Source: Candidatus Eiseniibacteriota bacterium (GTDB lineage Bacteria; Eisenbacteria; RBG-16-71-46). From it: a stretch of 64,000 nucleotides of DNA. Of the stretch, positions 1-64,000 are shown in pieces (within the stretch, counting starts at the first letter, position 1; the number at the start of each line of letters is the position of its first letter). The DNA lies in assembly GCA_963707915.1 (NCBI GenBank), contig OY970178.1, positions 3,328,001 through 3,392,000 of the forward strand, given 5' to 3'. The notes under the pieces were generated by a model that saw only the letters and a program-made list of their open reading frames with translations, was not told where the DNA came from and ran no database searches. Both the position numbers and the translations under genes were made by a program.

Positions 1-2
1 CC

Positions 3-2138
3 GCCGAGTTCCGGATCCCGTTCTCGCAGCTCCGCTTCGCCCGGGCCGAGCGGCAGGAGTGGGGCGTCAACTTCGGGCGCTCGCTGGGGCGCGGGTTCGA
101 GGAGAACTTCCTGGTCTACACCCCGAGCAATGAGAACGGGTTCGTCTCCCGCTTCCCGCTCCTCGCCGGGCTCGAGAACGTGAGCCCCGGCCGCGCCATC
201 GAGATCATGCCCTACGGCACCTCCATGGCCGAGTACCTGCAACACGAGCCGCTCGATCCCTTCAACGACGGCTCGCGCCTCTCGCCGAACGCGGGCGGCG
301 ACCTGCGCATGCCGCTCGGCAGCCGGCTGACGCTGAACGCCACGGTGAATCCCGACTTCGGCCAGGTGGAGGTGGACCCGGCCGTCGTCAACCTGAGCAA
401 CGTCGAGACCTTCTTCCCGGAGAAACGCCCGTTCTTCGTCGAAGGCAACTCGGTCTTCAACGCCGGCCAGCAGGGCGCGAGCAACTACTGGAACTTCGAC
501 CTCCCGCAGCCCACCTTCTTCTACTCCCGCCGCATCGGGCGCGCGCCGGTCGGCAGCCTCCCGGACGACGCCCGCTTCGCCGACGTGCCCAACGGGACGA
601 CGATCCTCGGCGCGGCGAAGGTGAGCGGCAAGCTCGGGTCGGCCGCCAACTTCGGCATGCTCCACGCCGTCACGGCGCGGGAGCGTGCCGACCTGCTGGA
701 TGGCGGCCTTGCGCGGGTGAACGGCTTCGAGGTCGAGCCGCTGACCTACTACGGCGTCGCCCGCGTGCTCCGGGAGTACCCCGAGCGCCGCCACGGGATC
801 GGCGCGATCACCACGCTGGCGGCCCGGAGCTTCGAGTCGCGGCGCCTCGAGGACGAGTTCAACCGCACGTCGCTCACCACGGTCGTGGACGGCTGGCACT
901 TCCTCGACCGCGGGCAGGTGTGGGTGCTCTCCGGCTGGGCCGGCGGCACGCGCGTGACCGGCAGCCCGGACCGCATCGCGGCCATCCAGACCAGCTCGCG
1001 GCACTACTTCCAGCGTCCGGACGCGAAGCGCTACGACGTGGACCCGGCGGCCACCTCGATGTCGGGCCTGGGCGGGCGCGTGTGGCTCAACAAGGAGAAG
1101 GGCAGCTGGGCGAGCAACAGCTCCCTCGGCGTCCTGAGCCCGGGACTCGAGATGAACGACCTCGGCTACCTCAGCCAGGCCGACCTCGTCGGCGGTCACG
1201 TCGCGGGCGGCTACCGCTGGACCAAGCCCACCCGGAACGTCAAGAACCACAGCCTCACGAGCGCGCTGTTCGGGAGCACGAACTTCGACGGCGACCTGGT
1301 CGGTGCCGGCGTCTTCACCGAGGCGTTCTGGTGGTACACGAACAACTGGTGCCTCGACCTGACGGGCGCGTACAACCCGCAGACGGTGAACCCGCGCCGC
1401 AGCTGGGGCGGACCGCTCATGCTGAACCGGCCCGGCTACTCGCTGGGGCTGTTCATGGACACCGACGGGTCGCGGGTCCGCTACTACTACCTCAACCTGT
1501 TCGGCTCGGCGCAGCCCGCGGAGGGCTCGTGGGCCTGGAGCCTCGCGCCGGGCATCGCCTGGAAGCCCGCGGCCAATCTCCAGTTCTCGCTCGGCCCCGA
1601 ATTCAACCGCTCGCGCGACGGCGCGTTCTACTTCGGCTCGCTGGACGACGCCTCGGCCGCGGCGACCTACGGGCGCCGCTACCTGTTCACCGAGCTCGAG
1701 CAGACCTCGCTGGGTGCGACGCTGCGGGCCAGCATCTCGTTCACTCCCACCATGAGCCTGCAGTTCTACGGCCAGCCGCTCATCGCGACCGGCGCGTACC
1801 GGAACGTCAAGGAGCTGGCGCGGCCGCGGAGCCTGGACTTCACCGGGCCCGGCGCGGGCGCGTGGACGTTCGATCCCGCGACCAACCGGTTCGACCCGGA
1901 CGGCGCGGGCCCCGACGCCCCGTACTCGCGGGACTTCAACTTCCGATCGCTGCGCGGCAACGCCGTGTTCCGCTGGGAATACCGCCCCGGATCGACGCTC
2001 TACCTGGTCTGGACCCAGCAGCGCACCGACGCGGAAGGGAAGAGCGAATTCGACCTGGGGCCGTCGTTCCGCCGGCTGATGAGCGCCGACGCGGACAACA
2101 TCTTCCTGGCGAAGGTCACCTACTACCTCAACCTGTAG
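3..2138 (+). CDS. DUF5916 / carbohydrate-binding family 9-like outer membrane protein (5' truncated by window)
   Basis: Frame is open from base 3 (AEFRIPFSQLRF). Motifs NPDFGQVEVD, FFPEKRPFF, FYSRRIGR and a beta-barrel-like C-terminus (KVTYYLNL). Confidence 0.85.
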   Translation, partial: AEFRIPFSQLRFARAERQEWGVNFGRSLGRGFEENFLVYTPSNENGFVSRFPLLAGLENVSPGRAIEIMPYGTSMAEYLQHEPLDPFNDGSRLSPNAGGDLRMPLGSRLTLNATVNPDFGQVEVDPAVVNLSNVETFFPEKRPFFVEGNSVFNAGQQGASNYWNFDLPQPTFFYSRRIGRAPVGSLPDDARFADVPNGTTILGAAKVSGKLGSAANFGMLHAVTARERADLLDGGLARVNGFEVEPLTYYGVARVLREYPERRHGIGAITTLAARSFESRRLEDEFNRTSLTTVVDGWHFLDRGQVWVLSGWAGGTRVTGSPDRIAAIQTSSRHYFQRPDAKRYDVDPAATSMSGLGGRVWLNKEKGSWASNSSLGVLSPGLEMNDLGYLSQADLVGGHVAGGYRWTKPTRNVKNHSLTSALFGSTNFDGDLVGAGVFTEAFWWYTNNWCLDLTGAYNPQTVNPRRSWGGPLMLNRPGYSLGLFMDTDGSRVRYYYLNLFGSAQPAEGSWAWSLAPGIAWKPAANLQFSLGPEFNRSRDGAFYFGSLDDASAAATYGRRYLFTELEQTSLGATLRASISFTPTMSLQFYGQPLIATGAYRNVKELARPRSLDFTGPGAGAWTFDPATNRFDPDGAGPDAPYSRDFNFRSLRGNAVFRWEYRPGSTLYLVWTQQRTDAEGKSEFDLGPSFRRLMSADADNIFLAKVTYYLNL

Positions 2139-2162
2139 CGGCGCTCGACCCGCCGACGACAA

Positions 2163-2193
2163 AGCGACCACCCCGGTCACGGGGGTGGTCGCT
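2163..2193. terminator. Stem-loop between convergent genes
   Basis: Perfect 12-bp inverted repeat AGCGACCACCCC...GGGGTGGTCGCT between two convergent stop codons. Confidence 0.7.
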
Positions 2194-2210
2194 CTGACGT
2201 TGGGGTGGCG

Positions 2211-3311
2211 TTATTCCAAGATCACGAGTCGCTGCACGAGCACGCGGCCGAGGGCCTTCAATCGCGCGAAGTAGACCCCGGAGCCCACGCCGGCCGCACC
2301 GCGGTCCCAGGTCAGCGTGCGCGGGCCGGCGGGGGAGTCGCCGTCGGCCAGCAGGGCCACCCGCCGGCCCATGGCGTCGTAGATGGCAAGTTCCGCCCGC
2401 GCCGCGACGGGCAGGGTGAACCGCAGGCGCGCCGGCCCGACGACCGGGTTGGGCCCGGCGAGCGCGAGAGAGAGCTCGTCGAGGGGATCCGCCACGCCGG
2501 CCGTGTCGATCGAATCGGCCACGCTCAGGATCACGTCCACCACGCGCTGGGCGAACGACGGCGCCACCTCCGCGGCGAACGTGCTGTTCGGGTGGTCGTC
2601 GCTGGCGGAGGCCGCGTGGGCGGGGTCGAGGTAGATGTCGCCGCCGGTCTCCAGGTTGAAGAAGTCCCACGTGTAGATGTTGTCGCCCGGCTCGTCCCAG
2701 ACGTCCCGCACCCAGTCGAAGAACTCCTTGGTGCGCGTGGCCATCTCGGGCGTCGTGTTGACGGCCAGCTTCGCGGCCCCGGTCCAGACGATGAAGCGCT
2801 TCGCCGGGAACGACCTCATCTTGGCCTTGAGCACGTCGTACTGGAGCTTGTAGTTCTCGACGGTCTGGACCGAGGAGGTGACGTCGGGGCTCCCGGTGTC
2901 CGGCCCGATGTTGCTGACCGGGAAGCAGTGCTTGAACACGATGATGTCGTACTGCGCGGTGAGCATCTCGAGCGTGGACTCACCCAGGTAGGGCGCCGCG
3001 CCCGCGTGGTTCACCCAGATGTTCCAGTAGTCGTAGGGGTAGTTGGCGTACGGATAGCCCGCGTCGGCCAGCGGGAACATCTGCTCGGTGACGGCATAGC
3101 TGGTGCCGTGGGCGGCGTTGTACGCAGTGAACCACGCCGGCACGCCACCCTTCCAGATGACATCGCCGGTGCTGTGGTGCAGGAAGACGACCTTCGCGTT
3201 CGGCGCGAGTGGCGTGCGTTCGCCGGCGACGCAGGCCACGGTGAGCGCGCCAGCAAGGACGACCGCCAGGCAGAGGCCGAGCGCGCGTCGGATCGGGGTT
3301 GCCATCGACAT
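2211..3311 (-). CDS. Secreted protein with SGNH-like domain and C-terminal FlgD-Ig/sorting domain
   Basis: Signal peptide. FLHHSTG, FKHCFP and DDHPN motifs. C-terminal PNP...IYDAMGRRV...SGVYFARL. Confidence 0.75.
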   Translation of the reverse strand: MSMATPIRRALGLCLAVVLAGALTVACVAGERTPLAPNAKVVFLHHSTGDVIWKGGVPAWFTAYNAAHGTSYAVTEQMFPLADAGYPYANYPYDYWNIWVNHAGAAPYLGESTLEMLTAQYDIIVFKHCFPVSNIGPDTGSPDVTSSVQTVENYKLQYDVLKAKMRSFPAKRFIVWTGAAKLAVNTTPEMATRTKEFFDWVRDVWDEPGDNIYTWDFFNLETGGDIYLDPAHAASASDDHPNSTFAAEVAPSFAQRVVDVILSVADSIDTAGVADPLDELSLALAGPNPVVGPARLRFTLPVAARAELAIYDAMGRRVALLADGDSPAGPRTLTWDRGAAGVGSGVYFARLKALGRVLVQRLVILE

Positions 3312-3665
3312 GGTGCGGGTACTCCCGTGCGGCGGGGTGGGCCGGATCCTTCAGTCGCGGCAGCCTAACGATACTGCCCTCGTACCCCGGGCGCCAGACC
3401 GCGGTCGGGACCCGCCCGCCCGTGCCGAACGGTCCGGGCGCAAGACCTTGGGGCTGGACCACTTGCGGGCCCGGCGCGGGTGGAGCCGCTGCTGCGACGC
3501 GGCCCCCGACGGGGCGCCCGGCCGGTCGCGTGCGACCCTTCCTGCTGCGCCCGCGGCCCACGAGATCGCTGTGGAGCGGCGCATCCGGTCGCGCGTAGAC
3601 TCCCCGCCACGAGTCCCGGTCCCCGCGATCGCGGGCGACGAAGTCCTCGGCTGGAGGAGAAGGCC

Positions 3666-4130
3666 ATGATGCAGGCAATCGCGTTCCAGTTGAACGGCAA
3701 GCCCACCCGCCTCGAGGTCGACGGCGAGCGCAAGCTGCTGTGGGTCCTGCGCGGCGACCTGGGGCTCACCGGCACGAAGTTCGGCTGCGGGGAGAGCCTG
3801 TGCGGCGCCTGCACCGTGGTGGTGGACCGGGAGCCGGTGCGCTCCTGCCAGCTCTCGATGGCCGACGTGCGCGGCAAGGAGGTCACCACGATCGAAGGCC
3901 TGGCGCGGGACGGGAAGCTCCACCCGCTCCAGGAGATGTTCGTCGAGCACGGCGGGATGCAGTGCGGCTTCTGCACTTCCGGCATGATCATGAACGCCTA
4001 CGGCATGCTGCTGCAGAACCCGAAGCTCACGCGCGAGCAGATCGTGGCGGGCATGGACGACAACCTGTGCCGCTGCGCCGCCCACCAGCGCATCCTCCAC
4101 TCGATCGAAGCAGTGGCCGGAAGGAAGTGA
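3666..4130 (+). CDS. (2Fe-2S)-binding small subunit, aldehyde/isoquinoline oxidoreductase family
   Basis: GTKFGCGESLCGACT, QCGFCTSG and NLCRC motifs. GGAGG RBS upstream. Confidence 0.92.
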   Translation: MMQAIAFQLNGKPTRLEVDGERKLLWVLRGDLGLTGTKFGCGESLCGACTVVVDREPVRSCQLSMADVRGKEVTTIEGLARDGKLHPLQEMFVEHGGMQCGFCTSGMIMNAYGMLLQNPKLTREQIVAGMDDNLCRCAAHQRILHSIEAVAGRK

Positions 4131-4138
4131 GGCGGACC

Positions 4139-6289
4139 ATGAGAGACACCGGATACGGGCTCGAGGCGCCGGATCGTCGGAACCCGCGGCCATCGCTCGA
4201 CCGCCGGGAGTTCATGAAGCTGGTCGGCGCCGGGATCGTCGTCTGCTTCACCATCGCGGACTGGTCGGTGCTCGAGGCCCAGGGGCAGCGGCGCGAGTAC
4301 CCCGCGGACTTCAACGCCTACCTGCGCATCGGCGAAGACGGCCGCGTGACCGTCTTCTCCGGGAAGATCGAGATGGGACAGGGCGTGATCACCTCGCTGG
4401 CCCAGATGGCCGCCGAGGAGCTGGGCGTCGCCGTGGAGTCCATCGACATGGTCATGGGCGACACGCAGAGCTGCCCGTGGGACATGGGCACGTTCGGTTC
4501 GATGAGCACGCGCTTCTTCGGTCCCGCGCTGCGCGGGGCGGCGGCCGAGGCGCGGGCGGTGCTGCTCGAGCTGGCGGCGGAACGGCTCCAGGTCGCGGCG
4601 AAGGAGCTGGCGGTGGCGAACGGCGTCGTCTTCCTCGCCCGGGACCGGAGCCGGCGGGTGACCTTCGGCCAGCTGGCCCGGGGGAAGTCGATCGCGCGTC
4701 ACCTGACCGGCAAGCCGGCCCTGCGCCCGCTCGCCGAGTTCACGGTGAGCGGCCGGTCGGTGCGGCGCACGGACGCGCTCGCCAAGGTGACCGGCCAGGC
4801 GAAGTACGCCGGCGACATCCGCGTGCCGGGCATGCTCTACGCCCGGATCCTGCGCCCGCCGGCGCACGGCGCGACCCTGAAGCGCGTGGACACCTCCGCG
4901 GCCGCGGCGCTCCCCGGGGTCACCGTCGTGAACCAGGACGGCATGGTCGCGGTGCTGCACGCGGACCCCGAACAGGCCGCGAAGGCGCTCGCCGTAGTCA
5001 GGGCCGATTTCGACCTGCCTGCGGCCACGGTGGACACCGAGACGATCTTCGACCACCTCCTGCAGGTGGCGCCGCCGCCCCAGGAACGGGACCGCAAGGG
5101 CGACCTGGCCGCGGGGGAGAAGGCCTCGGTCGCGCGGTTCGAGCACCGCTACGAGAACGGCTACGGCGCGCACGCGCCGATGGAGCCCCACGCCGCGCTG
5201 GCCAGCTTCGAAGGCGGCAGGGTGACCGTCTGGGCCGCGACGCAGACCCCGTTCCCCAACCAGCAGCAGATCGCGGACGCCCTCGGTCTGGCGCTCGAGG
5301 ACGTGCGCGTCATCACGCCGTTCGTCGGCGGCGGGTTCGGCGGCAAGAGCAGCACGGGGCTCCAGTCGATCGAGGCGGCGCGCCTGTCGCGCATCGCCGG
5401 CAAGCCCGTGCAGGTCGCGTGGACCCGTGCCGAGGAGTTCTTCTACGACGCGTTCCGGCCGGCGGCCGTCGTCAAGATCAAGTCGGGCATGGACGGCGCG
5501 GGGCGGATCGTGCTGTGGGACTACGAGGTGTACTTCGCCGGCGCGCGCAGCGCCGAGCCGTTCTACGACGTGCCCAACCACCTGGTGCGCGCCTACGGCC
5601 AGTGGGGGCGGGACACGACCGGGGCGCACCTCTTCGCCACCGGGCCGTGGCGGGCGCCGGGCGCCAACATCAACGTGTTCGCGCGCGAGTCGCAGATCGA
5701 CATCATGGCCGCCCGGGCGAAGCGCGATCCGCTCGAGTTCCGCCTGGCCAACACCTCCGACCCGCGCATGCGCAGCGTGCTGCAGGAGGCCGCCGCGAAG
5801 TTCGGCTGGAAGCCGGCGCCGGGCCCGAGCGGCCGCGGCTACGGCATCGCCTGCGGGATCGACGCGGGCACCTACGTGGCGCTGATCGCCGAGGTGGCGG
5901 TGGACAAGGCCACCGGCGGCGTCCAGGTGAAGCGCGTCGTCTGCGCGCAGGACATGGGCCAGGTCATCAATCCCGACGGCGCGAAGATGCAGATGGAAGG
6001 CTGCATCACCATGGGCCTCGGCTACGCGCTCTCCGAGGAGCTCCGCTTCAAGGGTGGCGAGATCCTCGACCGGAACTTCGACACCTACGAACTGCCGCGC
6101 TTCTCCTGGCTGCCCGAGATCGAAACGGTGCTGGTGAAGAACGACGGACTCGCGCCGCAGGGCGGCGGCGAGCCCGCACTGGTCCCGGTGGGCGCGGTCA
6201 TCGCCAACGCCGTCTGCGATGCGACCGGTGCGCGCCTGTTCCGGATGCCGCTGACGGCGGCGAGCGTGAAGCGGGCGCTGACGGGCTAG
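4139..6289 (+). CDS. Molybdopterin-binding large subunit (IorB / xanthine dehydrogenase family)
   Basis: Tat-like RREFMK, EMGQG, GGGFGGK, WRAPG and GGGEP motifs. Adjacent to the 2Fe-2S subunit. Confidence 0.9.
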   Translation: MRDTGYGLEAPDRRNPRPSLDRREFMKLVGAGIVVCFTIADWSVLEAQGQRREYPADFNAYLRIGEDGRVTVFSGKIEMGQGVITSLAQMAAEELGVAVESIDMVMGDTQSCPWDMGTFGSMSTRFFGPALRGAAAEARAVLLELAAERLQVAAKELAVANGVVFLARDRSRRVTFGQLARGKSIARHLTGKPALRPLAEFTVSGRSVRRTDALAKVTGQAKYAGDIRVPGMLYARILRPPAHGATLKRVDTSAAAALPGVTVVNQDGMVAVLHADPEQAAKALAVVRADFDLPAATVDTETIFDHLLQVAPPPQERDRKGDLAAGEKASVARFEHRYENGYGAHAPMEPHAALASFEGGRVTVWAATQTPFPNQQQIADALGLALEDVRVITPFVGGGFGGKSSTGLQSIEAARLSRIAGKPVQVAWTRAEEFFYDAFRPAAVVKIKSGMDGAGRIVLWDYEVYFAGARSAEPFYDVPNHLVRAYGQWGRDTTGAHLFATGPWRAPGANINVFARESQIDIMAARAKRDPLEFRLANTSDPRMRSVLQEAAAKFGWKPAPGPSGRGYGIACGIDAGTYVALIAEVAVDKATGGVQVKRVVCAQDMGQVINPDGAKMQMEGCITMGLGYALSEELRFKGGEILDRNFDTYELPRFSWLPEIETVLVKNDGLAPQGGGEPALVPVGAVIANAVCDATGARLFRMPLTAASVKRALTG

Positions 6290-6393
6290 CGGAGCGGGAG
6301 ACGGACGCGGGGGGCTCGTGTAGTCTGGGCCGATCCCGCATCCCCGCGCGTGGCCGCCGACGGATCACGATCCCTCAATCAGGAGCCACCCCC

Positions 6394-9345
6394 ATGAGCC
6401 TCCCGAAGCTGCTTGCGCTGGTCGGCCTGCTCGCGACCCTCGGCGCGGCGGGCGCACCGCCCGCCGGCGCCGACGCCTTCCGCCCGGACGGTCGCTACGA
6501 TGCGCGCGTCCCCGCGCCGGCAGCGGTGCTGGGCTTCGAGCCCGGCGACCAGCCCGCGCGCTACGAGGCGGTGCTGCGCTACGCCGAGGCGCTGGCCGCC
6601 GCGAGCCCCAACGTGCGGCTCCAGCGCTACGCGCGCTCCCACGAGGGCCGCGACCTGTTCGTCATCGTGGTCTCGAGCGCGGCCAACCTCGCGCGCCTCG
6701 ACGGCATCCGCGCCGACCTCGCCCGGCTCGCCGACCCGCGGCCGCCGCTGGCGCCCGAGGCGCTGCAGGCGCTGATCGAGCGCACGCCGGCGGTCGCCTA
6801 CCTGGCGTACGCCATCCACGGCGACGAGCTGTCGAGCACCGACGCCGCCCTGCGCGTGGCCTACGAGCTGGCGGCGGGCGAGAACGACGACACGCAGGCG
6901 CTGCGCGAGAACCTGGTGGTGCTCGTCGACCCGATGGAGAACCCCGACGGGCGCGAGCGCATGCTCGGGATGATCACCGCCTACGAGGGTCGGGTGCCCA
7001 ACCCGGATCCCGACGCGCTGTCGCACAGCGGCTTCTGGCCGTTCGGCCGCGGCAACCACTACCTGTTCGACCTCAACCGCGACTGGTTCGCGCTCGTCCA
7101 CCCCGAGAGCCGCGGGCGGGCCGGCATCCTGCGCGCCTGGCGGCCGCAGCTGGCGGTGGACAGCCACGAGATGGGCCTCGAGAGCACCTACCTGTTCAGC
7201 CCGCCGCGCGATCCGTTCAACCCCAACCTGCCGGGCAAGGCGCGGGAGTGGTCGGAGCGCTTCGCCGCCGACCAGGCGCGGGCCTTCGACCGTCACGGCT
7301 GGAGCTACTTCACCCGCGAGTGGAACGAGGAGATCTATCCCGGCTACGGCTCGTCCATCGCCGCCTACCAGGGCGCGGTCGGCATCCTCTACGAGCAGAG
7401 CGGCACCGACGGGCAGCCGATCCGCAAGCCCTCGGGCCGGGTGGTGAGCTACGAGGAGACCGTGGCCCACCAGTACACCAGCTCGATGGCCAACCTGGCC
7501 ACCGCCGCCACGCACCGCCGGGAGCTGCTGCGCTCGTGGCGCGACGCCCGCGCCGAGGCCGTGACCCGCGGCGCCCGCGGCAACGCGCGCGCCTTCTACA
7601 TCGTCCCGCGCCCCGACCCGGCGCGCGCCGAGCGGCTCGCCACCCGGCTGGCATCGCTCGGGGTGGAGGTGGAGCGGCTCGACGCGCCGGGGTCGCTGCA
7701 GGGCGCGCGGTCGCTGTGGGACGACGCCGTGCACGGGGCGGCCCTTCCCGCCGGCACGTTCCGCGTGCGGCTCGACCAGCCCGACGGGTTGCTGGCGCGG
7801 GCGGTGCTCGAGCCGCACACCCCGATGCCCGACTCGTCGCTGGCCGAGGAGCGCGAGCACCTCGAGCGCCAGAAGGAGACGCGCGTCTACGACGTGACCG
7901 CGTGGTCGCCGCTGCTGGCCTCGGGGCTCGAGGCGTGGTGGACGCCGGCGCTCGACGGCCTGCGCTGGACGCGCGTCGTGCCCGACCAGGCCGCCGCGCC
8001 GCCGGCCGGCGGGATCGCGGCCGGGCCCGCGACCTACGGCTGGCTGTTCGACGGCGGCACCGACGCCGCGCTGGTGCTGGCCGCGCGGCTCTCCGCGGCC
8101 GGCTTCGCGGTGCGCGCCGGCGAGAAGCCGCTGACCGTCAGCGCGCGCGTGCTCCCGCGCGGCAGCTTCCTGCTGCGCGCCGAGGAGAACCCGCCCGCGG
8201 CCGCCGAGTCGCTGCAGGCCATGGCCGCGCGGACCGAGGTGGCCGTGACGCCGGTGGCGAGCGCGCGGATCCCCGACGGCCCGGACCTAGGCGGCGACAC
8301 CTGGCAACTGCTGCAGCCGGCGCGGATCGCCCTCCTCGCGGGCGCCTCGCTCGACGGCAGCAGCCTCGGCTGGGCCTGGAACCTGATCGACCGCGAGTCG
8401 GCCCTGCGGGTGAGCCTGCTCGACGTCGGCCGCGTCGCGAGCACCGACCTCGCGCGCTACAACGTGGTGGTGATGCCGAACTCGCGCGGCGGGGGCGAGG
8501 CCTACCGGCGCGCGCTCGGCGCGGCCGGCCTGCGCGCGCTGCGGAAGTGGGTCGACGACGGCGGCACGCTCGTCGCCCTCAACGGCGGGGCGGAGTTCGT
8601 GGCCGAGGATTCGACCCGGCTCGGCTCGGTGCGCCTGCGCTCGCAGGCGCTCAAGGACTTTCCGCCCGCCCTGCTCGGGCTCCCGGAGGCCGCGGTGCGC
8701 GGCCTCGAGCGCATGCAGGGCATGGGCCTCGGGCCGGCCGGCCGGGCGGTCAACTCGTGGGGGCTCTACGAGGGCATGGACCGGGCCCGCGCGCTCGGCA
8801 TCCCGGGGCCCGGCGCCCCGCTGCTCGGTCCCGGCGCGCGGGCCTGGCTCGGGATCGCGAAGGCGGCGCCGCTTTCACCCGCCGCGCAGGACACCGCCGC
8901 TCGCAAGGATGCGAAGGGGCCGAGCGACGAGGAGCGGCAGAAGGCGCTGGCCAGGGCCGACGCGCGCCTGCGGCGCTTCATGCCGAGCGGTGCGATCCTG
9001 CGCGTGGACCTCGACCCCGAGCACTGGCTGTCCTACGGCTGCGGCGACCGCGCGGCCGCGCTGATGAGCGGCGACGACGCGCTGCTCGCACGCGACCCGG
9101 CGATGACCGCGGGACGCTTCGCCGCGCCCGAGGTGCTGCAGCTCGGCGGGCTGCTGTGGCCCGAGGCCGCCGGGCGCATCGCGCAGACGGCCTACCTCAC
9201 GCGCGAGGCTTCCGGCCGGGGTCAGGTCATCCTGTTCGCGAACGACCCCAATTTCCGCGGCTACTTCTGGGGGACGGAACGGCTGTTCCTGAACGCCGTG
9301 CTGCTCGGCCCGGGCCTGGGGGCGGCGCACACGATCCCGTGGTGA
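6394..9345 (+). CDS. M14 family zinc carboxypeptidase with C-terminal glutamine-amidotransferase-like domain
   Basis: IHGDE, NPDG, GRGNHYLFDLNRDW and DSHEM motifs. Signal peptide and AGGAG RBS. Confidence 0.88.
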   Translation: MSLPKLLALVGLLATLGAAGAPPAGADAFRPDGRYDARVPAPAAVLGFEPGDQPARYEAVLRYAEALAAASPNVRLQRYARSHEGRDLFVIVVSSAANLARLDGIRADLARLADPRPPLAPEALQALIERTPAVAYLAYAIHGDELSSTDAALRVAYELAAGENDDTQALRENLVVLVDPMENPDGRERMLGMITAYEGRVPNPDPDALSHSGFWPFGRGNHYLFDLNRDWFALVHPESRGRAGILRAWRPQLAVDSHEMGLESTYLFSPPRDPFNPNLPGKAREWSERFAADQARAFDRHGWSYFTREWNEEIYPGYGSSIAAYQGAVGILYEQSGTDGQPIRKPSGRVVSYEETVAHQYTSSMANLATAATHRRELLRSWRDARAEAVTRGARGNARAFYIVPRPDPARAERLATRLASLGVEVERLDAPGSLQGARSLWDDAVHGAALPAGTFRVRLDQPDGLLARAVLEPHTPMPDSSLAEEREHLERQKETRVYDVTAWSPLLASGLEAWWTPALDGLRWTRVVPDQAAAPPAGGIAAGPATYGWLFDGGTDAALVLAARLSAAGFAVRAGEKPLTVSARVLPRGSFLLRAEENPPAAAESLQAMAARTEVAVTPVASARIPDGPDLGGDTWQLLQPARIALLAGASLDGSSLGWAWNLIDRESALRVSLLDVGRVASTDLARYNVVVMPNSRGGGEAYRRALGAAGLRALRKWVDDGGTLVALNGGAEFVAEDSTRLGSVRLRSQALKDFPPALLGLPEAAVRGLERMQGMGLGPAGRAVNSWGLYEGMDRARALGIPGPGAPLLGPGARAWLGIAKAAPLSPAAQDTAARKDAKGPSDEERQKALARADARLRRFMPSGAILRVDLDPEHWLSYGCGDRAAALMSGDDALLARDPAMTAGRFAAPEVLQLGGLLWPEAAGRIAQTAYLTREASGRGQVILFANDPNFRGYFWGTERLFLNAVLLGPGLGAAHTIPW

Positions 9346-9689
9346 GGGGGGCGTCATCGTGCGCGGACGAGGCTGAAGCCCCCGCCGGCCCTGGCAGGGG
9401 CTCCGCGCAACGCTCGATGCGGCGCCGACGGAAGACGCCAGCTTGGGGGATGCCCGCGACCGAGCCCCATGATTATGCGGACTCGATCGTCCTGGCGCAA
9501 TACCCGCGTTTCGCTGGCCTGGACGGCCCATGGACCGCGTCGCGAAGATGCGAGATGGTCGTGGGATGCAGGGTCCTGTGCCTGGCCGCGACGCAGCCGG
9601 GGTCAAGCACCCCGCCGAGGAGTGGCCAGGTACAGGACCCTGCAGACCGCGGTCAGGTCGCTTTCGCAGCAGCGGGTCATGAATCGTCC

Positions 9690-9885
9690 AGGTTAGCTCT
9701 CGGTTCCTGTAGATCTGCTTCTTGACTTGTTCCTTCTTCAAGCTGCCGAAGAAGGACTCCGCCACCGCGTCGTCCCGGCAGTTCCCCTTCCGGCTCATAC
9801 TCGGCTCAATGCGATGGGAGCGACAGAATCGCCGCCCTGCATCGCTCCCGAACCGGTTGCCCTGATCGGAATGAATCAACGAATT
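9690..9885 (-). pseudogene. IS3-family transposase fragment (DDE core remnant)
   Basis: Minus strand reads LIHSDQG...SMSRKGNCRDDAVAESFFGSLKKE, the IS3 OrfB signature. No start or full ORF. Confidence 0.85.
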
Positions 9886-9933
9886 GGTCAAAGCGGGTTG
9901 ACGAAACCTCTCCAAGTCGTGCATCTACGCGGG

Positions 9934-9973
9934 CGGAGAGGTGCTGGAGCGGTTGAACAGGACGGTCTCGAAA
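9934..9973 (+). repeat. att core copy 1: 5' half of tRNA-Ser(CGA), 40 bp
   Basis: CGGAGAGGTGCTGGAGCGGTTGAACAGGACGGTCTCGAAA, identical to 13210-13249 and 58449-58488. Confidence 0.95.
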
Positions 9974-10041
9974 TCTGGAGACCGACATTCTGAGGCAATC
10001 AAAGAGCGAGCGAGCTAGTAGGCATCGCCTGATGTAGTTAG

Positions 10042-10079
10042 CAGGGGCCCCAGGGAGTTAGAGATCCTTGGGGCCCTTG
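10042..10079 (+). terminator. Hairpin downstream of att copy 1
   Basis: CAGGGGCCCCAGGGA...TCCTTGGGGCCCTTG, a 15-bp stem with G-U pairs. Confidence 0.5.
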
Positions 10080-10260
10080 TCGTCTGTGGACGCCAGAGGA
10101 CGGTGGAGGACGCGTTAGGACGCTGAGACCGTAGCCAAACCGTAGCCACGGCTGAAGCCGTGCTTGTGGGCGGCTGGAGCCGTGGACACGACAGCAACGC
10201 GTCCGCTAGGGTGTGTCGGGAAGTGATCGGTGCAGGCCATGACCAAGTGCAGGGGTGCCC

Positions 10261-11571
10261 ATGATCATCGAACCGGGTTCGGCAGTCTCGCGGCTGTCAA
10301 TCACCAGAATTCAGGTCAAGAGCCTTTTTGGCCTCTATGACTACGACCTCAGCTCTGAGCCGAGCTTCTTCGAGGACGCGTCGCGTCTGGTGATTCTGTA
10401 CGGTGACAACGGATCCGGCAAGACAACATTGCTCAAACTGATCTTCCACCTGCTTTCGGCAGCAGAGAACCGAGGCCACAGGTCGGCGCTAGCGAGAACT
10501 CCATTCAGACTGTTCAGTCTTACATTGGGCGGCGATCTGACGATAAGCGTGGAGAAGACCGAAGAAAGCCTGACTGGTTCATATGTACTGACGGTCCGTC
10601 GAGGCCCTGAGGCGGAGCTAGAGGTGCCTGTGGCCGTCGACCCTGAGGGAGTGGTTAGGCAGGGCACAGAGCTATACAGCAAGTACATCGAACGCCTCGG
10701 GATTGCACTACAGTACTTGTCGGATGACAGGAAGCCGATATCGGGCGACACAGAGGACCAAGACTCAGAATACATGGAGTACCGGCGCAGGTTGGTTCTC
10801 CACTCTCAGCCTGCGATCCGTGACGTCGGGGATGTGTTGACGGCCGCCATTAAGAAGCTTGAGTCGTGGTTCAGGGGCCAGGCGCTTCGTGGGTCGAGTC
10901 GGGGCGAGTTAGACTCGAATGCAATTTACGCGGAGGTTGCCCGGCGAATCGCTCGGGCAGACGACCCGAATCGCCCTGCCGACACGGACGCCATGACGTT
11001 GATTGAGCGATTGGAGAGCCTCGAAGTCAGGAGCGAGGCTTTCGCTGCGTTCGGGCTGCTAAGCAGACTCGACGCTGCTCCAATCATAGAGAGCTTGCGG
11101 GGGAGTGGGGCGCATAGTGGGCTCATCGCGAGAGTGGTTGGACCCTACCTAGACGGCGTCGAAGCACGCATGACAGCACTGCAAGAAGTTCAAGTGTTGG
11201 CGAACAGATTCGTGACGCATCTGTCACAGTACTTATCAGACAAGACGGTCTCATTCACCTTGCGTGATGGCCTGGTGATTCGGTCCACGACGGGGAGAGT
11301 GCTGGAGCCGGAACATCTGTCCTCCGGTGAACGACAATTGCTTCTGCTCTGCTGCGACACAATAGTTGTCCGAGACGAGCCGACACTTGTGATCATTGAT
11401 GAGCCAGAACTGTCGCTGAACATCAAGTGGCAACAGCAGTTGCTTGAGACGTTGCTTGACCTTACAAGAAGCGCTCCAGTGCAATTTGTAATTGCTACGC
11501 ATTCTGCAGAGGTCATGGGCGAGCATAGGGAGAGTGTGCGTCATCTCGTCGCCACGCACAAAGAGGTGTGA
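10261..11571 (+). CDS. ariA: ABC/AAA_21 ATPase, PARIS AriA-like
   Basis: Walker A GDNGSGKT, signature LSSGERQ, Walker B IIDEPELSL, H-loop ATHS. Followed by a TOPRIM/DUF4435-like gene. Confidence 0.75.
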   Translation: MIIEPGSAVSRLSITRIQVKSLFGLYDYDLSSEPSFFEDASRLVILYGDNGSGKTTLLKLIFHLLSAAENRGHRSALARTPFRLFSLTLGGDLTISVEKTEESLTGSYVLTVRRGPEAELEVPVAVDPEGVVRQGTELYSKYIERLGIALQYLSDDRKPISGDTEDQDSEYMEYRRRLVLHSQPAIRDVGDVLTAAIKKLESWFRGQALRGSSRGELDSNAIYAEVARRIARADDPNRPADTDAMTLIERLESLEVRSEAFAAFGLLSRLDAAPIIESLRGSGAHSGLIARVVGPYLDGVEARMTALQEVQVLANRFVTHLSQYLSDKTVSFTLRDGLVIRSTTGRVLEPEHLSSGERQLLLLCCDTIVVRDEPTLVIIDEPELSLNIKWQQQLLETLLDLTRSAPVQFVIATHSAEVMGEHRESVRHLVATHKEV

Positions 11572-11577
11572 TAGAAG

Positions 11578-12456
11578 ATGAATGGCGCTGCTCGGCAGAG
11601 CCTGGCCGGAATCGTAGCGAAGTACGAGCTGGAACCAACGCTACGCGAGGTCTACGTCGAGGGCTGTTGCGACAGGCGCGTGTTGCGATGGGTCTTGAAT
11701 GAAGTAGGACTGTCGCGCGTGCGCGTGTACGAGGTTGACCAAGTGGAGGTGCCGGCAGGGACGGTTCTGGCGCTGGGGTTGGCGGACAACATGCGTGGGC
11801 GGGTGATTGCGCTGGCGGGCGAGCTTGACCGACTGTCGGATGTTGACCTTCGTGGACGTGTTGTGTGCTGGGCGGACCGCGATCTCGATTCGATCTTGAA
11901 TGTTGAGCACTCGTGCGGCCTGGTGCTGTTGACGGATTATCCAGCGATGGAGTCGTACTGCCTTACTGAGCGAACGCTAGGGAAGGTGGTGGCGGTCACG
12001 TTTGCGATTGCTGGCCTCGGGGGAGCGGACGTTGCCGAGGGTATTGGGGACGTGATGAAGGAGATGTTCCTAATACGGGCGGCGAGCGCAAGTTTGAGCA
12101 CGGCGTGGCGGATAGTCAGTTGTGTGGGTCAATGCGGACTGGTCGGGACGCGCATCGCATTCCGCCGGGGAGAGTATGTCCGTGTGTTGCTCGACGCGAA
12201 TCAGGCGAGGCAGGACGAGGAGTTGCTTGAAGATGAAGTGGAGCGGCTGAGGGATAGATTGGGTGAGGACCGGAGGGAGTGGGCGCACGGGCATGACCTT
12301 GTGCGGCTGCTCAGATGGTATCTAAGGCACTGGAACGCTGAACTCGGGAGAGTCTCGGAGAGCGTCTTTGGTGGCGCTTTGTTGGGCGCTGTGGAACGCG
12401 CAGATCTCCTTGATGAGCAGGCGTTTCGGGAGCTGGTTAGACGGTTGACGCAGTAA
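11578..12456 (+). CDS. ariB: DUF4435/TOPRIM-like protein, PARIS AriB-like
   Basis: VYVEGxxD, DRDLD, YPAMESY and HGHDL motifs. Starts 6 bp after the ATPase. Confidence 0.72.
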   Translation: MNGAARQSLAGIVAKYELEPTLREVYVEGCCDRRVLRWVLNEVGLSRVRVYEVDQVEVPAGTVLALGLADNMRGRVIALAGELDRLSDVDLRGRVVCWADRDLDSILNVEHSCGLVLLTDYPAMESYCLTERTLGKVVAVTFAIAGLGGADVAEGIGDVMKEMFLIRAASASLSTAWRIVSCVGQCGLVGTRIAFRRGEYVRVLLDANQARQDEELLEDEVERLRDRLGEDRREWAHGHDLVRLLRWYLRHWNAELGRVSESVFGGALLGAVERADLLDEQAFRELVRRLTQ

Positions 12457-12926
12457 GGTGTGAGCTTGACAGGATCTAGGTCAAGTGATTGGATGTCGCT
12501 GCCGCAATCCGCGCAATCTCGTTTCACTAGGAATGAGCCGAGTCCAGGGCTCCACCAGACGCGCTGCGGCGCGTAGTCCCGCGTGGGCGGGCGGTGTGTC
12601 GTAAAGAGGGGCGGAGCGGCACGGAGGGCGCCAATGCGTGCCCTGGGAGGCGGTAGGGGGAGGGTGGCGGGCCGATAGGCGGGGTGATTCCCCGCCGGTT
12701 CATCCACTAGCGCAGATCGAAGGGCAGGACTCTGCCTCGTTGGCCAGTTGCCAGCGGGGCTATCGGCGTTGGTGTCGGCGGGCTGCCCGCTGGCCGCTGG
12801 GGCCGGGGTGCCCTTCCGGGCGACGGGGTCGGTCGCCCCCTTGGTCTGTTGGTGTCTGGCTGTGCGGTTGGAGCCGGATGGCTGGGCTCTCAGCTGGATG
12901 GTCGGGCGCACGCGCAGACGGCCATC

Positions 12927-13091
12927 ATGGGGCTGATGTTCCTCCTCGTCGTCATTGGGGGCATGGGACTGCTGGCAGCCGCGTACTTGGCAGTGCGAGG
13001 TGCCTTCCGAAACTCGTCGTATGACCCCGAAGCGGTCCGACTCGCGGACGAGGAGAAGCTAGCGGTCCGCGAGGGTTCTGACGGCGGCTAG
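12927..13091 (+). CDS. Small membrane protein, hypothetical
   Basis: Hydrophobic N-terminal helix followed by a charged tail. Weak support. Confidence 0.3.
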   Translation: MGLMFLLVVIGGMGLLAAAYLAVRGAFRNSSYDPEAVRLADEEKLAVREGSDGG

Positions 13092-13209
13092 GGTGGCGAG
13101 GCTGAGAGGTAGGCGCAGGGGAGGACAGTAGCCAAGACCGTAGCCAAAACCGTAGCCACTCGGCTGCGGGCACTTGCACGGCGGCCCGTAAGTCGTGTAG
13201 AAACAGAGG

Positions 13210-13249
13210 CGGAGAGGTGCTGGAGCGGTTGAACAGGACGGTCTCGAAA
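13210..13249 (+). repeat. att core copy 2: 5' half of tRNA-Ser(CGA), 40 bp
   Basis: Exact match to 9934-9973 and 58449-58488. Confidence 0.95.
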
Positions 13250-13453
13250 GCCGCTCGGAGATCAATCGCCTCCCAACCTGGGAAGTCCGCCAGCAGCACC
13301 TATTTGCTTGTGGCCTCAGCGAGTTACGCGCGCTGGGGCCGGTTTGTTTTCATGGCCTGGAGTGGTCACGAAGGGCCACGAGAGGACTTTCACGGGGTCA
13401 CAAAGGGGTCACCTTGCGGCCAGGCTTGGGGGGCGGTCATCGACTCCGGTTGT

Positions 13454-13490
13454 CTGTCATTTGCTGTCATTTGGTGTCGTGTGGTATCAT
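13454..13490 (+). promoter_or_regulatory. Tandem 10-bp direct repeat (CTGTCATTTG x2) plus -10-like TATCAT upstream of the HTH-helicase
   Basis: Repeats at 13454-13463 and 13464-13473. TATCAT at 13485-13490, 6 bp before the ATG. Confidence 0.45.
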
Positions 13491-13496
13491 GGTCCC

Positions 13497-15515
13497 ATGA
13501 GCCACGATTGGATCACAACTGAAGAGGCCGCCAAGTACCTCGGCATCGGCAAGACGACCCTGTACAGCCTCACCCGGGCCGGAAAGATTCCTGCAACGCG
13601 CCTGGGCAAGAAGTGGGTGTACGACAAGCAGGCTCTCGCCCAGTGGATTAGGAAGGGCAGGAAACTGGAGCGCTTCTTCGTCGAGACCGTGGCGGAGATC
13701 GAGAACAACTCCAGCCTCCGCGAGCCCCAACGGGATGCCTACCTCCTCGCACTTGAGTTCTTCCAGGGCGGCGGCAAGAAGGCGATCATCCAGCTCCCGG
13801 TCGGGTGCGGAAAGTCCGGCCTGGCCGCGATCCTACCGTTCGGTATCGCCAATGGGCGCGTGCTCATCATCGCCCCGAACCTGACGATCAAGGACGAACT
13901 CTTCAAGTCGCTGGACATCACGAATCGGCAGAAGTGCTTCTGGCGGCGGATGCGAGTCCTTGAGGACGCGGACATGACGAGCGGTCCATACGTCGCCACT
14001 CTTGAGAGCGGCAACCTGTCAGTCTGTGCCAAGTCGCACATCGTGCTGACGAACATCCAGCAACTGGCGGCGAACGTCGACAAGTGGCTGAACAAGTTCC
14101 CCGAAGCCTTCTTCGACCTGATCATTGTCGACGAGGCTCACCACGGTGCGGCATCCAGCTGGAAGCGGGTGTTCGAGAAGTTCCCGCAGGCCAAGGTAGT
14201 CAACCTGACGGCCACGCCGTTCCGCAGCGACCGCCAGGAACTCGATGGCGACCTGATCTACCGCTACCCCTTCAAGAGCGCCAGCATCAAGGGCTTCATC
14301 AAGAAGCTCAAGGCCAGCTATGTCGCGCCAACCGAACTCACCTTCACGATCGAGGGCGAGACGCGGACGTTTGGGCTGAAGGAAGTCTTGGCGATGAAGG
14401 ATGAGGAGTGGTTCAGCCGAGGCGTGGCACTTTCAGAGCCCTGCAACGTCAGCATCGTCGACAACAGCTTGGAGAAGTTGGAGCTCTTGCGGCAGTCGGG
14501 CACGAAGCATCAGATCATCGCGGTGGCTTGCTCGATCAACCACGCGCAGCGCATTCGCTCGCTGTACCAGGAGCGTGGATATGACGCCGCCATCATCCAC
14601 AGCAAGCTGGATGAGGCGGAGCAGGAAGAAGTCCTTCGTGACCTGTACAACGGTACCCTCGATTGCATCATCCAGGTGCAGATGCTCGGGGAAGGGTTCG
14701 ATCACCCGAAGCTTAGCGTGGCCGCGATCTTCCGGCCGTTCCGGACCCTTGCGCCATACATCCAGTTCGTGGGCCGCATCCTTCGCGTTGTCGTCCAGAA
14801 CGACCCGACTCACCCGGACAACTACGGACACATCGTCACGCATGTCGGGCTCAATCTCGACGAGCTACTGCAGCAGTTCAAGCAGTTCGAGAACGACGAT
14901 CAGAAGTTCTGGGAGATGGTCACGGGCGGGAAGGAGCCCGAGCCGCCGCACGAGGTCATCGACGGCGAGGCTCGGATGAAGCTCCAAGAGGACATGGTCG
15001 TCAGCCGAGAGATCGTCGACCGGCTCTTCGAGGAGGACTTCTCCACGGCCGAGGATACCGACATCGTCCAGGAGCTCGAGAAGAAGCTCGAAAGCCTCGG
15101 CCTGGACTCCACGCTCGCACGGCAGATGCTCGAGCAGAGCCGGTCTCAGCCGAAGGGGCGACGAACCGCGGCCGCGGCCGCGCCTTTCAGCGTGATTCCC
15201 GCAAAGAAGTGGCAGGAGCTGCGCAAGCGTCTAGACGAAGAAGCCAAGCGCACAGCGAAGCTCGTGCTGAACCGAACCGGACTCAAGCCTGAGGGCGTCG
15301 ACCTGCCGTTCAAGTTGAAGCCCGGGATCGGTGGCAAGAACAACTTCATCGCGGCATTCCAGATGGTCAACGAAGGGATCAGCAAGCGAGTCGCCGCCGG
15401 CCGAAAGCGGCCGGAGTGGACAATCGAGGAGTTCGAATCAGCGATGAAACTGCTCCCAGAGGTGCTCGACGGGCTCGTTCGAGAAGTGAAGAAACTCCAA
15501 CATGCCAAAGGGTAA
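13497..15515 (+). CDS. Excisionase-like HTH_17 fused to SF2 DEAD/DEAH (ResIII-like) helicase
   Basis: N-terminal TEEAAKYLGIGKTTLY...IPATRLGKKW. Helicase motifs LPVGCGKS, DEAHH, TATP, MLGEGFD and QFVGRILR. Confidence 0.85.
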   Translation: MSHDWITTEEAAKYLGIGKTTLYSLTRAGKIPATRLGKKWVYDKQALAQWIRKGRKLERFFVETVAEIENNSSLREPQRDAYLLALEFFQGGGKKAIIQLPVGCGKSGLAAILPFGIANGRVLIIAPNLTIKDELFKSLDITNRQKCFWRRMRVLEDADMTSGPYVATLESGNLSVCAKSHIVLTNIQQLAANVDKWLNKFPEAFFDLIIVDEAHHGAASSWKRVFEKFPQAKVVNLTATPFRSDRQELDGDLIYRYPFKSASIKGFIKKLKASYVAPTELTFTIEGETRTFGLKEVLAMKDEEWFSRGVALSEPCNVSIVDNSLEKLELLRQSGTKHQIIAVACSINHAQRIRSLYQERGYDAAIIHSKLDEAEQEEVLRDLYNGTLDCIIQVQMLGEGFDHPKLSVAAIFRPFRTLAPYIQFVGRILRVVVQNDPTHPDNYGHIVTHVGLNLDELLQQFKQFENDDQKFWEMVTGGKEPEPPHEVIDGEARMKLQEDMVVSREIVDRLFEEDFSTAEDTDIVQELEKKLESLGLDSTLARQMLEQSRSQPKGRRTAAAAAPFSVIPAKKWQELRKRLDEEAKRTAKLVLNRTGLKPEGVDLPFKLKPGIGGKNNFIAAFQMVNEGISKRVAAGRKRPEWTIEEFESAMKLLPEVLDGLVREVKKLQHAKG

Positions 15516-15741
15516 GACGCCATCTCTCATCGGGTCATCACTGGGGCGGCCTCGGGCAGCCATGGCGGGGAAGCTCTGTCACTGCAGTCGGTGCAGTGCG
15601 GACATCACGATGGGAGCAAAGTGCTATGACGTCCCGCAACCCTCGAAGTCTTTTCCGAGGCCGCGACGCTTCTGCGCGACGTGCTTCGAGGCGGTCTTGG
15701 TGCAAACTCGGCAGGACCTGGCTGAGCTCAAAGATCTTTGA
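15502..15741 (+). CDS. Small Cys-rich (CxxC...CxxC) putative zinc-finger protein
   Basis: CSRC and CATC pairs. Overlaps the helicase stop, consistent with translational coupling. Confidence 0.7.
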   Translation: MPKGKTPSLIGSSLGRPRAAMAGKLCHCSRCSADITMGAKCYDVPQPSKSFPRPRRFCATCFEAVLVQTRQDLAELKDL

Positions 15742-15756
15742 TGGCCGGAGATTTCG

Positions 15757-17004
15757 ATGGGGCCAATCCTCGTTTTCGACAAGTCGTTCTTGCAGAGCAT
15801 CAATCCTGATGAAGCGGTGTGGCTTGACCACTTCTTCCTGACCAACATCACACCACTGTTCTTCATCGAGACCCTCGCGGATCTTGAGAAGGAGGTGCGC
15901 AAGGGACGTACTCCCGAGCAAGTGGTTGGGAATCTCGCCTACAAGACCCCCGACTTGAACTCGAAACCAAGCGTTCACCACACGCGGTTGTTGAGCGGCG
16001 AACTCAGCGGGCGGGCGCCTGTACCCATGGGCGAGGGACAGATCATCGTGCCGGGTGGGAAGCAGACCGTGCTCGATGGGAAGAGCGGCGTGTTCTTCGA
16101 GCAGTCGCCCGAGGAAGAGGCGCTGAGCCGCTGGCAGAAGGGGCAGTTTCTTGATCTCGAGCGCCAGCAAGCCAAGCAATGGCGCCGCGGCCTCTCGCTT
16201 CTTACTCCCGAGAAACAGCGCGAACTCTTCTCGCCGTGGTTTCAAACAGGGACACCGAATACGCTGGCAGACGTGAAGCTTGCGGCAGACGGGTTCATTG
16301 ACCAATCGGACCAGGAGCGATCCCTCTCGTTTGGCTTGGCACTTGTTGGGGTGAACCCTGCGGGACAAGCCGAAATCCTCGGACGCTGGCGCGCCTCCGG
16401 ACGACCGTCAATCGCTGTCTTCGCCCCGTACTTCCGGCATGTGTACGGCGTGGAGCTGTTCTTCTACCTTGGGCTCGCCGCGCGGCTGATCTCCGAGCGT
16501 CGGACAAATCACGTTGACCTTGCCTACCTCTTCTACCTGCCGTTCTGCATGGTCTTCACGTCCTCCGACGACCTGCACGCTGCGACGGTGCCCCTCTTCC
16601 TGCGCGACAACCAGACATTCGTCCCGGGTGCCGAGTTGAAGGCCGACCTCGGAGCACTGGATCGTCACTACAGTGCCTTCCCGGACGAAGCGAAGGCTCG
16701 CGGGTTGTACGAGCTCGCAGCCTGGCCGCCGGTGGATGATGCGTTTCTCGTGTCGAGACTGTGGGACGCCCACATGCGACCCGACTGGAGGGAGATCGCC
16801 GTCAAACCAGAGCCAGCGCCGGATAAGACGCGGGATGCGAAGCTCGTCGAGAGGCTCCGCGACCAATGGGAGGCGGGACGAGCGGCCCCAGAAGCCTCCT
16901 CGGGCAACTCGGGCGATGTCGACTACATGGTGGTCACGCGCAGAGTGGATATGAAGAAGGGAAAGTGGAATCGTTTTCCGCCAGAGGTGAAGCCCGACCC
17001 CTGA
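15757..17004 (+). CDS. Hypothetical protein, possible PIN-like nuclease fold
   Basis: N-terminal LVFDKSFL...IETLADLEK and C-terminal VDLAYLFYLPFCMVFTSSD resemble the PIN acidic-residue spacing. Confidence 0.6.
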   Translation: MGPILVFDKSFLQSINPDEAVWLDHFFLTNITPLFFIETLADLEKEVRKGRTPEQVVGNLAYKTPDLNSKPSVHHTRLLSGELSGRAPVPMGEGQIIVPGGKQTVLDGKSGVFFEQSPEEEALSRWQKGQFLDLERQQAKQWRRGLSLLTPEKQRELFSPWFQTGTPNTLADVKLAADGFIDQSDQERSLSFGLALVGVNPAGQAEILGRWRASGRPSIAVFAPYFRHVYGVELFFYLGLAARLISERRTNHVDLAYLFYLPFCMVFTSSDDLHAATVPLFLRDNQTFVPGAELKADLGALDRHYSAFPDEAKARGLYELAAWPPVDDAFLVSRLWDAHMRPDWREIAVKPEPAPDKTRDAKLVERLRDQWEAGRAAPEASSGNSGDVDYMVVTRRVDMKKGKWNRFPPEVKPDP

Positions 17005-17118
17005 TGCCCGCCGTCGACAACCTTCTGAGAGTGCCACGCTCTCTAGATGATGCCGTGACCTGTTGGTTTGCGCAGCGTAGGCTTCGTCCGGGTGTCTTGA
17101 CCTCAGCCCCTCATCGAG

Positions 17119-18096
17119 GTGGATCCAATGATCTCTGCACTAGATGCAGTGTATCCCGAAGACGGCCTCTGCCGCATCCTCGCGTTGGACGGTGGTGGGG
17201 CGAAGGGCTTCTATACCCTCGGGGTGCTCAAGGAAGTGGAGGGGTTGCTCGGGTGTCATCTCCACAAACGCTTTGATCTCGTCTTCGGGACGAGCACCGG
17301 TGCCATCATCGCCTCCCTGATCGCGCTTGGACACAGCATTGACGAGATCCACGCGTTGTACAAAGCCCACGTTCCTCGCGTCATGGCCGAGCGCTCCCCC
17401 CGGGGTAGGGCAGCGGCCCTCGAGCGCTTGACCAAGGAGGTCTTTGGAACGAAGTCGTTCGAAGACGTCAGGACGGGTGTCGGGGTCATCGCGACGAAGT
17501 GGTCGATCGAAAGACCGATGATCTTCAAGGGAAGCGTTGCGCAAGCCCACGGCCGTAGAGGGACATTCACGCCAGGGTTTGGGGTGACGATCGCCGACGC
17601 GGTCAAAGCTTCCTGCTCTGCCTATCCGTTCTTCGATCGCACCACCTTGGTGACGTCTTCGGGGGATAGGGTCGAACTCATCGACGGAGGATATTGCGCG
17701 AACAACCCGACGCTCTACGCGATCGCGGATGCGGTTGCCGCGCTGGGGAGAGACACCAAGGACCTGCGGGTTGTGAGCGTGGGGGTGGGAAGTTACCCCG
17801 AGCCAAAGCCGGGATTGAAGATGTGGCTGGCGAAGAAATACCTTGTTAGCGTCCAGCTGCTGCAGAAGACACTCGAGATCAACACGCAATCAATGGATCA
17901 GCTCCGAGCGATTCTGTTCCGCGAGGTCCCCACTATTCGGATCAGTGACGCATTCGAGCACCCGGAGTTGGCCACGGACCTCTTGGAGCATGACCTCGCA
18001 AAGCTCAACCTCTTGCACCAACGTGGGAGGGAGTCATTTGCGTCGAGAGAAGACCAGCTGAAGGCCTTTCTCCTACCTAGCGGGACGACAGCATGA
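17119..18096 (+). CDS. capE: CBASS patatin-like phospholipase effector (CapE/CapV type)
   Basis: DGGGAKG, GTSTG and DGG motifs. Overlaps the CD-NTase start (ATGA). Confidence 0.88.
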   Translation: MDPMISALDAVYPEDGLCRILALDGGGAKGFYTLGVLKEVEGLLGCHLHKRFDLVFGTSTGAIIASLIALGHSIDEIHALYKAHVPRVMAERSPRGRAAALERLTKEVFGTKSFEDVRTGVGVIATKWSIERPMIFKGSVAQAHGRRGTFTPGFGVTIADAVKASCSAYPFFDRTTLVTSSGDRVELIDGGYCANNPTLYAIADAVAALGRDTKDLRVVSVGVGSYPEPKPGLKMWLAKKYLVSVQLLQKTLEINTQSMDQLRAILFREVPTIRISDAFEHPELATDLLEHDLAKLNLLHQRGRESFASREDQLKAFLLPSGTTA

Positions 18097-18986
18097 CAAT
18101 CCCAGAAGCGCAGTTTGAAACCTGGGCGCATCAAGGCTCAATCGCACAGTCACGCGACACCTATGCCTCAGTGGGTCGTGTATTGCGCGCGTCGGACACC
18201 CCGTACTCCGGGAAGGCGTACCGTGTGTTCCTGCAGGGATCTTATGGCAACGACACCAACATCTATGCGGAGAGCGACGTCGACGTCGTGATCTGCCTGG
18301 ACGAGTGCTGGGGCAGCGATCTCTCGGAGTTGTCAGGGCCGGAAAAGGCCGCGTACGAGAGCTCTCACGTGACGGCGACGTATTCTCATGTGGACTTCAA
18401 GCGCGATGTGCTGGATGTCCTCAGGGCGCAGTACGATGACGACGTTGAGGCTGGGGACAAGGCCATTGCGATTGCCGCTAACGGCAACCGCAGAAGATCG
18501 GACGTCATTGTCTCTACGGAGTTCAGGCGCTACAGGCGTTACGTGAACGCCACCGACCAGGACTACGTGACCGGAATCTGCTTCTTCAACAAGTCCGGAG
18601 CGCGCATCGAGAACTACCCCCGGCAGCATTCAGAGAACCTGACACGTAAGCATCAAAGCGCGGGAAATGGGCTGAAGCCAATGATTCGGGCCCTTAAGAA
18701 CCTCAGGGGGAGGCTGGTCGACGACGGCGTGATTGAGTCAGATCGTGCGCCGTCCTACTACCTCGAGGGACTGCTGTACAACGTGCCAGACGAACTGTTT
18801 GTCACAAGCCTCCAGCAGACGTTCGTAAACAGCGTCAACTGGCTACAGTCTGAGGCGGACAAGGCGAAGCTCTTGTGCGCGCATGAGTTGTACTATCTCC
18901 TCTGGGATGACTCTCCGACATCGTGGCCAAGAACTCATTGCGACGAGTTTCTTTCGGCCGCGACTGACCTGTGGAACGAGTGGTGA
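18093..18986 (+). CDS. cdnE: cGAS/DncV-like nucleotidyltransferase, CdnE-like
   Basis: IPEAQFETWAHQG, QGSYGNDTNIYAESDVD, NYPRQH and PSYYLEGLLYNVP motifs. Confidence 0.9.
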   Translation: MTIPEAQFETWAHQGSIAQSRDTYASVGRVLRASDTPYSGKAYRVFLQGSYGNDTNIYAESDVDVVICLDECWGSDLSELSGPEKAAYESSHVTATYSHVDFKRDVLDVLRAQYDDDVEAGDKAIAIAANGNRRRSDVIVSTEFRRYRRYVNATDQDYVTGICFFNKSGARIENYPRQHSENLTRKHQSAGNGLKPMIRALKNLRGRLVDDGVIESDRAPSYYLEGLLYNVPDELFVTSLQQTFVNSVNWLQSEADKAKLLCAHELYYLLWDDSPTSWPRTHCDEFLSAATDLWNEW

Positions 18987-19108
18987 GCAAGTACTCGGGC
19001 CGGTAGTCTCGGACTTCCGTCATTGTCCGTTTCGATCTTCAAGTCCGGCAGGTAGAAGTCCGTGGTCTCGAAGAGCCAAGTTCGAAGACGGACGCAAGTG
19101 GTCCGCCA
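18935..19108 (-). repeat. Divergent copy D of the serine recombinase C-terminal tail / att-like site
   Basis: Minus strand reads WRTTCVRLRTWLFETTDFYLPDL, with the same W-x7-RTWL-x6-LPxL spacing as the recombinase tail. GAGCCAAGTTCGAA is shared with the 23.67 kb copy. Confidence 0.6.
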
Positions 19109-19483
19109 CTCACAGGAGAGTTTGGGCCAAGCGAATACATGTCGCCCCCGTGGGTTACGACCCGCGGGGGCGATCTTGTGTCTTGGCAGATCTGGGCGCC
19201 TTGGGGAGCGTTCGGGCAGCCGAAGGAACCGCAGAATGGGACAAGAACGGTGACAAGAATCAGAGATCACTTGCGCCGCGATCGACGGCCGTGCGCTAGG
19301 CCGGGTGCCCGGCGTTCGTCGAGGACTCGGGGCATGGGATTCCGGCGGGTGGCGTCTTCTGGTGGTCACGGATGGACACGAGAGAACAGCGAAGGACCCG
19401 TTAGGCCGCCAAAGTAGCAACCATTTGGTAGCCAGAATCCGGCTACCAGAGCAGCGGTCTAGGCGACCGCGTGGCCGCAACCC

Positions 19484-19511
19484 TTGACGAGCCCGCTGGG
19501 GGGTGTATGCT
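19484..19511 (+). promoter_or_regulatory. Sigma70-like promoter for the lexA-led operon
   Basis: TTGACG-N16-TATGCT immediately before ATG 19522. Confidence 0.5.
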
Positions 19512-19521
19512 GCTGTATGCG

Positions 19522-20154
19522 ATGACTCTCCGACCTCTCACCCCCAAGGAATTCCAAGCTCTCCGGCACATCCGGAACTGCCTGGCACATGGCCAACCCG
19601 CGCCCACCGTTCGCGAGCTAAAGGACCTGCTGGAGTACCGGTCACCACGCTCCGCGGCGGTAATTCTGGAGCGGCTTGCTGCCCATGGGTTCATCCGCCG
19701 CCGTCCGGATGGCCAGCTCCAGCTGCTCCGCGATCTGCCGGAGGGAGCCGCCCATGCGCGTACCGTGCCCGTGCCGCTCGTGGGCGCGATCGCCTGCGGC
19801 GCGCCGCTTCTGGCCGAACAGAACATCGAGGCGATGATTCCGGTCTCGCTCTCTCTCGCCCGTCCGCCGCACAACTACTTCATGCTTCGCGCGAAAGGCA
19901 ACTCTATGAACCGCGCGGGCATCCAGGATGGTGATCTCGTGCTCGTCCGACAGCAGCCAACTGCCCAGGACGGCGACCGGGTGGTCGCCCTGATCGATGA
20001 CGAGGCTACGGTCAAGGTGCTGCGACGAGCGGGCGATGCGATTGCTCTCGAACCGCGTTCAACGAACAAGCGGCACGAGCCCATCCTCGTGACTACGGAT
20101 TTTCAGGTCCAGGGCGTTGTCGTCGGAACTATTCGTGCCCCGCGTATGAGGTAA
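19522..20154 (+). CDS. lexA: LexA-family repressor (wHTH + S24 peptidase)
   Basis: PTVRELKDLL, IACGAP cleavage-site region, GNSM (catalytic Ser) and ATVK (catalytic Lys). The start could be 19507. Confidence 0.9.
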   Translation: MTLRPLTPKEFQALRHIRNCLAHGQPAPTVRELKDLLEYRSPRSAAVILERLAAHGFIRRRPDGQLQLLRDLPEGAAHARTVPVPLVGAIACGAPLLAEQNIEAMIPVSLSLARPPHNYFMLRAKGNSMNRAGIQDGDLVLVRQQPTAQDGDRVVALIDDEATVKVLRRAGDAIALEPRSTNKRHEPILVTTDFQVQGVVVGTIRAPRMR

Positions 20155-20163
20155 TCTTGCACC

Positions 20164-21036
20164 ATGGCCATTTCCGAACAACAACTCGCGAGCTGGGCCA
20201 AGGGGCCGGGTGCCACCGAGCAGGAGCGTTGCGACACGACTGTGCGCCGCATCACTGAGGCCCTGCGTCCGTTCTACGGTAGCCGAGTGACCATCTTCCC
20301 GCAGGGCTCGTATCGGAACCGGACGAACGTGCGGCAGGACAGTGATGTAGACGTGGCGGTGGTCGAGAGCTCCGCCTACATTGGCGATACGTCGCGGATG
20401 GGACCTGAGGCTTTGGCGCGGTGGAACGCGATGTCTCCAGCCAGCTACACATTCGCGCAGTTGAAGGCGGACGTGCACCAACAACTCACCGCCGCCTTCG
20501 GGCCACGTGTTGAACGCCGTAATAAGTGCATCTTCGTACCTGAGACCGCCAGCGGCGTTGACGGTGACGTTGTCCCCGCCTTCGAGTACCGGCTGTTCGA
20601 CTACAACGGCTACAAGACGGCCAGCGGCATCGCTTTCTACGCTGACCGGGGCGGATTGTTCACCAGCTTTCCGCAGCAGCACTACGATAACGGGGTGGCG
20701 AAGAACGACCGGACGCAGCGGATGTACAAGCGAGCGGTGCGCATCCTCAAGAATGCTCGGAACACCCTCGTAGAGAACGGGCAGCTGGGGGACACGTTCG
20801 CGCCGTCATTCTTCCTTGAATGCCTTACGTACAACGCGGCCGACCGAGTGTTCTTGGCAAGCACCTATACCCAAAGCATCAAGCAGGTGATCGAGGACCT
20901 TTGGGAAGCAACCAAGCCCAGTCGCAGCGGGAGCCTCGTGGAAGTTAGCGAAGTGAAGCCGCTCTTCACGGCCGAGCACACCGCGGACGAGGCACGCACG
21001 TTCCTGCGAACCGCCTACACGTTCATCGGGTTCTGA
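20164..21036 (+). CDS. cdnE: Second CD-NTase, CdnE-like
   Basis: ISEQQLASWAK, QGSYRNRTNVRQDSDVD, SFPQQHYDNGVAKN and PSFFLECLTYN motifs. Confidence 0.9.
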   Translation: MAISEQQLASWAKGPGATEQERCDTTVRRITEALRPFYGSRVTIFPQGSYRNRTNVRQDSDVDVAVVESSAYIGDTSRMGPEALARWNAMSPASYTFAQLKADVHQQLTAAFGPRVERRNKCIFVPETASGVDGDVVPAFEYRLFDYNGYKTASGIAFYADRGGLFTSFPQQHYDNGVAKNDRTQRMYKRAVRILKNARNTLVENGQLGDTFAPSFFLECLTYNAADRVFLASTYTQSIKQVIEDLWEATKPSRSGSLVEVSEVKPLFTAEHTADEARTFLRTAYTFIGF

Positions 21037-21038
21037 GC

Positions 21039-21668
21039 ATGGGCATTCAACTCCATCGCGCAAGCCATTTCGTCCTCTTCATCTTAGTGCTGCCGCTCCT
21101 CAGCTTGGCGTTGGCTTGGGAATGCAGCCGAGTCGTGGCGATGGTGGTTCCCCCTGGCTGGGCATTTGCCGTCGATTCGGTCGGCACGATCGGCGCCTAC
21201 GGTCTTCTGTTCAAGGCCTTTGACCTCTGGCTTTGGCGGTGGCCGGCCTTTCGCTCCCTGGGCATCGTTCAGCCCCCTCTCATGGCAGGCCGGTGGGTCG
21301 GTTCATTGCGTTCCTCCCATGACAATCATGAGACCCGCCACGAGGCCGTGGTGGAAGTACGCCAGAGCTTCACTTCTGTGCGCGTGGCCATGTACTTCGC
21401 GGGCTCGCGATCGGCCAGCCTGATCGCGGGGTTTGCGCAGGAGGCGGATGGTGGCGTGGCGCTCCACTACGAGTACCAGAACGTGCCGTCCGTTGATGCT
21501 TCGCGGACCATGCACATTCACTACGGCACGGCCACGCTCCAGTGCGTCCCGGGACGGCCGCGGATGGAGGGGCACTACTACAACTGGGGACGTGACGAGA
21601 GAGGGCACTACGGAGTGATGGAGTTCTCCTTCGAGAGCGCTAAACTACTGGGCCGGTTCTCCCAGTGA
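21039..21668 (+). CDS. cap15: CBASS Cap15-like effector (2TM + SMODS-associated beta-barrel)
   Basis: Two N-terminal TM helices, then FDLWLWRW, GRWVGSLRSS, YEYQNVP, HYGTA and GHYYN motifs. Starts 2 bp after the CD-NTase. Confidence 0.82.
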   Translation: MGIQLHRASHFVLFILVLPLLSLALAWECSRVVAMVVPPGWAFAVDSVGTIGAYGLLFKAFDLWLWRWPAFRSLGIVQPPLMAGRWVGSLRSSHDNHETRHEAVVEVRQSFTSVRVAMYFAGSRSASLIAGFAQEADGGVALHYEYQNVPSVDASRTMHIHYGTATLQCVPGRPRMEGHYYNWGRDERGHYGVMEFSFESAKLLGRFSQ

Positions 21669-21722
21669 CGCTCACGAACTGAGTCCACAACGCATTAACT
21701 AACTAAGAGAAGGAGATAACGT

Positions 21723-21980
21723 ATGGACACGCAGGACAAAGTAAAGACCGTCACGATCATCGTGGAAGGCACTCCGCACGAGTGGCCCAAGGGTGAGATC
21801 ACCTACGCGGAGGTCGTCACTCTTGAAGTGCCGGACTACGCGCAGCACCCGGAGATCACGTACTCGGTGACCTACAAGCGCGGGCACGGCGAGAAGCCCG
21901 AAGGGATTCTCGTGAAAGGCGGCTCGGTCAAGGTAAAGGACGGGATGATCTTCCGTGTTTCAGAAACTGGTCAGTCATAA
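21723..21980 (+). CDS. Multiubiquitin-domain ubiquitin-like protein
   Basis: Beta-grasp pattern VTIIVEG...ITYAEVV...YSVTY...VKVKDGMIFRV, ending TGQS. Strong AAGGAG RBS. Confidence 0.85.
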   Translation: MDTQDKVKTVTIIVEGTPHEWPKGEITYAEVVTLEVPDYAQHPEITYSVTYKRGHGEKPEGILVKGGSVKVKDGMIFRVSETGQS

Positions 21981-23142
21981 CGACGACTTGGGTCGTTTGG
22001 TCGACAAGGGTTATGCCGTCGGCTTCGACCCGGGGCTTCTGATTGTTCGTGATATCCCGTACCTGGATGACCAGAAACGACTGCAGATTGGTGCGATTGT
22101 CGCGAAGCTGGTTCTCATCGACGACGACCGAGTCAGCCAGGACGATCACCAGATCTACTTCGCTGGCTCTGCCCCTTGCGACGTCAACGGCTCGGCGATC
22201 CCCAATCTCGCTGGCGGCTCCGCCAGCATCCCGATGAGCGACGCAAACAAGGACGTGGTCGTTCAGCGGTCGTTCTCTAACAAGCCTCGTGCCACGGGGA
22301 AGTTCGACAACTTCTTCGACAAGATCGAGAGCTACGTAGCGATCATTTCGGGTCCAGCCATGGAGCTGTACCCCGATGCGACTCCCTTTACGTTCCACGT
22401 CGTGACGACCTATCCCGGGTCGGTATTCAAGTTCCACGACACCCTTACAAGCAGAGCTGAAATCGGAGATCTGTCCGGGAGGTTCAAGGACGACATCATC
22501 GCGGTCATTGGACTTGGTGGCACCGGCGCGTACCTGCTGGATCTTCTGACGAAGACGCAGGTGCGCGAGATCCGCGCGTTCGACCACGACCACTTCTACG
22601 TGCATAACGCCTTCCGGTCTCCAGGGCGACTTCAATCAGGAGAACTCGGAAGGCTGAAAGCGGACGTGTACCGGGACCGCTACGACTCGTTTCGAACCGG
22701 GCTCTCGATCGAGAGGAGACTGATTGACGCCTCCTCGGTGGACGCGTTGGACGGCGTGACCTTCGCGTTCGTGTGCGTCGACAAGGGCTCGTCGCGGGCG
22801 GGCGTATTCGATGCCCTTCTTTCCAAGCGCATCCCGTTCATTGACGTCGGGATGGGCCTGAAACGCAGAGACGGCAGCCTGAACGGAATGCTGCGCGTCA
22901 CCTACTTCTCGTCGGAGGATGGTGGGCAGGTGCGCGCGAAGGGACTCGCTGAACTGGCCGACACGCCGGACGACCTCTATCGAACCAACATCCAGACCAG
23001 CGAGTTGAACGCGCTGAACGCTGCCTTGGCCGTCGTGAAGTTCAAGAAGCTCCGAGGCTTCTACTTCGAGGAAACGCCCTACTACCATCTTCTCCACGAC
23101 GTTGGAGACTCCACGATGGTCGGGGAATCGGAGCTGACATGA
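21955..23142 (+). CDS. E2-like (DUF6791-type) + ThiF/E1 fusion protein
   Basis: N-terminal DIPY...DHQIYFAG...SFSNKP. C-terminal GLGGTG, DHDHFYVHNAFR, FVCVD and NIQTSELNALNA. Confidence 0.85.
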   Translation: MFQKLVSHNDDLGRLVDKGYAVGFDPGLLIVRDIPYLDDQKRLQIGAIVAKLVLIDDDRVSQDDHQIYFAGSAPCDVNGSAIPNLAGGSASIPMSDANKDVVVQRSFSNKPRATGKFDNFFDKIESYVAIISGPAMELYPDATPFTFHVVTTYPGSVFKFHDTLTSRAEIGDLSGRFKDDIIAVIGLGGTGAYLLDLLTKTQVREIRAFDHDHFYVHNAFRSPGRLQSGELGRLKADVYRDRYDSFRTGLSIERRLIDASSVDALDGVTFAFVCVDKGSSRAGVFDALLSKRIPFIDVGMGLKRRDGSLNGMLRVTYFSSEDGGQVRAKGLAELADTPDDLYRTNIQTSELNALNAALAVVKFKKLRGFYFEETPYYHLLHDVGDSTMVGESELT

Positions 23143-23540
23143 GGTTCAGGCTCCAGCGAGTTGAGTACATGCCCAAGACCCTGGAGCCGGGGGTCCTGTA
23201 CGTCTCAGAAGCTTTCGGCACAGCAGCGCACCTCTGCGCCTGCGGTTGCGGCTCCAAGATCAGGACACCACTCGGCCCCACTGAGTGGCACGTCGAGGTT
23301 ACGAAGCGGGGACCAAGCCTGTATCCCTCCGTCGGGAACTGGCAGAAGCCCTGTCAGTCGCACTACTGGATTCGCGAGGGCAACGTGCGGTGGGCAGCGA
23401 AATGGACATCGGAGGAGATTGCCACGGGTCGCAGGCACGAGGAGGAACGCCGACACGCGTACTACGACTCCGGTCGTCCAGCGCCCGGGAATATCCTGGC
23501 GAGATTCTGGTGCTGGCTGAAGCGTCTGCTTGCTCGCTGA
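23139..23540 (+). CDS. DUF6527 family protein (putative Ubl-processing peptidase)
   Basis: HLCACGCG and SLYPSVGNWQKPCQSHYWI motifs. ATGA overlap with the ThiF gene. Confidence 0.82.
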   Translation: MRFRLQRVEYMPKTLEPGVLYVSEAFGTAAHLCACGCGSKIRTPLGPTEWHVEVTKRGPSLYPSVGNWQKPCQSHYWIREGNVRWAAKWTSEEIATGRRHEEERRHAYYDSGRPAPGNILARFWCWLKRLLAR

Positions 23541-23579
23541 CCCAGCTTGTCCACAGAAGGTGCCACTCTAGTGTCGTAC

Positions 23580-23704
23580 CCCCTCTAGGCAGCTTCGCTG
23601 CTTCGTGGCACACTGACTTCACCCTTGAGCCGGTCGAGCTTCGGCAGCGGAATCCACGCGTGTTTCTTGAGCCAAGTTCGAACGTCGTCCCTCATGGCGC
23701 ACCA
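23580..23704 (-). repeat. Copy A of the serine recombinase C-terminal tail / att-like site
   Basis: Minus strand WCAMRDDVRTWLKKHAWIPLPKLDRLKGEVSVPRSSEAA* (23585-23704), homologous to 24582-24701 and 25628-25717. Confidence 0.9.
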
Positions 23705-24007
23705 GCGTCGTTTTGGTGCATCCACCCCCACGAAAAGTGGATAACGAGCAGACCGACCGCCAATCAAGGCGGTTTTGTTGTTTGCGGTAGGGGGGTGGAC
23801 GTGACAACAGAGACGCGAAACGGTGAGTTATACCCAGAAGCGAGGACGTTCGAACTCGCGGCAAGAGTTCGAAGCGACTACTTGACCAGCCCCTGAGGAC
23901 ATGGTTGGGTGACTAAGTGGATTGTTCGTTTCGCACAACATTCAATTCGTTCCTCCCTTGCCTGATGCTCGCACGCATGGTGTGCGCAGCAGTCCAGGGG
24001 AGGAACG

Positions 24008-24274
24008 ATGCGCAGGTTGCGGTTGCTTCCGATAACGTTCGGGCCGTCCTATGAGGTCGCACCGACCCCCGGCACGAAAGCTGCTGCCACCTGTACGGTC
24101 GTCGTCGCGGCGGTCGTGCTGGTAGCGGTTGCAGTTGCCGTGGTGAGATGGCCGTGGGTCGCCATGCTCGCAGGTGCCGTGGCCGCATTCACCTGGGGAC
24201 GGAAACACTACGGTGGTGACGCAATCATCGTGGGTATCGTGCTCCTTGTCGCGGGGTTGTCTCTGCTGAGGTAG
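24008..24274 (+). CDS. Small multi-TM membrane protein, hypothetical
   Basis: GGAGG RBS and 2-3 hydrophobic segments. Confidence 0.6.
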   Translation: MRRLRLLPITFGPSYEVAPTPGTKAAATCTVVVAAVVLVAVAVAVVRWPWVAMLAGAVAAFTWGRKHYGGDAIIVGIVLLVAGLSLLR

Positions 24275-24366
24275 GTGCAATCGCACCTTCCAGAGTTATC
24301 GCTCGCGGGTCGATCTCTTCGGAGTTCGACCCGCTTCTTCTTGTCTCATCAACTCAGATGACGGCC

Positions 24367-24585
24367 ATGGAACATGACCAACGTTTTGCTCTGGGGCTGA
24401 CCCAGGCTGAGGTGGATCGACTGCGCGACATTATCCATCGGACTCGTGGCGTCACGTTATCGGAGCAAGAAGCGTGGGTGTGTGCAATCCGGCTTCTCAG
24501 TCTCGGACTGACGACTCTGAAAGCGACCGCGCCGAAGGAAGACATCCACAAGGATGAGACATGCGTGGTGCGTCCGCCCCTCTAG
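24367..24585 (+). CDS. Small protein, paralog of the 27226-27432 recombinase-associated protein
   Basis: QRFALGLTQAEVDRLRDIIHRTRGVTLSEQEAW aligns with QRFALGLTEAEVDRLRDILRRTRGLELTREEAW. Confidence 0.75.
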   Translation: MEHDQRFALGLTQAEVDRLRDIIHRTRGVTLSEQEAWVCAIRLLSLGLTTLKATAPKEDIHKDETCVVRPPL

Positions 24586-24701
24586 GCAGCAACGCCTTTT
24601 CGTGGCAAACTATCTTCGCTCTTCAAACGATCAAGCTTGGGCAGCGGAAACCATGGAGTTTTCTTGAGCCAGGTTCGAACGTCCTCCACGATGGAGCACC
24701 A
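24577..24701 (-). repeat. Copy B of the serine recombinase C-terminal tail / att-like site
   Basis: Minus strand WCSIVEDVRTWLKKTPWFPLPKLDRLKSEDSLPRKGVAA* (24582-24701). Same 120-nt length as copy A and a shared CCCCTCTAGGCAGC end. Confidence 0.9.
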
Positions 24702-24767
24702 AGAACGAATCTTCGAACAAAAACACAAATCCAGCTTGATTCCATTAATCAGAGCTGAGTTCGAACT

Positions 24768-25631
24768 ATGAGACACAAGTTTCCAGACAACTTTGTAACT
24801 ATTGGCCATTTTGGCTTAGAGCAGCATTACTCAAAACATGCTCCACACGACATTCTTACAAAGTTACGCCATACATTAGGTTCCCTGATTGGATCTGAAG
24901 GAGACGTGGTGTATGTTTTTATCCTCATAAGAAAGCTTCTAGAGTTAGATAAACATAAACGAGTCTTTCCGACGTTGTCGCTGATATGTGATTGGATAGC
25001 ACATGTGCGGCTCGATAGAAATAGCACTGGTTACAAAATCATCGAGAATATAGATCGGGAACTCTATTTCAAATACGCCGTGCTTGATAAACGACCGTAT
25101 GATCGGAATAGGACAAAAGCACAGGAGCGGCATATAGAACGTCAACTTGCGGGCTTATGGACATTGCGTGGCGAGTTGAGATTCTTCTTACGCCATTATC
25201 ATCTCCCGATTACGATTGTAAATAAAACCCCATCATGGAACCGATTACGTCGTTTTCTGTTTAATGCTCTCGCGAATAGTCCCCTCACAGTTCAAACAGC
25301 TGACGATCTATTAGTAATAAAAAGCATCTCATTCACTTCTGTTTGGCACGAAGCTCAACCCCAATCATCCAGGGCAAGAAATCTATTTAACGATCCGCCA
25401 TACCCCAGATGTAGAATTCTAGTTAAGGATGGGATAATGCTGCCAGGAACTGAGCATATGAATCCAGAAGATGAGCAGATTATAGAGGTCTCATTAAAGA
25501 CTGTAGACATTCGCGACTTTATTTCCGAGGAGGAGTTTGTTAAACTTCAAAAGACGATGAAGGATCTTCCAGAACATTTCTTCAAAGACGATCCCAAAAC
25601 TACCGGAACCACCCGAACCAAATCATCTTAG
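24768..25631 (+). CDS. AT-rich hypothetical cargo protein
   Basis: 287-aa ORF, visibly the most AT-rich stretch in the window. Contains VYVFILIRKLLE...LICDWIAH. Its stop overlaps the recombinase stop. Confidence 0.7.
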   Translation: MRHKFPDNFVTIGHFGLEQHYSKHAPHDILTKLRHTLGSLIGSEGDVVYVFILIRKLLELDKHKRVFPTLSLICDWIAHVRLDRNSTGYKIIENIDRELYFKYAVLDKRPYDRNRTKAQERHIERQLAGLWTLRGELRFFLRHYHLPITIVNKTPSWNRLRRFLFNALANSPLTVQTADDLLVIKSISFTSVWHEAQPQSSRARNLFNDPPYPRCRILVKDGIMLPGTEHMNPEDEQIIEVSLKTVDIRDFISEEEFVKLQKTMKDLPEHFFKDDPKTTGTTRTKSS

Positions 25632-27187
25632 CTTTCAACGAGACGATCCAACCGAGGTAGTGGCAACCACTTATCTTTCTTTAACCAAGTTCGAACGTCG
25701 TCCCTTAAGGCGCACCAATTGCTAATGAGCCCTTGTCCTTCGATGAAGGAGAAGGGTTCGTTGGCTTTGTAGAGCGGTTCCTTGCCTTCGACCGCGAAGT
25801 TCGAAGCGACGGCCTGGACAATTTCCCGTCGTTGAACTCCGACCCCGCGCTCGAAGGCCGCCGCGCAGCGGTTCGTGAACTGGAAGAGCTCGGTCGCGCG
25901 CTGGAGGTACTCCTCCGGCTCGGTCGGCGGAACCTCGAGCTGCAGCTTGAGCTTTGCCTGTCGCTCCAAGATCTCAAGCCTTCGCTTCTCGAAGAGGTCC
26001 TCGTCTACCTGCCCGCGCAGCCGAAGCGTGAGCAGCGTTTCGCCCTCACGCAGGGACGCGCCGAGGGCCTCCTGGAGCGAGCGGTGTGAGGCTGTGTCGG
26101 TCACGGTCTCCGCCTCCAAAGTGTGCTTCAGGTTCTCCGTCACCCATCCGACCACTTCCTCCGGCACGGCCACGGCATGCAGGGTCTTCTGGATCGCCGT
26201 CTCGAAGTCCGGCTCCGGAATGCAGGTCGCATGCGGACAGGGCGTGCTTCTCCCAAGGCCATGACAGCGGTAGTACACGTAGGTTCGACCTGACTGCTTG
26301 CGGTGCTGCTCGCCGGTCAGAAGTCCGCCACACTTGCAACGCAGTAGCCCGCCGTAGGGGAACTCGTGACGCGCCGGGCGGGCGCGCCCTGGCCGACCAA
26401 GGATACCGGCCGCACGCTCGAACTCCGCCGGGGTGACCATCGGCTCATGGCCGCCGCGGTAGCTCTCACCGCTGCGCAGCTGGATGAGCCCCATGTAGTA
26501 GGGATTCTGGAACATCCGGTAGAGCATCGTGATGCACATCGGCCGGCCGCCCAGTCGCGCCGTCTTGCGCGTGCGGAAGCCCCACTCCTCGGTTGCCAGC
26601 TTGAGGATCTGCTTGGGGCGGAGGCTATCGGTGAGCACGAGGTCCCACATCTTGCGCACGAGCGTGAACCGCTCGGGGTCTTTCACGACGGTCTTGGTCG
26701 CATGGTCCTCGATGTACCCCAGGGGCGGGCGGAAGTTCGGCCAGCCGCGCTGGAACCGCGCACGGTTGCCGCGCCGCACGTTTTGCCGCAGATCGTCGAT
26801 GAACTTGGTGGCGATGCCGAGCTCGAAGTTGCCCATGAAGCGGTCATTGCCGTCAGCGGTGTACGTCCGATCCGAGGTGATGACGGTGAGCTTGTGGTCG
26901 GCCAGCGCTTGCAGGACCCGGCCGGTGTCGGCGTGGTTGCGCGCCAGCCGGTCGAGCTTCCAGCACAGCACGGTCGCGATCTCGCCCTGGGACACGCGGC
27001 GCATCAGTTGATCGAAGACCACGCGGCCCGGAGCTTTAGCCGAGCGCGACTCGGAGAGGATCTCCGCGACCTGGTGCCCATGGCGCAGCGCCAGGAGTTT
27101 GAGCTCTTGGACTTGGGAGTCGATGGAGAGGACCTGCCGATCCTCGGATTCGCTGGATTTCCTAGCGTAGATGACACATTGCGGCAT
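25628..27187 (-). CDS. Large serine recombinase (resolvase + recombinase + Zn-ribbon/coiled coil)
   Basis: YARKS (catalytic Ser), ESRSAK, KLDRLARN, PLGY, NPYYMG, GLLRCKCG and YYRC motifs. Confidence 0.95.
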   Translation of the reverse strand: MPQCVIYARKSSESEDRQVLSIDSQVQELKLLALRHGHQVAEILSESRSAKAPGRVVFDQLMRRVSQGEIATVLCWKLDRLARNHADTGRVLQALADHKLTVITSDRTYTADGNDRFMGNFELGIATKFIDDLRQNVRRGNRARFQRGWPNFRPPLGYIEDHATKTVVKDPERFTLVRKMWDLVLTDSLRPKQILKLATEEWGFRTRKTARLGGRPMCITMLYRMFQNPYYMGLIQLRSGESYRGGHEPMVTPAEFERAAGILGRPGRARPARHEFPYGGLLRCKCGGLLTGEQHRKQSGRTYVYYRCHGLGRSTPCPHATCIPEPDFETAIQKTLHAVAVPEEVVGWVTENLKHTLEAETVTDTASHRSLQEALGASLREGETLLTLRLRGQVDEDLFEKRRLEILERQAKLKLQLEVPPTEPEEYLQRATELFQFTNRCAAAFERGVGVQRREIVQAVASNFAVEGKEPLYKANEPFSFIEGQGLISNWCALRDDVRTWLKKDKWLPLPRLDRLVES

Positions 27188-27225
27188 AGAGGTCTAGGTA
27201 GTGATGCCTCAAGTTCGAAACGCAG

Positions 27226-27432
27226 TCAAGAGGGAGGACCTTCGAACTCGCGGGGTTTCCTTGAAGAGGTGGCCTGGAGGATGGTCCAGCCGAGGGAGAG
27301 AAGTTGAATCGCCTTGGCCCACGCCTCCTCGCGCGTGAGCTCCAGCCCGCGCGTGCGCCGCAAGATGTCGCGGAGGCGGTCCACCTCCGCTTCGGTCAGG
27401 CCAAGCGCGAAGCGTTGCGTTCGAGCATCCAT
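27226..27432 (-). CDS. Small protein directly upstream of the recombinase (candidate directionality factor or regulator)
   Basis: 68-aa ORF co-oriented with the recombinase, with a paralog at 24367-24585. Confidence 0.7.
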   Translation of the reverse strand: MDARTQRFALGLTEAEVDRLRDILRRTRGLELTREEAWAKAIQLLSLGWTILQATSSRKPREFEGPPS

Positions 27433-27596
27433 GCAACCATGATCGCGCAGGAGTAGCGACCGGCGTAGGGGGGAGGACGTCCACAGGGCGAGCTTCGCTG
27501 TGCATAGCGACAATCGAATCCCTCTTCCACAGACATGCACAGTTTGCGCACCTCCACCCCCCTACAACGATTCCCTGGCAGGACTATCGTGGAAGC

Positions 27597-27878
27597 ATGT
27601 TGGTGCAATACACCAAGCGAACGTGGCGAAACCGGCCGCGCTTCCCCAACAAGATCCGCGAGTACCGCCTCAAGGCCGGCATCTCGCAGAGCAAGCTCGC
27701 CGCCCTGCTCGGCCGCGGCCGCAACGCGGTCTCGTCCTGGGAGCGTGGACTGTCGCTGCCAAACGTGCCGCGTCTCCTACGCATGGCGAAGATCCTCGGC
27801 ACACTCTCCGAGGCGCTCTACTTCCAGTTCTACTCCACCCAGGGAGCAGATGGTGAGCTCAGCGGCACTGCGGCATGA
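27597..27878 (+). CDS. Cro/CI-type HTH transcriptional regulator
   Basis: IREYRLKAGISQSKLAALLG...VSSWERG..LP. Confidence 0.88.
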   Translation: MLVQYTKRTWRNRPRFPNKIREYRLKAGISQSKLAALLGRGRNAVSSWERGLSLPNVPRLLRMAKILGTLSEALYFQFYSTQGADGELSGTAA

Positions 27879-28360
27879 GGGAGCGTCTCTTGCGCTGGTT
27901 CATGGCCCACGCCAACGGTCGCGGCGTGGTGCTGGGCCGAAGCGAGGTCATGGAGGCGGAGCTGGACGCAGCGTCTGACGTGCTTCAACAGGAGCTCACA
28001 GCATTGGAGCGGGAGGGAGTCGTCGAGATCATCGCCCCGCTACCGTTCCTTGTCCTTCGACTCAAGAAATGGTCTGGCAGGGGCCAACAAAGCACCTTTG
28101 CCTATAGCTCTCTGCTATCAAACAATCAATTGATTGAAAGCAACAGCCATAGGCACGATCCACTCCTCCACGAGATCCTCGAGACACTCGGGGAGACGGA
28201 CGTGAAGGCGTTCGCCCCGGTGCTCGAGCACTACTCCCCGCAGATCATTCGCACCGCTCTGAGAAGGGTCCGCCGCGCCCGCGGCATCCGGAAGAGCCGC
28301 ACCGCGCTCTTTCGCCACCTGCTCCCGCGACTCGCGCAAGCCGAACCCGAGCGCAACTAG
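27875..28360 (+). CDS. Hypothetical wHTH protein, replication-initiator-like
   Basis: wHTH-like N-terminus. The C-terminal IRKSRTALFRHLL motif recurs in the next gene. Confidence 0.6.
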   Translation: MRERLLRWFMAHANGRGVVLGRSEVMEAELDAASDVLQQELTALEREGVVEIIAPLPFLVLRLKKWSGRGQQSTFAYSSLLSNNQLIESNSHRHDPLLHEILETLGETDVKAFAPVLEHYSPQIIRTALRRVRRARGIRKSRTALFRHLLPRLAQAEPERN

Positions 28361-28368
28361 CCCTCCCC

Positions 28369-28899
28369 ATGTCCTCGCTCCAACCCATCACCCTTACCCT
28401 CGATCGCCGCATCCTCGAGCATCCGCGGGCCTACCACCTGCGACGCATGCGCGCGGGACTCTGGCTCTACCTCGACCTCTTGGCCCGGCTCCCGGCCGAC
28501 GCTGAGACGTTCGAGGTGGAGCCCGCGGCGGTCGGGCGGGACATGGGGCTCCCGGAGGGCACGGTCCGCTCCTGGCTCGGGCACCTGCGAAAGGCCGGCT
28601 ACCTCGACGCCGTGCGCCTCAACGGCAAGGTCCGGGTGACGATCAAACGGGCCGCAGCGCCGGAGACCCCGGCAGAACCCCCGACGCCGACACGCTTCTT
28701 CACGGTCGCCAAGCTCCAGCGAGCGCTCGGCGAGCCGGGCAACGCCGAGGCCTTCGAGGCCGCGCTCAGCCTCTACCCGGACGACGGTCGTGAAGCGCGC
28801 CCTCGCCGGCACGCTGGCGGTGCCCGAGACCCAGATCCGTCGCTCACGCACCGCGCTCTTTCTTTACCTCCTACAACACGCCATGCCCAAGAAGACTGA
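28369..28899 (+). pseudogene. Paralogous wHTH protein, frameshifted near 28788
   Basis: GLWLYLDLL...TVRSWLGHLRKAGYL. The C-terminal IRRSRTALFLYLL continues in another frame. Confidence 0.6.
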
Positions 28900-29400
28900 C
28901 ACCATCCTCGCCCTCGATCCCGGTCTCCGCGACCTCGGCTACGCCGTGCTCCACGGCCGCCGCCTCGTGGCCAGCGGCGTGCTCGCGCTGCGGCGCGTCC
29001 CGAAGGCAGAACGTCTCGCGCACAGCGCGCAAGCACGTGCGCACGTGGCTGCGAACGCACCGTCCGCAGCGTCTGGTCGTCGAGAAGACCTACCGCCATC
29101 CGGTGCCGTGGCTCGATCGAGCTCCACCGGCTCACGCGCAGGCCCGGAACCTCGCCACCCGCCAGCACACCGCCTTCGCCATGTACTCGCCGCAGACGCG
29201 TCCGCGCGACCGTCGCCGGCAACGGCAAGGCCAAGAAGCCCGAGGTCGCCATCGCCGTCGCGCATCCGCTTCCCGCAGCTCCGGGTCTACCTCACGCAGG
29301 ACCGGCGCTGGAAGGAAGCGTACTGGCAGAACATGTTCGACGCGTCGCGCTGGCGCTCCATCACCAAGCAGCGACGCAACCGCCCTCCCGCAGCCGGTGA
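28883..29400 (+). pseudogene. RuvC-like Holliday junction resolvase, multiple frameshifts
   Basis: ILALDPGLRDLGYAV, then LVVEK, then YWQNMFDA in shifting frames. The end is approximate. Confidence 0.7.
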
Positions 29401-29515
29401 TCCGGCCGACCCTGGCGCCTCCGCCTTGCCGAGCGCCACTGTCTCGGAAGGGGTCCGCAAGGGACCTCCGACGAGCAGCCCTCGGGAGGGCATTTGATTC
29501 ACTACACACTCACCC

Positions 29516-30025
29516 ATGAACACACCAAGACCATCCTCGGCATCGACCCCGGCACGAAGGAGATGGGCATCGCCGTGCTTCGCGGCCGAAAGCTGCTCGC
29601 GTACGGCGTGCACACGCTCCGCAACGGCGAGCGGCCCTACGACGTGATCGGCCAGGCCCGGCGGGTCGTCTTGGAGTACCTCGAGCGCTATGCCCCGGAG
29701 GTGGTGGCGATCGAGGCGCCGCTGCATGTTGCCGACCAAGCGCGCGGCGATCCTCTCGGTCATCGCGCAGGAGCTGCGACAGAGGGCGAATGAACTCGGC
29801 CTCGAGGTCCTTGAGCTCACGCCGCAGGAGGTGCGGCAGCGGGTAGTCGGGAACCCGCGCGCGACCAAGATTGACGTCGCGGAGGCGCTGGTGGCACGGG
29901 GGTTCGAGGAGCTCAAGGATCTTGTGCCAAAGCGACCGACCCGGGCAGCCTTGGGACTCAGGCCGGGCCAGAAGTACTGGCTCCACATGTTCGATGCGCT
30001 GGGGCTCGCTTGGGCCATCACCTGA
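29516..30025 (+). pseudogene. Second RuvC-like resolvase, frameshifted
   Basis: ILGIDPGTKEMGIAV, VAIEAP, GNPRATK and YWLHMFDALGLA across frames. Confidence 0.72.
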
Positions 30026-30281
30026 GTGCCCCCACGTGCAGCGCGCGAATGACCTATTGCGGCAGAGCACGATTGCGACTAGTGTACAGTCGTATACGGT
30101 TTGCTCTCAGCCCACTTTGTCGGGATCCGCTGCGCCCCCTATGCCTAAGGGCAACCCTAGTGATCTCACGAGCAACGAGGGCCGCCATGCCTGGTTGCGT
30201 CAGTCCCTTCATGGTTGCGCTCACGCCCTCTAGCCGGGCGGTGGACCGAGTTACGGCGAGCGGCCCGGAGGTTCCCCACCC

Positions 30282-31721
30282 ATGAGCACCGTGATGCTCG
30301 TCGACCTGCCTTACGCGCGCGGCGAGTACAACGAGCCGCTGGCGGTTGAGTTTTTGGCTGCGCAGTTAGTCGAGCGCACGGGGGCAACTACCGCAATCCT
30401 CGCCTTAGATCGGGGCTTCTCGGCCTCCGTCCTGACCGAGGCCATTCTGACTCTGAGGCCGGATCTTGTCGCGCTGTCCACGAAGCTCGATAGTATCACG
30501 CTGCTCCCCGAAGTTGGCGACGCGGTGCGGCGCAGCGGAATCAGATGCAGTGTGGTCATCGGTGGCATCGCTGCGACAATTGCACCAACCGAAACATTGG
30601 CGGCGCTAGGAATGCCTGAGGCAATCTGTGTTGTTGGAGAAGGCGAGGATGTCCTGTGTCAGGTCGTCCTCGGACTCGGTGCGGAAGGCCCAACGGATGG
30701 CGGGGAGAGTACCCCCTTGGGGCCCAACAGAGTCATCGGATCACCGCCCTCTTCCAGGTACCCACTCAGCATGCCCGCCGACCGGAGTTTGCTTGGCCGT
30801 ACCATCGCCTCGCGCGGCATCGCGCGTTGCGAAGCAAGCAGAGGTTGTCCGTGGGGCAAGTGCACTTTTTGCGTCATCGGGCGGAAGTACGGTGCGACCA
30901 CTTGGCGACCCCGTCCCCCAATCAGAGTAGTAGAAGAACTTGACCGAATTGCCGCGATGGGGGTGGAGATGGTGTACTTCACCGACGAGGACTTCATCGG
31001 CGGTGATGCCGAACGCGCGCTGTGGATTGCTGAACATGTACTAGAGCGCAAGGCCGAGGGACGCATCCCCGAGACCTTCCGACTTTGGTGTTCGACTAGC
31101 GTGCTGAACATCCTCGGTCGCTATGACGACCCTGCACGCGTTCGCGCGGCACTCGTCAGGCTCAAGACCGCCGGACTCGCGGGTGTGTTCCTCGGCGTCG
31201 AATCGGGTAGCCCCACCCAACTCAAGCGCTATGCAAAGGGTGCAACCGTCGCCCAGAACGAAATGGCCCTCTGCATACTTGAGGAGATGGGGTTGGAAGC
31301 GGACGTCGGCTTCATCATGTTCGACCCCTTTGTTACCATCGAGGAGCTTGCGGAGAACACGGCCTTTATTCGCCGAACCAGTCTCAAGGATGGGTTCTCT
31401 CGCTTGGGGAAGCCGGTTCGGCTCACGCCGTATACGAGCCTTACGTCCCGTGCGATACGGCATGGGCTTTGTCGAAGTCAACTCTCCATTGATACGCTAT
31501 CGTACCCGTACCACTTCGCTGACGCACGCACCGCGGCGGTCTTCGAAGAGTTCTCGACTTGGGAGCAACGCACGGCACCTCGGGCCTATGACCTCCAATC
31601 GGTTCTTCGCGCAAACGGCTACACCACCGAGGGCGCATATAAAGCCAGGAGCGACCTCGTGGCAATGCGTAGGGAGCAGCTCGACAAACTCGCTGAGCTT
31701 ATCGAGCTGGCCAAGCGCTAG
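30282..31721 (+). CDS. B12-binding radical SAM protein
   Basis: EPLAVEFLAA, IGGIAAT, VGEGE, SRGCPWGKCTFC, FTDEDF, GVESG and GFIMFDP motifs. Confidence 0.9.
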   Translation: MSTVMLVDLPYARGEYNEPLAVEFLAAQLVERTGATTAILALDRGFSASVLTEAILTLRPDLVALSTKLDSITLLPEVGDAVRRSGIRCSVVIGGIAATIAPTETLAALGMPEAICVVGEGEDVLCQVVLGLGAEGPTDGGESTPLGPNRVIGSPPSSRYPLSMPADRSLLGRTIASRGIARCEASRGCPWGKCTFCVIGRKYGATTWRPRPPIRVVEELDRIAAMGVEMVYFTDEDFIGGDAERALWIAEHVLERKAEGRIPETFRLWCSTSVLNILGRYDDPARVRAALVRLKTAGLAGVFLGVESGSPTQLKRYAKGATVAQNEMALCILEEMGLEADVGFIMFDPFVTIEELAENTAFIRRTSLKDGFSRLGKPVRLTPYTSLTSRAIRHGLCRSQLSIDTLSYPYHFADARTAAVFEEFSTWEQRTAPRAYDLQSVLRANGYTTEGAYKARSDLVAMRREQLDKLAELIELAKR

Positions 31722-31924
31722 CGATGCCACCTCGGCCGCAACAAGCCAACCCCGTAGGCCTCGGGGGCAGCAACCTCGATCACCTTGTTCGACGCATGCG
31801 GTGTGCGGTACGGTATGCAGTTGCCGTTGAGGGAAATGACTGGGGCGCGGCGACTTCGCTGCAAGACGCCAGGTTCGTCCGAGCAATCGGACCCCCAGCC
31901 TAGACTGCGGAACGCAAGCAAGAC

Positions 31925-32317
31925 TCACTCTAAGTACGTGATCTCTCCCTCTTTGTAGCCAGGGGCGAGCACGGTGAAGAAGCACAAATCCGAATCGCCT
32001 AGATTTCGGATGCTCAGCGCGTCACCAGATTTCACATAGATAAAGACTGGATGCTCTGGATCAGCAGTGAATGGGCCGCTCACTGAAGTCGCGGTCCTTA
32101 CCTCGAACTGGCCACCGAAAAGGAAGAGGACTTCGTCGCCGCTATTGGGTCTATTCTGAAAGTGGTGACTTTGTTGCTCTCTCGGTCGAACCCGAGCAAA
32201 GACAGCTGTCGCATTAGGCGTATCACTCAGAATTCTACCGTGGAGGTTCTCCTCCTGAAAGAACTCCTCGGGTCGCTCGGTGACTCTGATGATTTGTGTT
32301 TCGATCATTTCGCTCAT
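31925..32317 (-). CDS. Cupin-domain protein
   Basis: HHFQ...GDEVLFLFGG...SIRNLGDSDLCFFTV cupin pattern. Confidence 0.75.
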   Translation of the reverse strand: MSEMIETQIIRVTERPEEFFQEENLHGRILSDTPNATAVFARVRPREQQSHHFQNRPNSGDEVLFLFGGQFEVRTATSVSGPFTADPEHPVFIYVKSGDALSIRNLGDSDLCFFTVLAPGYKEGEITYLE

Positions 32318-32424
32318 ATAGCGCCCACCGGGTTATTGGCTAAAGTGGCCTGTACAGGAGAAGGCTAGCACAAACGCTCTCGCGCCGCCACTCGGCAATC
32401 ACGGTCAGAGGAGGATGACAGCTT

Positions 32425-33252
32425 ATGCGCCCAGCCGATATCGAACAAGTCCTCGCACTGAACCGCGCCCATTGGGAGGCAGCCAGCAAGGTCCACGCAT
32501 CATCTCCATATTATCAAGTGGATGCCGTTCGTGCTGGAGGCTGTAGCCTAAGTGAGGTCGAACTCGCCGAACTCGGCAGCGTTGCTGGCCAGAGAGGTCT
32601 CCACGTCCAATGCGGCATTGGCTTGGAGACAATCTCGCTTGTTCGGCTCGGAGCTGCGATGACGGGGGTCGACTTCGCACCGTCGGCCGTCGAGCAAGCT
32701 CAGATGCTAGCTAACGAATGCGGTGTGTCGGCTGAGTTCCGTGTGGCCGACGTACTTGATCTTAAGAACATATCACCTGAACCGTTTGACTTCATCTACA
32801 CGTCCCACGGAGTGCTTAGATGGCTACCAGCACTTGGCACGTGGGCGGCGGGACTCTATCGCCACTTACGGCCGGGAGGGCTACTGTATGTGTTCGAGAT
32901 ACACCCGTTGGTGTACCGAATTCGCAAGCTCGATGCGACGAGTGTCGTGTTAGGAGGCAACTACTTTCTTGAGAGCCCCCGGGTCGTCAGACTTGCCTCT
33001 ACGCATGCGGGTAATATAGCCCTTGGCGATGCCATGCGTGTGGTTCACACGGATTGGTCCATAGGTACGCTTCTGACGCACCTCCTCGACGCGGGGCTCT
33101 GCCTTCAGAGCTACCATGAGCATGGGGGATGCAGCTATAATAGGAACGGGTGGTTTCCAAGGCGGGTTGGAGGACTGTGGCACCCCGTAGCCGAGACACT
33201 GCCAATGCCGTTGTCGTTCTCCCTGAGACTCCGCAGACCAACGGCCGTCTAG
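32425..33252 (+). CDS. Class I SAM-dependent methyltransferase
   Basis: LHVQCGIGLE, GVDF, FDFIYTSHGVLRW and LRPGGLLYVFEIHP motifs. Confidence 0.88.
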   Translation: MRPADIEQVLALNRAHWEAASKVHASSPYYQVDAVRAGGCSLSEVELAELGSVAGQRGLHVQCGIGLETISLVRLGAAMTGVDFAPSAVEQAQMLANECGVSAEFRVADVLDLKNISPEPFDFIYTSHGVLRWLPALGTWAAGLYRHLRPGGLLYVFEIHPLVYRIRKLDATSVVLGGNYFLESPRVVRLASTHAGNIALGDAMRVVHTDWSIGTLLTHLLDAGLCLQSYHEHGGCSYNRNGWFPRRVGGLWHPVAETLPMPLSFSLRLRRPTAV

Positions 33253-33316
33253 GCTGCGGACGCCCGCGTGACGGAGTCTCAGATGTTGCCGGGCATGGTC
33301 GAGCGTTACATAGGAG

Positions 33317-34057
33317 GTGCGCTACGTGACCTCAGCACGAGATGAATTGTTCGTGGTGACGGGAGGGACTCAAGGGATTGGCCTTGCCATAGCGCAGGCG
33401 GCAGCTGCCAGTGGCCGGTCCGAGAGCGTTATCGTGGTCTCAAGGCATCCGGGGGTCGAGGGAGATGGTTCCTGGGAACATGTGGCTGCGGACCTGTCGA
33501 CGCGTCCCGGTATTGATGCGGCGATAGCAGGCATACGCTCCTATCAGCGCCCGGTGCGCGTCCTCGTGAACAACGCCGGGGCCATATTGGAGAACAACGC
33601 GTTTAGCGCGCTCACCTGGGAGACGATGTTGGCGAGTATTGTCCTGCATTCGATCGCGCCCGTCCTCTTGACGCGAGGTCTCGAGAAGGAGCTCAGGGCT
33701 GCTCAGGATGCGAGCGTGATCAATATCGGGTCAATTTATGGCGGAATACCAGATCCGGAGGTGTTCGCCTATGTGTGCGGGAAGGCGAGCCTTCCTATTG
33801 TGACGGAAATGATGGCGAGAGCACTTGCTCCAGACGTCCGCGTCAACTGCGTCCAGCCTGGGCATATTGAGACCGCCATGACACGGGCGGCCACCGCTGA
33901 ATTCCGGCAACACGTGATTGCGCATACTGATGTGCAGAGGCTTGGGGAGCCATCTGAAGTCGCGGCCGTCGTGATGTTTCTAGCGTCGGCAGCGTCAGGG
34001 TTTATTAACGGGACGAGTATACGCCTGGATGGCGGGTATTGGGGCGGGGTGTCGTGA
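33317..34057 (+). CDS. SDR family oxidoreductase
   Basis: TGGTQGIG, NNAG, NIGS, YxxxK (YVCGK) and VNCVQPG motifs. The start may be 33326. Confidence 0.9.
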   Translation: MRYVTSARDELFVVTGGTQGIGLAIAQAAAASGRSESVIVVSRHPGVEGDGSWEHVAADLSTRPGIDAAIAGIRSYQRPVRVLVNNAGAILENNAFSALTWETMLASIVLHSIAPVLLTRGLEKELRAAQDASVINIGSIYGGIPDPEVFAYVCGKASLPIVTEMMARALAPDVRVNCVQPGHIETAMTRAATAEFRQHVIAHTDVQRLGEPSEVAAVVMFLASAASGFINGTSIRLDGGYWGGVS

Positions 34058-36396
34058 GCGCCGACACGCTTGGCGCTACGCTGTCGAAGGTAGTGGACAC
34101 CTTGCGTGTCGCGGCCACAACCGACTCCTCTGGGGGGGCGGCATGGTGGGGGCTCGCCGAGAGAGCGGCAGCTGTGATTGGCGTGACCGCAATGGGTGTG
34201 CTCGCCGGGGCATGGCTGGGTGTGAAGTGGGTGATAAGGAAGTTGGCGGAGAGGTCGGATAGGAAGGTGTTCGGCGGCGACTACTTGATACTGCGTCGGG
34301 ACGCTCAGCGAGATGGGAGCTTCGATACCAAGGGGCTTACGAGTCTTCGGACCGCCATCCGGGTTCGATCTGACGAACTCTCACAGATGGTTCGGAGGAG
34401 CGTGCAGGAAGAGATGCGGCAGGAGACCAGTCGCTTGGCAGCTGGTTCCGCGTCCGTGTCATATGGGGAGATCTTGGCCGGGGCGCCTCTCTTGATGCCA
34501 TGCGGAACCGTGACACTAGATGGCACGCCGCGTCTCGAGGTGGCGGGCCTCGTTAAGGAGTCAGCGGAAGCCAGGATTCCAATCGACCGATCCGCCCCAG
34601 GATATCAGCGAACGCTTCTCCTCGGAAAAGCTGGGGAAGGTAAGAGCCTATTGTGCCTTCAGGCCAAATACAAGCTTATGAACTCCCAGTCAGGGCAAGC
34701 ACCATGGTGCCTAGTGATCTCTGCTCGCGACTTTGAGGGTGATCGCCCACACGACTCGGATATTGGGTCAAGAGAGTGGTGTGGGCGTCGGATAGCCGAC
34801 CGATACGTGGGGGGGGAGCCATCGCCCCTTGAGGTGCGGTTGCTAAGCGAATTGGCGGATAGCAGTGCCGTGCTGATTGTCGATGGATTGGACGAGATCG
34901 GCCAGCTTCTCACCTATGCAGAGTTGCAGTCGCTATTGTCGTCGTGGCTGTTTGCGCGAGTGGCGATTGCCACCGCGCGGTTGTCGTTCTACTATTCCCA
35001 CCTGCTTTCGGCGCGACCTCTTGACGGCATGAGACTCCTGCTTCTCGGCACTCCCACCGAGGCCTCGCGAAAGGCGTTTGTTAGAGCACTCTGTGGGCGG
35101 CAAAGGAACGCGGACCCGGGCAAGGTTTGCGCGCTGGTGTTGGACATGCTAGGCCGGCTGCCGAGTATGGCGGAGTTGACGAAGACGCCTCTGCTCCTGC
35201 TGATGGCTGCAGAGGTAGCCGCGCAGGCACCGGAAGGGCCACCGTTCCTTGACGCGATAGGTGTCTACGAGCGGTTTGTTCAGGAATTCGTGACGAAGGA
35301 AGTTGAGAGGAGCCACAAACGAATCTCCCCTACCCTAATGAACCATCTCGTGGAGGATGTCGCGTGGCTTGCCTTTAGCAGTCGGAATACTCAGGCAGGG
35401 CTGCCGCGGGTTGGTCAGGCGGGTCTCAGGGCGTGTATTGCCCAGACGTTCGGCTCAGGCGATCAAGACGCGCTCGATCACATCGCCAATGCCCTGTCCA
35501 CGTCTGCATTGCTCTCTGTGCCTCCCAGCGATCGCCGTGGTGGAGGTGTTGTCTTCAACCATGAGACGTTCGCTGAATTCCTTATTGCGCGGCGCCTCTA
35601 CGCGTGGCTATTGGGAGACCGCAGTACGGGATCGGACTTCTTTGAACACATCGAAACGCCTGAGATTTCGTTCTACGTCAAAGAATATCTCGCGAGACTC
35701 CGTGCAGAGAGCGAGGCCCTTCGGGCTGGGCGCGTCCGTCTGTCGCAGCTAGTGGAAGACTTGTCGCGCGCTCGACAGAGTGCGACAGATGAGACGAAGG
35801 CGCGCTTGGCTGCGTTTGCACTTGGGCAAGCCGCGTACTATCTGGGCATGGTAGCCGGCCCAGAGGAGCGGAAGACGCTGAGGGAGTTCGCTCACGGGGA
35901 AACAGACTTCTGGGTGAGGAGGGCGGCGGCGATAGGTCTGGCCATGGGAGGCGACGCATCTGACTACCATGCTTTGATTGATGAGATGCGCGGCGGGATT
36001 GAAGCGGGCGACTACACCTTGTCTCGAAAGAGCATAGCAATGGACCTTGGGTTCTACGGTGACCAGCCATTTGATCGCCTTGACCCGAGCCGCGATTGTG
36101 GTGGGGAGGCCTGTAGGCGGCTGGTGACTCGAGTTGCGCACCAGGCGCGATTCGCCGTGGAATTCGCGAACTGGCGGAGCGATCTCTTTGACCTCGTCTA
36201 TCTAGGCAAATACCGATCTGAGTCAAAGAGAGAGTTTGAATCCGTTCTCCGAGAAGTACGCGGAAGTCTGGAAGAGTCGCTTGCTGTTATTGAGGCGACT
36301 TCTGAGAACTCCAAGTATCCTGAGATCAGGGAAGTGCGCGAGATGCTCGCTTGCTTCGATGTAGTGCCGGGGGCAGCTGGCGGAGACTTACCTTAG
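34054..36396 (+). CDS. NACHT/STAND NTPase with N-terminal TM helix and C-terminal HEAT-like helical region
   Basis: Walker A GKAGEGKS, Walker B LIVDGLDE, TPLLL and FNHETFAEF. GTGA overlap with the SDR stop. Confidence 0.85.
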   Translation: MSADTLGATLSKVVDTLRVAATTDSSGGAAWWGLAERAAAVIGVTAMGVLAGAWLGVKWVIRKLAERSDRKVFGGDYLILRRDAQRDGSFDTKGLTSLRTAIRVRSDELSQMVRRSVQEEMRQETSRLAAGSASVSYGEILAGAPLLMPCGTVTLDGTPRLEVAGLVKESAEARIPIDRSAPGYQRTLLLGKAGEGKSLLCLQAKYKLMNSQSGQAPWCLVISARDFEGDRPHDSDIGSREWCGRRIADRYVGGEPSPLEVRLLSELADSSAVLIVDGLDEIGQLLTYAELQSLLSSWLFARVAIATARLSFYYSHLLSARPLDGMRLLLLGTPTEASRKAFVRALCGRQRNADPGKVCALVLDMLGRLPSMAELTKTPLLLLMAAEVAAQAPEGPPFLDAIGVYERFVQEFVTKEVERSHKRISPTLMNHLVEDVAWLAFSSRNTQAGLPRVGQAGLRACIAQTFGSGDQDALDHIANALSTSALLSVPPSDRRGGGVVFNHETFAEFLIARRLYAWLLGDRSTGSDFFEHIETPEISFYVKEYLARLRAESEALRAGRVRLSQLVEDLSRARQSATDETKARLAAFALGQAAYYLGMVAGPEERKTLREFAHGETDFWVRRAAAIGLAMGGDASDYHALIDEMRGGIEAGDYTLSRKSIAMDLGFYGDQPFDRLDPSRDCGGEACRRLVTRVAHQARFAVEFANWRSDLFDLVYLGKYRSESKREFESVLREVRGSLEESLAVIEATSENSKYPEIREVREMLACFDVVPGAAGGDLP

Positions 36397-37223
36397 TCGC
36401 GGCGCGTTCTGCGTGAGAGAGCCGGAAGCCACTGATTGAACTCGTCGACTTGCTCTTGAGTGGCCCCCATATCCGCGAGCCGACTCACAAAGCTCGCGAA
36501 CATGGAGAGGACGGTGTCTATGGAAGGCGGCGTGCTCAAATAGTCGGCACCAGGCAATACGATGTCCGCCTTGAGGAGGACCTTGGTGAGCTTCGTCTCG
36601 ACAAGATGCGGATCAAAAGGGGCGATGTTGACGCAGTGAAGGTCAAGAGCGATCATGATAGTGCGGAATCTGCTGAGATAGGTGTGAAAGCCCGTGGCTT
36701 CGTGGCGGTGAATGCATTTCACCATATTGCGGAGGATGGGGAACGTCTCGTAGAAGATGAGGTTGATAAGGTCCCGACGCCAGGATGAGTTGGTGGCTAC
36801 AAAGTCTGGGAAGTGCTGGGCGAAGTATGCCGCACCGGCCTCGTTTAGAAAGACCATCTTGCGAGCCATTGGCAGGGGCGCAAAGGTAAAGGGACTGTTG
36901 AAGAACACTTCAGCCGACGAGCTGCTGCGTTGAAGAACGGTAATGCGGAGGCCGAACCCACGCGAGAGATACGGAGCAGGGACGACAGCATCCGGCATGG
37001 CGATGCTAACATGTTGACAGAACGCCTTCATGACGAGGATGAGGTCGGCATCGTCTGAGAATGCAAATAGATCGAGGTCCGACAGGGGGTCAGTTTCAGC
37101 CCGAGCGGAGGAGCCGCCCACTGCGACTGCCTGCACCTGAGGAATGGTGGTTAGGCAGTGAAGAAGTGAATCGAAAAACGGTGTGTGCATGGTATCCGTG
37201 CCCTCAGTGGAAGAGTGCCTCAA
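36393..37223 (-). CDS. Pol-beta-like nucleotidyltransferase (aminoglycoside/lincosamide NTase-like)
   Basis: GGSSARAETDPLSDLDL followed by a helical C-terminal domain. The start may be 37190. Confidence 0.78.
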   Translation of the reverse strand: MRHSSTEGTDTMHTPFFDSLLHCLTTIPQVQAVAVGGSSARAETDPLSDLDLFAFSDDADLILVMKAFCQHVSIAMPDAVVPAPYLSRGFGLRITVLQRSSSSAEVFFNSPFTFAPLPMARKMVFLNEAGAAYFAQHFPDFVATNSSWRRDLINLIFYETFPILRNMVKCIHRHEATGFHTYLSRFRTIMIALDLHCVNIAPFDPHLVETKLTKVLLKADIVLPGADYLSTPPSIDTVLSMFASFVSRLADMGATQEQVDEFNQWLPALSRRTRRD

Positions 37224-37261
37224 GAGTATATGCCACGCTGGGCCTCGTGGGTGGGTAGCCT

Positions 37262-37465
37262 AGACGCGGGCCTGTTCAAGTAGGCCCGCAAGGAGATGTT
37301 CGCCCGAGGCCACAGCGTGATCCTCCAGCCCCCACGGGGAGGACGGTCGCCTAGGCAGGGTCAAACGCGAGATAGACACGTCGAAAGGCGTCGTCGATGG
37401 CATCGGCGACGAGGTGCTCGAGTGTTCGAGACCCGGGCGAAGGCCCGCGCCCTCCGTGACTTAGC
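37262..37465 (+). pseudogene. Degenerate remnant of the 38965 recombination gene
   Basis: GAGACCCGGGCGAAGGCCCGCGCCCTCCGTGAC matches the sequence near 39251-39283. Upstream segments align loosely with 39045-39200. Confidence 0.7.
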
Positions 37466-37480
37466 CAAAGTCGGCCCCAT

Positions 37481-38938
37481 CTACCGAACCAACTGAGATA
37501 GAAGGACGGCCTGTGGTTCACCTCGCTGCCAACATTCCTGCAAAGCGAGCAACTGCTCCCGACCGATGATATGGATTCTGTGCTCGCGGGCGAACCGCAG
37601 GGTTGCGCTCGGGACATGGCTCTGAGGCTTCGGATGAAAGAACGCGAGGTAAGTCCCGAGGAACCCGGGCGTGACAACTGAACTCGCAATCGACCGCGCC
37701 CGCGCCGTTAAGACCTCGAGCATCTCGGTAGTGGGGGCGATGACCTTGCACTCCGCGACGAGGATGGCGTCCTCGCTCAACTCCGCGACAATGTCGGGGG
37801 CGTGGTCGGGGCTCCTGAAACCATAGCGAACTGCGGGAATGCCGCAGAGTTGCAGGAGTGTCACCACGTAGTGCTCAAACCCATCAGCGCCCCGATGCTG
37901 CTTGGCGCCATCTAGCAGCCCGGTTAGCCACTTCCCATCGGGGTCAATGAGTGCGTAAGCTTGGCTGCTAAGCTTCGGAATCCCAACGCGGGTCTCGTCC
38001 ACGGTGTCTTCGCCCACCATCAGCCTGAGCTCCCAGACACCCTCAAGCCGTTCTAGGGTCGTGTCGAGACGCCAGCAATCACCATGGTTTGTGAAGTCGC
38101 CTCGGCTAAATCCGAGCGGCCGGTCCGAGGAGTCATGGATTGCGTAGAGTTGAATCGGCAAACTGGAGTCGGTTGTACTCAGCTCGACCTGTAGCCGGGC
38201 ATCCAGAAGGCCCAGGCTGGCCGACTGGATACGGCAGTAGGTCGGGATGAGGACCTCGAGGAGAGCAGGGTCATTGCCAGGCAAGGCGAATGGAGCGTCG
38301 GGATTGCCCAGGAACCTACACAACTGCCGGTAACTACCCAGCTTTCCATCAGACCATGCCAATAGCCGTCGGTCGAGGGCCGCACGTACGTCCTCGCCAG
38401 CAACCGTGATTATGTTCTCACCTGAGCCCAGTAGGCTGTGAGTCGGCCAACCGGTCGTTTCCCGGCCGGGCCGGAAGTACTCGAAGAAGCTCCAATGGTA
38501 CGGCGTACCGTCGGGGCGGACGAGGCGTAGATCGGAGCCGCGGAGCGGCATCCTCCCGTCGGCGAGCCCAAGAAGAGCTTCATCAAGTTCTCGTAGCGAG
38601 AACCACCTCCGACAGGCGAAGTACTGCCCAACATCGAGGTTGGCGCTCCAGCTTGCATCCGGGGCGGCGGGAGAGAGCACGATGCGGCAGTGGAGGTTTC
38701 GAAGCTCCAAGCCATTCCGAGCGGCGAGGCAGGACACCCGGGCTCCTTCGTAGGAGCGCTTCGCCATCTCGGTCGATAGTTGGTCAAACACCGATGGACT
38801 CACCCCAAGCACCCCCTGCTCATGTGGCGGTCTCACTTTCCACAGCACGTCAGCCGTACGCGCCTCCACCCATCTTCCTGTGCCCGCACAGAGTTCTATG
38901 CTGACACAGGCTGGATCAACTGTCACCGATAGCCCCAC
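37481..38938 (-). CDS. Hypothetical protein with C-terminal PD-(D/E)xK restriction-endonuclease-like domain
   Basis: FEHYVVTLL...APDIVA...VAECK near the C-terminus. The start is uncertain. Confidence 0.65.
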   Translation of the reverse strand: MGLSVTVDPACVSIELCAGTGRWVEARTADVLWKVRPPHEQGVLGVSPSVFDQLSTEMAKRSYEGARVSCLAARNGLELRNLHCRIVLSPAAPDASWSANLDVGQYFACRRWFSLRELDEALLGLADGRMPLRGSDLRLVRPDGTPYHWSFFEYFRPGRETTGWPTHSLLGSGENIITVAGEDVRAALDRRLLAWSDGKLGSYRQLCRFLGNPDAPFALPGNDPALLEVLIPTYCRIQSASLGLLDARLQVELSTTDSSLPIQLYAIHDSSDRPLGFSRGDFTNHGDCWRLDTTLERLEGVWELRLMVGEDTVDETRVGIPKLSSQAYALIDPDGKWLTGLLDGAKQHRGADGFEHYVVTLLQLCGIPAVRYGFRSPDHAPDIVAELSEDAILVAECKVIAPTTEMLEVLTARARSIASSVVTPGFLGTYLAFFHPKPQSHVPSATLRFAREHRIHIIGREQLLALQECWQRGEPQAVLLSQLVR

Positions 38939-38964
38939 CCGCCCCCTGACAAAGGAGCCTTCCC

Positions 38965-39690
38965 ATGAAGGCTCAAGAACACACCCGCACGGTCGAAGTC
39001 CACGACCGCGCGGGCAACGTCGTCGGCTCCAAGGAGGTCGTGCTCTACGCTGGCCTGCTCAACCAGGCCCACGAGGAGGGACTCTCCAAGGTCCGCACCT
39101 CGATCCTCCAGATCCCCACGGAGGAGAACGGCCGCCTCGCCATCGTCAAGGCCGAGGTCGAGACCGCCGAAGGGCCTCTTCGAAGCGCTCGGCGATGCCT
39201 GTCCCGAGAACGTCGATGAGTTCCTCGCCCCGCACCTGATCCGCGTGGCCGAGACCCGGGCCAAGGCCCGCGCCCTCCGTGACGCCGTCAACGTCGGCGT
39301 CGTCTCCTTCGAGGAGTTGGACGGCGTCAGCCTGGACCGGGACTCAAGCCCCGGATCGGGTGCCCGACCGCCGCCGCGCTCCCCGCGCCACGCCGAGCAA
39401 CGGCTCCGGCTCCCGCGCGCCCGCGCAGCAACGGCCACGAGCCGACCGCCCCGGTCGGCAACGGCACCGAGCCCATGACCGAGGCCCAGCGCCGCTACCT
39501 GTTCCGCCTCATGGCGGGGCAGGGCTACCAGAAGGAAGCCGCCGAGGACCGCCTGAAGGACCTCTTCGAGGTCTCGGCACTCACCGAGATCACGAAGGTG
39601 GCCGCGACGAAGATGATCGACGAACTCCTGAACTCCGCCCCCGGCAACGGGGATGGCGGGAATGGAGCCGACGCGCGTCCTCTCCGTTAG
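38965..39690 (+). pseudogene. Putative single-strand annealing (Rad52/ERF-like) protein, frameshifted
   Basis: YAGLLNQAHEEGL, AETRAKARALRDAVNVG and MTEAQRRYLFRL lie in three separate ORFs. AAGGAG RBS. Confidence 0.6.
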
Positions 39691-40506
39691 CCAGGTCAAC
39701 GCCTACCTCGGCTGTCCCGCTCAAGTACCGCTTCCAGTACGTGGACAAGATCCCGAGACCCTGGCGGGTCGCCGCCATGGCCTTCGGCACGTCGGTCCAT
39801 GCCGCCGTCGAGTGGTTCCACCGGGAACGGCTCGCCGGCCGGCACGCCCGGAGCTGACCGAGGTCCTCCAGGTCTTCGACGCCGACTGGTACGCGCAGAA
39901 CGTGGAGCCGCTCGTCTTCTCGGAACGGGAGTCCGAAGGACTCTCTCGCCGAGAAGGGCCGCGCGATGCTCCAGCTCTACGTCGAGTCCGCGAACGGGAC
40001 GAAGCCGGTCGCGGTCGAGCAGCCATTCGAGCTGGACCTCGCCGATCCCGAGACCGGCGAACTGCTCGACGTGCGGCTCCGCGGCATCATCGACCTCGTG
40101 GAGGAGGGGGAGACGCTGGTCGATCTCAAGACCGCCGGCCGGACCCTCGAGCAAGGGGGCCTCGAACGGCACCTGCAGCTCTCCACGTACGCGCTCGCGT
40201 TCCTCCTCCTCCACGGCTCGCATCCCCAAGCTCCGGCTCGACATGTTGCTCAAGACCGCGAAGCCGCGGCTCGAGCGGCACGCCACCACCCGCACCGTCG
40301 AGGATCTCGGCTGGACCGCCCGGCTCATCCACGAGGTCGCGCCCGCGATCGAGACCGAGCACTTCTTCCCCAACCCGAGCTGGCGCTGCACCGAGTGCGA
40401 GTACTTCGCCCACTGCCAACAGTGGCGAGGGACCTGGCCTCGGCCTAGCGAGCAGCTCGTGACCGTCAGTGACGGGGAAGGTGTCGGCGAGTCCGCAGGC
40501 GCGTAG
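39662..40506 (+). pseudogene. PD-(D/E)xK RecB/Cas4-like exonuclease, frameshifted
   Basis: LSVSQVNAYLGCP, FGTSVH, RGIIDL...VDLKT, QLSTYA and CTECEYFAHC across frames. Confidence 0.8.
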
Positions 40507-40625
40507 GCCCTCAGGGGTCGTTGCGTGCTATCGGGGGCCACGGACGGCTTCTGAACCCGAGCGTCTGCGGCTCGTCGCACCTTCTCCTGTCTATCTCTCC
40601 AGTTCCTTCCATCCATCGGGGCTCC

Positions 40626-41103
40626 ATGCGTTCGCGCCTGGAGCCCTTCTTCTTTCCCGCCCCTGCATGGAGTCGTCCCGTGTACGTCTGCGAACTGACG
40701 AAGCGCCAGTATCGCGGCAAGAAACCGAGGGAGATCCGCGGGCCCGACGACGTCGTCGCGTTCGTCGGCCCGAAGCTCCGCCGCGAGCAGCGCGAGCACT
40801 TCCTCGTGCTGCTGTTGAACGCCCGGCATGAGGTCGTGGCCCGCGAGACCGTCTCGGTCGGGAGTCTCAACGCCTCGATCGTCCACCCGCGGGAGGTGTT
40901 CCGGCCGGCGGTCCTCGCTTCGGCCGCCGCGCTCGGTGCTCGTTCACAACCACCCCTCGGGTGACCCCGAACCCAGCGAGGAGGACCTCTCGATCACCAA
41001 GCGGCTCGTCGAGGCCGGGGAACTGCTCGGCATCGGCGTGCTCGATCACGTCATCGTCGCCAGCCGGGGTGTCGTCTCGCTCCGCTCGCGGCAACTGCTC
41101 TGA
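40626..41103 (+). pseudogene. radC: RadC-like JAB domain protein, frameshift near 40930
   Basis: [39 protein letters not shown] and VLDHVIV motifs. Confidence 0.85.
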
Positions 41104-41130
41104 ACCCGTCCACGAAGAAGGAAGTCCGTC

Positions 41131-41865
41131 ATGTCTGCAACGCTCGTCGTCCACCGCGGCGGATGGGAGGCCTCCAAGGCCGACCTGGCCGCCGTCCCCG
41201 TGCCTGAGCCCACCGAGAGCTACCACCCGGTGCCGTACGGCCGCTTCGTCGAGGAGGTCGAGCTGCACGTTCCGCGCTTCGGCCTCACGGTCCAGTCGTC
41301 AGCGTTCGCGCTCGCGCGGGAGGGAGGCCAGATGTTCGGCGTCCTGACCTGCGCGAACGGGCAAGCCGCCGCCGACTACGCTCTCGCGATCGGCGTTCGC
41401 AACAGCTACGACCGGAGCCTGGCGGTCGGACTCACGCTGGGCAGTCGCGTGTTCTGCTGCGATAACCTCGCCTTCTCGGGCGAGGTGACCATGCACCGCA
41501 AGCACACGGTCAACGTCTTCCGCGACCTGCCCGACCTGATCTACCGGATGCTCTTCGCAGGTCTCGTCGATGCGGGAGCGGACTGACGGCGAGATCGCGG
41601 CGATGAAGGTTCGCGAATTGCCGCCGGCGCAGGCGCACCACCTGATGGTCGAGGCGATCCGGGCGAACGTCCTGCCCGCGTCGCGACTGCCGAAGGTGAT
41701 CGAGGCGTGGGAGGAGCCGAGGCACGAGGAGTTCGTGCCTCGCACGGCCTGGTCGCTCTTCAACGCCTTCACCGAGGTGCAGAAGGCGCACACGCCCGCG
41801 GGCGCAGATGGAAGGGAGCCTCCGGCTCTCATCGCTCTTTCGGAGGGAGTTGTCCCTCAACTGAC
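41131..41865 (+). pseudogene. DUF932 family protein, frameshifted
   Basis: RNSYDRS, RVFCCDNL, HRKHT and TAWSLFNAFTE across frames. The end is approximate. Confidence 0.78.
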
Positions 41866-42119
41866 CCAAGTGGGCCGTCCAAGCGCGGACGGCCCATGAT
41901 TCTTGCTCCGAGATTCGCCTCAAGAGAGAGACCGCTAAGGAGCTCCTGCTGGCCATCTTGCCCTCGTTGAACTCCGGCAGCATGTCGGCCCCGGCTCGGT
42001 TGAGCGGGCTGGTCGCAAACTGTTACTGTAACCAGTAAGGCGTACCTCGCCGGGCCGCTCGTCGTAGGAGGCAAGCTGCAGCAGCGGCCCGTCGGCTTCT
42101 TGCGACGGGAGGGAACCCC

Positions 42120-43010
42120 GTGCCGGGCAGCACCGTTCACACCGTTGGAGAGCCGCAGCGGCTTGGCGCAAAGCCGGTACTCCGCTGGGCAGGTAGCAAG
42201 CGCAAGCAGCTGGCCCGATTGAGGACCTTCTGGTCGGCGGACCACGTCCGATACGTCGAGCCATTCGTTGGCTCTGCTTGCCTGTTCTTTGAACTGGCCC
42301 CCACCAGCGCGATCTTGGGTGACACAAATGCCCAGCTAGTGGAGTTCTACACCGTCCTCCGCACCGACCCGCGCCGATTGCACCGACGCTTGGCGCACAT
42401 CCCCAGAGATGTCGCGTCCTACTACAAGTGGCGCGAGATGGTCCCCGCGAGGTTGGACAAGGAAACGCGGGCCCTGAGGTTCCTCTATCTCAACCGCAAC
42501 TGCTTCAACGGGATCTACCGAACCAACGTCAAGGGCGAGTTCAATGTTCCGTTTGGCAAGAAAGTGGGAGCATACCCAACCGCAATTGACTTCGCGCGCT
42601 GCGCCGATCTGCTGAAGCACGTCAAGCTGGTTGCTCAGGACTTCGAGAAGACTCTGGAAGGAGTTGGCTCGGGTGACTTCGTTTACCTGGATCCCCCCTA
42701 CGCGCTGGACTCGCGAAGGGTGTTTCGTCAGTACGGACCAGGATCATTCAAGACGACGGACGTAGCTCGGCTCGGCAAGTCCCTCAAGCGGGCGCATGCA
42801 CGAGGTGCGCATTTCCTCGTTTCCTACGCAGACTGTACGGCCTCTCGCGTCCTGGCGAGGGAGTGGGTCTCGGTTCGCCTGCCGATCCAACGCCATGTCG
42901 CGGGTTTCGCGGACGAACGCAGGCGGGCCTATGAGTGGCTCATCTCCAACCAGCCGATACCTTCGGGAGTTGGAAGTAAGACTCCAAAGCGAACGGAGCC
43001 CAGGGCATGA
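42120..43010 (+). CDS. Dam-family (D12) DNA adenine methyltransferase
   Basis: LRWAGSK, EPFVGS, LNRNCFNGIYR and YLDPPY motifs. Confidence 0.9.
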   Translation: MPGSTVHTVGEPQRLGAKPVLRWAGSKRKQLARLRTFWSADHVRYVEPFVGSACLFFELAPTSAILGDTNAQLVEFYTVLRTDPRRLHRRLAHIPRDVASYYKWREMVPARLDKETRALRFLYLNRNCFNGIYRTNVKGEFNVPFGKKVGAYPTAIDFARCADLLKHVKLVAQDFEKTLEGVGSGDFVYLDPPYALDSRRVFRQYGPGSFKTTDVARLGKSLKRAHARGAHFLVSYADCTASRVLAREWVSVRLPIQRHVAGFADERRRAYEWLISNQPIPSGVGSKTPKRTEPRA

Positions 43011-43972
43011 GCAAGAAACCACATGACTATGGGGTACGGGTGATCGGCGTGAAGGAGATCGCGACGGCGAGCCTGTATGCGAATCCTCACAACCCCCGTC
43101 GTCTCTTCGACAGGCAGGACATGGACGCCCTGCGCGACTCCATTGACAAGCTTGGCATCCTCGTGCCCCTTACGGTCTATAGGGAAGCCCGGTCTGGTCA
43201 CTACGTAATCCTCGATGGACAACGTCGATGGATGTGCGCGACCGAGCTGAAATTGAAGGTCGTTCCTGTCAACGAAGTTGCCGAGCCTGATCTTGTCCAG
43301 AATATTGTGACGATGTTCCAGATTCATCGGCTTCGAAGAGACTGGGAGCTAATGCCGACGGCGCTCAAACTCCAACTGCTCATGAATGAGCTGGATGAGA
43401 AGAACCCCCGGCGCTTGGCCGAACTCACAGCCCTCGATGAAGCAGTGGTCGTGCGCTGCAAGAAGCTCTTGTCCTACCCCAAGCGCTACCAGGACATGAT
43501 GCTAACCGCGGAGCCGAGCAGCCGGATCAAGGCGGATTTCTTCATCGAACTATATGTGGTTCGAAATGATCGTTTCGTGAACGGGCTTGAGTGGTACGAC
43601 CGGAACAACTTCACGGACGCCATGCTAGAGAAGATCGAGGTCGGCGGCCTGAAGTCTGTGACCGACTTCCGCAAGGTAAAACAGCACATAAACAACGCAG
43701 TCAAGGCAAACAAGAATGTGGTCATCGCACGTCGACTTCGGGAATTCGCGCAGGATCCAGTTCTTACCACAGACCATCTTGACATCGACTCGGCCAGAAT
43801 CGCGACGGGCGCGCGAAAGATGATTGCCGCGGTCGAGAAACTCCACGCGCAGATTGATTCTATTGAGCTCGAGGAGTATGTCGGCGAGAACGAGATGTGG
43901 GAGGGCCTGAAGAAACTATCTGAGCTGATCCGCAAGCGCCTTCGTGCTCTGGGCTGGAGGCTTGATCAATGA
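43007..43972 (+). CDS. ParB/Srx N-terminal domain protein
   Basis: NPHNPRR, GILVPLTV and ILDGQRRW motifs. ATGA overlaps on both sides. Confidence 0.85.
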   Translation: MSKKPHDYGVRVIGVKEIATASLYANPHNPRRLFDRQDMDALRDSIDKLGILVPLTVYREARSGHYVILDGQRRWMCATELKLKVVPVNEVAEPDLVQNIVTMFQIHRLRRDWELMPTALKLQLLMNELDEKNPRRLAELTALDEAVVVRCKKLLSYPKRYQDMMLTAEPSSRIKADFFIELYVVRNDRFVNGLEWYDRNNFTDAMLEKIEVGGLKSVTDFRKVKQHINNAVKANKNVVIARRLREFAQDPVLTTDHLDIDSARIATGARKMIAAVEKLHAQIDSIELEEYVGENEMWEGLKKLSELIRKRLRALGWRLDQ

Positions 43973-44796
43973 GGGTGCCTCGGCCGCCCGGCGCCTCTAT
44001 CGACAAGAAACGCATGGCCAGGTGGAAGAACGAATTCACCGCCTACAGGAGCTCGGTGACCGAATTCTCCATCTCCAGCTGGCTTGACCAGTTCAAGGCG
44101 CATGAACGGGACACTGCCGCAAGAGTGCTCGACGCGGTCGAGTTCTATGGTGACGAGCGCATTGCCACGGCATTTCGGAAGGGGCTCGAAGCGATCCCGG
44201 GGTGGAGCAGCACGCAGAGCGAACGCTCAGGCCGTTGGAGGTTCGCACCCTTTTCCCGCACCCCAGGCGAGAGTGGCGATGCAATGATGCACCGCTTCCG
44301 GATGGCCAACAGGCTGACCGGCAAGGCGCACGATGGCATGTTCAAGTACGCAAGCGAACTGATGGACGAGAAGCTCGGACCGGAAGACACGGTAATTCTG
44401 GTCGACGACTTCGTGGCAACTGGGGACTCGGTGTGCTCGAAGTGGGCCGACGGGTTCGAGGAATTGGTCGGAGAGGCTGGGTCGGTGTTTCTGGTGCTCG
44501 TGGCGGCCGTAACTTCTGCTCAGAAGCGGATCATGAAAGAGACTGGGCTGACCGTGCTCGCCGCCCATGATCTTGGCAAGGCTGACAACGTATTTGAGGA
44601 TGGCTGTCGGCACTTCAAGCCGGCCGAGAAGGCGTGCCTGCTGCGCTACGGAGCAATCGCAGATAAGAAGCGGCCAAAGGGCTACGGGGACTGCGGGCTG
44701 GTCGTTGTATTTCAGCACCGGTGCCCTAACAACTCATTGCCGATCCTGCACGCGGAACACAAGAAATGGACGGCGCTGTTCCCTCGGAACAGCTAG
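43969..44796 (+). CDS. Phosphoribosyltransferase-like (PRTase-CE type) protein
   Basis: WLDQF, ESG, ILVDDFVATG, GYG and PNNSLPIL...WTALFPR motifs. Confidence 0.8.
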   Translation: MRVPRPPGASIDKKRMARWKNEFTAYRSSVTEFSISSWLDQFKAHERDTAARVLDAVEFYGDERIATAFRKGLEAIPGWSSTQSERSGRWRFAPFSRTPGESGDAMMHRFRMANRLTGKAHDGMFKYASELMDEKLGPEDTVILVDDFVATGDSVCSKWADGFEELVGEAGSVFLVLVAAVTSAQKRIMKETGLTVLAAHDLGKADNVFEDGCRHFKPAEKACLLRYGAIADKKRPKGYGDCGLVVVFQHRCPNNSLPILHAEHKKWTALFPRNS

Positions 44797-45148
44797 CTGG
44801 GCTAGTTATGTCCAGCCACTGCCATTCGAATGGGGCTGTCCCTCGACTGAATCACCCACAGGGCTGTCGGATTCTCGATGGCCCCGTCTTCACTTTCGAC
44901 GCCCAAGGCCGCTCGGATGCAGTTGACGAATGCCTCAAGACGTGGCTAAATAACTGTATCATCTAGGCTTACTGCATCTCTGGATTGCCGTTCATCTGCC
45001 TTCAGTTGTTTCGGTCGCTCGCGCGCACGGTCCTCTCCGGAAGCCGCGCGCCGGGCAGAACCACGGCTTGATCCATGACGCGACGCCTCCGACGTCGACT
45101 TCGCGCAGGGGTGCAGGTCTGCCACCTGAGACCTGCCCACTACCTTCT

Positions 45149-47521
45149 ATGACCTTGAGCGAATCCGATACCCGCGCCAAACTGATCGATCCCGCCCTCC
45201 ACGCCCGTGGCTGGACGGAGGATTTGATTCGCCGTGAGGAAACAGCCGGCGCAATCGAAATCATCGACGGTCGCCCACGCCGGCAGGCCAAAGGCCGCGT
45301 GGACTACACCCTGCGGATCAAGGTGAACCCGGACACACAGCCTGTCGCAGTAGCCCTCATCGAGGCGAAGGCCGAGCACCTGCACCCTGGCCATGGCCTC
45401 GAGCAGGGTAAGGGCTACACCGCCGGGAAGCGGCTCAACGTGCCCTTCGTGTTTTCGTCCAATGGGCACCTGTTCGTGGAGTTCGACAACTTCACGGGCC
45501 TGACGAGTGATCCCCGCCAGCTGAGCGCGTTCCCAACGGTTGAGGATCTCCGTGCCCGTTACGAGCAGGGCATGGGCTTCAGCCTTGGCTCACCCGCGGC
45601 GCGTCCGCTCATCACGCGCTACGTCGGCGGCGAAGCTACCCGCCGCTACTACCAGGACGCGGCAATCCGCGCTGTCTTCGAGAAGATCGCCCGCGGCGAG
45701 AAGAAGGCGCTGCTGTCGCTGGCGACTGGCGCGGGCAAGACCTTCATTGCCGTGAATCTGCTCAAGCGTATCGCCGACGCCGGCATGCTCCGTCGGGCGC
45801 TCTTCGTCTGCGATCGCGACGAGCTCCGCAGCCAGGGGCTCGGAGCGTTCCAGAATGTCTTTGGCTCCGACGCCGCCCCGGTATCGGCCGGCAAGCCGCA
45901 GAAGAACGCCCGCATCCTCGTCGCCACCTATCAGACCCTCAACGTCGACTCGGTGGATGCGGACGCGAACTTCCTGACCAAGAACTACCCCGAGAACTAC
46001 TTCAGCCACATCATCATCGACGAGTGCCACCGCTCCGCGTGGGGCAAGTGGTCCCTGGTGCTGACCCGCAACCCAGACGCCGTCCAAGTCGGACTCACCG
46101 CGACGCCGCGGACGATCCAGTTCACTGAGAAGAGCAAGGAAGCTGAAGCCGACGCACAAGTTTCGGCTGACAACCTCCGCTATTTCGGTGAGCCGGTCTA
46201 CGAGTACGACATGAGTCAGGGTATCGAGGATGGCTACCTCGCGGCGTGCGAGATCGTGCGCCGGGACATCTTCTTCGACACGAAACAGACGAGCGAGCGC
46301 GAGGCTGGCCTCACTCAGGAGGATCTTGCCGGCAAGGCAATCGTTGACGCCAAGACGGGAGAGACCCTGTCCATCGGCGAGGCCCGTGCCCGCTACGACG
46401 CCACGAGCTTCGAGGATAGGCTCCTCCTGCCAGAGCGCGTGAAGGCGATGGCCGAGGACTTCTTCGCACACCTACTCGCCACCGGCGGCCCAGAGCAGAA
46501 GACAATCATCTTTTGCGCCCGCGACCGGCACGCCGACGACATCGCGACTGCCCTGAACAACCTCTACGCGACCTGGTGTAGCCGGGAGGGGCGCGAGCGA
46601 CTGGACTCGTACGCCTTCAAGTGCACCGCTACGAGCAACGGCGGTGACTACCTACCAGACCTGCGTGGCGGATCACGCCATCACTTCATCGCGACCACGG
46701 TGGACCTGTTGACCACAGGCGTCGACGTGCCGAACGTGCGAAACATCGTCTTCTTCAAGTACGTCCGTTCACCGATCGCGTTCTACCAGATGGTCGGTCG
46801 CGGCACCCGCCTGGACCCCGCCACCGGCAAGCTCATGTTCCGCGTCTACGACTACACCGACGCGACGCGGCTGTTTGGCGAGGAGTTCATCACGAAGCTC
46901 CCGACCCCGCGTGGCCCGATCGGACCGGGCCCGGAACCACCAGAGCCCCCTGAGCGCACGCTGCTCGTCGAGGGATTCGACGTTCGGGTCACTGACGCCG
47001 GCCGCTACATCCTGACCATGGTTGACGGGAAGGCAGTGCCCGTGACGGTTGAGGAGTACAAGGAACGCGTCGCTGCCCGCCTCGTGGAGGAGGCGAAGAC
47101 GCTCGACGAGTTCCGCAAGCGCTGGATCGCACCGGAGGAGCGCAGGGAGATGCTGGGGCGTCTGCCTGATGCTGGTCGTTCGGCCATGTTGGTGCGCGCT
47201 CTTGAGGACATGGCGGACTACGACCTCTACGACGTACTCGCGGATCTTGGATACGGGATGGCGCCACGCACGCGCCTCGAGCGCGCAGACTCGTTTGCCT
47301 ACAAGCATCAGGAGTGGCTTGCGCAGCTTCCGGACAAGGCGTCCGCGACTCTCAAGGCGATCGCTGGGCAATTCGCCGACGGCGGAACGGATGGGCTCGA
47401 GAATCCGCAGGTATTCCAGACTCCTGCCGTCGTGCGTGCCGGCGGCCTGCCGGCACTCCGGGTGATTGGTCGCCCCGCTGAGGTTCTGCGCGAGACTAAG
47501 CAGAGGATGTTCGCCGCATGA
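45149..47521 (+). CDS. hsdR: Type I restriction enzyme R subunit (EcoEI-like)
   Basis: SESDTRAKLIDP, IEAK, LATGAGKT, DECHRS, TATP, LLTTGVD and QMVGRGTR motifs. Confidence 0.92.
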   Translation: MTLSESDTRAKLIDPALHARGWTEDLIRREETAGAIEIIDGRPRRQAKGRVDYTLRIKVNPDTQPVAVALIEAKAEHLHPGHGLEQGKGYTAGKRLNVPFVFSSNGHLFVEFDNFTGLTSDPRQLSAFPTVEDLRARYEQGMGFSLGSPAARPLITRYVGGEATRRYYQDAAIRAVFEKIARGEKKALLSLATGAGKTFIAVNLLKRIADAGMLRRALFVCDRDELRSQGLGAFQNVFGSDAAPVSAGKPQKNARILVATYQTLNVDSVDADANFLTKNYPENYFSHIIIDECHRSAWGKWSLVLTRNPDAVQVGLTATPRTIQFTEKSKEAEADAQVSADNLRYFGEPVYEYDMSQGIEDGYLAACEIVRRDIFFDTKQTSEREAGLTQEDLAGKAIVDAKTGETLSIGEARARYDATSFEDRLLLPERVKAMAEDFFAHLLATGGPEQKTIIFCARDRHADDIATALNNLYATWCSREGRERLDSYAFKCTATSNGGDYLPDLRGGSRHHFIATTVDLLTTGVDVPNVRNIVFFKYVRSPIAFYQMVGRGTRLDPATGKLMFRVYDYTDATRLFGEEFITKLPTPRGPIGPGPEPPEPPERTLLVEGFDVRVTDAGRYILTMVDGKAVPVTVEEYKERVAARLVEEAKTLDEFRKRWIAPEERREMLGRLPDAGRSAMLVRALEDMADYDLYDVLADLGYGMAPRTRLERADSFAYKHQEWLAQLPDKASATLKAIAGQFADGGTDGLENPQVFQTPAVVRAGGLPALRVIGRPAEVLRETKQRMFAA

Positions 47522-48156
47522 CCAGGCACAAGCCACTCTTGCCAAAGGCGCTCCCTACTGCTCATGATCTCCCAAAGGGCTGGTGGTGGGCTGATCTCGG
47601 AAAGGCCCTGGAGCAGCGCAAGCAGTTCATCCTCGTCGAGGACGAAGAGCGCTATCAGCGCGTCACGGTGCAGTTGCACGGCCGCGGCATCTTGCCCCGA
47701 GATCATGTGCTTGGAAAGGCCATCAAGACAAAGAAGCAACAGGTCGTTGCGGCTCATGACTTCCTTGTCGCAGAGATCGACGCGAAGATGGGCGGCTTTG
47801 GAATTGTCCCGGCTTCTCTCGCGGGAGGAATCGTCAGCAGCCACTACTTCACCTTCGCGATCAACACTGACCTCCTTTTGCCGGCCTTCTTGGAGGTCTT
47901 CATTCGAACGGGGTTCTTGACGCGTGCCATTCTCGTCCATGTTCGTGGCTCGTTGAACTACGCCGCGATCCGGCCTCGCCACGTCCTTGGCATACAGTTT
48001 CCTTTTGCAGAGCCAACGACTCAAGAAACGCTTATCGCCCAGATCAAGCAGGTGGATCTAGCGCGCGCCGCCCTCAACGAACAACTAGGCATCCTGGATG
48101 CGATGCCTGCCGCCTTCATTAGAGCCGCCCTCGGTGGCGCTGTTCCGAACCCATGA
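47518..48156 (+). CDS. hsdS: Type I RM specificity subunit, half-size (single TRD)
   Basis: LPKGWWWADLG start, one TRD and a C-terminal coiled coil (LDAMPAAFIRAAL). Overlaps both hsdR and hsdM. Confidence 0.8.
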   Translation: MTRHKPLLPKALPTAHDLPKGWWWADLGKALEQRKQFILVEDEERYQRVTVQLHGRGILPRDHVLGKAIKTKKQQVVAAHDFLVAEIDAKMGGFGIVPASLAGGIVSSHYFTFAINTDLLLPAFLEVFIRTGFLTRAILVHVRGSLNYAAIRPRHVLGIQFPFAEPTTQETLIAQIKQVDLARAALNEQLGILDAMPAAFIRAALGGAVPNP

Positions 48157-49682
48157 CGACCTACCCCATCAACGGCAAGACGCCAGTGGACCAGGCGGCA
48201 GTCAATGCCGCCATCAAGGCGATTTGCGACATCATGCGCAGATCCAACTGTGCAGGTGCCCTGCAATACGTCCCTGAGCTTACCTGGATTCTCTTCCTGC
48301 GAATCCTCGATGAGCGTGAGCTTCGCGAGACAGAAGAAGCAGAAGCCCTCGACGTTCCTTTTGAGCCGTCACTAGAGGCTCCATACCGCTGGCAGGATTG
48401 GGCGGCGCCTAACGGAAGGAAGCGCCAAGAACTTCAGAATGGCGCTCTCGGTGAGTTCTTTGGATTTGTGAACGGCAAGCTCCTGCCACATCTTCGGGGG
48501 CTGAAGGACCGAGCCGGAGCGACGCCTCGTCAGAAGGTCATCAGTGAAGTCATGTCCGGCGTCGAGCGGACGCGGATTGACACCGAGCGCAACTTCCTCG
48601 ATGTGCTGGACAAGGTAAACGAGATCAGTTCCGAAACCGCTGATCCGACCCACATGTTCACTCTGTCGCAAGTGTATGAGGGGTTGCTTCTGAAGATGGG
48701 GGAGAAGGGTAACGACGGCGGTCAGTTCTTCACCCCACGGGAAGTCATTCGCGCAATGATCCAGGTTGTTGACCCCAAGGTTGGCGAGACGATCTACGAC
48801 CCAGGCTGCGGCACTGGCGGCTTTCTTGCGCAGTCGTATGAGTACATGCGCGCACATCTGGGATCAAAGGCAACGGCCGCGCAGCTTACAGCGCTCAAGC
48901 GGAGGACGTTCTTCGGGCGGGAGAAGGACGACGCCATCTTCCCGATTGCCCTGGCGAACTTGGTGCTTCACAACATCGATGAGCCGCACATCTGGCACGG
49001 CAACACATTGACCGGCGCTGAGACATACGGTGGCCTGTACGCTGACGCGCCCTCAACGTATGACGTGATCTTGATGAATCCACCGTTCGGCGGGAAGGAG
49101 GGCCAAGAGGCTCAGACGCGCTTTGCCTATAAGACCGGCGCAACGCAGGTGCTCTTCCTTCAACACGTCATCGACAGCCTGAAGCCTGGCGGTCGGTGTG
49201 GCATCGTGCTGGATGATGGCGTCTTGTTTCGTGTCGATCAGATGGCATTCATTCAGACAAAGCGCAAACTGCTCGACGAGTGCGAGGTACGCTGTGTAGT
49301 CAGTCTGCCCGCTGGCGTGTTCACTGCGGCAGGGGCGGGCGTCAAGACTGATCTGGTCTTCTTCACGAAAGGCCAGCAAACCAAGAAGATCTGGTACTTC
49401 GACCTCTCGGAAATGAAGGTCAACAAGACTGCGCCACTAACGCTCGACATGTTTGATGACTTCTTCAAGCTCCTGCCCAGCCAAGCGGACAGCGATCACA
49501 GTTGGACTATCTCGCGCAAGCAAGTAGAGGCTAACAACTTTGACCTGAAGGCGATCAATCCACGGATCAAGGCGCAAGTGGACATTCGGACGCCCGGGGA
49601 GCTACTTGGACTGTTCGATGAAGAGGGGCAGGAGGTGGCGGAGGCCATCGCGGAGCTGCGGCGCCTGAAACGTGGGAAGTAG
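48153..49682 (+). CDS. hsdM: Type I RM methyltransferase M subunit
   Basis: GQFFTPR, YDPGCGTGGFL and MNPPFGG motifs. Confidence 0.93.
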   Translation: MTTYPINGKTPVDQAAVNAAIKAICDIMRRSNCAGALQYVPELTWILFLRILDERELRETEEAEALDVPFEPSLEAPYRWQDWAAPNGRKRQELQNGALGEFFGFVNGKLLPHLRGLKDRAGATPRQKVISEVMSGVERTRIDTERNFLDVLDKVNEISSETADPTHMFTLSQVYEGLLLKMGEKGNDGGQFFTPREVIRAMIQVVDPKVGETIYDPGCGTGGFLAQSYEYMRAHLGSKATAAQLTALKRRTFFGREKDDAIFPIALANLVLHNIDEPHIWHGNTLTGAETYGGLYADAPSTYDVILMNPPFGGKEGQEAQTRFAYKTGATQVLFLQHVIDSLKPGGRCGIVLDDGVLFRVDQMAFIQTKRKLLDECEVRCVVSLPAGVFTAAGAGVKTDLVFFTKGQQTKKIWYFDLSEMKVNKTAPLTLDMFDDFFKLLPSQADSDHSWTISRKQVEANNFDLKAINPRIKAQVDIRTPGELLGLFDEEGQEVAEAIAELRRLKRGK

Positions 49683-49695
49683 GCGCACAGGGACA

Positions 49696-51216
49696 CTAAC
49701 GGAGGCGTGGCAACGGGGTCCGCACCCGGTAGTACCGTTGATTCCCGCGGCGCACTTCGATGAGGTCTTCTCTGATGGCGCCCCGCAGTCGACCAATCCG
49801 TTTTCGTGCCGCCTCCAGACTGCGGATCCCCTTCAGGTCGTGCTTGACATCGTAGCTGCGAGCTTCGTGTTGGCCGTCGGCCTGACGATCGAGTAGATAC
49901 CGAAGCAGCTCGACCTCTGAGCGACGGATCTTGCTTACGGCCTCTCCCGTGCTCAGGTCGCAGACGGTCCCGCTCTGTGGACGGACCAAGTGGCTCGCCA
50001 GCTGTATCTCCGGCTCCTGCAAGTTGCGGAGTTGAAGCACTAAGTCCGTCACGGCCCGCTGGAAGTCCTTGAGCCGGAATGCCTGCTGGTATGGATGCGG
50101 GCCCGTGAGCTCCACAACACGGTGGAGTGCTTTCTCCAACTTCTCGCGCGTTGAGTAGAGCATGCGCCTGCTGAGGTAGCGGGGCTCCCTGAGCAGGTCC
50201 TCAGCCAGTTGCCGGTAGAGGATCGCTTGGGGCGGGTCGAGGGACACGATCAGCGCCATGGCGCGGCCGAAGAACTCCCGTGCTTTCTCGAGGTCCCCCT
50301 CGTGACCGCGCTCAAGGTGCAGCCGGGCCAAATCCTTCAGCGGGTAGACCATCATCCTCTTCATGGACATCTGCTCGGCGATGGCGAGCGCAGCCCGGAA
50401 GTCCTCCTCGGCGCCGCGCAAGTCGCCGCGAGCGAATCGAAGGTCAGCGCGGCCCATGTAGGCAGCGTGCAACGTTCCCGGCATCGGTTCCTCGAGACAG
50501 CCTGCAATCACGGCCTCGTAGATTGCGGCGGCTTCATCGAGCTTACCGAGCGTCTTGAGCACACCGGCGCGACGCTCATCGATCGTGCGCACCAAGCGGG
50601 GAGCGTTCAGCGGTAGCGCCAGTTCGCGGGCGCGCCGCTGCCACTCCAGGGCCTCGTCCGGGCGCTCAAGGACTGCCGACAGCCGCCCGACGTCCGACGC
50701 CGTCGTCGCGGCGCGGCGCCACTGTTCGGTTTCGATGGCGCGACGGTGTGCCTCCACCATCCTCGCACGGGCGCGTTCAAAGTCGCCCTCAAGCTCGTAG
50801 CGGTGGGCGAAGAGCGCCTCCACGTCAGCCCCGCGACTGGCAAGCTTGGGACTCTTCTGAATCAGGCGTTGCAGTTCCTCCAGCGCCTGGCCGCCTTCAG
50901 CGAAACGAGCCTGCTGGTGAAGCATGAAGGCGCGGTGGTGGTAGGACGTGTAGATCTGCCAGGCCGGCGCGCGCTTCGCGGCGCTGTGACGCTCAAACGC
51001 CCCGAACAAGCGCAGAGCATCTGTGTATTCCCCGCGCTGGTATGCCCCTTCCGCTCGCACCCACAGCTCGTCGGCGGACGGTCCCGGCGGTTCCCCGGCC
51101 GACAGCGTGGACGCCAAGCGCATCACGGCGTCCGAGTCGCCGCGGTGGGCGGCGGCCAGAGCCTTCGTGATGGTGGCCTTGGGGCTGGTGGGCATGGTCA
51201 GTATCTCCACATCCAT
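49696..51216 (-). CDS. TPR-repeat protein with C-terminal winged-HTH (putative transcriptional regulator)
   Basis: Many TPR-like helical hairpins. OmpR-like tail (EVELLRYLL...ARKRIGRLRGAI...RYYRV). Start at 51216 or 51195. Confidence 0.75.
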   Translation of the reverse strand: MDVEILTMPTSPKATITKALAAAHRGDSDAVMRLASTLSAGEPPGPSADELWVRAEGAYQRGEYTDALRLFGAFERHSAAKRAPAWQIYTSYHHRAFMLHQQARFAEGGQALEELQRLIQKSPKLASRGADVEALFAHRYELEGDFERARARMVEAHRRAIETEQWRRAATTASDVGRLSAVLERPDEALEWQRRARELALPLNAPRLVRTIDERRAGVLKTLGKLDEAAAIYEAVIAGCLEEPMPGTLHAAYMGRADLRFARGDLRGAEEDFRAALAIAEQMSMKRMMVYPLKDLARLHLERGHEGDLEKAREFFGRAMALIVSLDPPQAILYRQLAEDLLREPRYLSRRMLYSTREKLEKALHRVVELTGPHPYQQAFRLKDFQRAVTDLVLQLRNLQEPEIQLASHLVRPQSGTVCDLSTGEAVSKIRRSEVELLRYLLDRQADGQHEARSYDVKHDLKGIRSLEAARKRIGRLRGAIREDLIEVRRGNQRYYRVRTPLPRLR

Positions 51217-51430
51217 TCTACCTCTCCTGCCGTTCGGCTCCATGTGGACAAGACATGCGTGTAGGTCCGTTGTCCAGTCGAGCCGCCGTACACCCCGACA
51301 CTGGATCTCGGAGGGCAAGACACCGAGGTCCAGCTCAAGCCGGGGTGAGCTCCCGCGACGGCGTGACGCACACGACCGTCCGCAGCACCGCGAAGACGCG
51401 CTTCAGAAGTCCCACACGAGGGTCACGACC

Positions 51431-51496
51431 ATGAACGCGAACAGGGTGCTGGTGGGCGACGACCGGGATCTGATTCCGGCTGGCGGCTTCCACTAG
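51431..51496 (+). CDS. 21-aa peptide MNANRVLVGDDRDLIPAGGFH (candidate precursor or modifier tag)
   Basis: ATG preceded by GAGG at RBS spacing. First ORF of the divergent operon, with a GG motif two residues from the end. Followed by a stem-loop. Confidence 0.55.
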   Translation: MNANRVLVGDDRDLIPAGGFH

Positions 51497-51504
51497 CAGT
51501 AGCT

Positions 51505-51548
51505 CCCGGGCCGGGTGGCGGCACTCCGCCGTCGCCCGGCGGCCCGGG
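51505..51548 (+). promoter_or_regulatory. Stem-loop after the peptide gene
   Basis: GCCGGGTGGCGG (51510-51521) pairs with CCGTCGCCCGGC (51529-51540). An alternative pairing is CCCGGGCC/GGCCCGGG. Confidence 0.55.
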
Positions 51549-51583
51549 AACCTGGGCGCGGTTCTAATCGGGAGGGCATTGAG

Positions 51584-51946
51584 TTGTGGTGGCTGATCGG
51601 TCTGCTAGCGGCGCTGGCGGCATCCACCCAAGACAGCACCCGGAACACGGGGGTCAGCGCAGCGAGAAGCCCAGTGTCTGATAACTCGCGCCTGTTGACC
51701 TACCGCTCCCGCGACGGCCGCTCCTTCTTCCGGTTCCGCTTCTCGCCATTTGGCGCCGGCGTGCGGATCTTCATCCTCGAGTTCCCAAATCCACAGATCG
51801 GCTCCTGCCACGTGCTGCACGACGACCGCGGCGCGGCCTACATCTGCTGGTCACGGGCCATCAACTCCCTGTCTGACGCGAAGGCGGTCGCAGCGCTCTG
51901 GGCCGAGGCAACGCTCGTCTACCAGCGCACCGGCCACGTCTTCTAA
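51584..51946 (+). CDS. Small protein with N-terminal hydrophobic anchor and possible E2/UBC-like core
   Basis: TTG start with GGAGG RBS. Beta-meander, then H-x9-YICW, then helix SLSDAKAVAALW. TAATG overlap with the next gene. Confidence 0.6.
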   Translation: MWWLIGLLAALAASTQDSTRNTGVSAARSPVSDNSRLLTYRSRDGRSFFRFRFSPFGAGVRIFILEFPNPQIGSCHVLHDDRGAAYICWSRAINSLSDAKAVAALWAEATLVYQRTGHVF

Positions 51947-53478
51947 TGGAGGCTACCAACTTGATCAAGTTGAGCATCGTTTCGCACGGCCTCGTCTTGA
52001 AGGAGGGGGGATTCGGCCCTGCTGTGGCAGAGCCCGCCCAGGTGATGCGGTTCACCGCATCCGCGCACCGTCAGATCATGGGCGCGATCGGCACGAAGGA
52101 GCCCGAGAACGGGATGCCGCTCGGTGGCGACCCGGGCGACGGCATCGTCCGCCACGTCATCTTCGACGACAGCGGCGAGCGGTCCAGCGGCACCTACTCG
52201 CCCGACCATGTCCGCCTGACCGCACTGCTGGACGATTGGTGGAGGCCTTCGGGGATCCGCCTGCTGGGGTTTGTCCACTCGCATCCGGGCCGATTCGCGC
52301 GCCCTTCCGACGGGGATCTGAAGTACGCCGGCGAGATCCTCGAGGCCAACCCGCACCTCAACCGGTTCCTGATGCCCATCGTGACCGTTGAGCCAAAGCC
52401 GGTCGTGCACCCGTTCGTCGTGGTCCGGACTGCCAGGGGCGTCGTGGTGAAGCCGGCTGTGCTGGAGGTCCTCGACGAGGTGCTGGTCGCGCCGGGGGAG
52501 AAGGCCACGCCGCCGGTGAAGACCGTGACCAAGACGGAGTCGCCCCGTGCCATCCGTGAGGCGACCTTCCAGCGGGTGGTTAGGGCTTACGACCTCCCGC
52601 ACCTGCGCTACTGCCGCGTGGTCGTTCCTGGTGATGGGGGTGCTGCTGGCTACGTCGAGGATCTCGTGCGGGCGGGCATCCACGACCTAGTGCTCATTGA
52701 TCCCGATGTTGTCACTGCCACGAACCTCGCCACCCAGCAGGTCTACCGCCGAGACCTGGGCCGGCCAAAGGTCGAGGCGCTCGCCGACCGACTGCGTGAC
52801 ATCAACCCTGCCGTCGAAGTGCTGGCCATCCAGCGGGACTTTAATGAGTTCACCGACGCCGAGATCGAATCGTTGCTCGGGCTCGACTGCGCCCGACCCC
52901 CGATCCGCACGCTCGTGTGCGGCTGCACCGACAACTTCTACGCCCAGGCGCGCGTCAACCGCGTCGGCCTGCAGTTCGGCGTGCCCACGCTCTGTGCGCA
53001 GGTCTACGCCGAGGGCCGGGGCGTCGAGATCACCTTCACCTACCCGGGCATCACCCCGGCATGCCATCGCTGCGTCCTGCGGTCGCGCTACGACGCCTAC
53101 CTGAAGGAGGGCTACACCAACACCGTGACGTCCGACGGCACGCCGGTCGGCTGCACGACACGGCTGAACGCGACCAAGTTCTTCGTGGCCATGGCCTTGC
53201 TGCACCACGGCACGGCGCATCCGCGCTGGGGCCGGACGCTGGAGCGCATCGGGAACCGCAACCTGGTGCAGCTGCGGCTTGACCCCGACTTGGAACTCCC
53301 GGTGTTCGACCGCGTGCTGGCCGGAGACAGGGCTCGCATCTTCACGGACGAGGCCGTGTGGCTCCCGCAGTTGCCCGAAGGCCGGGCTACCGGGCGCGCC
53401 CCTTGTCCCGACTGTGGCGGTACGGGCGACCTGCGTGCGGCCATCGGCTCAATCCCGGACACCCGGCTGCCCCGATGA
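51946..53478 (+). CDS. JAB (MPN+) peptidase - ThiF/E1 fusion protein
   Basis: E...FVHSHP...PSDGD JAB motif, then GDGGAAG, IDPDVV..TNLATQ, GCTDN, PACHRC and a terminal CPDC. Confidence 0.88.
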   Translation: MEATNLIKLSIVSHGLVLKEGGFGPAVAEPAQVMRFTASAHRQIMGAIGTKEPENGMPLGGDPGDGIVRHVIFDDSGERSSGTYSPDHVRLTALLDDWWRPSGIRLLGFVHSHPGRFARPSDGDLKYAGEILEANPHLNRFLMPIVTVEPKPVVHPFVVVRTARGVVVKPAVLEVLDEVLVAPGEKATPPVKTVTKTESPRAIREATFQRVVRAYDLPHLRYCRVVVPGDGGAAGYVEDLVRAGIHDLVLIDPDVVTATNLATQQVYRRDLGRPKVEALADRLRDINPAVEVLAIQRDFNEFTDAEIESLLGLDCARPPIRTLVCGCTDNFYAQARVNRVGLQFGVPTLCAQVYAEGRGVEITFTYPGITPACHRCVLRSRYDAYLKEGYTNTVTSDGTPVGCTTRLNATKFFVAMALLHHGTAHPRWGRTLERIGNRNLVQLRLDPDLELPVFDRVLAGDRARIFTDEAVWLPQLPEGRATGRAPCPDCGGTGDLRAAIGSIPDTRLPR

Positions 53479-53561
53479 AGCTGTCCACCTCGACCCTGGA
53501 CTCGTGCGCCGTCGCGACGGCGGTCTCCCTGTCGGTCGCGCCCGGGAGGACCTCGAGCTAG

Positions 53562-54167
53562 ATGCGCCGCCAGTACGCCCTCATCTATGCCGACCCGCCG
53601 TGGCGCTACAACAGCAAGCGCCACGGCTACGGTGGCGCCGAGGACCATTACCCGACGATGGCCTTGGAGGACATCAAGGCCATCCGGGTACCGGCGGCTG
53701 ATGACTGCGCGCTGTTCCTTTGGGCCACCATGCCCTTGCTCCGACAGGCGTTCGAGGTCATCGACGCCTGGGGCTTCAAGTACAAGACCACGGCGTTCTG
53801 CTGGATGAAACAGACGAAGTCCGGCGTCGGCCTGGTCACGGGCCTTGGCTTCTGGACCAGGTCGAACGCCGAGGTCTGTCTGTTGGCGACACGGGGACGG
53901 CCGCGCCCCGTGTCCCACCGAGTCCACTCGGTCGTGATTGGTCCACGTCGACGTCACAGCCAGAAGCCAGACGAGGTCCGGGAGCGGATCGTGGAGCTGA
54001 TGGGCAACGTGCCGCGGCTGGAGATGTTCGCCCGGTCGCGGACGCCCGGCTGGGACGCCTGGGGCAATGAGGTCAAGAGCTCAGTCCAGATCCAGGTGCC
54101 CGGGCTGGACAGCGCCGGGCGCACGGAGTCTGAACGGAGGTGGCGCCGGTGCTCGATCGCCTCCTGA
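53562..54167 (+). CDS. MT-A70 family adenine methyltransferase
   Basis: IYADPPW, HYPTM, LFLWAT, WGFKYKT, HSQKP and WDAWGNE motifs. Confidence 0.92.
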   Translation: MRRQYALIYADPPWRYNSKRHGYGGAEDHYPTMALEDIKAIRVPAADDCALFLWATMPLLRQAFEVIDAWGFKYKTTAFCWMKQTKSGVGLVTGLGFWTRSNAEVCLLATRGRPRPVSHRVHSVVIGPRRRHSQKPDEVRERIVELMGNVPRLEMFARSRTPGWDAWGNEVKSSVQIQVPGLDSAGRTESERRWRRCSIAS

Positions 54168-54520
54168 AGCTGATCGTCACCCTGACCCTGCTGTTCTTCC
54201 TGCTGCAGGCGGTCATCGGAGTCCTGGTCCGCGTCCTTGACGCGGCCCTCCATGGGGCCGCCTCCGCCCTCGGGCACGCTGGGAACTTCCTCGGCAACGT
54301 TCTGGTGATCGTAGTGGAGGTCATCTTCTTGGTCGGGCTCATCGTCCGAGGGGCGCAGTTCGTTGCCAACCGGGATCCTCGTGCAGCTCGGGAACGAGCG
54401 ACACGAGATCGAGCCGTTCGCCAGCGTGTCCGCCGTCCGACCGAAGGCGTGCCGCCGGTCGAGAGTCACGCCGAGGTGCTGGACGACCCCGACCCGGCTA
54501 TCGGGGAGGAGCGCGAATGA
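54149..54520 (+). CDS. Two-TM membrane protein in the mobilization operon
   Basis: GGAGG RBS, two hydrophobic helices and an ATGA overlap with the ATPase. Confidence 0.65.
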   Translation: MLDRLLKLIVTLTLLFFLLQAVIGVLVRVLDAALHGAASALGHAGNFLGNVLVIVVEVIFLVGLIVRGAQFVANRDPRAARERATRDRAVRQRVRRPTEGVPPVESHAEVLDDPDPAIGEERE

Positions 54521-56070
54521 TGGTCGAGCATCTCGCCGCCCAGCTGCGCCGGCTCCTCAAGGGCTCCGAAGCGGACACCGCGAGGCGTTGGCACGCCACC
54601 ACCGAGCGCGCGCGGAACGCCGACGCTCACGCCCGCCGCGACGCGTTTCTTCGCCAGATGCGCGCCACGCCCGGGGACGGGAAGGTGCTGCTCGGCCGCG
54701 CGCAAGCGCGCGAGGGCGAGTTCCAGTGGTGCGGCATGCCGCTGCCGACACTCTGCTCCATGCACCTCGGCATCTCTGGCGCGACTGGCACGGGCAAGAG
54801 CTTCATGGTCGCATCGCAGCTCTTTCAGCTCGTCACGCTCGGCGTGCCGGTCATCCTCACGGACATGAAGTCTGAACTCGCCGACCTGATGTTGAACGTG
54901 GTCGTCCCCGCGGTCGTTGCCCGCGGTATGGAAGATCTGATCGACCGGGTGCGCGTCGTTCGTCCATTCGATGCAGGGCGCGTGCCCTTGCTCCGTCTGA
55001 CTGAGCCTGAGCCTCGAGTCTCTCGGCAGATCCAGAGCATGAACATCGCCCAGGGCCTGAGCGAATCCGTCGGCGAGGGGCTGGGTGTGCGCATGTTGCG
55101 GGCGATGTTGCCCATGGCGGGCTTGGCCGTGGAGCGCAACTTGCCGCTCCCGGTGTTGACGGACTGGCTGCGCTCGCCTGAGGTATTCGCGCGGGCGGCA
55201 GCCTCGTCTTCCGATCCGATCGTCCGCTCGTATGCTCTTCACGAACTGCCGCGAGAGAACCGTAGCTCGCTGGACGCGCTTCGGGCCCGGCTCGACCTGC
55301 TCTTCCACCTGCCCGAAGTGCGCGATGCGTTGTCCGCTCCGCGCTGCCTGTCGTTCGATGACGCTCTCGACTCGGGCGTGACCATCCTGGACTTCGGCTC
55401 GCCTCCGGGCGGCGCCGAGGACGCCATGAAGTTCATCGCCGGTCCGGTCGCGGGCCGGTTAGGGCGCGCTATCCTCTCGCGGCAGGTGTCGGATAACACG
55501 CCCCCCGCGGTCGTCGCGTTCGAAGAATTCCAGCAACTCCTCAGCTCGTATCAGGTCGAGATGTACAAGCGTCTACTGGCGCTTTGCCGTTTCAAACGCG
55601 TCTGTCTGTGGTTCTCGAACCAGCAGCCGGCCCAGATCGCTGAGGCAGACCGGACGCTGCTGCGCATCCTGCGCACCAACCTCGGAGCCGAGTGCATCTT
55701 CCGCTCGTCGGTCGAGGACGCCCGCACTCTGTCCGAGGGGCTCTCGACGCGTTCCGCCGACGAGACGTTGACGCAGGCGCGCAGCCGAGTCGTCGAAGAG
55801 ATCGCAACGCTCCCGAAGCGTTCGTTCTTCTTCTGGTTGCGAGATTCCGCGTTCGGGCCACAGCGGCTACAGAGCCCGCGCGTCAACATCGGTGCGCTCA
55901 AGGCGTCTGCGGCGTCGCTCACGCCCGAGCAACGCGAGCGCATTCGCCTCGGCACCGTCTCGATCGAGCGGCCGGTGGACAACCCGTCGCCTACGCCCGC
56001 GCCCGAACCGGATCCCCGGGTTGCGCCACTTCCCCCACAGAAGCGCCGCCGGGCGCCGCGGCTGGGGTAG
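54517..56070 (+). CDS. VirD4/TraD/HerA-like coupling ATPase
   Basis: Walker A GATGTGKS, DMKSE, Walker B-like FEEFQ and SNQQPAQI motifs. Confidence 0.82.
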   Translation: MMVEHLAAQLRRLLKGSEADTARRWHATTERARNADAHARRDAFLRQMRATPGDGKVLLGRAQAREGEFQWCGMPLPTLCSMHLGISGATGTGKSFMVASQLFQLVTLGVPVILTDMKSELADLMLNVVVPAVVARGMEDLIDRVRVVRPFDAGRVPLLRLTEPEPRVSRQIQSMNIAQGLSESVGEGLGVRMLRAMLPMAGLAVERNLPLPVLTDWLRSPEVFARAAASSSDPIVRSYALHELPRENRSSLDALRARLDLLFHLPEVRDALSAPRCLSFDDALDSGVTILDFGSPPGGAEDAMKFIAGPVAGRLGRAILSRQVSDNTPPAVVAFEEFQQLLSSYQVEMYKRLLALCRFKRVCLWFSNQQPAQIAEADRTLLRILRTNLGAECIFRSSVEDARTLSEGLSTRSADETLTQARSRVVEEIATLPKRSFFFWLRDSAFGPQRLQSPRVNIGALKASAASLTPEQRERIRLGTVSIERPVDNPSPTPAPEPDPRVAPLPPQKRRRAPRLG

Positions 56071-56083
56071 GGAGGACTCTTGC

Positions 56084-56401
56084 GTGCGAGAACTCCAAAC
56101 TGTGCTCCGGCTTCTGCGAGCCGTCTTGGGGATTGCCCTGTGGTGCGCGGGCACGGCGTGGCTCGGTGTCACGACGCTCTGGCGTGCGGGCATGTTGCTT
56201 TCGCGATTCAAGGCCATCTCCGCCCAGGTACGGCTCTGCCCCCGTGGGCACGAGGTGCCGGTCTACAGGCTGTGGGACTGCCACTGCGGCAGCCGAGTCG
56301 AGGGCTGGGCATTCGCGCCCTGCTCGATCTGCCGCGAGACGGCCGGCTACGTCCCATGCCCGACCTGTGGCCTGCCCGTGAGGAATCCACTCCTGCCATG
56401 A
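56084..56401 (+). CDS. Small membrane-anchored Zn-ribbon protein
   Basis: GGAGGA RBS. TM segment, then CPRGH, CHCG, CSIC and CPTC. Confidence 0.65.
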   Translation: MRELQTVLRLLRAVLGIALWCAGTAWLGVTTLWRAGMLLSRFKAISAQVRLCPRGHEVPVYRLWDCHCGSRVEGWAFAPCSICRETAGYVPCPTCGLPVRNPLLP

Positions 56402-57186
56402 CCCCGCTCGTCCGTCGTCAGCCCCGCCATCACCGTCGCCGCGGCGTCGCCGTTCAGCTCACTGAGCGAGACGGAGCGGTGCTCCACGCCCTTGGTCGCT
56501 TCAGGCTTGCCCGGACGTCAGACCTCGTGGCCTACGCCTTCGCCGGAGTCCGGAAAGACACGGCCGCAGTCCGGCTCCGGCGGCTGTTCGACGGCCGCTT
56601 CCTGGCCGTGCTGCCGCCCGAGCAGGGCAAAGAGAACGTCTACCGCTTGGGGCCGGCCGGGAAGGTCCACCTCGCCGAGGAGGGAGTCGGTGTCGGTCGT
56701 GTTCCCCGTGGAGGACTCGAGCACCACCTCGCCATCGTCGAAACCTGGGTCGCCGTCGCCGGGCTCGACCGCCTCGAACTCGAGCGCGCTCTGCCCGACT
56801 GGGAGCTTCGCGAGCAGTTCAATACCGCCGAGCTGCACGTCGTGCCTGACCTCTTCCTTCTCGTCCGCGTTGGCGAACGGCAACACGCCGTCGCCGTCGA
56901 GGTCGACCGTGGCACCGAGTCGCTGGCCGTCCTCAACCGAAAGCTGGAGGCATATCGCTCGCTCTGGGGGCAGGCGCCTGGGCTGTTCGGCTACCGGCAG
57001 TTCGGCATCGCGCTCGTCTGCCACACCCCGGCCCGTCGTGCCCAGCTCGCCTCCGCACTCAAGAGAGCATGGGTTGTTCCGCATGTGTTGTGGACGTGTT
57101 CTGAAGGGCCGAATACCGCTGTGCATCAGCTCATTCAGGGATTGCTGGCTCCCCTTGAGGCCTCCCCTTACCCCAAGGGGACCTGA
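56398..57186 (+). CDS. Replication-relaxation (Replic_Relax) family protein
   Basis: LTERDGAVLHAL, RLRRL, YRLG, HHLAI, VPD and AVEVDRGTE motifs. Confidence 0.85.
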   Translation: MTPLVRRQPRHHRRRGVAVQLTERDGAVLHALGRFRLARTSDLVAYAFAGVRKDTAAVRLRRLFDGRFLAVLPPEQGKENVYRLGPAGKVHLAEEGVGVGRVPRGGLEHHLAIVETWVAVAGLDRLELERALPDWELREQFNTAELHVVPDLFLLVRVGERQHAVAVEVDRGTESLAVLNRKLEAYRSLWGQAPGLFGYRQFGIALVCHTPARRAQLASALKRAWVVPHVLWTCSEGPNTAVHQLIQGLLAPLEASPYPKGT

Positions 57187-57192
57187 CCAGTC

Positions 57193-57432
57193 ATGCGATC
57201 CGAGCGAGCAGAGCCTAACGACGAAGGTCGTGCTCTTGATCCGGCTGAAGCCGAGCGCGAACGAACTCTGCCGCACCTCCTCACGCTACCCGAGGTGGCG
57301 GTGTTCCTGAGCGTCAGCCCAAAGACCGTCCGGCGGTTGGTCAGTCGCGGTCTGCCGTGCGTACGTCTGGGCCGGGTGGTACGTTTCCGGCAGGCGGACC
57401 TTCTCCGGTTCGTGGAGGCACGGAAGGAATAG
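57193..57432 (+). CDS. xis: Excisionase (HTH_17)
   Basis: LLTLPEVAVFLSVSPKTVRRLV...VRLGRVVRF. Directly upstream of the integrase. Confidence 0.85.
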   Translation: MRSERAEPNDEGRALDPAEAERERTLPHLLTLPEVAVFLSVSPKTVRRLVSRGLPCVRLGRVVRFRQADLLRFVEARKE

Positions 57433-57435
57433 CCG

Positions 57436-58416
57436 ATGCCAAAACGAATTCGGAACTTGGTCAAGCGCGGGAAGACGTACGTCTACCGCTACAAGGTGAA
57501 CGGCAGGACGGTCAGGCGAGTCCTCGGGGATGACTACGAGGAAGCTTGCCGACTGCTGCGCTCATTGAAAACCGATGTGACCCAGCCCGGTCCGGACGTC
57601 ACCGTCGAGGATGCCGCTCGGAGGTGGCTTTCGGGCTACGTTCCCACCGTGAGGCGCGAGCAGGACCAGCGTCTCGCGGCGCAGCGGGTCAAGGACTACC
57701 TCGTCCGCTGTCTGGGGTGCCTTCTGCTGCGGAAGCTCACCGGGGATCACGTCCGCGCCTATCGGCTGTGGCTTGAGAAGCACAAGCTGTCTGCGCAGTC
57801 GGTCAAGCATATCCTGTCTGATCTCCGGTGTCTGTTGAACTGGTGCGAGGACGTGGGGCTCACCGATCGGAGCGTCTTTCCCCGGCGCGTCCTTCCGAAG
57901 ATCCAGGAGCGGCCACCGGACCGCCTGACGGATGAGCAGGTAGAGCAGGTCTGCTCCCTGGAGGAACCGTACGGCTTCATTGCGCGGCTGCTCGTCTCCA
58001 CCGGAATTCGCTGGGGGGAGGCGGTGAGCGCGCAGGCGACCGATGTGCAGAACGGCTGGCTCGTCGTGCACCAGACCAAGAGCGGGAAGGTGCGACGCGT
58101 GCCCCTGACAGACGCGCTCGCGGCCCAACTGCGCTTGCGGGTGGGACGGCTGCTGCCGCTCCGCAACGCCGACGGCTTCGCGGTGCAGGTCCGGAAGCGG
58201 ACCGGCATCGAGGGGTTCCACGCGCACCAACTCCGGCACTCGTTCGCGTGCCGGTGGCTGGAGGCGGGGGGCAGCCTTGCGGCCCTGCAAGAGATTCTCG
58301 GGCACGCATCCATCGTGACGACCCAGCGATACGGTCGTCTCGGTGAGGCACATGTGTTGGCGGAAGCGCGGCGAATCCAGGGGCAAGGGGTCACATCGGG
58401 GGTCACACGAGGTTGA
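57436..58416 (+). CDS. int: Tyrosine recombinase / integrase
   Basis: TGIRWGE, TKSGK, HQLRHSF and LGHASIVTTQRY catalytic motifs. Ends 33 bp before the tRNA. Confidence 0.95.
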   Translation: MPKRIRNLVKRGKTYVYRYKVNGRTVRRVLGDDYEEACRLLRSLKTDVTQPGPDVTVEDAARRWLSGYVPTVRREQDQRLAAQRVKDYLVRCLGCLLLRKLTGDHVRAYRLWLEKHKLSAQSVKHILSDLRCLLNWCEDVGLTDRSVFPRRVLPKIQERPPDRLTDEQVEQVCSLEEPYGFIARLLVSTGIRWGEAVSAQATDVQNGWLVVHQTKSGKVRRVPLTDALAAQLRLRVGRLLPLRNADGFAVQVRKRTGIEGFHAHQLRHSFACRWLEAGGSLAALQEILGHASIVTTQRYGRLGEAHVLAEARRIQGQGVTSGVTRG

Positions 58417-58449
58417 CGAAACCTCTCTAAGTCGTGTAAACACGGCCCC

Positions 58450-58540
<91 letters not shown>

Positions 58541-58546
58541 TCCTGC

Positions 58547-58581
58547 AAGGGGTTGCGTCGCCAGCGCGATGCAGCCCCTTT
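58547..58581 (+). terminator. Hairpin downstream of tRNA-Ser(CGA)
   Basis: 15-bp stem AAGGGGTTGCGTCGC/GCGATGCAGCCCCTT. Confidence 0.65.
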
Positions 58582-59082
58582 GCCGTTGAAGAGGCGTCTT
58601 GCTAACGGATTGCTAACAGACGGATCCGCGAGTTGCGCGAAATCGAGGCTGCGGAGCGACGGCTTGCCGTGCGCGGTCGAGGTAGTTCCCGCGGCGGGTG
58701 AGCGTGTCGATGGGGCGGGCAACGCCTGGCTGAGACCTTGTTGAGGTGTTCCGGCAGGCAGTTCAACGGCCGGCCTGGAACCTGCCCACTTGGATCTGCG
58801 GCCTGTGGAAGAGCGATCCGGGGCGGCGATGCGGTCGGCGAGGAAGGCAGCGCCTGCAGGCGTTCCAGCGGGCCGTGCAAGCGGTGCGCCGGGTGTCGGC
58901 GGTCAAGAGCGTTCTACTCCATCCCCGGGGCGCTCCTGTGCCTCCAGTGACAGGCAGTGGAATCTGGTTCGTGGGCTCTTCTTCAGGAGCCTGCATTGGG
59001 AAGGGAGTGTTACTCTAGGTTCACCGAACAGGCGAGGGTCGCCTGTCCGGCAAGCAACCTGTCCAATGGCCTAGAGGCCGTC

Positions 59083-59970
59083 ATGCGTTCTGATTCGCCG
59101 TCTTGCACCGAGCACACCCCTTGCACTCGGCGGCGCGCGCTTCAGACATCCCTGCTGGTCCGGACGTTCCTCTGTTGGGTTGGAGTCCTCGTCATCTGTT
59201 CGACCGCCGCGGCATCCGAGGAGGGACCACGACGCCCGCTTTCTGAGGACGAGCAACTCGCCTTGTCAGTGAGCGAGGCAGATGCGATCGTCATTGGGTA
59301 TGTCGGGCAGCTCAGGGACACCACGTTCGATTCTTGGCCGCACAAGGACCTGACGCTGCGGCCGTTGCGCTGGCTCAAAGGGCCTGGAGGGTCCGCCGAC
59401 CTGCACTTCGGTCTGTTCGAGAATGAAGCGCTATGGCGGGACATCGGGCCCATGGAGAGGGATGGACAGCCGATTGCCGGGGTCTTCTTCCTTCGACGTT
59501 CTCTGGACAGTTGGATGTCTGCTCACTACGGTGCTGGATACAAGAGAGGACGACTCGTCCGCCTCGACCGGCCCACGGACGAGACGCCGGAGACGCGCGC
59601 CATCGAAGCAATGGTGAAGCGACAGAGTCTGGATTCCCTGCTCATCCGGGCGGACTTGGTCATTCTCGGCCACAGTGTGCCTCCCTATAGTGGCAGTCGC
59701 GTGCGGGTGGATAGCGTGCTTGTGGGCTCAGCCCCCGGAGACACCGTCGTGGTCAGCAGCCCCTGCGGCTCCTCGTACACCGACGGTCCCGGGGTGTTCT
59801 TTCTTCGCCGCGTCTCGTTGAACCACTTCGAGACTGTCGATTTCCGCGCAGGCTCCGTCGCGGTGAACGCCGACACCCTTGTGCGCATGGGGATCCCGCT
59901 TGGCAGGGTTCTCCGGCGCACGACCGAACTTCGCTCGCAGCGCAGCGGTGACCGAGGGGGCCGGCCATGA
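59083..59970 (+). CDS. Hypothetical exported protein with two repeated OB-like domains
   Basis: Signal-like segment and an internal repeat (ADAIVIG...GVFFLRR / ADLVILG...GVFFLRR). The start is uncertain. Confidence 0.55.
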   Translation: MRSDSPSCTEHTPCTRRRALQTSLLVRTFLCWVGVLVICSTAAASEEGPRRPLSEDEQLALSVSEADAIVIGYVGQLRDTTFDSWPHKDLTLRPLRWLKGPGGSADLHFGLFENEALWRDIGPMERDGQPIAGVFFLRRSLDSWMSAHYGAGYKRGRLVRLDRPTDETPETRAIEAMVKRQSLDSLLIRADLVILGHSVPPYSGSRVRVDSVLVGSAPGDTVVVSSPCGSSYTDGPGVFFLRRVSLNHFETVDFRAGSVAVNADTLVRMGIPLGRVLRRTTELRSQRSGDRGGRP

Positions 59971-60203
59971 TCAAGCGGGCGATGTGCGTGCTGTTGCTCG
60001 CGGCATCTGTAGCTGCACTGCCAAGAGTTGCTGTGGCCGGAACATGGGAGGGCCTCGGCCGTCTCGCTCGGCGGATGCACCTCGGTCAGTAGCCCGGCCC
60101 GGAACAACTCGGCCAGCTTGCGGGTGCCCCGCCCCCCGCGACCGCCCAGCCCGGCAATCCCGCTTCACCCATCGCAACACCCCATCTCGGAGGTCAAGAA
60201 GCC

Positions 60204-60743
60204 ATGGCTGCGACCACCCTCGACAACCTGCAGGCAGCCTTCGACGGCGAGAGCAACGCGCACGCGAAGTATCTCGAGTTCGCCAGGCAGGCCGACGCCG
60301 AGGGCTACGGCCGGGTGGCGGTGCTGTTCCGCGCGGCGGCGCGTGCCGAGGAGGTCCACGCGAGCAACCACGCCCGGGTGATCTTCCAGAAGGGCGCCGA
60401 GCCGCTGGCCGAGGTCCATGCGGCGGAGGTCCGCAGCACGCGCGAGAACCTGCAGGTGGCGATCGCCGGCGAGACCTACGAGTTCGAGACCATGTACGCG
60501 GGCTTCCTGGCGCAGGCCCGGGCGGAGGGGGACGCGGCGGCCGAGCGCACGTTCCGCTTCGCGAGCGAGGCCGAGAAGGAGCATGCGCGGCTCTACTCGG
60601 AGGCGCTCGCCCATCTCGACGACTGGCGGGCCGCCGCTCCCTTCTTCGTCTGCCCGGTGTGCGGCTGGACGGTGTCGGCGGTGGACTTCGCGCGCTGCCC
60701 GGTCTGCTCCACCAAGGACGAGCGCTTCGAGCAGGTGGCCTGA
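60204..60743 (+). CDS. rbr: Rubrerythrin
   Basis: NLQAAFDGES, AEEVHA, GETYE, AEKEH and CPVC...CPVC motifs. Confidence 0.93.
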   Translation: MAATTLDNLQAAFDGESNAHAKYLEFARQADAEGYGRVAVLFRAAARAEEVHASNHARVIFQKGAEPLAEVHAAEVRSTRENLQVAIAGETYEFETMYAGFLAQARAEGDAAAERTFRFASEAEKEHARLYSEALAHLDDWRAAAPFFVCPVCGWTVSAVDFARCPVCSTKDERFEQVA

Positions 60744-60895
60744 CGCCGGGCGGCCGCCCCGCCGCCGTCCCGCCGCCCCTCGACCCCCGCTCACGACCGC
60801 CCGATCCGCGTCAAGCCCCCGTCTCCGCCTCGGTTTGCCGAGGCCTGCGGCCCGTGGTAACGGTTCCGCCGCCGGTTGGCTCCACGACACGGCAC

Positions 60896-60986
60896 GGAGA
60901 GATGTCCGAGCGGCTGAAGGAGCACGATTGGAAATCGTGTAGGCGCTAATACCGCCTCGAGGGTTCGAATCCCTCTCTCTCCGCCA
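60896..60986 (+). tRNA. tRNA-Ser(GGA)
   Basis: Acceptor GGAGAGA/TCTCTCC, anticodon arm CACGA-TTGGAAA-TCGTG, long variable arm and CCA. Confidence 0.97.
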
Positions 60987-61019
60987 TCCAGTTTCACGAC
61001 CACCCCTGAGGAGCCCTCG

Positions 61020-61547
61020 ATGCGCGCGTTCGTCCCCGAGCTGACGAAACTCCCGAAGCGCAGGGTGCTGACGGTCACCACGGTCGGCAGCCCGAACAAG
61101 GTCGCCCAGCGCTGCGTCAACGCCCTCTTCGGCACGGCCTACCAGACCAAGTTCAAGGTGTTCGCGCCGCTGGGCCGGAAGATGGCGGTCGGTCGGCTGG
61201 CGTGCCGCTGGATGAACGCCCTCAAGGCCCCGCCCTCGAAGTGGGAGGCGCGCTGGGGTCTCGAGGTCCCGGGCTTCGTCACGGGCCGCGACCTGATGCA
61301 GGAGGATCCCAAGACGCGCGTCAAGGTGGCGGACTGGGACTACGGCCTGGTGGCGCAGATCCTCCACAAGGGCCCGTACGCCGAGGAGTGGCCGAGCATC
61401 GAGAAGCTGCAGGCGTTCGTGCAGGAGAAGGGCTACCGCATCGTCGGGCCGCACGAGGAGGAGTACCTGACGCGCCCGGACGTGAAGGTGCCGCGGACCA
61501 TCATCCGCTACCGGGTCAAGAAGCGGGCGGTGCGCAAGCGCGCCTGA
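61020..61547 (+). CDS. GyrI-like small-molecule-binding protein
   Basis: AQILHKGPYAEE, HEEEYL and RTIIRY motifs. Confidence 0.85.
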   Translation: MRAFVPELTKLPKRRVLTVTTVGSPNKVAQRCVNALFGTAYQTKFKVFAPLGRKMAVGRLACRWMNALKAPPSKWEARWGLEVPGFVTGRDLMQEDPKTRVKVADWDYGLVAQILHKGPYAEEWPSIEKLQAFVQEKGYRIVGPHEEEYLTRPDVKVPRTIIRYRVKKRAVRKRA

Positions 61548-61595
61548 GCGGGCGCGGCGTCCGGGCGGCCGGGGGCGTGCCCCGGCGCGTCCCGC

Positions 61596-61623
61596 TTGAC
61601 CTGTCCGGCACCCCTGTTAGAAT
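61596..61623 (+). promoter_or_regulatory. Sigma70 promoter for tRNA-Ala/ffs/dnaX
   Basis: TTGACC-N16-TAGAAT with an extended -10 TG. Confidence 0.7.
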
Positions 61624-61689
61624 GCGCGTCACTCGGTCGCTCGCGCGGTCCTCCAGCATCGGGCGCGCGGGCCGAACCCTCTGTCTTGT

Positions 61690-61765
61690 GGGGATGTAGC
61701 TCAGCTGGGAGAGCACCTCGTTCGCAACGAGGGGGTCGGCGGTTCGAATCCGCTCATCTCCACCA
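61690..61765 (+). tRNA. tRNA-Ala(CGC)
   Basis: GGGGATG acceptor with G3-U70, anticodon arm CCTCG-TTCGCAA-CGAGG and ACCA end. Confidence 0.97.
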
Positions 61766-61772
61766 TCTTCTT

Positions 61773-61871
61773 GGGCCAGGCCCAGCGCAACCCGAACTTG
61801 TGAACCCCGCGAGGACCGGAAGGTAGCAGCGGTAAGCATGAAACTCGGGAGTGCCGCTGTACCCCTGGCCC
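61773..61871 (+). ncRNA. ffs: SRP RNA (4.5S)
   Basis: Conserved AGGACCGGAAGGTAGCAGC domain IV, terminal stem GGGCCAGG/CCTGGCCC and typical position before dnaX. Confidence 0.92.
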
Positions 61872-61984
61872 TTATCCAAAGCCGTCGAGAGACCGCCTGA
61901 GCAGGGACCCGCTCGCGGTGAGGATCCGTGCGGAGCGCGGGTCGGGCGACCTCCCGGCGGCTTGTGGGTAGAATGGGGACTGCC

Positions 61985-63910
61985 ATGGCCCATCGCGCCC
62001 TTGCCCTGAAGTACCGGCCGCAGACCTTCGCCGACATGATCGGGCAGGAGCACGTCACCGCCGTGCTCACTCGGGCGCTCGAGGGCAGCCGCGTCGCCCA
62101 CGCCTACCTCTTCACCGGCGCCCGCGGGGTCGGCAAGACCACCTGCGCGCGGCTGATCGCCAAGGCGCTCAACTGCCAGCAGCGCGGCCTCGGCGGCCAC
62201 AGCGCGGGCGAGCCCTGCAACCAGTGCGACTCGTGCCGCGAGATCACCACCGGCGTCGCCCTCGACGTGTCCGAGATCGACGGCGCCTCGAACCGCGGCA
62301 TCGCCGACGTGCAGGCGCTGCGCGAGAAGGTGCGCTTCACGCCGACCGGCGGCAAGCACCGCGTGGTGATCATCGACGAGGTCCACCAGCTCTCGGGGGA
62401 CGCCTTCGCCGCGCTGCTCAAGACGCTCGAGGAGCCGCCGCCGCACCTGGTGTTCGTCTTCGCCACCACCGACCCGCAGAAGCTGCCCGAGACCATCCGC
62501 TCGCGCACCCAGCGCTTCGATTTCGCGCGCGTGCCGCTGCGCAAGGTCGCCGACCGGCTGCTCGAGCTGCAGCGGCGCGAGGCGGCGGATCCGGAGGGCA
62601 CGCGCTTCGAGCTGACCGAGGGCGCGGCCCTGCTGCTGGCGCACAAGAGCGAGGGCTCGATGCGCGACGCGGTGAGCGCGCTCGACCAGGTGGTCTCGGC
62701 GGGCGAGCCGCAGGTCGACGACGAGTTGGTGCGCCGCGTGCTGGGGATCGCCGACCGCGAGGCGTTCTTCACCATCGCGGGCGCGGTGCTCGAGCGCGAC
62801 CCGAAGGCGGCGCTGCGCGCGCTGCACCAGGCGTTCGAGAAGGGCCTCGAGGCGCGCGACCTGGCCGAGGGGCTGAGCGAGCACATCCGCCACATCCTGG
62901 TGCTCAAGGTGGACCCGGCGGCGGGCGACCTGGTGGCGCTGTCGCGCGAGGACCTCGAGCGGCTGAAGCAGCAGGGTGCGGCGTGGAGCGAGAACGACCT
63001 GCTGCGCCTGCTCAAGCTGGCCTCGGAGGCGCCGTGGCCGATGCGCGACAGCCCGCAACCGCTCATCCACCTCGAAGCGGCGCTGCTGCAGATGGCGACG
63101 CTCGAGCCGGGCGAGACGCTGGCGGAGATCCTGGCCAAGCTGGAAGCGCTCGAGCAGCGGCTGGGCGGCGCGCCGGTCGCGCCGGCGCCCGCGCGCTCCG
63201 CGCCGCCGCTGCCGGGCGGCGGGGGCCAGCGCTCGAGCCTGGCCGCGGCGCCCGCGCGCGTCGCACCGCCCGCGGCCGCCGCGTTCCGCCCGGCGCCGCG
63301 CGCCTCCGTGCCGGCACCCGGGCCGCAGGCCGCCGCGCCCGCCCCGCCGGTCGCCCGCGCGCCGTCGCCGCAGGCCGCCGCGCCCGCCCCGCCGGTCGCC
63401 CGCGCTCCGGCGCCGCCGGCGCCGCTGGCGCCGCCGGCGGTGGCGCTGCAGGCCGCCGCGCCGAAGCCCGCCGAGCCGCTGTGGCCGAGCGTGACGGCGG
63501 GCGCGGACGCCCCGGTCGCCACGCTCGACGCCGAGGTCGAGTGCGACGAGGCGGCCGAGCGCAGCTGGCGCGAGACGCTCGCCGGGCTCAACGTGCGCAA
63601 GCGCATGCTGGGGGCGTTCCTCGAGGAGAGCCACTTCGTGGGGCTCGCCGGCGACGCGTTGGTGGTGGCGATGGACCACGTGCACTGCATGGTCGTGAAG
63701 GAGAAGGAGAATCTCGCGCTGGTCACGGAAGCGGCGCAGCGCGCCTTCGGGCGCGCGCTCGAGCTGCGGTGCGTCCCGCTGGACGCCTCGCAGCAGAAGC
63801 GCCGGCCGGGGCTCGAGGACGTCGCGCCGATGGTCGAGCGCGCGATCGAGTTCTTCCAGGGCGAGGTGATCGAGCCCAAGGTCCGCCGCAGCGAAAGGAC
63901 GGAGGAATGA
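61985..63910 (+). CDS. dnaX: DNA polymerase III subunit gamma/tau
   Basis: KYRPQTF, GARGVGKTT, EIDGASN, IIDEVH, LLKTLEEPP and GSMRDA motifs. Confidence 0.97.
   Translation: MAHRALALKYRPQTFADMIGQEHVTAVLTRALEGSRVAHAYLFTGARGVGKTTCARLIAKALNCQQRGLGGHSAGEPCNQCDSCREITTGVALDVSEIDGASNRGIADVQALREKVRFTPTGGKHRVVIIDEVHQLSGDAFAALLKTLEEPPPHLVFVFATTDPQKLPETIRSRTQRFDFARVPLRKVADRLLELQRREAADPEGTRFELTEGAALLLAHKSEGSMRDAVSALDQVVSAGEPQVDDELVRRVLGIADREAFFTIAGAVLERDPKAALRALHQAFEKGLEARDLAEGLSEHIRHILVLKVDPAAGDLVALSREDLERLKQQGAAWSENDLLRLLKLASEAPWPMRDSPQPLIHLEAALLQMATLEPGETLAEILAKLEALEQRLGGAPVAPAPARSAPPLPGGGGQRSSLAAAPARVAPPAAAAFRPAPRASVPAPGPQAAAPAPPVARAPSPQAAAPAPPVARAPAPPAPLAPPAVALQAAAPKPAEPLWPSVTAGADAPVATLDAEVECDEAAERSWRETLAGLNVRKRMLGAFLEESHFVGLAGDALVVAMDHVHCMVVKEKENLALVTEAAQRAFGRALELRCVPLDASQQKRRPGLEDVAPMVERAIEFFQGEVIEPKVRRSERTEE
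63322..63405 (+). repeat. 45-bp-period tandem repeat in the DnaX Pro/Ala linker
   Basis: PQAAAPAPPVARA encoded twice, at 63322 and 63367. Confidence 0.8.
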
Positions 63911-64000
63911 AGAGTTTCGGTGACATGGTGAAGCAGGCCCAGAAGCTCCAGAAGCAGATGACCGAGGCCCAGGAGAAGCTGGCCGAGATGCGCTTCGAGG
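63907..64000 (+). CDS. ybaB: YbaB/EbfC nucleoid-associated protein (3' truncated)
   Basis: MKSFGDMVKQAQKLQKQMTEAQEKL. ATGA overlap with dnaX and canonical synteny. Confidence 0.9.
   Translation, partial: MKSFGDMVKQAQKLQKQMTEAQEKLAEMRFE

Follow-up and report, generated by a model that had tools for sequence, protein, structure and literature searches.

Why would the 3’ end of a recombinase gene be found four times over, always on the same strand, each time next to different cargo? In the window, by which we mean the whole 64,000-nt stretch of DNA analysed here, the last ~30 codons of a gene for a large serine recombinase (LSR) recur three times downstream of it on the same strand, as the initial annotation had proposed, and behind each of these copies, or tails, lies a module of cargo genes on the other strand (Table 1). 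Our explanation, to which we give a probability of roughly 60%, is that the 3’ end of the LSR has been used repeatedly as a partner site for recombination, thereby building a one-sided array of defence genes. As part of this explanation, the LSR would come from a family of small integrative islands that is widespread and has received little study, and whose members share five conserved core genes, those for the LSR itself, a small RHH-like protein, an HTH protein and two unknown ORFs.

Table 1. Features of the array locus and of the island around it, in window coordinates.
Feature	Coordinates	Strand	Basis
LSR, 519 aa, intact, with native-type tail	25628..27187	-	Pfam, PHROG and PDB matches
Tail 1: Trp codon (25715-25717), shared core, P’-type arm, 29-codon C-terminus	25628..25717	-	repeat comparison
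Tail 2: 39 codons, open to stop	24582..24701	-	repeat comparison, profile search
Tail 3: 39 codons, open to stop	23585..23704	-	repeat comparison, profile search
Tail 4: diverged, type of another LSR lineage	18935..19108	-	profile score 35
Module 1: single 287-aa gene (24768-25631), 41.6% G+C	24702..25627	+	ORF listing
Module 2: homologue (75 aa, 24358-24585) of the RHH neighbour, 88-aa ORF (24008-24274), two TTCGAA	23705..24581	+	blastn, motif list
Module 3: six genes, defence and ubiquitin-like	19109..23584	+	Pfam, PADLOC
Module 4	13254..18934	+	family searches including Pfam and PADLOC
68-aa neighbour, directly upstream of the LSR in relatives too	27226..27432	-	homologues in relatives
Two TTCGAA motifs (27214-27219, 27241-27246) ahead of the LSR start	27205..27260	.	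motif list
Divergent operon of the element core: HTH_3 protein, 161-aa ORF, 176-aa ORF	27597..28899	+	homologues in relatives
Displaced copy of the 5’ half of tRNA-Ser(CGA)	13191..13253	+	alignment with 58431-58493
tRNA-Ser(CGA), full	58450-58539		
Tyrosine integrase	57436-58416		Pfam

The LSR has an N-terminal resolvase-type catalytic domain with a serine nucleophile (residues 5-148, Pfam Resolvase PF00239, E 2.6e-20), and its Y7, R9 and S11 are invariant in an alignment of 42 homologues. A C-terminal recombinase domain and a zinc ribbon are present as well, the latter at residues 279-335 (Zn_ribbon_recom PF13408, E 2.4e-6). Pfam did not report PF07508 for the window LSR; that family is precomputed for many homologues, and the second LSR of locus L008, a paralogue, carries it. 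Further matches are to a PHROG integrase (E 3.6e-63) and, in the PDB, to the catalytic domains of the TP901-1 and SPbeta integrases. Assignment to CcrA, CcrB or CcrC was rejected, the NCBIfam models giving 42.6, 37.7 and 31.3 bits versus cut-offs of 900, 700 and 900. Throughout the 3.6-Mb genome the LSR exists as a single copy, and it and its tails are confined to the array locus.

Upstream of the LSR, the 68-aa neighbour matched no family in searches that included Pfam, PHROG and NCBIfam; we infer that it is a ribbon-helix-helix (RHH) protein and a candidate regulator or directionality factor. In 18 loci a homologue precedes the LSR by ~105-190 nt, on the same strand, and in a nineteenth (L152) by 4.3 kb. 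The pair of TTCGAA motifs ahead of the LSR start is a candidate for a tail-like secondary site or an operator, and 17 of 59 rows have an inverted copy of the core 68-96 nt ahead of the LSR start codon. The 176-aa ORF, which has a weak DnaD-like PHROG match (E 0.0013), has homologues in 38 loci, in each case upstream of the LSR and on the strand opposite to it. The displaced half of the tRNA gene marks where a ~45-kb tyrosine-integrase island begins on the left; the whole array lies within this island, and next to the array itself the window has no tRNA.

Tails 1-3 share a 78-nt repeat (25640-25717, 24624-24701 and 23627-23704, at spacings of 1016 and 997 nt) with a pairwise identity of 76-77%, while tails 2 and 3 have 125 nt in common at 78%. 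A degenerate 20-mer of the core matches the window four times against 0.12 expected, a count reached in none of 100 shuffles, and a profile of homologue tails returned four same-strand matches (scores 40, 55, 49 and 35) and nothing comparable beyond these tails in the 64-kb window. The sharp start of homology at a Trp codon, also part of the initial annotation, is borne out: ungapped identity among tails 1-3 jumps from 0.07-0.37 over the 60 nt before this codon to 0.76-0.92 over the 25 nt from it, and the start is therefore a real feature of the DNA. All four copies are indeed open to a stop codon, and every tail represents a ready-made replacement C-terminus. However, they are not centred on GTTCGAA as had been supposed; TTCGAA lies 22-27 nt past the Trp codon (at 25690-25695 in tail 1), and it is the Trp codon at which exchange occurs. 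Tail 4, for which the tail of L098 is the best match, has its TTCGAA at the same +22 to +27 spacing. The distal part of tail 2 is closest to the tail of the relative P0001, which is itself a mosaic, resembling tails 1 and 3 before TTCGAA and tail 2 after it; this hints at exchange near TTCGAA as well.

What, then, are these tails? We turn to relatives integrated into tRNA genes for an answer. After dereplication our sample comprised 112 complete LSR loci, and in 23 of them the 3’ end of the LSR is overlain by an antisense tRNA. In tRNA-integrated relatives the LSR gene is split at the Trp codon, its TGG being the CCA end of the tRNA gene; the body is fused to the tRNA in antisense, and 4-8 kb of island separate it from the native tail. 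For L136, L159 and L167 (islands of 7667, 3941 and 5539 bp), attL runs from flank through a 6-7 bp core into the native tail, and attR from LSR body through the identical core into the antisense tRNA. A TTCGAAC-like motif is located at +22 to +28 in the native tail and at +17 to +23 in the tRNA arm, where it forms the T-loop and is 5 bp closer to the Trp codon. These three loci thereby show the shift described for serine integrases, that of a shared motif 5 bp nearer the crossover in attB than in attP (PMC3783163). In L135, the flanking repeat extends over 23 bp, from TGG through TTCGAA. As such, the split-gene relatives indicate that the tails are attP-type half-sites doubling as replacement C-termini, and, along with the frequency of tRNAs over the 3’ end, they uphold the idea of an att site inside the LSR’s own 3’ coding end. 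The site geometry of tail 1 is modelled on these relatives, and would by analogy be the same.

Arrays of tails were expected to recur downstream of homologous recombinases, and do so: among the 69 non-tRNA loci for which 3 kb or more of downstream sequence is available, 13 have extra same-strand tails downstream and none has one on the opposite strand, and of 17 tRNA loci none has extra tails of any kind. Furthermore, between the window LSR and P0001, 13 of the first 490 residues differ, against 10 of the last 29, and P0122, P0002 and P0123 similarly combine similar bodies with differing tails. On a metagenome contig of run X1, position 23695 is joined to 25709 with 2013 nt skipped and 9 shared letters at the Trp codon, so that the LSR body is fused straight to tail 3 and modules 1 and 2 are gone; this joint is seen on one contig at a depth of 4 and is evidence at the level of an assembled contig. 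The X1 body has 68 differences over 1725 nt (~96% identical), module 3 is present too, and window and X1 have the LSR and its upstream genes in common at 96-98.6% identity while differing in modules 1 and 2. Another joint, that of X4 (23579|24577), by which module 2 is likewise missing, lies where tails 2 and 3 are identical over 14 nt at their distal end, their longest such run, and fits homologous recombination as well as it does site-specific recombination. Local duplication or gene conversion of the LSR 3’ end, with homologous recombination doing all the work, would explain this joint and the mosaic similarity among tails. Nonetheless we regard it as highly improbable for the locus as a whole: segment by segment, identity between the tails is no more than 61-92%, the cargo beside them is unrelated, tail 4 stems from another LSR lineage, and the X1 joint sits at the 9-nt identity of the Trp codon despite a 19-nt identical run at the core. 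That the very same site is the tRNA junction in those 23 relatives also speaks against it, and the split-gene junctions of L136, L159 and L167 do so strongly.

The cargo of the window amounts to two CBASS systems, a ubiquitin-like module and small genes. Module 3 encodes a LexA-like S24 repressor, a CBASS cyclase, a Cap15-type 2TM effector, multiubiquitin, an E1-like DUF6791-ThiF protein and DUF6527. Module 4, probably a composite, holds a CBASS cyclase (18093-18986), a patatin phospholipase (17119-18096), a 415-aa ORF, a 79-aa ORF and an HTH_17-helicase (13497-15515). For the 287-aa protein of module 1, no family was found in Pfam, PHROGs, NCBIfam or PADLOC, and no relatives in a search of genome contigs. 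Sets of the same genes are located directly behind LSR tails in other loci, namely the three-gene ubiquitin-like set in L085, the pair of Cap15 and cyclase in L033, and the 79-aa ORF with the helicase in L063 and L162.

Do these modules move as cassettes? The notion of modules as units holds in so far as relatives have or lack them whole, but they are not dedicated promoterless cassettes of the integron type. A true serine-recombinase integron, the reading of the initial annotation, in which dedicated circles that never had an LSR are built round a tail site and caught by a fixed platform, would agree with the abundance of small modules (0.6-3 kb) that lack an LSR, of which L058 has three in a row, the strictly one-sided array, the lone foreign gene of module 1, and the swapping of tails on near-identical LSR bodies. 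Integrons, some chromosomal ones of which bank defence cassettes, do share with our locus a one-sided array beside the recombinase gene, the newest unit nearest to it, and defence cargo. Yet theirs is a tyrosine recombinase, IntI, where the present enzyme is a serine recombinase, and they use folded attC sites, co-oriented promoterless cassettes served by a single promoter, and a capture site that is not part of the integrase gene. The modules here are opposite-strand, multi-gene operons with their own regulators, such as the LexA-like one, and without a common promoter logic. Considering moreover that elsewhere a number of tails clearly form the end of a broken LSR gene, and that tRNA-integrated relatives use the same site for ordinary island integration, we find such an integron improbable.

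The broken genes bring up another possibility, that of a purely historical accretion, in which complete sibling islands integrated serially, the older LSRs decayed, and the tails are dead scars with nothing mobile today. Remnants of LSR bodies upstream of the tails had been named beforehand as the sign of such decay, and they do occur among relatives. L008 has a second, near-complete LSR with its stop codon exactly at the Trp position, the tails of L097, L102 and L168 run on for 45-65 codons into LSR sequence, and truncated LSR ends also precede tails in L070 and L104; downstream of the LSR, L093 and L094 retain remnants of the HTH core gene. In the window the sign is partial: blastn aligns 27268-27417 with 24528-24379 and 27231-27253 with 23839-23861, revealing a homologue of the RHH gene and a motif pair in module 2 (23849-23854 and 23868-23873) that resembles the one before the LSR start, but it detects no remnant of an LSR body. 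Altogether, the second LSR of L008, the truncated ends elsewhere and the remnants in the window suggest that the modules are former islands. In addition, the left side of tails 2-4 is poorly conserved, and these sites may thus be dead. Against accretion as the full account stands that it needs two whole-island insertions and two clean LSR losses within the short divergence between window and X1, and that the tails are still open frames with well-conserved first 25 nt. Moreover, if the newest island comes to lie upstream, a displaced tail of its own is predicted upstream of an intact LSR, and this was found in only one of 86 loci. We therefore consider it unlikely.

Repeated use of the LSR 3’ end as a partner site is favoured by the split-gene relatives, the 23 loci with a tRNA over the LSR 3’ end, the polarity of the array, the same body with different tails, the X1 joint, the signs that modules are former islands, and the recurrence of the same cargo sets directly behind other LSR tails. 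In this mechanism, the recombination site of the islands would be centred on the conserved Trp codon, ~30-40 codons before the LSR stop. An island entering the CCA end of a tRNA gene would split its LSR, as shown in relatives, placing the body on the antisense tRNA and the tail at the opposite end of the island; the native tail would be both the P’ half-site and, when the site is unbroken, the C-terminus of the enzyme. In the window, where the LSR is unbroken within the larger island, incoming tail-bearing DNA could recombine at the Trp codon and provide the LSR with a new tail, and each uptake would push the older tail and its cargo outward, resulting in a one-sided array that stockpiles defence systems. 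The incoming units may be sibling islands and recombinase-less derivatives of these, comparable to cis-mobilisable elements or pseudo-SCC cassettes, and the LSR may still be able to excise or take up units in trans, possibly aided by its RHH neighbour. Overall, the interpretation of the locus in the initial annotation is partly supported.

Canonical serine integrases pair only attP with attB, unless a directionality factor is present. Since all four tails are P’-type, building the array would require a non-canonical pairing or a helper protein, and the pairing is not of a known kind. Also counting against repeated use of the LSR 3’ end are the poor conservation to the left of tails 2-4, the X4 joint, the mosaic tail of P0001 and the 23-bp repeat of L135. 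More tentatively, the LSR and its tails might together form a working gene-capture platform, the serine counterpart of an integron, where tail-plus-cargo circles without a recombinase enter and leave at the Trp-codon site, and where each event rewrites the C-terminus of the LSR, such that a native, foreign or tRNA-encoded tail tunes its activity or direction. With all of these parts taken jointly, we see this as possible though somewhat doubtful. If true, such platforms within larger mobile elements would be a general route for the assembly of defence islands in uncultured phyla.

How does this locus compare to known systems? In the accretion of streptococcal ICEs and CIMEs, siblings enter the att sites of residents, and those that have decayed retain their att sites and are carried along. 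Both features would be shared here, but the enzymes there are tyrosine recombinases and the site is not within the recombinase gene. Archaeal virus integrases of the SSV1 type do have attP within the integrase gene, which is partitioned upon tRNA integration; however, they too are tyrosine recombinases, and we know of no tail arrays described for them. The Dehalococcoides ssrA islands and tandem SCC cassettes come closest among known systems. The former already have a layout for which the initial annotation knew no named system: the 3’ end of the ~540-aa serine recombinase DsiB always overlaps attL, and the islands are small, tandem, bounded by direct repeats and targeted to the 3’ end of a tRNA-like gene (McMurdie et al. 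2011, PMC3146451). About half are there said to lack an integration module and are read as cis-mobilisable, and the authors suggest that DsiB is complete perhaps only on the circle or beside an island supplying the 3’ fragment (PMC3146451). Both systems have a layout in which the recombinase overlaps the att site, and tandem islands of which part are recombinase-less. Integration at a tRNA end, in contrast, is found in the 23 relatives but not in the window, where the partner is a recombinase tail. Moreover, our repeat is a 90-120-nt coding, frame-preserving tail instead of a 20-bp tmRNA end, and the array is built on a recombinase gene inside another island rather than on ssrA. The companion genes differ as well (RHH, HTH, and 161-aa and 176-aa ORFs versus DsiA, RecF-like, ParB-like and Mom-like), as does the cargo, being anti-phage defence here and dehalogenases there.

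SCC cassettes are moved by Ccr large serine recombinases, enter the 3’ end of a gene with a replacement end, and form tandem arrays of defence-enriched cassettes, some of which have no recombinase and are mobilised in trans (Hossain et al. 2024, PMC11470126). SCC and SCCmec thus share with our locus the type of enzyme, the 3’-end target and its replacement end, the tandem arrays, the recombinase-less units, and the defence cargo. They differ in that SCC targets rlmH, where here the target is the recombinase gene itself, and in that the LSR falls far below the Ccr cut-offs. We conclude that this is a little-known route to defence islands, which resembles described cassette systems and is as such not wholly new.

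The large serine recombinase (LSR) gene of the window ends in a tail, running from a Trp codon to the stop, that recurs three more times on the same strand. Its final 78-90 nt are repeated at tails 2 and 3 with 76-78% identity, while alignment and a profile recovered a fourth, diverged copy; the initial annotation, which had noticed that the last ~30 codons recur, is thereby borne out. Its claim of a sharp start of homology at a common Trp codon holds as well, identity among tails 1-3 being 0.07-0.37 over the 60 nt before this codon versus 0.76-0.92 over the 25 nt starting at it, and every copy is indeed open up to a stop. The four copies score 40, 55, 49 and 35 against the tail profile, a degenerate core pattern matches four times in the window versus 0.12 expected, and all four tails show the P'-type motif spacing, with weakly conserved left arms in tails 2-4. 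A profile search of the whole window found no displaced own tail 5' of the intact LSR, the sole other match (near 29022-29060, opposite strand) scoring 10, and there is no tail-like TTCGAA context above position 27246. LSR and tails are confined to this one place in the 3.6-Mb genome. That the tails represent tRNA or other RNA genes was rejected, as ARAGORN and Rfam detect none there. Two further TTCGAA motifs lie between tail 2 and the start of the 287-aa gene; the right flank of one is tail-like, and this motif may be the vestige of a further tail.

The blocks separating the tails lie on the strand opposite to the LSR, as had been claimed, and CBASS, LexA-like, ubiquitin-like and small genes could be identified in them. 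The orphan gene of module 1 has no homologues in the genome contigs searched. Module 2 carries, in inverted orientation, a homologue of the small neighbour that precedes the LSR, and the LexA-like gene closing module 3 is of the same kind as the gene preceding a second LSR in L008, one of the collected loci with homologous LSRs. A TTCGAA pair just before the LSR start, within the small neighbour's 3' end, resembles in swapped order a pair ~145 nt before tail 3; the pairs may serve as an operator or as a secondary site of recombination.

Features of the recombinase array and its surroundings (window coordinates)
Feature	Position	Strand	Content
Variable patch	8875..12456		rve-integrase fragment, AAA_21 ATPase, 292-aa ORF
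tRNA-Ser(CGA), 5'-half copy	13191..13253		
Module 4	13254..18934	+	CBASS cyclase with patatin phospholipase, further genes
Tail 4	18935..19108	-	diverged copy
Module 3	19109..23584	+	LexA-like repressor, CBASS cyclase, 2TM effector, multiubiquitin/E1-like/DUF6527 set
Tail 3	23585..23704	-	
TTCGAA pair	23849..23873		
Module 2	23705..24581	+	75-aa ORF, 88-aa ORF
Tail 2	24582..24701	-	
Module 1	24702..25627	+	287-aa orphan gene, 41.6% G+C
Two TTCGAA motifs	24712..24765		
Tail 1	25628..25717	-	3' end of the LSR
LSR gene	25628..27187	-	519 aa; Resolvase and zinc-ribbon domains (Pfam); PHROG integrase match
TTCGAA pair	27205..27260		
Small neighbour	27226..27432	-	68 aa, RHH-like
RuvC/RuvX-like gene	29494..30025		apparently split over two frames
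Tyrosine integrase and tRNA-Ser	57436..58539		
tRNA-Ser(CGA), full	58450..58539		
Small SRP RNA	61774..61873		immediately after tRNA-Ala; ordinary

In 23 of the 112 loci with a complete LSR, an antisense tRNA gene overlies the LSR 3' end, and the Trp codon's TGG corresponds to the CCA of the tRNA. The far island end is visible in three of these: L136 (island of 7667 bp, common core TGGTGC), L159 (3941 bp, TGGTGGA) and L167 (5539 bp, TGGCTGG). In each, attL consists of flank, core and native tail, and attR of LSR body, the identical core and antisense tRNA. This structure places the crossover within 6-7 bp at the Trp codon: the att site is centred on that codon inside the LSR gene, and integration at a tRNA splits the gene. 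Furthermore, a TTCGAAC-like motif lies at +22..28 in the tail and its T-loop version at +17..23 in the tRNA, which is the 5-bp inward shift of the zinc-ribbon motif by which, according to PMC3783163, attB differs from attP in serine integrases.

A crossover at the TTCGAA palindrome had rested on a 23-bp repeat in L135, on DNA conservation and on the T-loop inference in PMC3146451. It was set aside for the Trp-codon core after the junctions of L136, L159 and L167, and some events may still fit it. L135 is a 9.6-kb island at a tRNA-Lys with an exact 23-bp repeat at 1917-1939 and 11471-11493, which runs from the CCA end to the T-loop and exceeds the 6-7 bp cores of the other three. This repeat, together with the mosaic tail of the homologous LSR protein P0001, leaves room for exchange near TTCGAA. 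Around the Trp codon, no clear centre of dyad symmetry was found except this palindrome.

The recombinase belongs to a large family, with 2146 homologues at E <= 1e-20 among 8000 candidates scored, and its loci span Eisenbacteria, Ignavibacteria, Verrucomicrobia, Zixibacteria, Patescibacteria and other groups. Our sample comprised 79 loci from genomes, 6 from within the taxonomic family and 80 (a lower bound) from metagenomes; these 165 loci were dereplicated, leaving 112 with a complete LSR. The genome contigs scanned hold no relative above 60% identity, and within the same taxonomic family only 5 of 89 genomes carry the LSR, at 57% identity at best. Most of the 120 best matches carry a tail of the same type, and at least nine of these 120 switch, as judged by eye, directly after the Trp to a peptide encoded by an antisense tRNA. 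In 38 loci, homologues of the 176-aa ORF lie 5' of the LSR and opposite to it in strand, accompanied by the 161-aa ORF and the HTH gene, and the small neighbour lies about 105-190 nt upstream on the same strand in 18 loci and 4.3 kb upstream in a nineteenth (L152). In 17 of 59 rows, near-duplicates included, an inverted copy of the core motif precedes the start codon by 68-96 nt; individual scores do not exceed the shuffle range, and the position is constant. In L012, L104 and L112, the HTH/161-aa/176-aa operon is 4-7 kb farther from the small neighbour than the usual distance of about 0.5 kb, so that the divergent promoter region seems to be a second insertion spot.

Each locus was queried with the C-terminal 45 residues of its LSR (E <= 1e-4, up to 8 kb away), and tail arrays were seen to recur in related loci: among 69 non-tRNA loci with 3 kb or more of sequence after the LSR, 13 carry between one and three additional same-strand tails downstream. 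None of these 69 has an opposite-strand tail, none of 17 tRNA loci has an extra one, and an upstream copy occurs in only 1 of 86 loci. As such, the arrays are one-sided, with tails spaced 0.6 to 8.9 kb apart. A Pfam scan of their cargo, covering 66 of the 78 called ORFs (the other twelve being short, 50-69 aa), returned, among others, LexA-like repressors, a CBASS system with SAVED and HORMA proteins, AAA_13, AAA_15 and AAA_21 ATPases, an Eco57I-like enzyme, AbiEii, HigB, SocA, a PIN-TPR-GreABC protein, and DUF4062, DUF3800, NYN and nSTAND proteins. Cargo of the window is found directly after the LSR tail elsewhere: the ubiquitin-like trio in L085, the 2TM effector with cyclase in L033, and the 79-aa ORF with helicase in L063 and L162. 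A DUF4062 protein and an M15 peptidase lie between two tails in both L012 (11593-13900) and L102 (4914-6950), at 68-72% DNA identity and in opposite orientations relative to the LSR.

Close relatives suggest how tails and modules change. The LSR of the window differs from P0001 at 13 of the first 490 residues and at 10 of the last 29, and the distal tail of P0001 is nearest to tail 2; tail differences were also seen for P0122, of the same 90% cluster, and within the pair P0002/P0123. These alignments show whole tails exchanged on near-identical LSR bodies. Contigs, rather than reads, of four public sequencing runs were compared with 13000-30000 of the window, in which 24907-25473 is without contig cover in all four and carries no inference. 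In run X1 the LSR body shows 68 differences in 1725 nt and the upstream HTH region 10 in 718 nt, and module 3 is present. In a single X1 contig (depth 4), 23695 is followed directly by 25709, 2013 nt being missing, and the two sides have nine letters in common at the Trp codon; in this relative the same LSR is thus fused to tail 3, with modules 1 and 2 absent. This is one natural variant lacking two modules, with its joint at the core. Run X4 has a contig that matches module 3 at about 99% identity and in which 23579 is joined to 24577; the 997 nt left out amount to one repeat unit. Since this joint lies within a 14-nt identity at the distal tail ends, homologous recombination fits equally well. 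Another X1 contig (depth 3.8) joins 15559 to 27700 with 13 other letters between, which would remove the whole LSR segment and the array; alternatively, the contig may be chimeric or the match may run across organisms.

The modules do not form a uniform set of cassettes. In L008, the tails enclose a CBASS operon together with a LexA-like gene, a small ORF and a second LSR (486 aa), the stop codon of which coincides exactly with the Trp position and lies some 200 nt ahead of tail 2. Both tails of L008 are 95% identical to each other, and the best match of the second LSR in the collection, the LSR of another locus, reaches only 47%. Moreover, LSR sequence extends upstream of the extra tails by 45-65 codons in L097, L102 and L168 and by about 20 codons in L070 and L104, and a second HTH core gene follows the LSR in L093 and L094. 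At least some modules would therefore be former sibling islands that lost their recombinase. In the window, blastn (word size 7) finds no remnants of an LSR body near tails 2-4 or elsewhere, and tblastx gave noise only; module 2 does hold its small-neighbour homologue. The integron-like reading of the initial annotation thus stands in part: the att site in the gene, the recurring arrays and the tail exchange speak for it, but integron-style cassettes do not survive, and recombinase bodies, named there as a sign of tandem-island decay, do precede tails in L008, L097, L102 and L168.

We propose that the unbroken LSR site in the window would have acted repeatedly as recombination partner for tail-bearing DNA, which would put the newest module nearest the LSR gene. 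The modules would comprise sibling islands and recombinase-less derivatives, and the LSR may still be able to move them. All tails are P'-type sites, which canonical serine integrases would not pair with each other, so that building the array would call for an unusual pairing or for a helper. The small neighbour protein may assist, and the tail in place may affect activity.

The whole array lies within a region, between roughly 10 and 59 kb, where G+C drops from about 70-78% to about 60%. The 5'-half copy of tRNA-Ser(CGA) matches the full gene, which adjoins a tyrosine integrase; the LSR array is thus nested in a ~45-kb tRNA-Ser island that is rich in defence genes. This island ends with the displaced tRNA half on the left and the tyrosine integrase and intact tRNA on the right, and also holds NACHT, D12 methylase, ParB, PRTase-CE, type I R-M, ThiF-JAB, MT-A70 and HerA genes. 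Left of the tRNA fragment is a separate variable patch, whose 292-aa ORF has a strong G-over-C skew. The split RuvC/RuvX-like gene, just past the conserved core operon, is possibly a pseudogene.

These LSR tail arrays occur widely, lend themselves to direct testing and bear on how defence islands are built, and site-specific docking at the recombinase's own 3' end offers a concrete, testable route by which one kind of defence island may grow. A C-terminus swapped with each recombination event would be an unusual self-modification that could bear on directionality control, and the family supplies natural attP/attB pairs, tRNA-end targets included, for serine-integrase engineering. A full-text literature search found no description of an integron-like cassette system of a serine recombinase, and further searches found none of a serine recombinase that docks DNA at its own gene. 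The closest known case is that of the Dehalococcoides ssrA islands (PMC3146451), in which attL is always overlapped by the 3' end of the serine recombinase gene. These islands stand in tandem with 20-bp repeats of the tmRNA end, and 15 of them lack an integration module and were termed possibly cis-mobilisable; the authors considered that an intact gene might exist only in the circular form or where a neighbouring island supplies the required 3' fragment. According to PMC11470126, Ccr recombinases of staphylococci mobilise tandem SCC-like cassettes rich in defence systems. Compared with Dehalococcoides, the repeat in the window is a tail of 90-120 nt that is coding and restores the frame, the array is attached to the recombinase gene itself and lies within another island, the companion genes are different, and the LSR family is far wider than one genus. 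As such, a layout known from Dehalococcoides (2011) and, by analogy, from staphylococcal SCC is here extended to a large family.

What the first reader, a model, noticed from the sequence alone, without database searches (positions are those of the whole stretch)
25628..25740. Recombinase tail has the base composition of the neighbouring AT-rich cassette, not of the recombinase body
Seen: the recombinase body is GC-rich, but its final ~90-110 nt (for example CACTTATCTTTCTTTAACCAAG) are AT-rich like the convergent cargo gene 24768-25631, and their stop codons overlap. Copies A and B use GC-richer codons for the same residues (TTTCTTGAGCCA). Inference: the current C-terminus arrived with the most recent cassette, so the gene is a chimera created by its own recombination reaction.
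Basis: partly seen in the sequence, partly recalled or inferred. Interest (0 to 1): 0.7.

Follow-up and report, generated by a model that had tools for sequence, protein, structure and literature searches.

The report
Recombinase tail swapped by inserted cassette
The last twenty codons of this serine recombinase gene came in with a small AT-rich gene cassette that inserted into the gene's own end, the newest layer in a stack of mostly anti-phage gene cassettes.

Summary

The 519-aa large serine recombinase (LSR, 25628-27187, minus strand) has GC3 of 0.85 in its body and 0.39-0.47 after the GTTCGAAC core (25689-25696).

Its last 29 codons recur as three displaced copies, all on the same strand and all downstream:
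- B, 24586-24701
- A, 23589-23704
- Z, about 19007-19110

These copies bound a 1-kb AT-rich orphan gene, a 1-kb decayed element and a CBASS operon.

The decisive result comes from metagenome contigs of 92-96% identical relatives. One joins the LSR body directly to tail B and skips exactly 1016 nt at the core. Another joins it to tail A and skips 2013 nt. So tail C arrived with the AT-rich cassette.

Ten of 27 related LSR genes from several phyla carry the same downstream tail arrays. Remoter relatives end inside tRNA genes.

Caveats:
- The GC3 decline starts 20-50 codons before the core, and homologues without cassettes show it too.
- That the LSR itself catalysed the insertion is inferred, not shown.

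The nearest precedent is the Dehalococcoides DsiB ssrA islands. Earlier notes of this scan describe tRNA-anchored arrays of this kind in other genomes. Here the array is anchored in the recombinase gene itself.

The parts
25628..27187 (-). Large serine recombinase gene (519 aa). The body is native; the last ~20 codons are cassette-borne.
   Evidence: Pfam Resolvase, Recombinase (weak) and Zn_ribbon_recom. Translation. GC3 profile.
25631..25717 (-). Active site C. Arm 25697-25717 (codons W491-R499), core GTTCGAAC 25689-25696, tail C 25631-25688 (TWLKKDKWLPLPRLDRLVES).
   Evidence: Repeat family D1, translation, HMM hit E=8e-10. The joints of relatives' contigs fall here.
24697..25688 (+). Cassette 2, the newest unit. 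One unit runs core to core, 24681-25696 = 1016 nt, GC 0.41. Its cargo ORF 24768-25631 (287 aa) has no known family. The unit ends with arm B and begins with tail C.
   Evidence: Composition. No hit in Pfam, PHROGs, PADLOC or the Atlas. One homologue at 60% identity. Exactly these 1016 nt are skipped in a relative's contig.
24586..24701 (-). Displaced site B: arm 24681-24701, core 24673-24680, tail B ending at a TAG.
   Evidence: HMM E=1e-16. Joined directly to the recombinase body in run X7.
23705..24585 (.). Cassette 1, a decayed recombinase element. It holds the inverted partial site U' (23834-23866), ORF 24008-24274 and orfX' 24358-24585 (67% identical to orfX).
   Evidence: Repeats D11, I2 and I3. 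BLASTP 36/54 identities, E=4e-24.
23589..23704 (-). Displaced site A: arm 23684-23704, core 23676-23683, tail A.
   Evidence: HMM E=1e-15. Joined directly to the recombinase body in run X1.
19111..23588 (+). CBASS cassette: LexA-like 19471-20154, cyclase 20164-21036, 2TM/Cap15 effector 21039-21668, DUF6791-ThiF (E1/E2-like) 21955-23142, DUF6527 23139-23540.
   Evidence: Pfam and PADLOC.
19007..19110 (-). Outermost displaced site Z: arm 19088-19110, TTCGAA 19081-19086, tail LRTWLFETTDFYLPDLKIETDNDGS. This tail is close to the active tail of homologue L016.
   Evidence: HMM E=1e-5. Alignment.
27227..27253 (+). U, an inverted copy of the core plus about 9 nt of arm. It lies 40-66 nt upstream of the recombinase start codon and overlaps the end of orfX.
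   Evidence: Inverted repeats I4 and I10. A like-placed inverted copy was found in 10 distinct related loci.
27226..27432 (-). orfX, a 68-aa gene directly upstream of the recombinase on the same strand. Its function is unknown; a regulator or directionality factor is a guess.
   Evidence: tblastn hits directly upstream of the recombinase gene in L105, L024, L014, L026, L015, L016, L104 and L110.
27535..30070 (+). Conserved backbone that travels with the recombinase. It includes the XRE-type HTH regulator 27597-27878, ORFs 27875-28360, 28369-28899 and 28790-29497, and sequence up to ~30070.
   Evidence: tblastn hits in 10-25 related loci at the same relative position. PHROGs names the HTH gene a repressor or regulator.

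Best explanation
The recombination site of this large serine recombinase lies inside its own last 29 codons. It has a 21-nt arm (W491-R499), a GTTCGAAC core (V498-T500) and then the tail.

A circular DNA carrying a matching arm, core and a complete replacement tail recombines with this site. It lands between the recombinase body and the old tail. The enzyme then reads into the incoming tail. The old tail, now preceded by the cassette's arm, stays behind as a scar that is still a full site.

Repeated insertion built the stack Z | CBASS | A | decayed element | B | AT-rich orphan gene | C-recombinase, with the newest unit next to the enzyme. Tail C therefore arrived with the 1016-nt AT-rich cassette.

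Shown: the repeats, the chimeric junction, the cassette-free relatives and the recurrence in other genomes.

Inferred: that this recombinase catalyses the reaction, that cassettes travel as circles, and that the crossover is at the core.
For: 1. Only four arm+tail copies exist in the 3.62-Mb genome. All are on the minus strand and downstream of the single recombinase gene.

2. TTCGAA occurs 345 times in the genome (0.095 per kb) but 11 times within 23677-27241.

3. Relatives lack the cassette(s), as shown by Logan contigs.
- Run X7: a 212-nt contig runs 24577-24672 and then 25689-25802, skipping 1016 nt with 11 shared letters at the joint. The two pieces are 92-94% identical to the window.
- Run X1: a 160-nt contig runs 23585-23695 and then 25709-25757, skipping 2013 nt. 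In the same run a 1725-nt contig covers 25748-27400 with 67 differences, and a 1078-nt contig reaches the CBASS end.
- At the X7 joint the two sites share only 11 identical letters, too few for a k=31 assembler to join them by mistake (my reasoning).

4. Tails A, B and C differ mostly at synonymous sites: pS 0.46-0.53 and pN/pS 0.31-0.48 over 26 codons. They evolved as working coding tails, not as decaying local duplicates.

5. A and C are 90% identical over the 42 nt from the TGG codon to 13 nt past the core, and less alike beyond. In L016 the same window is nearly identical and starts at the same TGG.

6. An arm+tail HMM found extra copies behind 10 of 27 distinct recombinase genes. All were on the same strand and downstream. 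None was on the opposite strand at E<0.05, and only two weak hits lay elsewhere (L054 at -5927, E=0.003; L102, E=0.014).

7. Genomes G012, G086 and G005 have intact recombinase genes and no second copy elsewhere at E<0.1.

8. In 38 of 38 remoter (mostly CPR) loci, the recombinase ORF ends inside an antisense tRNA gene. A crossover inside the 3' end is therefore a family trait.
Against: - The GC3 drop begins 20-50 codons upstream of the core. Codons 482-490 (4 of 9 GC3) lie outside the repeat and are not explained by a crossover at the core.
- Homologues without arrays show a similar decline.
- In run X1 the arm carries the two A-type letters, so the aligner places that joint at 23695/25709 rather than at the core. 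Either that strain's own arm differs, or the crossover can lie nearer the TGG.
- All sites look alike, whereas phage-type enzymes use distinct attP and attB sites. The reaction therefore cannot follow that scheme.
- How the recombinase backbone itself entered the genome is unexplained. No site copy lies at its far end.
- The relatives' contigs are short and of low depth (2.6-4x).
- No recombination was observed directly.
Confidence: 0.75

Rival explanations
1. Tandem accretion of complete elements followed by decay. Each unit once carried its own recombinase of this family and integrated through its own arm|tail site into the resident site. The extra recombinase genes were later deleted. Tail C would then be the native tail of a lost AT-rich recombinase. 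The present gene would still be a chimera, but there would be no class of recombinase-less cassettes.
For: - Cassette 1 holds orfX' (67% identical to orfX).
- It also holds U' (21 of 23 nt identical to U), 136 nt from arm A, in the same order as orfX-U-recombinase-arm.
- Contigs in runs X2, X5 and X7 show the arm-B core inside another recombinase-like 3' end with a further tail type (loose ends).
Against: - Cassette 2 and the CBASS cassette show no recombinase, orfX or U relic.
- No orfX hit lies inside the arrays of the other loci, and none of the cargo ORFs I scanned there matched a serine or tyrosine recombinase family.
- At 1016 nt, cassette 2 has room only for its single ORF.
Confidence: 0.2
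2. The exchange was made by homologous recombination or gene conversion between diverged recombinase 3' ends, not by the site-specific reaction. The repeats would be substrates, not products, of the enzyme.
For: - The AT-rich zone and the GC3 change point (25741 or 25840) reach beyond the core into the body.
- The X1 joint is placed in the arm, not at the core.
Against: - Sites B and C share only 11 identical letters at the X7 joint, too few for RecA-type exchange (established knowledge, not tested here).
- In every array examined at the DNA level the repeat begins at the same TGG, 22 nt from the core.
- Related enzymes sit at tRNA T-loop cores.
Confidence: 0.08
3. The recombinase element is the newcomer. 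It inserted next to a pre-existing AT-rich gene that already carried tail C.
For: Tail C and the AT-rich gene would be contiguous under this reading too.
Against: - No arm|tail copy lies upstream of the recombinase anywhere in the closed genome, nor in the up to 10 kb held upstream of the related recombinase genes.
- Relatives have the same recombinase at the same place with tail A next to the CBASS end, or with tail B.
Confidence: 0.04
4. There was no transfer. The AT-rich tail reflects local constraints (binding-site sequence, Lys/Leu/Phe-rich peptide) that lower GC at the 3' end of all genes of this family.
For: - All 19 tails in 8 arrays are AT-richer than their recombinase bodies.
- GC3 declines toward the 3' end in homologues without arrays as well.
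Against: This does not explain the displaced tails A, B and Z or the relatives whose recombinase carries tail A or B.
Confidence: 0.03

Closest known systems
Dehalococcoides ssrA-specific genomic islands with the serine recombinase DsiB (McMurdie et al. 2011, PMC3146451; I read passages found by term search)
   Same: [quoted passage not shown]
- Its stop codon lies in the neighbouring island or target, so the C-terminus changes with the neighbour.
- Islands are stacked in tandem, separated by direct repeats, and some lack an integration module.
   Different: - Those islands are anchored in the tmRNA gene ssrA with a 20-bp repeat. Here no tRNA or tmRNA lies in or beside the array, and the repeat is the recombinase's own 29-codon end.
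- The authors judged the variable DsiB C-terminus probably non-functional. Here the tails keep a conserved peptide, with pN/pS 0.31-0.48.
- The accessory genes differ: the paper lists DsiA, RecF-like, ParB and Mom, whereas here they are orfX, an XRE regulator and unnamed ORFs.
- Whether this recombinase is specifically related to DsiB was not tested.
SCC/SCCmec composite islands of staphylococci (CcrAB/CcrC large serine recombinases; PMC11470126 seen as listing and abstract only; the rest recalled)
   Same: - A large serine recombinase inserts elements at the 3' end of one gene.
- Elements, including recombinase-less ones and anti-phage defence cargo, accumulate in tandem between direct repeats.
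- The same enzyme both integrates and excises (recalled).
   Different: - The SCC target is the host gene rlmH (orfX), not the recombinase gene.
- The SCC enzyme's own C-terminus is not rewritten by insertion.
Integrons (IntI, attI, attC cassettes)
   Same: - A fixed platform with one recombinase gene and one insertion point beside it.
- A one-directional stack of recombinase-less cassettes with the newest next to the enzyme.
- Defence cargo (10.1101/2024.07.02.601686, abstract only).
   Different: - IntI is a tyrosine recombinase acting on folded single-stranded attC sites.
- Here the enzyme is a serine recombinase, the site is double-strand coding sequence inside the enzyme's gene, and cargo genes are often convergent with it rather than driven by a platform promoter.
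SSV-type integrases of archaeal viruses and plasmids (recalled; a lead from an earlier scan note)
   Same: The attachment site lies inside the integrase coding sequence, so recombination cuts the gene.
   Different: - These are tyrosine recombinases, and integration splits and inactivates the gene.
- Here each insertion supplies a working replacement end.

Membership tests
Large serine recombinases | N-terminal resolvase-type catalytic domain with the serine nucleophile | tested here: met
   PF00239, E=2.6e-20, 73.4 bits against a cutoff of 23.3, residues 5-148. Y7, R9, K10 and S11 are invariant in 10 homologues.
Large serine recombinases | Recombinase domain (PF07508) after the catalytic domain | tested here: inconclusive
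   19.5 bits, below the 21.1-bit cutoff, E=0.0012, residues 174-263.
Large serine recombinases | Zinc beta-ribbon domain | tested here: met
   PF13408, 28.2 bits against a cutoff of 25.3, residues 279-335. C284, C286, C308 and C317 are invariant.
Large serine recombinases | Distinct attP and attB sites, with one-way recombination unless a directionality factor is present | tested here: not met
   All four sites have the same arm-core-tail build. Direction of the reaction is not testable with these tools.
Dehalococcoides-type ssrA islands (DsiB) | The recombinase gene overlaps the island's attachment repeat at its 3' end | tested here: met
   The repeat covers codons 491-519. The paper passage was read.
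Dehalococcoides-type ssrA islands (DsiB) | Anchored in ssrA (tmRNA), with copies of its 3' end as the repeats | tested here: not met
   ARAGORN finds only three tRNA genes, at 58-62 kb, and no tmRNA in the window. The repeats encode the recombinase tail.
Dehalococcoides-type ssrA islands (DsiB) | Integration module containing a second small serine recombinase, ParB and Mom | tested here: not met
   Pfam and PHROGs name only an XRE regulator among the backbone ORFs that I scanned.
Integrons | IntI tyrosine recombinase | tested here: not met
   The only recombinase is of the serine type.
Integrons | attC sites that fold as imperfect hairpins | not tested
   No folding was run. The repeats are conserved as coding sequence.
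SCC-type composite islands | Insertion at the 3' end of rlmH by Ccr recombinases | tested here: not met
   The target is the recombinase gene itself. Relatedness to Ccr was not tested.
SCC-type composite islands | Tandem elements, some without a recombinase, separated by direct repeats of the target's end | tested here: met
   Three units lie between four direct copies, with one recombinase.

The most novel reading that the evidence does not exclude
This is a serine-recombinase counterpart of the integron. A chromosomal platform (recombinase, orfX, regulator, inverted operator-like site U) captures recombinase-less gene cassettes, mostly anti-phage systems, at a site inside the enzyme's own last 29 codons. 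Every cassette must therefore bring a working replacement C-terminus. Cassette and enzyme co-evolve, and each capture may reset the enzyme's activity or site preference. The tRNA-anchored arrays of CPR bacteria noted earlier in this scan would be the sister form.
Probability: 0.4. Interest if true: 0.8.

Novelty: new variant of a known kind. Interest (0 to 1): 0.62.

Why it matters
This locus shows, with natural before-and-after states, a recombinase whose gene is rewritten at its 3' end each time it takes up a cassette.

That explains how defence genes such as CBASS, PDC-S06 and TPR-GreAB-C-PIN can be stacked in bacteria that lack integrons. It also gives a simple sequence signature for finding such stacks: orphan copies of the recombinase tail, downstream and on the same strand.

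If the enzyme works on two like sites of about 42 bp without a helper protein, it would also be of practical interest for DNA insertion.

The principle that a serine recombinase gene overlaps its attachment site was noted for Dehalococcoides in 2011. The gain here is a self-anchored form with conserved, exchangeable tails and population evidence for exchange.

Tried and rejected
- **A second site at the far end of the backbone.** I read 29950-30330 and made 18-mer searches at the far ends of 13 loci. Best matches were 10-14 of 18, which is noise. Nothing was found, so how the backbone itself integrates stays open.
- **Upstream or opposite-strand tail copies.** None in the genome at E<0.9. In 97 loci only two weak hits appeared.
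- **Very close relatives in the contig collections.** Metagenome contigs gave 8 loci at 59% identity or less, plus one 174-residue fragment at 73%. Genome contigs gave at most 60%. 101 related genomes gave at most 57%. The breakpoint test therefore came only from sequencing runs.
- **Viral contigs.** 69 loci, all at 35% identity or less over the full match or 46% or less over short pieces, and mostly covering only the first ~310 residues. They gave no sign that this subfamily is phage-borne.
- **Naming the cassette-2 protein.** No hit in Pfam, PHROGs, PADLOC or the Atlas. One 60% homologue without a name.
- **Composition as a general rule.** Tail GC against tail-side flank GC in 19 sites gives Pearson r=0.52 but Spearman 0.23. 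This is not robust.
- **Empty-site synteny in the genus.** Only G005 matches the flanks (86%), and on separate small contigs, so this was not resolved.
- **Run coverage.** None of the four runs covers 24740-25677. By itself this says nothing; only the two joining contigs count.
- **Literature.** Searches for a serine-recombinase cassette array or tail exchange found no description beyond PMC3146451. Subscription journals are not covered.
- **Inversion of the recombinase gene between C and U.** In all 9 loci with an orfX hit, orfX lies upstream on the same strand, so no flipped state was seen.
Full report
**What is there.** ORF 25628-27187 on the minus strand encodes a 519-aa large serine recombinase. 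It has a resolvase catalytic domain, a weak recombinase-domain match and a zinc ribbon. Its stop codon overlaps the stop of the convergent ORF 24768-25631 within the four letters TTAG.

The window is 62-78% GC outside 9.5-39 kb and about 60% inside. The stretch 24700-25700 falls to 38-47%. Total GC is 0.65 for the recombinase body, 0.46 for its last 59 nt and 0.41 for the neighbouring cassette. GC3 is 0.85 in the body and 0.39-0.41 after codon 499/500. No 20-codon window of the body falls below 0.60, while the last 20 codons give 0.45.

**The tail is repeated.** The last 29 codons recur as direct repeats at 24586-24701 (B) and 23589-23704 (A). A more diverged copy (Z) lies at about 19007-19110. 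An earlier first-reader note on this genome pointed me to Z.

Each copy starts at a TGG codon. Next come 22 nt of arm, the core TTCGAA and a tail that encodes the same kind of peptide:
- A: WCAMRDDVRTWLKKHAWIPLPKLDRL...
- B: WCSIVEDVRTWLKKTPWFPLPKLDRL...
- C: WCALRDDVRTWLKKDKWLPLPRLDRLVES

A profile of arm plus tail finds exactly these four copies in the closed 3.62-Mb genome. All are on the minus strand and downstream of the single recombinase gene. The next hit has E=0.9.

TTCGAA is rare in this genome, at 345 sites or 0.095 per kb. It occurs 11 times within 23677-27241.

The tails differ mainly at synonymous sites: pS 0.46-0.53 and pN/pS 0.31-0.48 over 26 codons. They diverged while serving as coding sequence. 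They are not local duplicates drifting apart.

**What lies between the copies.**
- Z to A: a CBASS operon with a LexA-like regulator, a cyclase, a 2TM/Cap15 effector, an E1/E2-like protein and DUF6527.
- A to B: about 1 kb holding orfX', a 67%-identical copy of the small gene that precedes the recombinase. It also holds U', an inverted partial site, 136 nt from arm A. This is the same order as orfX-U-recombinase-arm, so the unit looks like a decayed recombinase element.
- B to C: 1016 nt from core to core, 41% GC, with one 287-aa ORF. It matches no known family and has a single 60% homologue.

**The decisive test.** No relative closer than about 60% was found in the contig collections. I therefore laid the contigs of four metagenome runs from four studies on 23400-27400.

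- Run X7: a 212-nt contig follows tail B (24577-24672) and continues at 25689 into arm C and the recombinase body. It skips exactly 1016 nt. The joint lies within 11 letters common to both sites.
- Run X1: a 160-nt contig follows tail A (23585-23695) and continues at 25709 into the body, skipping 2013 nt. The same run holds the recombinase on a 1725-nt contig with 67 differences, and it holds the end of the CBASS cassette.

So organisms with a 92-96% identical recombinase carry it with tail B or tail A and without the AT-rich cassette. It lies at 25689-25699, or up to 25717 in X1.

Sites B and C share only 11 identical letters at the X7 joint, so a k=31 assembly artefact is unlikely there. That last point is my reasoning, not a tool result.

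**The pattern recurs.** The arm+tail profile, run over 97 loci holding relatives, recognised the active tail of 27 distinct recombinase genes. It found extra copies behind 10 of them:
- L016, L022, L023, L025, L027, L033, L106 and L107, one each
- L039, three
- this window, three

All extra copies are on the same strand and downstream. No hit lay on the opposite strand at E<0.05, and only two weak hits lay elsewhere. L075, which has another tail type, has two copies when searched with its own tail.

At the DNA level the repeat in L016 also starts at the TGG and contains TTCGAAC. In L023 the displaced copy has a one-base shift at the core.

Cargo in these arrays includes:
- PDC-S06
- a LexA-like gene with a TPR-GreAB-C-PIN protein
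- a DUF4062 protein
- non-defence genes: AhpC, an oxidoreductase, an ion channel and a VanX-like peptidase

Genomes G012, G086 and G005 hold intact recombinase genes and no second copy at E<0.1. The recombinase gene is therefore not itself split by integration. It behaves as a platform.

In the remoter members of the family, 38 of 38 loci scanned have the recombinase ORF ending inside an antisense tRNA gene. A crossover inside the gene's 3' end is thus a trait of the whole family. Earlier notes of this scan describe the tRNA-anchored arrays of that branch in CPR genomes.

**Where composition misleads.** The GC3 decline is broad.
- A two-segment model prefers a break after codon 449 or 482 over one at the core: dLL 13.7 and 12.4 against 8.0.
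- Codons 482-490 are AT-rich yet lie outside the repeat.
- Homologues without arrays decline in the same way.
- All 19 tails in 8 arrays are AT-richer than their bodies. Tail GC tracks the adjacent cassette only weakly: Pearson 0.52, Spearman 0.23.

So part of the signal is a family trait of the site and peptide. Only the extreme value here fits the cassette. I have no explanation for codons 482-490.

**Other parts of the system.**
- An inverted copy of the core plus about 9 nt of arm (U, 27227-27253) lies 40-66 nt upstream of the start codon.
- In 10 distinct related loci, the best inverted 22-mer match (16-19 of 22) lies 65-90 nt upstream of the start. It follows local core variants, for example in L025 and L039. 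Shuffled controls peaked at 14-17.
- orfX, an XRE regulator and three or four further ORFs up to ~30070 travel with the recombinase in 10-25 loci.
- U may be an operator or a second recombination site. In all 9 loci with an orfX hit the gene order is unflipped.

**Mechanism and rivals.** The best reading is site-specific insertion of circles carrying arm, core and a replacement tail into the enzyme's own 3' end, with the newest unit next to the enzyme.

The main rival differs only in whether every unit once had its own recombinase. Cassette 1 says yes for that unit. Cassette 2 and the CBASS cassette give no sign of it.

Three further rivals fit the data poorly:
- exchange by homologous recombination
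- the recombinase being the newcomer
- a purely compositional cause

**Known or new.** McMurdie et al. 2011 (PMC3146451, passages read) reported that the Dehalococcoides serine recombinase gene dsiB always overlaps attL at its 3' end. Its stop codon lies in the neighbouring island or in ssrA, and the islands are stacked in tandem, some without an integration module. SCC composite islands are a second precedent.

What differs here:
- the array is anchored in the recombinase gene itself
- the exchanged tails are conserved as protein
- the cargo is largely anti-phage defence
- cassette-free relatives document the exchange

My searches found no paper on this form. Subscription journals are not covered.

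Noticed in passing
window 17119-18986: Just outside the outermost tail copy Z lies a second CBASS pair: a patatin-like phospholipase effector (PADLOC E=1e-161) and a cyclase (E=5e-122). Two CBASS systems thus sit on either side of one site.
   Followed up: partly
window 27227-27253 and 23834-23866; also L018, L019, L020, L022, L025, L033, L036, L039, L108: An inverted copy of the recombinase site core plus part of the arm lies 65-90 nt upstream of the recombinase start codon in many related loci, and it follows local core variants. It could be an operator for self-repression or a partner site for inversion.
   Followed up: partly
window 27226-27432 (-) and 24358-24585 (+): A conserved 68-75-aa protein (orfX) always lies directly upstream of recombinases of this family. 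It matches no family. It is a candidate regulator or directionality factor.
   Followed up: partly
window 28790-29497 (+): A backbone ORF begins with a motif (ILALDPGLRDLGYAVL) that resembles the N-terminus of RuvC-like nucleases. That resemblance is from memory. Pfam and PHROGs gave no hit.
   Followed up: no
window 9914-9973 / 13190-13249 and 10126-10154 / 13135-13166: Direct repeats of 88-91% identity bracket an AriA/PtuA-like ATPase gene and its neighbour. They lie at the low-GC island's left edge, next to a 175-nt imperfect palindrome at 9518-9692.
   Followed up: no
window 37264-37475 / 39047-39298: Two direct repeat pairs (71% over 149 nt, 84% over 57 nt) lie at the right edge of the 60%-GC island. 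They may mark the island's border.
   Followed up: no
L022 3789-3974 (G078:C1:3403297-3403488): A second tail copy follows the recombinase's stop codon by only 25 nt, and TGA stops fall inside the matches. This may be a tail duplication or a very short cassette.
   Followed up: no
G035:C3 end, and C21:223821-226370: A third recombinase of G035 runs off its contig. A tail copy 115 nt from the end of contig C21, and another 2.4 kb further on, look like its continuation and one more array.
   Followed up: no
L025 12618-13370 and L031 14294-14905, compared with window 19471-20154: LexA-like (S24 peptidase) regulators, 45-56% identical to the one heading the CBASS cassette, lie downstream of the recombinase in two other loci. 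In L025 the gene sits inside the cassette; in L031 no array was found.
   Followed up: no
loose ends at window 24667-24701 (runs X2, X5, X7): The 35 nt of core plus arm B occur in three runs inside a different context that reads like another recombinase 3' end with a further tail type. Arm B thus seems to be the native arm of a related enzyme.
   Followed up: no

Follow-up and report, generated by a model that had tools for sequence, protein, structure and literature searches.

Gene content and genomic setting of the cassette

According to our analysis, the window (the whole stretch of 64,000 nt that was analysed) contains a mobile element of about 45 kb, within which six intact, stop-free open reading frames occupy positions 30282..37223 on strands +, −, +, +, + and −. 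The features are as follows:

13211..58488, no strand: host element, ~45 kb (39-nt repeats, tRNA, Pfam)
30282..31721, + strand: B12-binding radical SAM enzyme, 479 aa (Pfam, phmmer, profile, Foldseek)
31925..32317, − strand: small cupin, 130 aa (Atlas features 0.96 to Cupin_2 clusters)
32425..33252, + strand: class I SAM-dependent methyltransferase, 275 aa (Pfam Methyltransf_11, E 9e-14)
33317..34057 (start probably GTG 33326), + strand: classical SDR, 246 aa (Pfam adh_short_C2, E 1e-32)
34054..36396, + strand: NLR-like STAND protein (NACHT), 780 aa (AlphaFold model, Foldseek, motifs)
36393..37190 (37223 from an upstream TTG), − strand: ANT(6)-like pol-beta nucleotidyltransferase (NTase), 265 aa (motif, profile)

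The six genes, with intergenic gaps of 203, 107, 64, −4 and −4 nt, have a GC content of 0.51–0.61, compared with 0.72 for the genome and 0.62–0.68 for three backbone genes, and a GC3 of 0.57–0.69 versus 0.77–0.88, which bears out a preliminary description of the locus as six intact genes of lower GC. The two overlaps given in that description were confirmed: the GTGA at 34054–34057 joins the SDR stop with the NACHT start, and at 36393–36396 the TAG of the NACHT gene overlaps the TAA of the NTase gene. Since the genes lie on two strands, the six-gene stretch is not one operon, and a single transcript can be proposed solely for the methyltransferase, SDR and NACHT genes; a scan for promoters and terminators remained at chance level. 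Among the Pfam domains, Radical_SAM and B12-binding scored above the cut-off and the methyltransferase and SDR were clear, while NACHT, HEAT and NTP_transf_2 each fell under it. Curated defence models gave one generic methyltransferase match among the six proteins and otherwise none, in agreement with the earlier statement that the cassette could not be assigned to a named system.

The element is bounded by 39-nt copies of the 5' end of tRNA-Ser(CGA) at 13211–13249 and 58450–58488, with a third copy at 9935–9973, and the tRNA itself lies at 58450–58539. A tyrosine integrase (57436–58416) and a relaxase (56080–57186) were identified by Pfam at one end of the element. Besides the cassette, the element carries, among other genes, two CBASS-type pairs, a type I restriction–modification system, a Dam-ParB-PRTase-CE set and a JAB-ThiF gene. 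To the left of the cassette there is a RuvC-like gene, and to the right, beside the NTase gene, a broken copy of a backbone gene (37419–37482 matches 39242–39305), a duplicated fragment that marks an insertion hot spot. The stretch is best read as a composite piece of cargo at an insertion hot spot within a mobile defence element. Further B12-binding proteins and a cobalamin riboswitch are encoded in the host genome.

For the comparison of gene neighbourhoods, 71 genome, 80 metagenome and 2 viral loci with related radical SAM genes were fetched, and the best 84 (L001–L082, L152 and L153) were used; the window proteins were searched against them by tblastn, and a NACHT profile was run on 3,990 ORFs, the window stretch included. 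The preliminary description had offered co-occurrence of the six families as a check on its reading, and on the radical SAM side this was not observed: the NACHT family and the cupin were found in 0/84 loci, the methyltransferase and the SDR in 1/84 each. The six genes do not form a conserved set, and no second copy of it was found among the 84 loci. Beside the unrelated radical SAM genes that served as a control (described below), methyltransferases were present in 7/32 and SDRs in 3/32 loci. The cupin, which had no Pfam match, is possibly a passenger. The methyltransferase resembled generic small-molecule methyltransferases in the PDB. The SDR retains the motifs TGxxxGIG, NNAG and YxxxK, and its PDB matches were FabG-like proteins and alcohol dehydrogenases; on these sequence features it is a candidate aldehyde reductase.

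The OxsB-like radical SAM enzyme and its nucleotidyltransferase partner

The radical SAM enzyme possesses the features of class B membership, namely an N-terminal cobalamin-binding domain, a radical SAM domain and three cluster cysteines in a CX4CX2C motif (C189, C194 and C197). By sequence, profile and fold, the closest solved structure is OxsB (5ul2), against which, and not against AlsB, the comparison was run. OxsB was the top phmmer match (E 4e-25), it scored 209 bits with a 17-sequence profile versus 59 for the next structure, and it was ranked first by Foldseek with a TMq of 0.75–0.81 (pLDDT of the enzyme model, 88.6). OxsB is described as contracting the sugar ring of dAMP, dADP or dATP, after which a host dehydrogenase reduces the aldehyde (PMC13331322; PMC7074753). 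Like AlsB of albucidin biosynthesis, OxsB, which belongs to the pathway of the antiviral nucleoside oxetanocin A, is a non-methylating B12 radical SAM enzyme with dAMP, dADP and dATP as substrates.

The window enzyme shares with OxsB the B12 domain, barrel and helical C-terminus, together with the cluster motif and the residues E363, E436, K448, I474 and K326, and within the clade these positions are largely conserved (CX4CX2C, E436 and K448 in 49/49 sequences, E363 in 47/49, I474 in 46/49 and K326 in 37/49). In contrast to OxsB, it is a three-domain protein of 479 rather than 744 aa, in which the alignment begins at OxsB residue 141 and the N-terminal domain of OxsB is missing. The position of Asn186, which lies on the cobalamin face of OxsB, is taken by a lysine (K68; Asn in 3/49 clade sequences), and that of Arg323, in the Cys loop, by an isoleucine (I199; Arg in 0/49); the roles of these and of the SAM and cluster residues follow PMC9204698. 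Neither OxsA, the HD phosphohydrolase partner of OxsB, nor AlsA, the second radical SAM enzyme that accompanies AlsB, is represented among the six genes. Due to the changes at Asn186 and Arg323 and the absence of the N-terminal domain and of the OxsA partner, the enzyme may catalyse something other than ring contraction. Judging from its sequence, the window enzyme is OxsB-like but lies outside OxsB proper.

Prokaryotic viperins carry out radical SAM chemistry on nucleotides and have been proposed to act in antiviral defence, and they had served as the model in the preliminary description. The general idea of a nucleotide chemistry linked to defence is now better supported, but OxsB takes the place of viperin: the radical SAM protein had no PADLOC pVip match, belongs to the B12-binding class and has a different cluster motif.

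The clade of these shorter OxsB relatives comprises at least 49 sequences from bacteria, archaea and two viral contigs. Two of the 381 genomes examined from a single Clostridia order contained it; searches of 205 further genomes from the host phylum and of GenBank phages gave no match. In two trees, 36 of the loci formed a clade with supports of 0.97 and 98.7, and their neighbours were scanned with Pfam for NTases, HD phosphohydrolases, NUDIX, MazG, dCTP deaminases, PNP, CYTH, nucleotide kinases, EEP and metallophosphoesterases. Such a nucleotide-processing enzyme lay at most two genes away in 15 of the 36 loci (12 at the control threshold of 1e-6), as counted by hand with an enzyme list drawn up after the clade had been seen. 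The control contained 1/32 such loci, or up to 4/32 if DHH, HAD and TatD were allowed; it consisted of 36 of 69 weak metagenome loci, chosen by length, minus 4 near-duplicates, many of them with short non-B12 radical SAM genes. At 1e-6 the enrichment had a p of 0.002, which became 0.05 versus the generous control and 0.07 after the kin were collapsed by hand, and 21/36 clade loci were without any listed enzyme inside two genes. A relative on a Sphingobium plasmid has the gene order SurE-radical SAM-NUDIX, and in a locus that was added once the enzyme list was final the gene is flanked by PNP and cytidine deaminase/ThyX, with a NUDIX gene further out.

In both trees, the window enzyme falls into one subclade with L001, L016, L017, L019, L025, L026, L072 and L073 (0.96; SH-aLRT 97.3). 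An ANT(6)-like NTase is at most three genes away from, or fused to, the radical SAM gene in 6 of these 8 loci, which are kin, compared with 0 of the 76 others; in L072 and P0015, two sequences that share 62% identity, the NTase and the radical SAM enzyme are fused. The window NTase retains the motif GGS..R..D.D, and profile searches led to ANT(6)-Ib (E 3e-4) and to the HalB core motif (E 1e-3), with no match of the window protein to Pfam Adenyl_transf. When a profile was built from the six partner NTases without the window protein, the other 76+2 loci gave no match, and the sole match in the genome (21,059 ORFs) was the window NTase (33 bits, E 5e-8). The relationship is distant, with 15–23% identity and 33 bits versus 319–454 for the members, and the window NTase gene lies on the opposite strand, 4.7 kb from the radical SAM gene; if it were mere island cargo, it would be found that near by chance in about 1 in 5 cases. 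No match to it was found in plasmids or viral contigs. Further relatives include P0002, a 12.4-kb contig with a 70% identical radical SAM protein, and P0287, an 86% identical NTase.

The six NTase-bearing sister loci have a consistent set of companions. A PycTM-type membrane effector is present in all six (five by Pfam, one by clustering), a PycC-type cyclase in 3/6 and a ParB-like gene in 6/6, with ParB-CE in 5/5 tested loci, one of them over the cut-off. Two unknown genes, F10 and F12, are also found in all six. In the window cassette PycTM, the ParB-like gene and F10/F12 are absent, and the cupin, methyltransferase, SDR and membrane-anchored NACHT are in their place. A shared NUDIX-like fold of F12 and the F10 N-terminus, suggested by eye, was not supported; a cyclase-domain lead for F10 reached E 0.06–0.7 in the PDB and 0.87 in the Atlas, and F10 gave no significant profile match to the PycC encoded nearby.

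The NACHT protein

The NACHT protein has an N-terminal membrane helix (~39–57) followed by long helices, the NACHT domain, a winged helix and a helical, HEAT-like C-terminus. Its Walker A (GKAGEGKS) and Walker B (IVDGLDE) motifs are intact, although the Pfam NACHT score of 22.2 bits is under the cut-off of 26.7. The AlphaFold model (pLDDT 83) matched NLRC4 (Foldseek E 2e-8) and also NLRP3 and NOD2. Twenty-one full-length relatives were found, WP_157269875.1 and MCK9899243.1 among them, and 20 of the 21 aligned at 27–43% identity; in 21 aligned rows the GxGK and DE columns are invariant, and 18 rows have a hydrophobic N-terminal helix. An N-terminal effector scan covered 53 of the 150 listed NACHT matches, mostly long ones, and revealed trypsin-like protease domains in 21, BTAD in 3, and DUF4062, PNP, kinase and hydrolase domains in 1 each. 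The membrane helix sits where these relatives carry enzymatic effectors, so that no outside effector is needed. On the basis of the model, the protein is a true NLR-like protein with a predicted effector slot of its own.

These results affect the central claims of the preliminary description. Its view of the protein as an NLR-like sensor agrees with the NLRC4-like fold, but the lack of an obvious enzymatic effector is accounted for by the membrane helix that fills the slot, and this removes the earlier reason for tying NACHT to the enzymes. The coupling itself is not supported, given this helix and the distribution of the family over the radical SAM loci.

Relatives of the protein were found neither in viral contigs and plasmids nor in the 205 other genomes of the host phylum, and two order samples of 401 genomes each yielded NACHT-domain matches only. 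The 10 genomes that carry the radical SAM clade contained no full-length match, and a word-index search recovered only the protein itself. In the bNACHT study (bioRxiv 2022.07.19.500537), the tested bacterial NACHT genes are only rarely in operons. The window protein resembles bNACHT in its effector-NACHT-helical sensor layout, its NLRC4-like fold, the interchangeable N-terminal effectors of its relatives and its vicinity to CBASS (same source). It differs in that one membrane helix at the N-terminus occupies the effector slot and in that it belongs to a rare family, of the 21 full-length relatives mentioned, without a PADLOC or NCBIfam match. A putative anti-phage role is suggested by the island context.

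Proposed function and relation to known systems

We give about an even chance to the reading that the radical SAM enzyme and the NTase form an OxsB-type module that makes a modified nucleotide for conflict with phages, beside a self-contained NACHT protein. The radical SAM enzyme would remove a hydrogen from the sugar of a nucleotide or deoxynucleotide, with a subsequent rearrangement or alkylation, and the SDR may reduce the resulting aldehyde, a step left to a host enzyme in the oxetanocin cluster. The NTase would adenylylate or polymerise the product, resulting in its detoxification or in formation of a signal, and in the conflict with phages this product would serve either as a messenger or as a poison of replication. 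NACHT, anchored in the membrane, would be a complete sensor-effector, able to act without the enzymes.

It is also conceivable, albeit unlikely, that the two parts are coupled, with NACHT replacing PycTM and sensing or guarding the modified nucleotide made by the enzymes, the loss or gain of which during infection would lead to abortive death at the membrane. This would be consistent with the GTGA overlap of SDR and NACHT downstream of the methyltransferase and with the membrane effector of all six NTase sister loci, in the place of which a membrane-anchored NACHT is found here; P-loop or STAND-like giants also lie near the clade enzyme in L005, L008 and L027. However, these STANDs belong to other families, the family of the window NACHT is missing from the radical SAM loci and, at full length, from the clade-bearing genomes, and in its relatives the NACHT and C-terminal module is combined with many different fused effectors. 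A precedent for coupling is KpAvs2-Avap1, in which a STAND protein needs a radical SAM partner against some phages (PMC11564622). The window resembles KpAvs2-Avap1-Avap2 in that the genes of a STAND sensor and a radical SAM protein lie together in an anti-phage context, but KpAvs2 relies on a nuclease effector, neither B12 binding nor action on nucleotides is reported for Avap1, and the KpAvs2-Avap linkage recurs across genomes while that of the window was seen once. Membership in this operon was rejected, as no Avs model and no DUF6375 (Avap2) match was obtained among the six genes.

ANT enzymes protect against aminoglycosides, and ANT(6) is the best profile match of the NTase. This would suit a nucleoside-antibiotic cluster of the oxetanocin or albucidin kind, directed against competing cells, with the NTase for self-protection and NACHT as a passenger, a reading that we regard as quite improbable. 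It draws on the fact that the nucleoside analogues made by OxsB and by AlsB are released and that the oxetanocin cluster is described without an aldehyde-reducing enzyme (PMC13331322 and PMC7074753), as well as on the clade locus L023/L024 with LysRS-like genes, dCTP deaminases and an S66 peptidase. Yet Pfam revealed no transporter or OxsA-like phosphatase in the cassette, the nearest loci hold phage-defence effectors (PycTM, ParB-CE-like), and the rest of the element cargo is largely anti-phage. We see just as little likelihood in a chance mosaic in a hot spot, with the radical SAM protein acting as a B12 methylase or tailoring enzyme on a non-nucleotide substrate. The mixed strands and the broken gene copy beside the NTase would fit a mosaic, as would the many clade loci in which the enzyme is solitary among housekeeping genes (L007, L021 and L022) and the lysine at the Asn186 position, which is basic like Arg69 of TsrM (PMC9204698). 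Against it stand the far closer similarity to OxsB than to any methylase structure, the enrichment of nucleotide enzymes together with the locus fetched later, and the NTase-radical SAM fusions.

Pycsar, Hailong and Panoptes are nucleotide-based comparators for the preferred module, the last two being guard systems composed of an NTase and a membrane effector; to our knowledge, no radical SAM component belongs to any of the three. The sister loci resemble Pycsar in pairing the NTase and radical SAM genes with PycTM and, in half of the cases, with a PycC-type cyclase, and the window NTase resembles Hailong through its weak match to the HalB core motif. Unlike Pycsar, the window cassette has neither PycTM nor PycC. 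Assignment to Pycsar or CBASS was rejected: the cassette NTase matches no cyclase model, whereas the two CD-NTases of the island do. The ANT(6)-like partner and the location in a phage-defence element also set the window enzyme apart from OxsB and AlsB.

A more far-reaching scenario, to which we attach little confidence, is that the clade, scattered and mobile, builds sugar-rearranged or sugar-alkylated nucleotides that serve as immune signals hidden from phage nucleases and sponges. The NTase would finish the molecule, and a swappable membrane effector would read it, namely PycTM in the sister loci and the membrane-anchored NLR here. If this were true, cobalamin radical chemistry would lead to an immune second messenger, and an NLR would be gated by a self-made modified nucleotide.

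Nicastro et al. (2023) reportedly dealt with nucleotide-targeting effectors and may list these radical SAM neighbourhoods. In a title-level search, with supplements and most subscription papers outside its scope, we found no paper linking OxsB relatives or oxetanocin to phage defence; at the level of search listings, neither B12-dependent radical SAM enzymes in the anti-phage literature nor ParB-CE/PRTase-CE were found, and the accessible portions of PMC13581612 and PMC12704722 do not mention radical SAM. The accessible part of PMC13331322 mentions no enzyme of this kind apart from OxsB and AlsB, and it puts the number of natural oxetane nucleosides at two. The clade members are candidates for new nucleoside chemistry and for B12-dependent phage defence of a chemical or second-messenger type, and with their altered residue beneath the cobalt they could help to settle the role of cobalamin in non-methylating radical SAM enzymes. 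The sister cassette of gut Clostridia, with PycTM, the ParB-like gene, the NTase, the radical SAM enzyme and the two unknown genes, represents the cleaner system for experimental study.

Sister cassettes of the OxsB-like enzyme

Within the subclade of the window's OxsB-like B12 radical SAM enzyme, a sister cassette is conserved at six of the fetched loci:

L001:7080-14291, sister cassette
L017:309-7445, sister cassette
L019:8692-16658, sister cassette
L026:8103-13420, sister cassette
L072:4592-9978, sister cassette
L073:7314-13835, sister cassette

The cassette consists of a ParB-like gene, an ANT(6)-like nucleotidyltransferase (NTase), the OxsB-like radical SAM enzyme, two further genes of 440 aa and 210 aa, the longer of which may contain a cyclase domain, and PycTM. 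In three of the six loci it is adjoined by a PycC-type cyclase. No PADLOC system was matched by the cassette as a whole, and we consider it a strong candidate in itself. In three proteins (P0282, P0284, and P0286), an NTase of the sister-cassette family is fused to a sugar-nucleotidyltransferase (PF00483) domain.

Other settings of the clade

Relatives of the enzyme were also found in these gene groups and viral contigs:

L023:3353-12639, clade member in a gene group (likewise in L024)
L152:6193-11551, viral contig with an OxsB-like enzyme
L153:4343-11263, viral contig with an OxsB-like enzyme
L176:3647-10103, single run of a PNP-domain gene, an unnamed gene, an OxsB-like radical SAM, cytidine deaminase, ThyX, TPR and NUDIX genes

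In L023 and L024, the clade member has lysyl-tRNA synthetase-like genes of both classes (I and II) as neighbours, along with two dCTP deaminases and genes for a PLP decarboxylase, a methyltransferase and an S66 peptidase; this gene group resembles a nucleotide-antibiotic cluster. The run in L176 is a pyrimidine-flavoured version of the proposed radical SAM nucleotide module. Of the viral contigs, L152 carries a second radical SAM gene upstream of the OxsB-like enzyme, with a weak pVip match, and in L153 capsid genes adjoin the enzyme gene.

Defence-type, orphan and split genes of the window

Several further features of the window accompany the six cargo genes:

9935-13249, separate 3.3-kb unit bounded by two tRNA-Ser repeat copies
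17119-21668, two adjoining CBASS-type pairs
23580-25717, 23839-23861 and 27231-27253, repeats at the serine recombinase
24768-25631, orphan gene of very low GC (0.42)
25628-27187, serine recombinase gene
29494-30025, RuvC-like backbone gene in two frames
37481-38938, minus strand, 485-aa orphan flanked by two backbone gene fragment copies (37419-37482 and 39242-39305)
40521-41103, RadC backbone gene in two frames
42120-44796, overlapping single run of a Dam-family methyltransferase, a ParB-domain protein and PRTase-CE

The first CBASS-type pair combines a patatin with a CD-NTase (NCBIfam DS2_1/DS2_2 above cut-off), and the second, preceded by a LexA-like gene, a second CD-NTase with a 2TM effector. 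The 3.3-kb unit holds an AAA_21 ATPase (AriA/PtuA-like) and a 292-aa partner gene; no integrase was seen in it. The 485-aa orphan had no family match and, as judged by eye, has a PD-(D/E)xK-like motif near its end.

Whereas the six cargo genes are intact, the RuvC-like and RadC genes are each broken across two frames, which may stem either from decay or from indels introduced during assembly of high-GC DNA.

The 3' end of the serine recombinase gene is matched by a stretch of 78–125 nt that is present in three copies about 1 kb apart; the low-GC orphan lies between two of these copies, and a GTTCGAAC-centred motif recurs on either side of the recombinase. The arrangement resembles a small array of cassettes or a stack of attachment sites.
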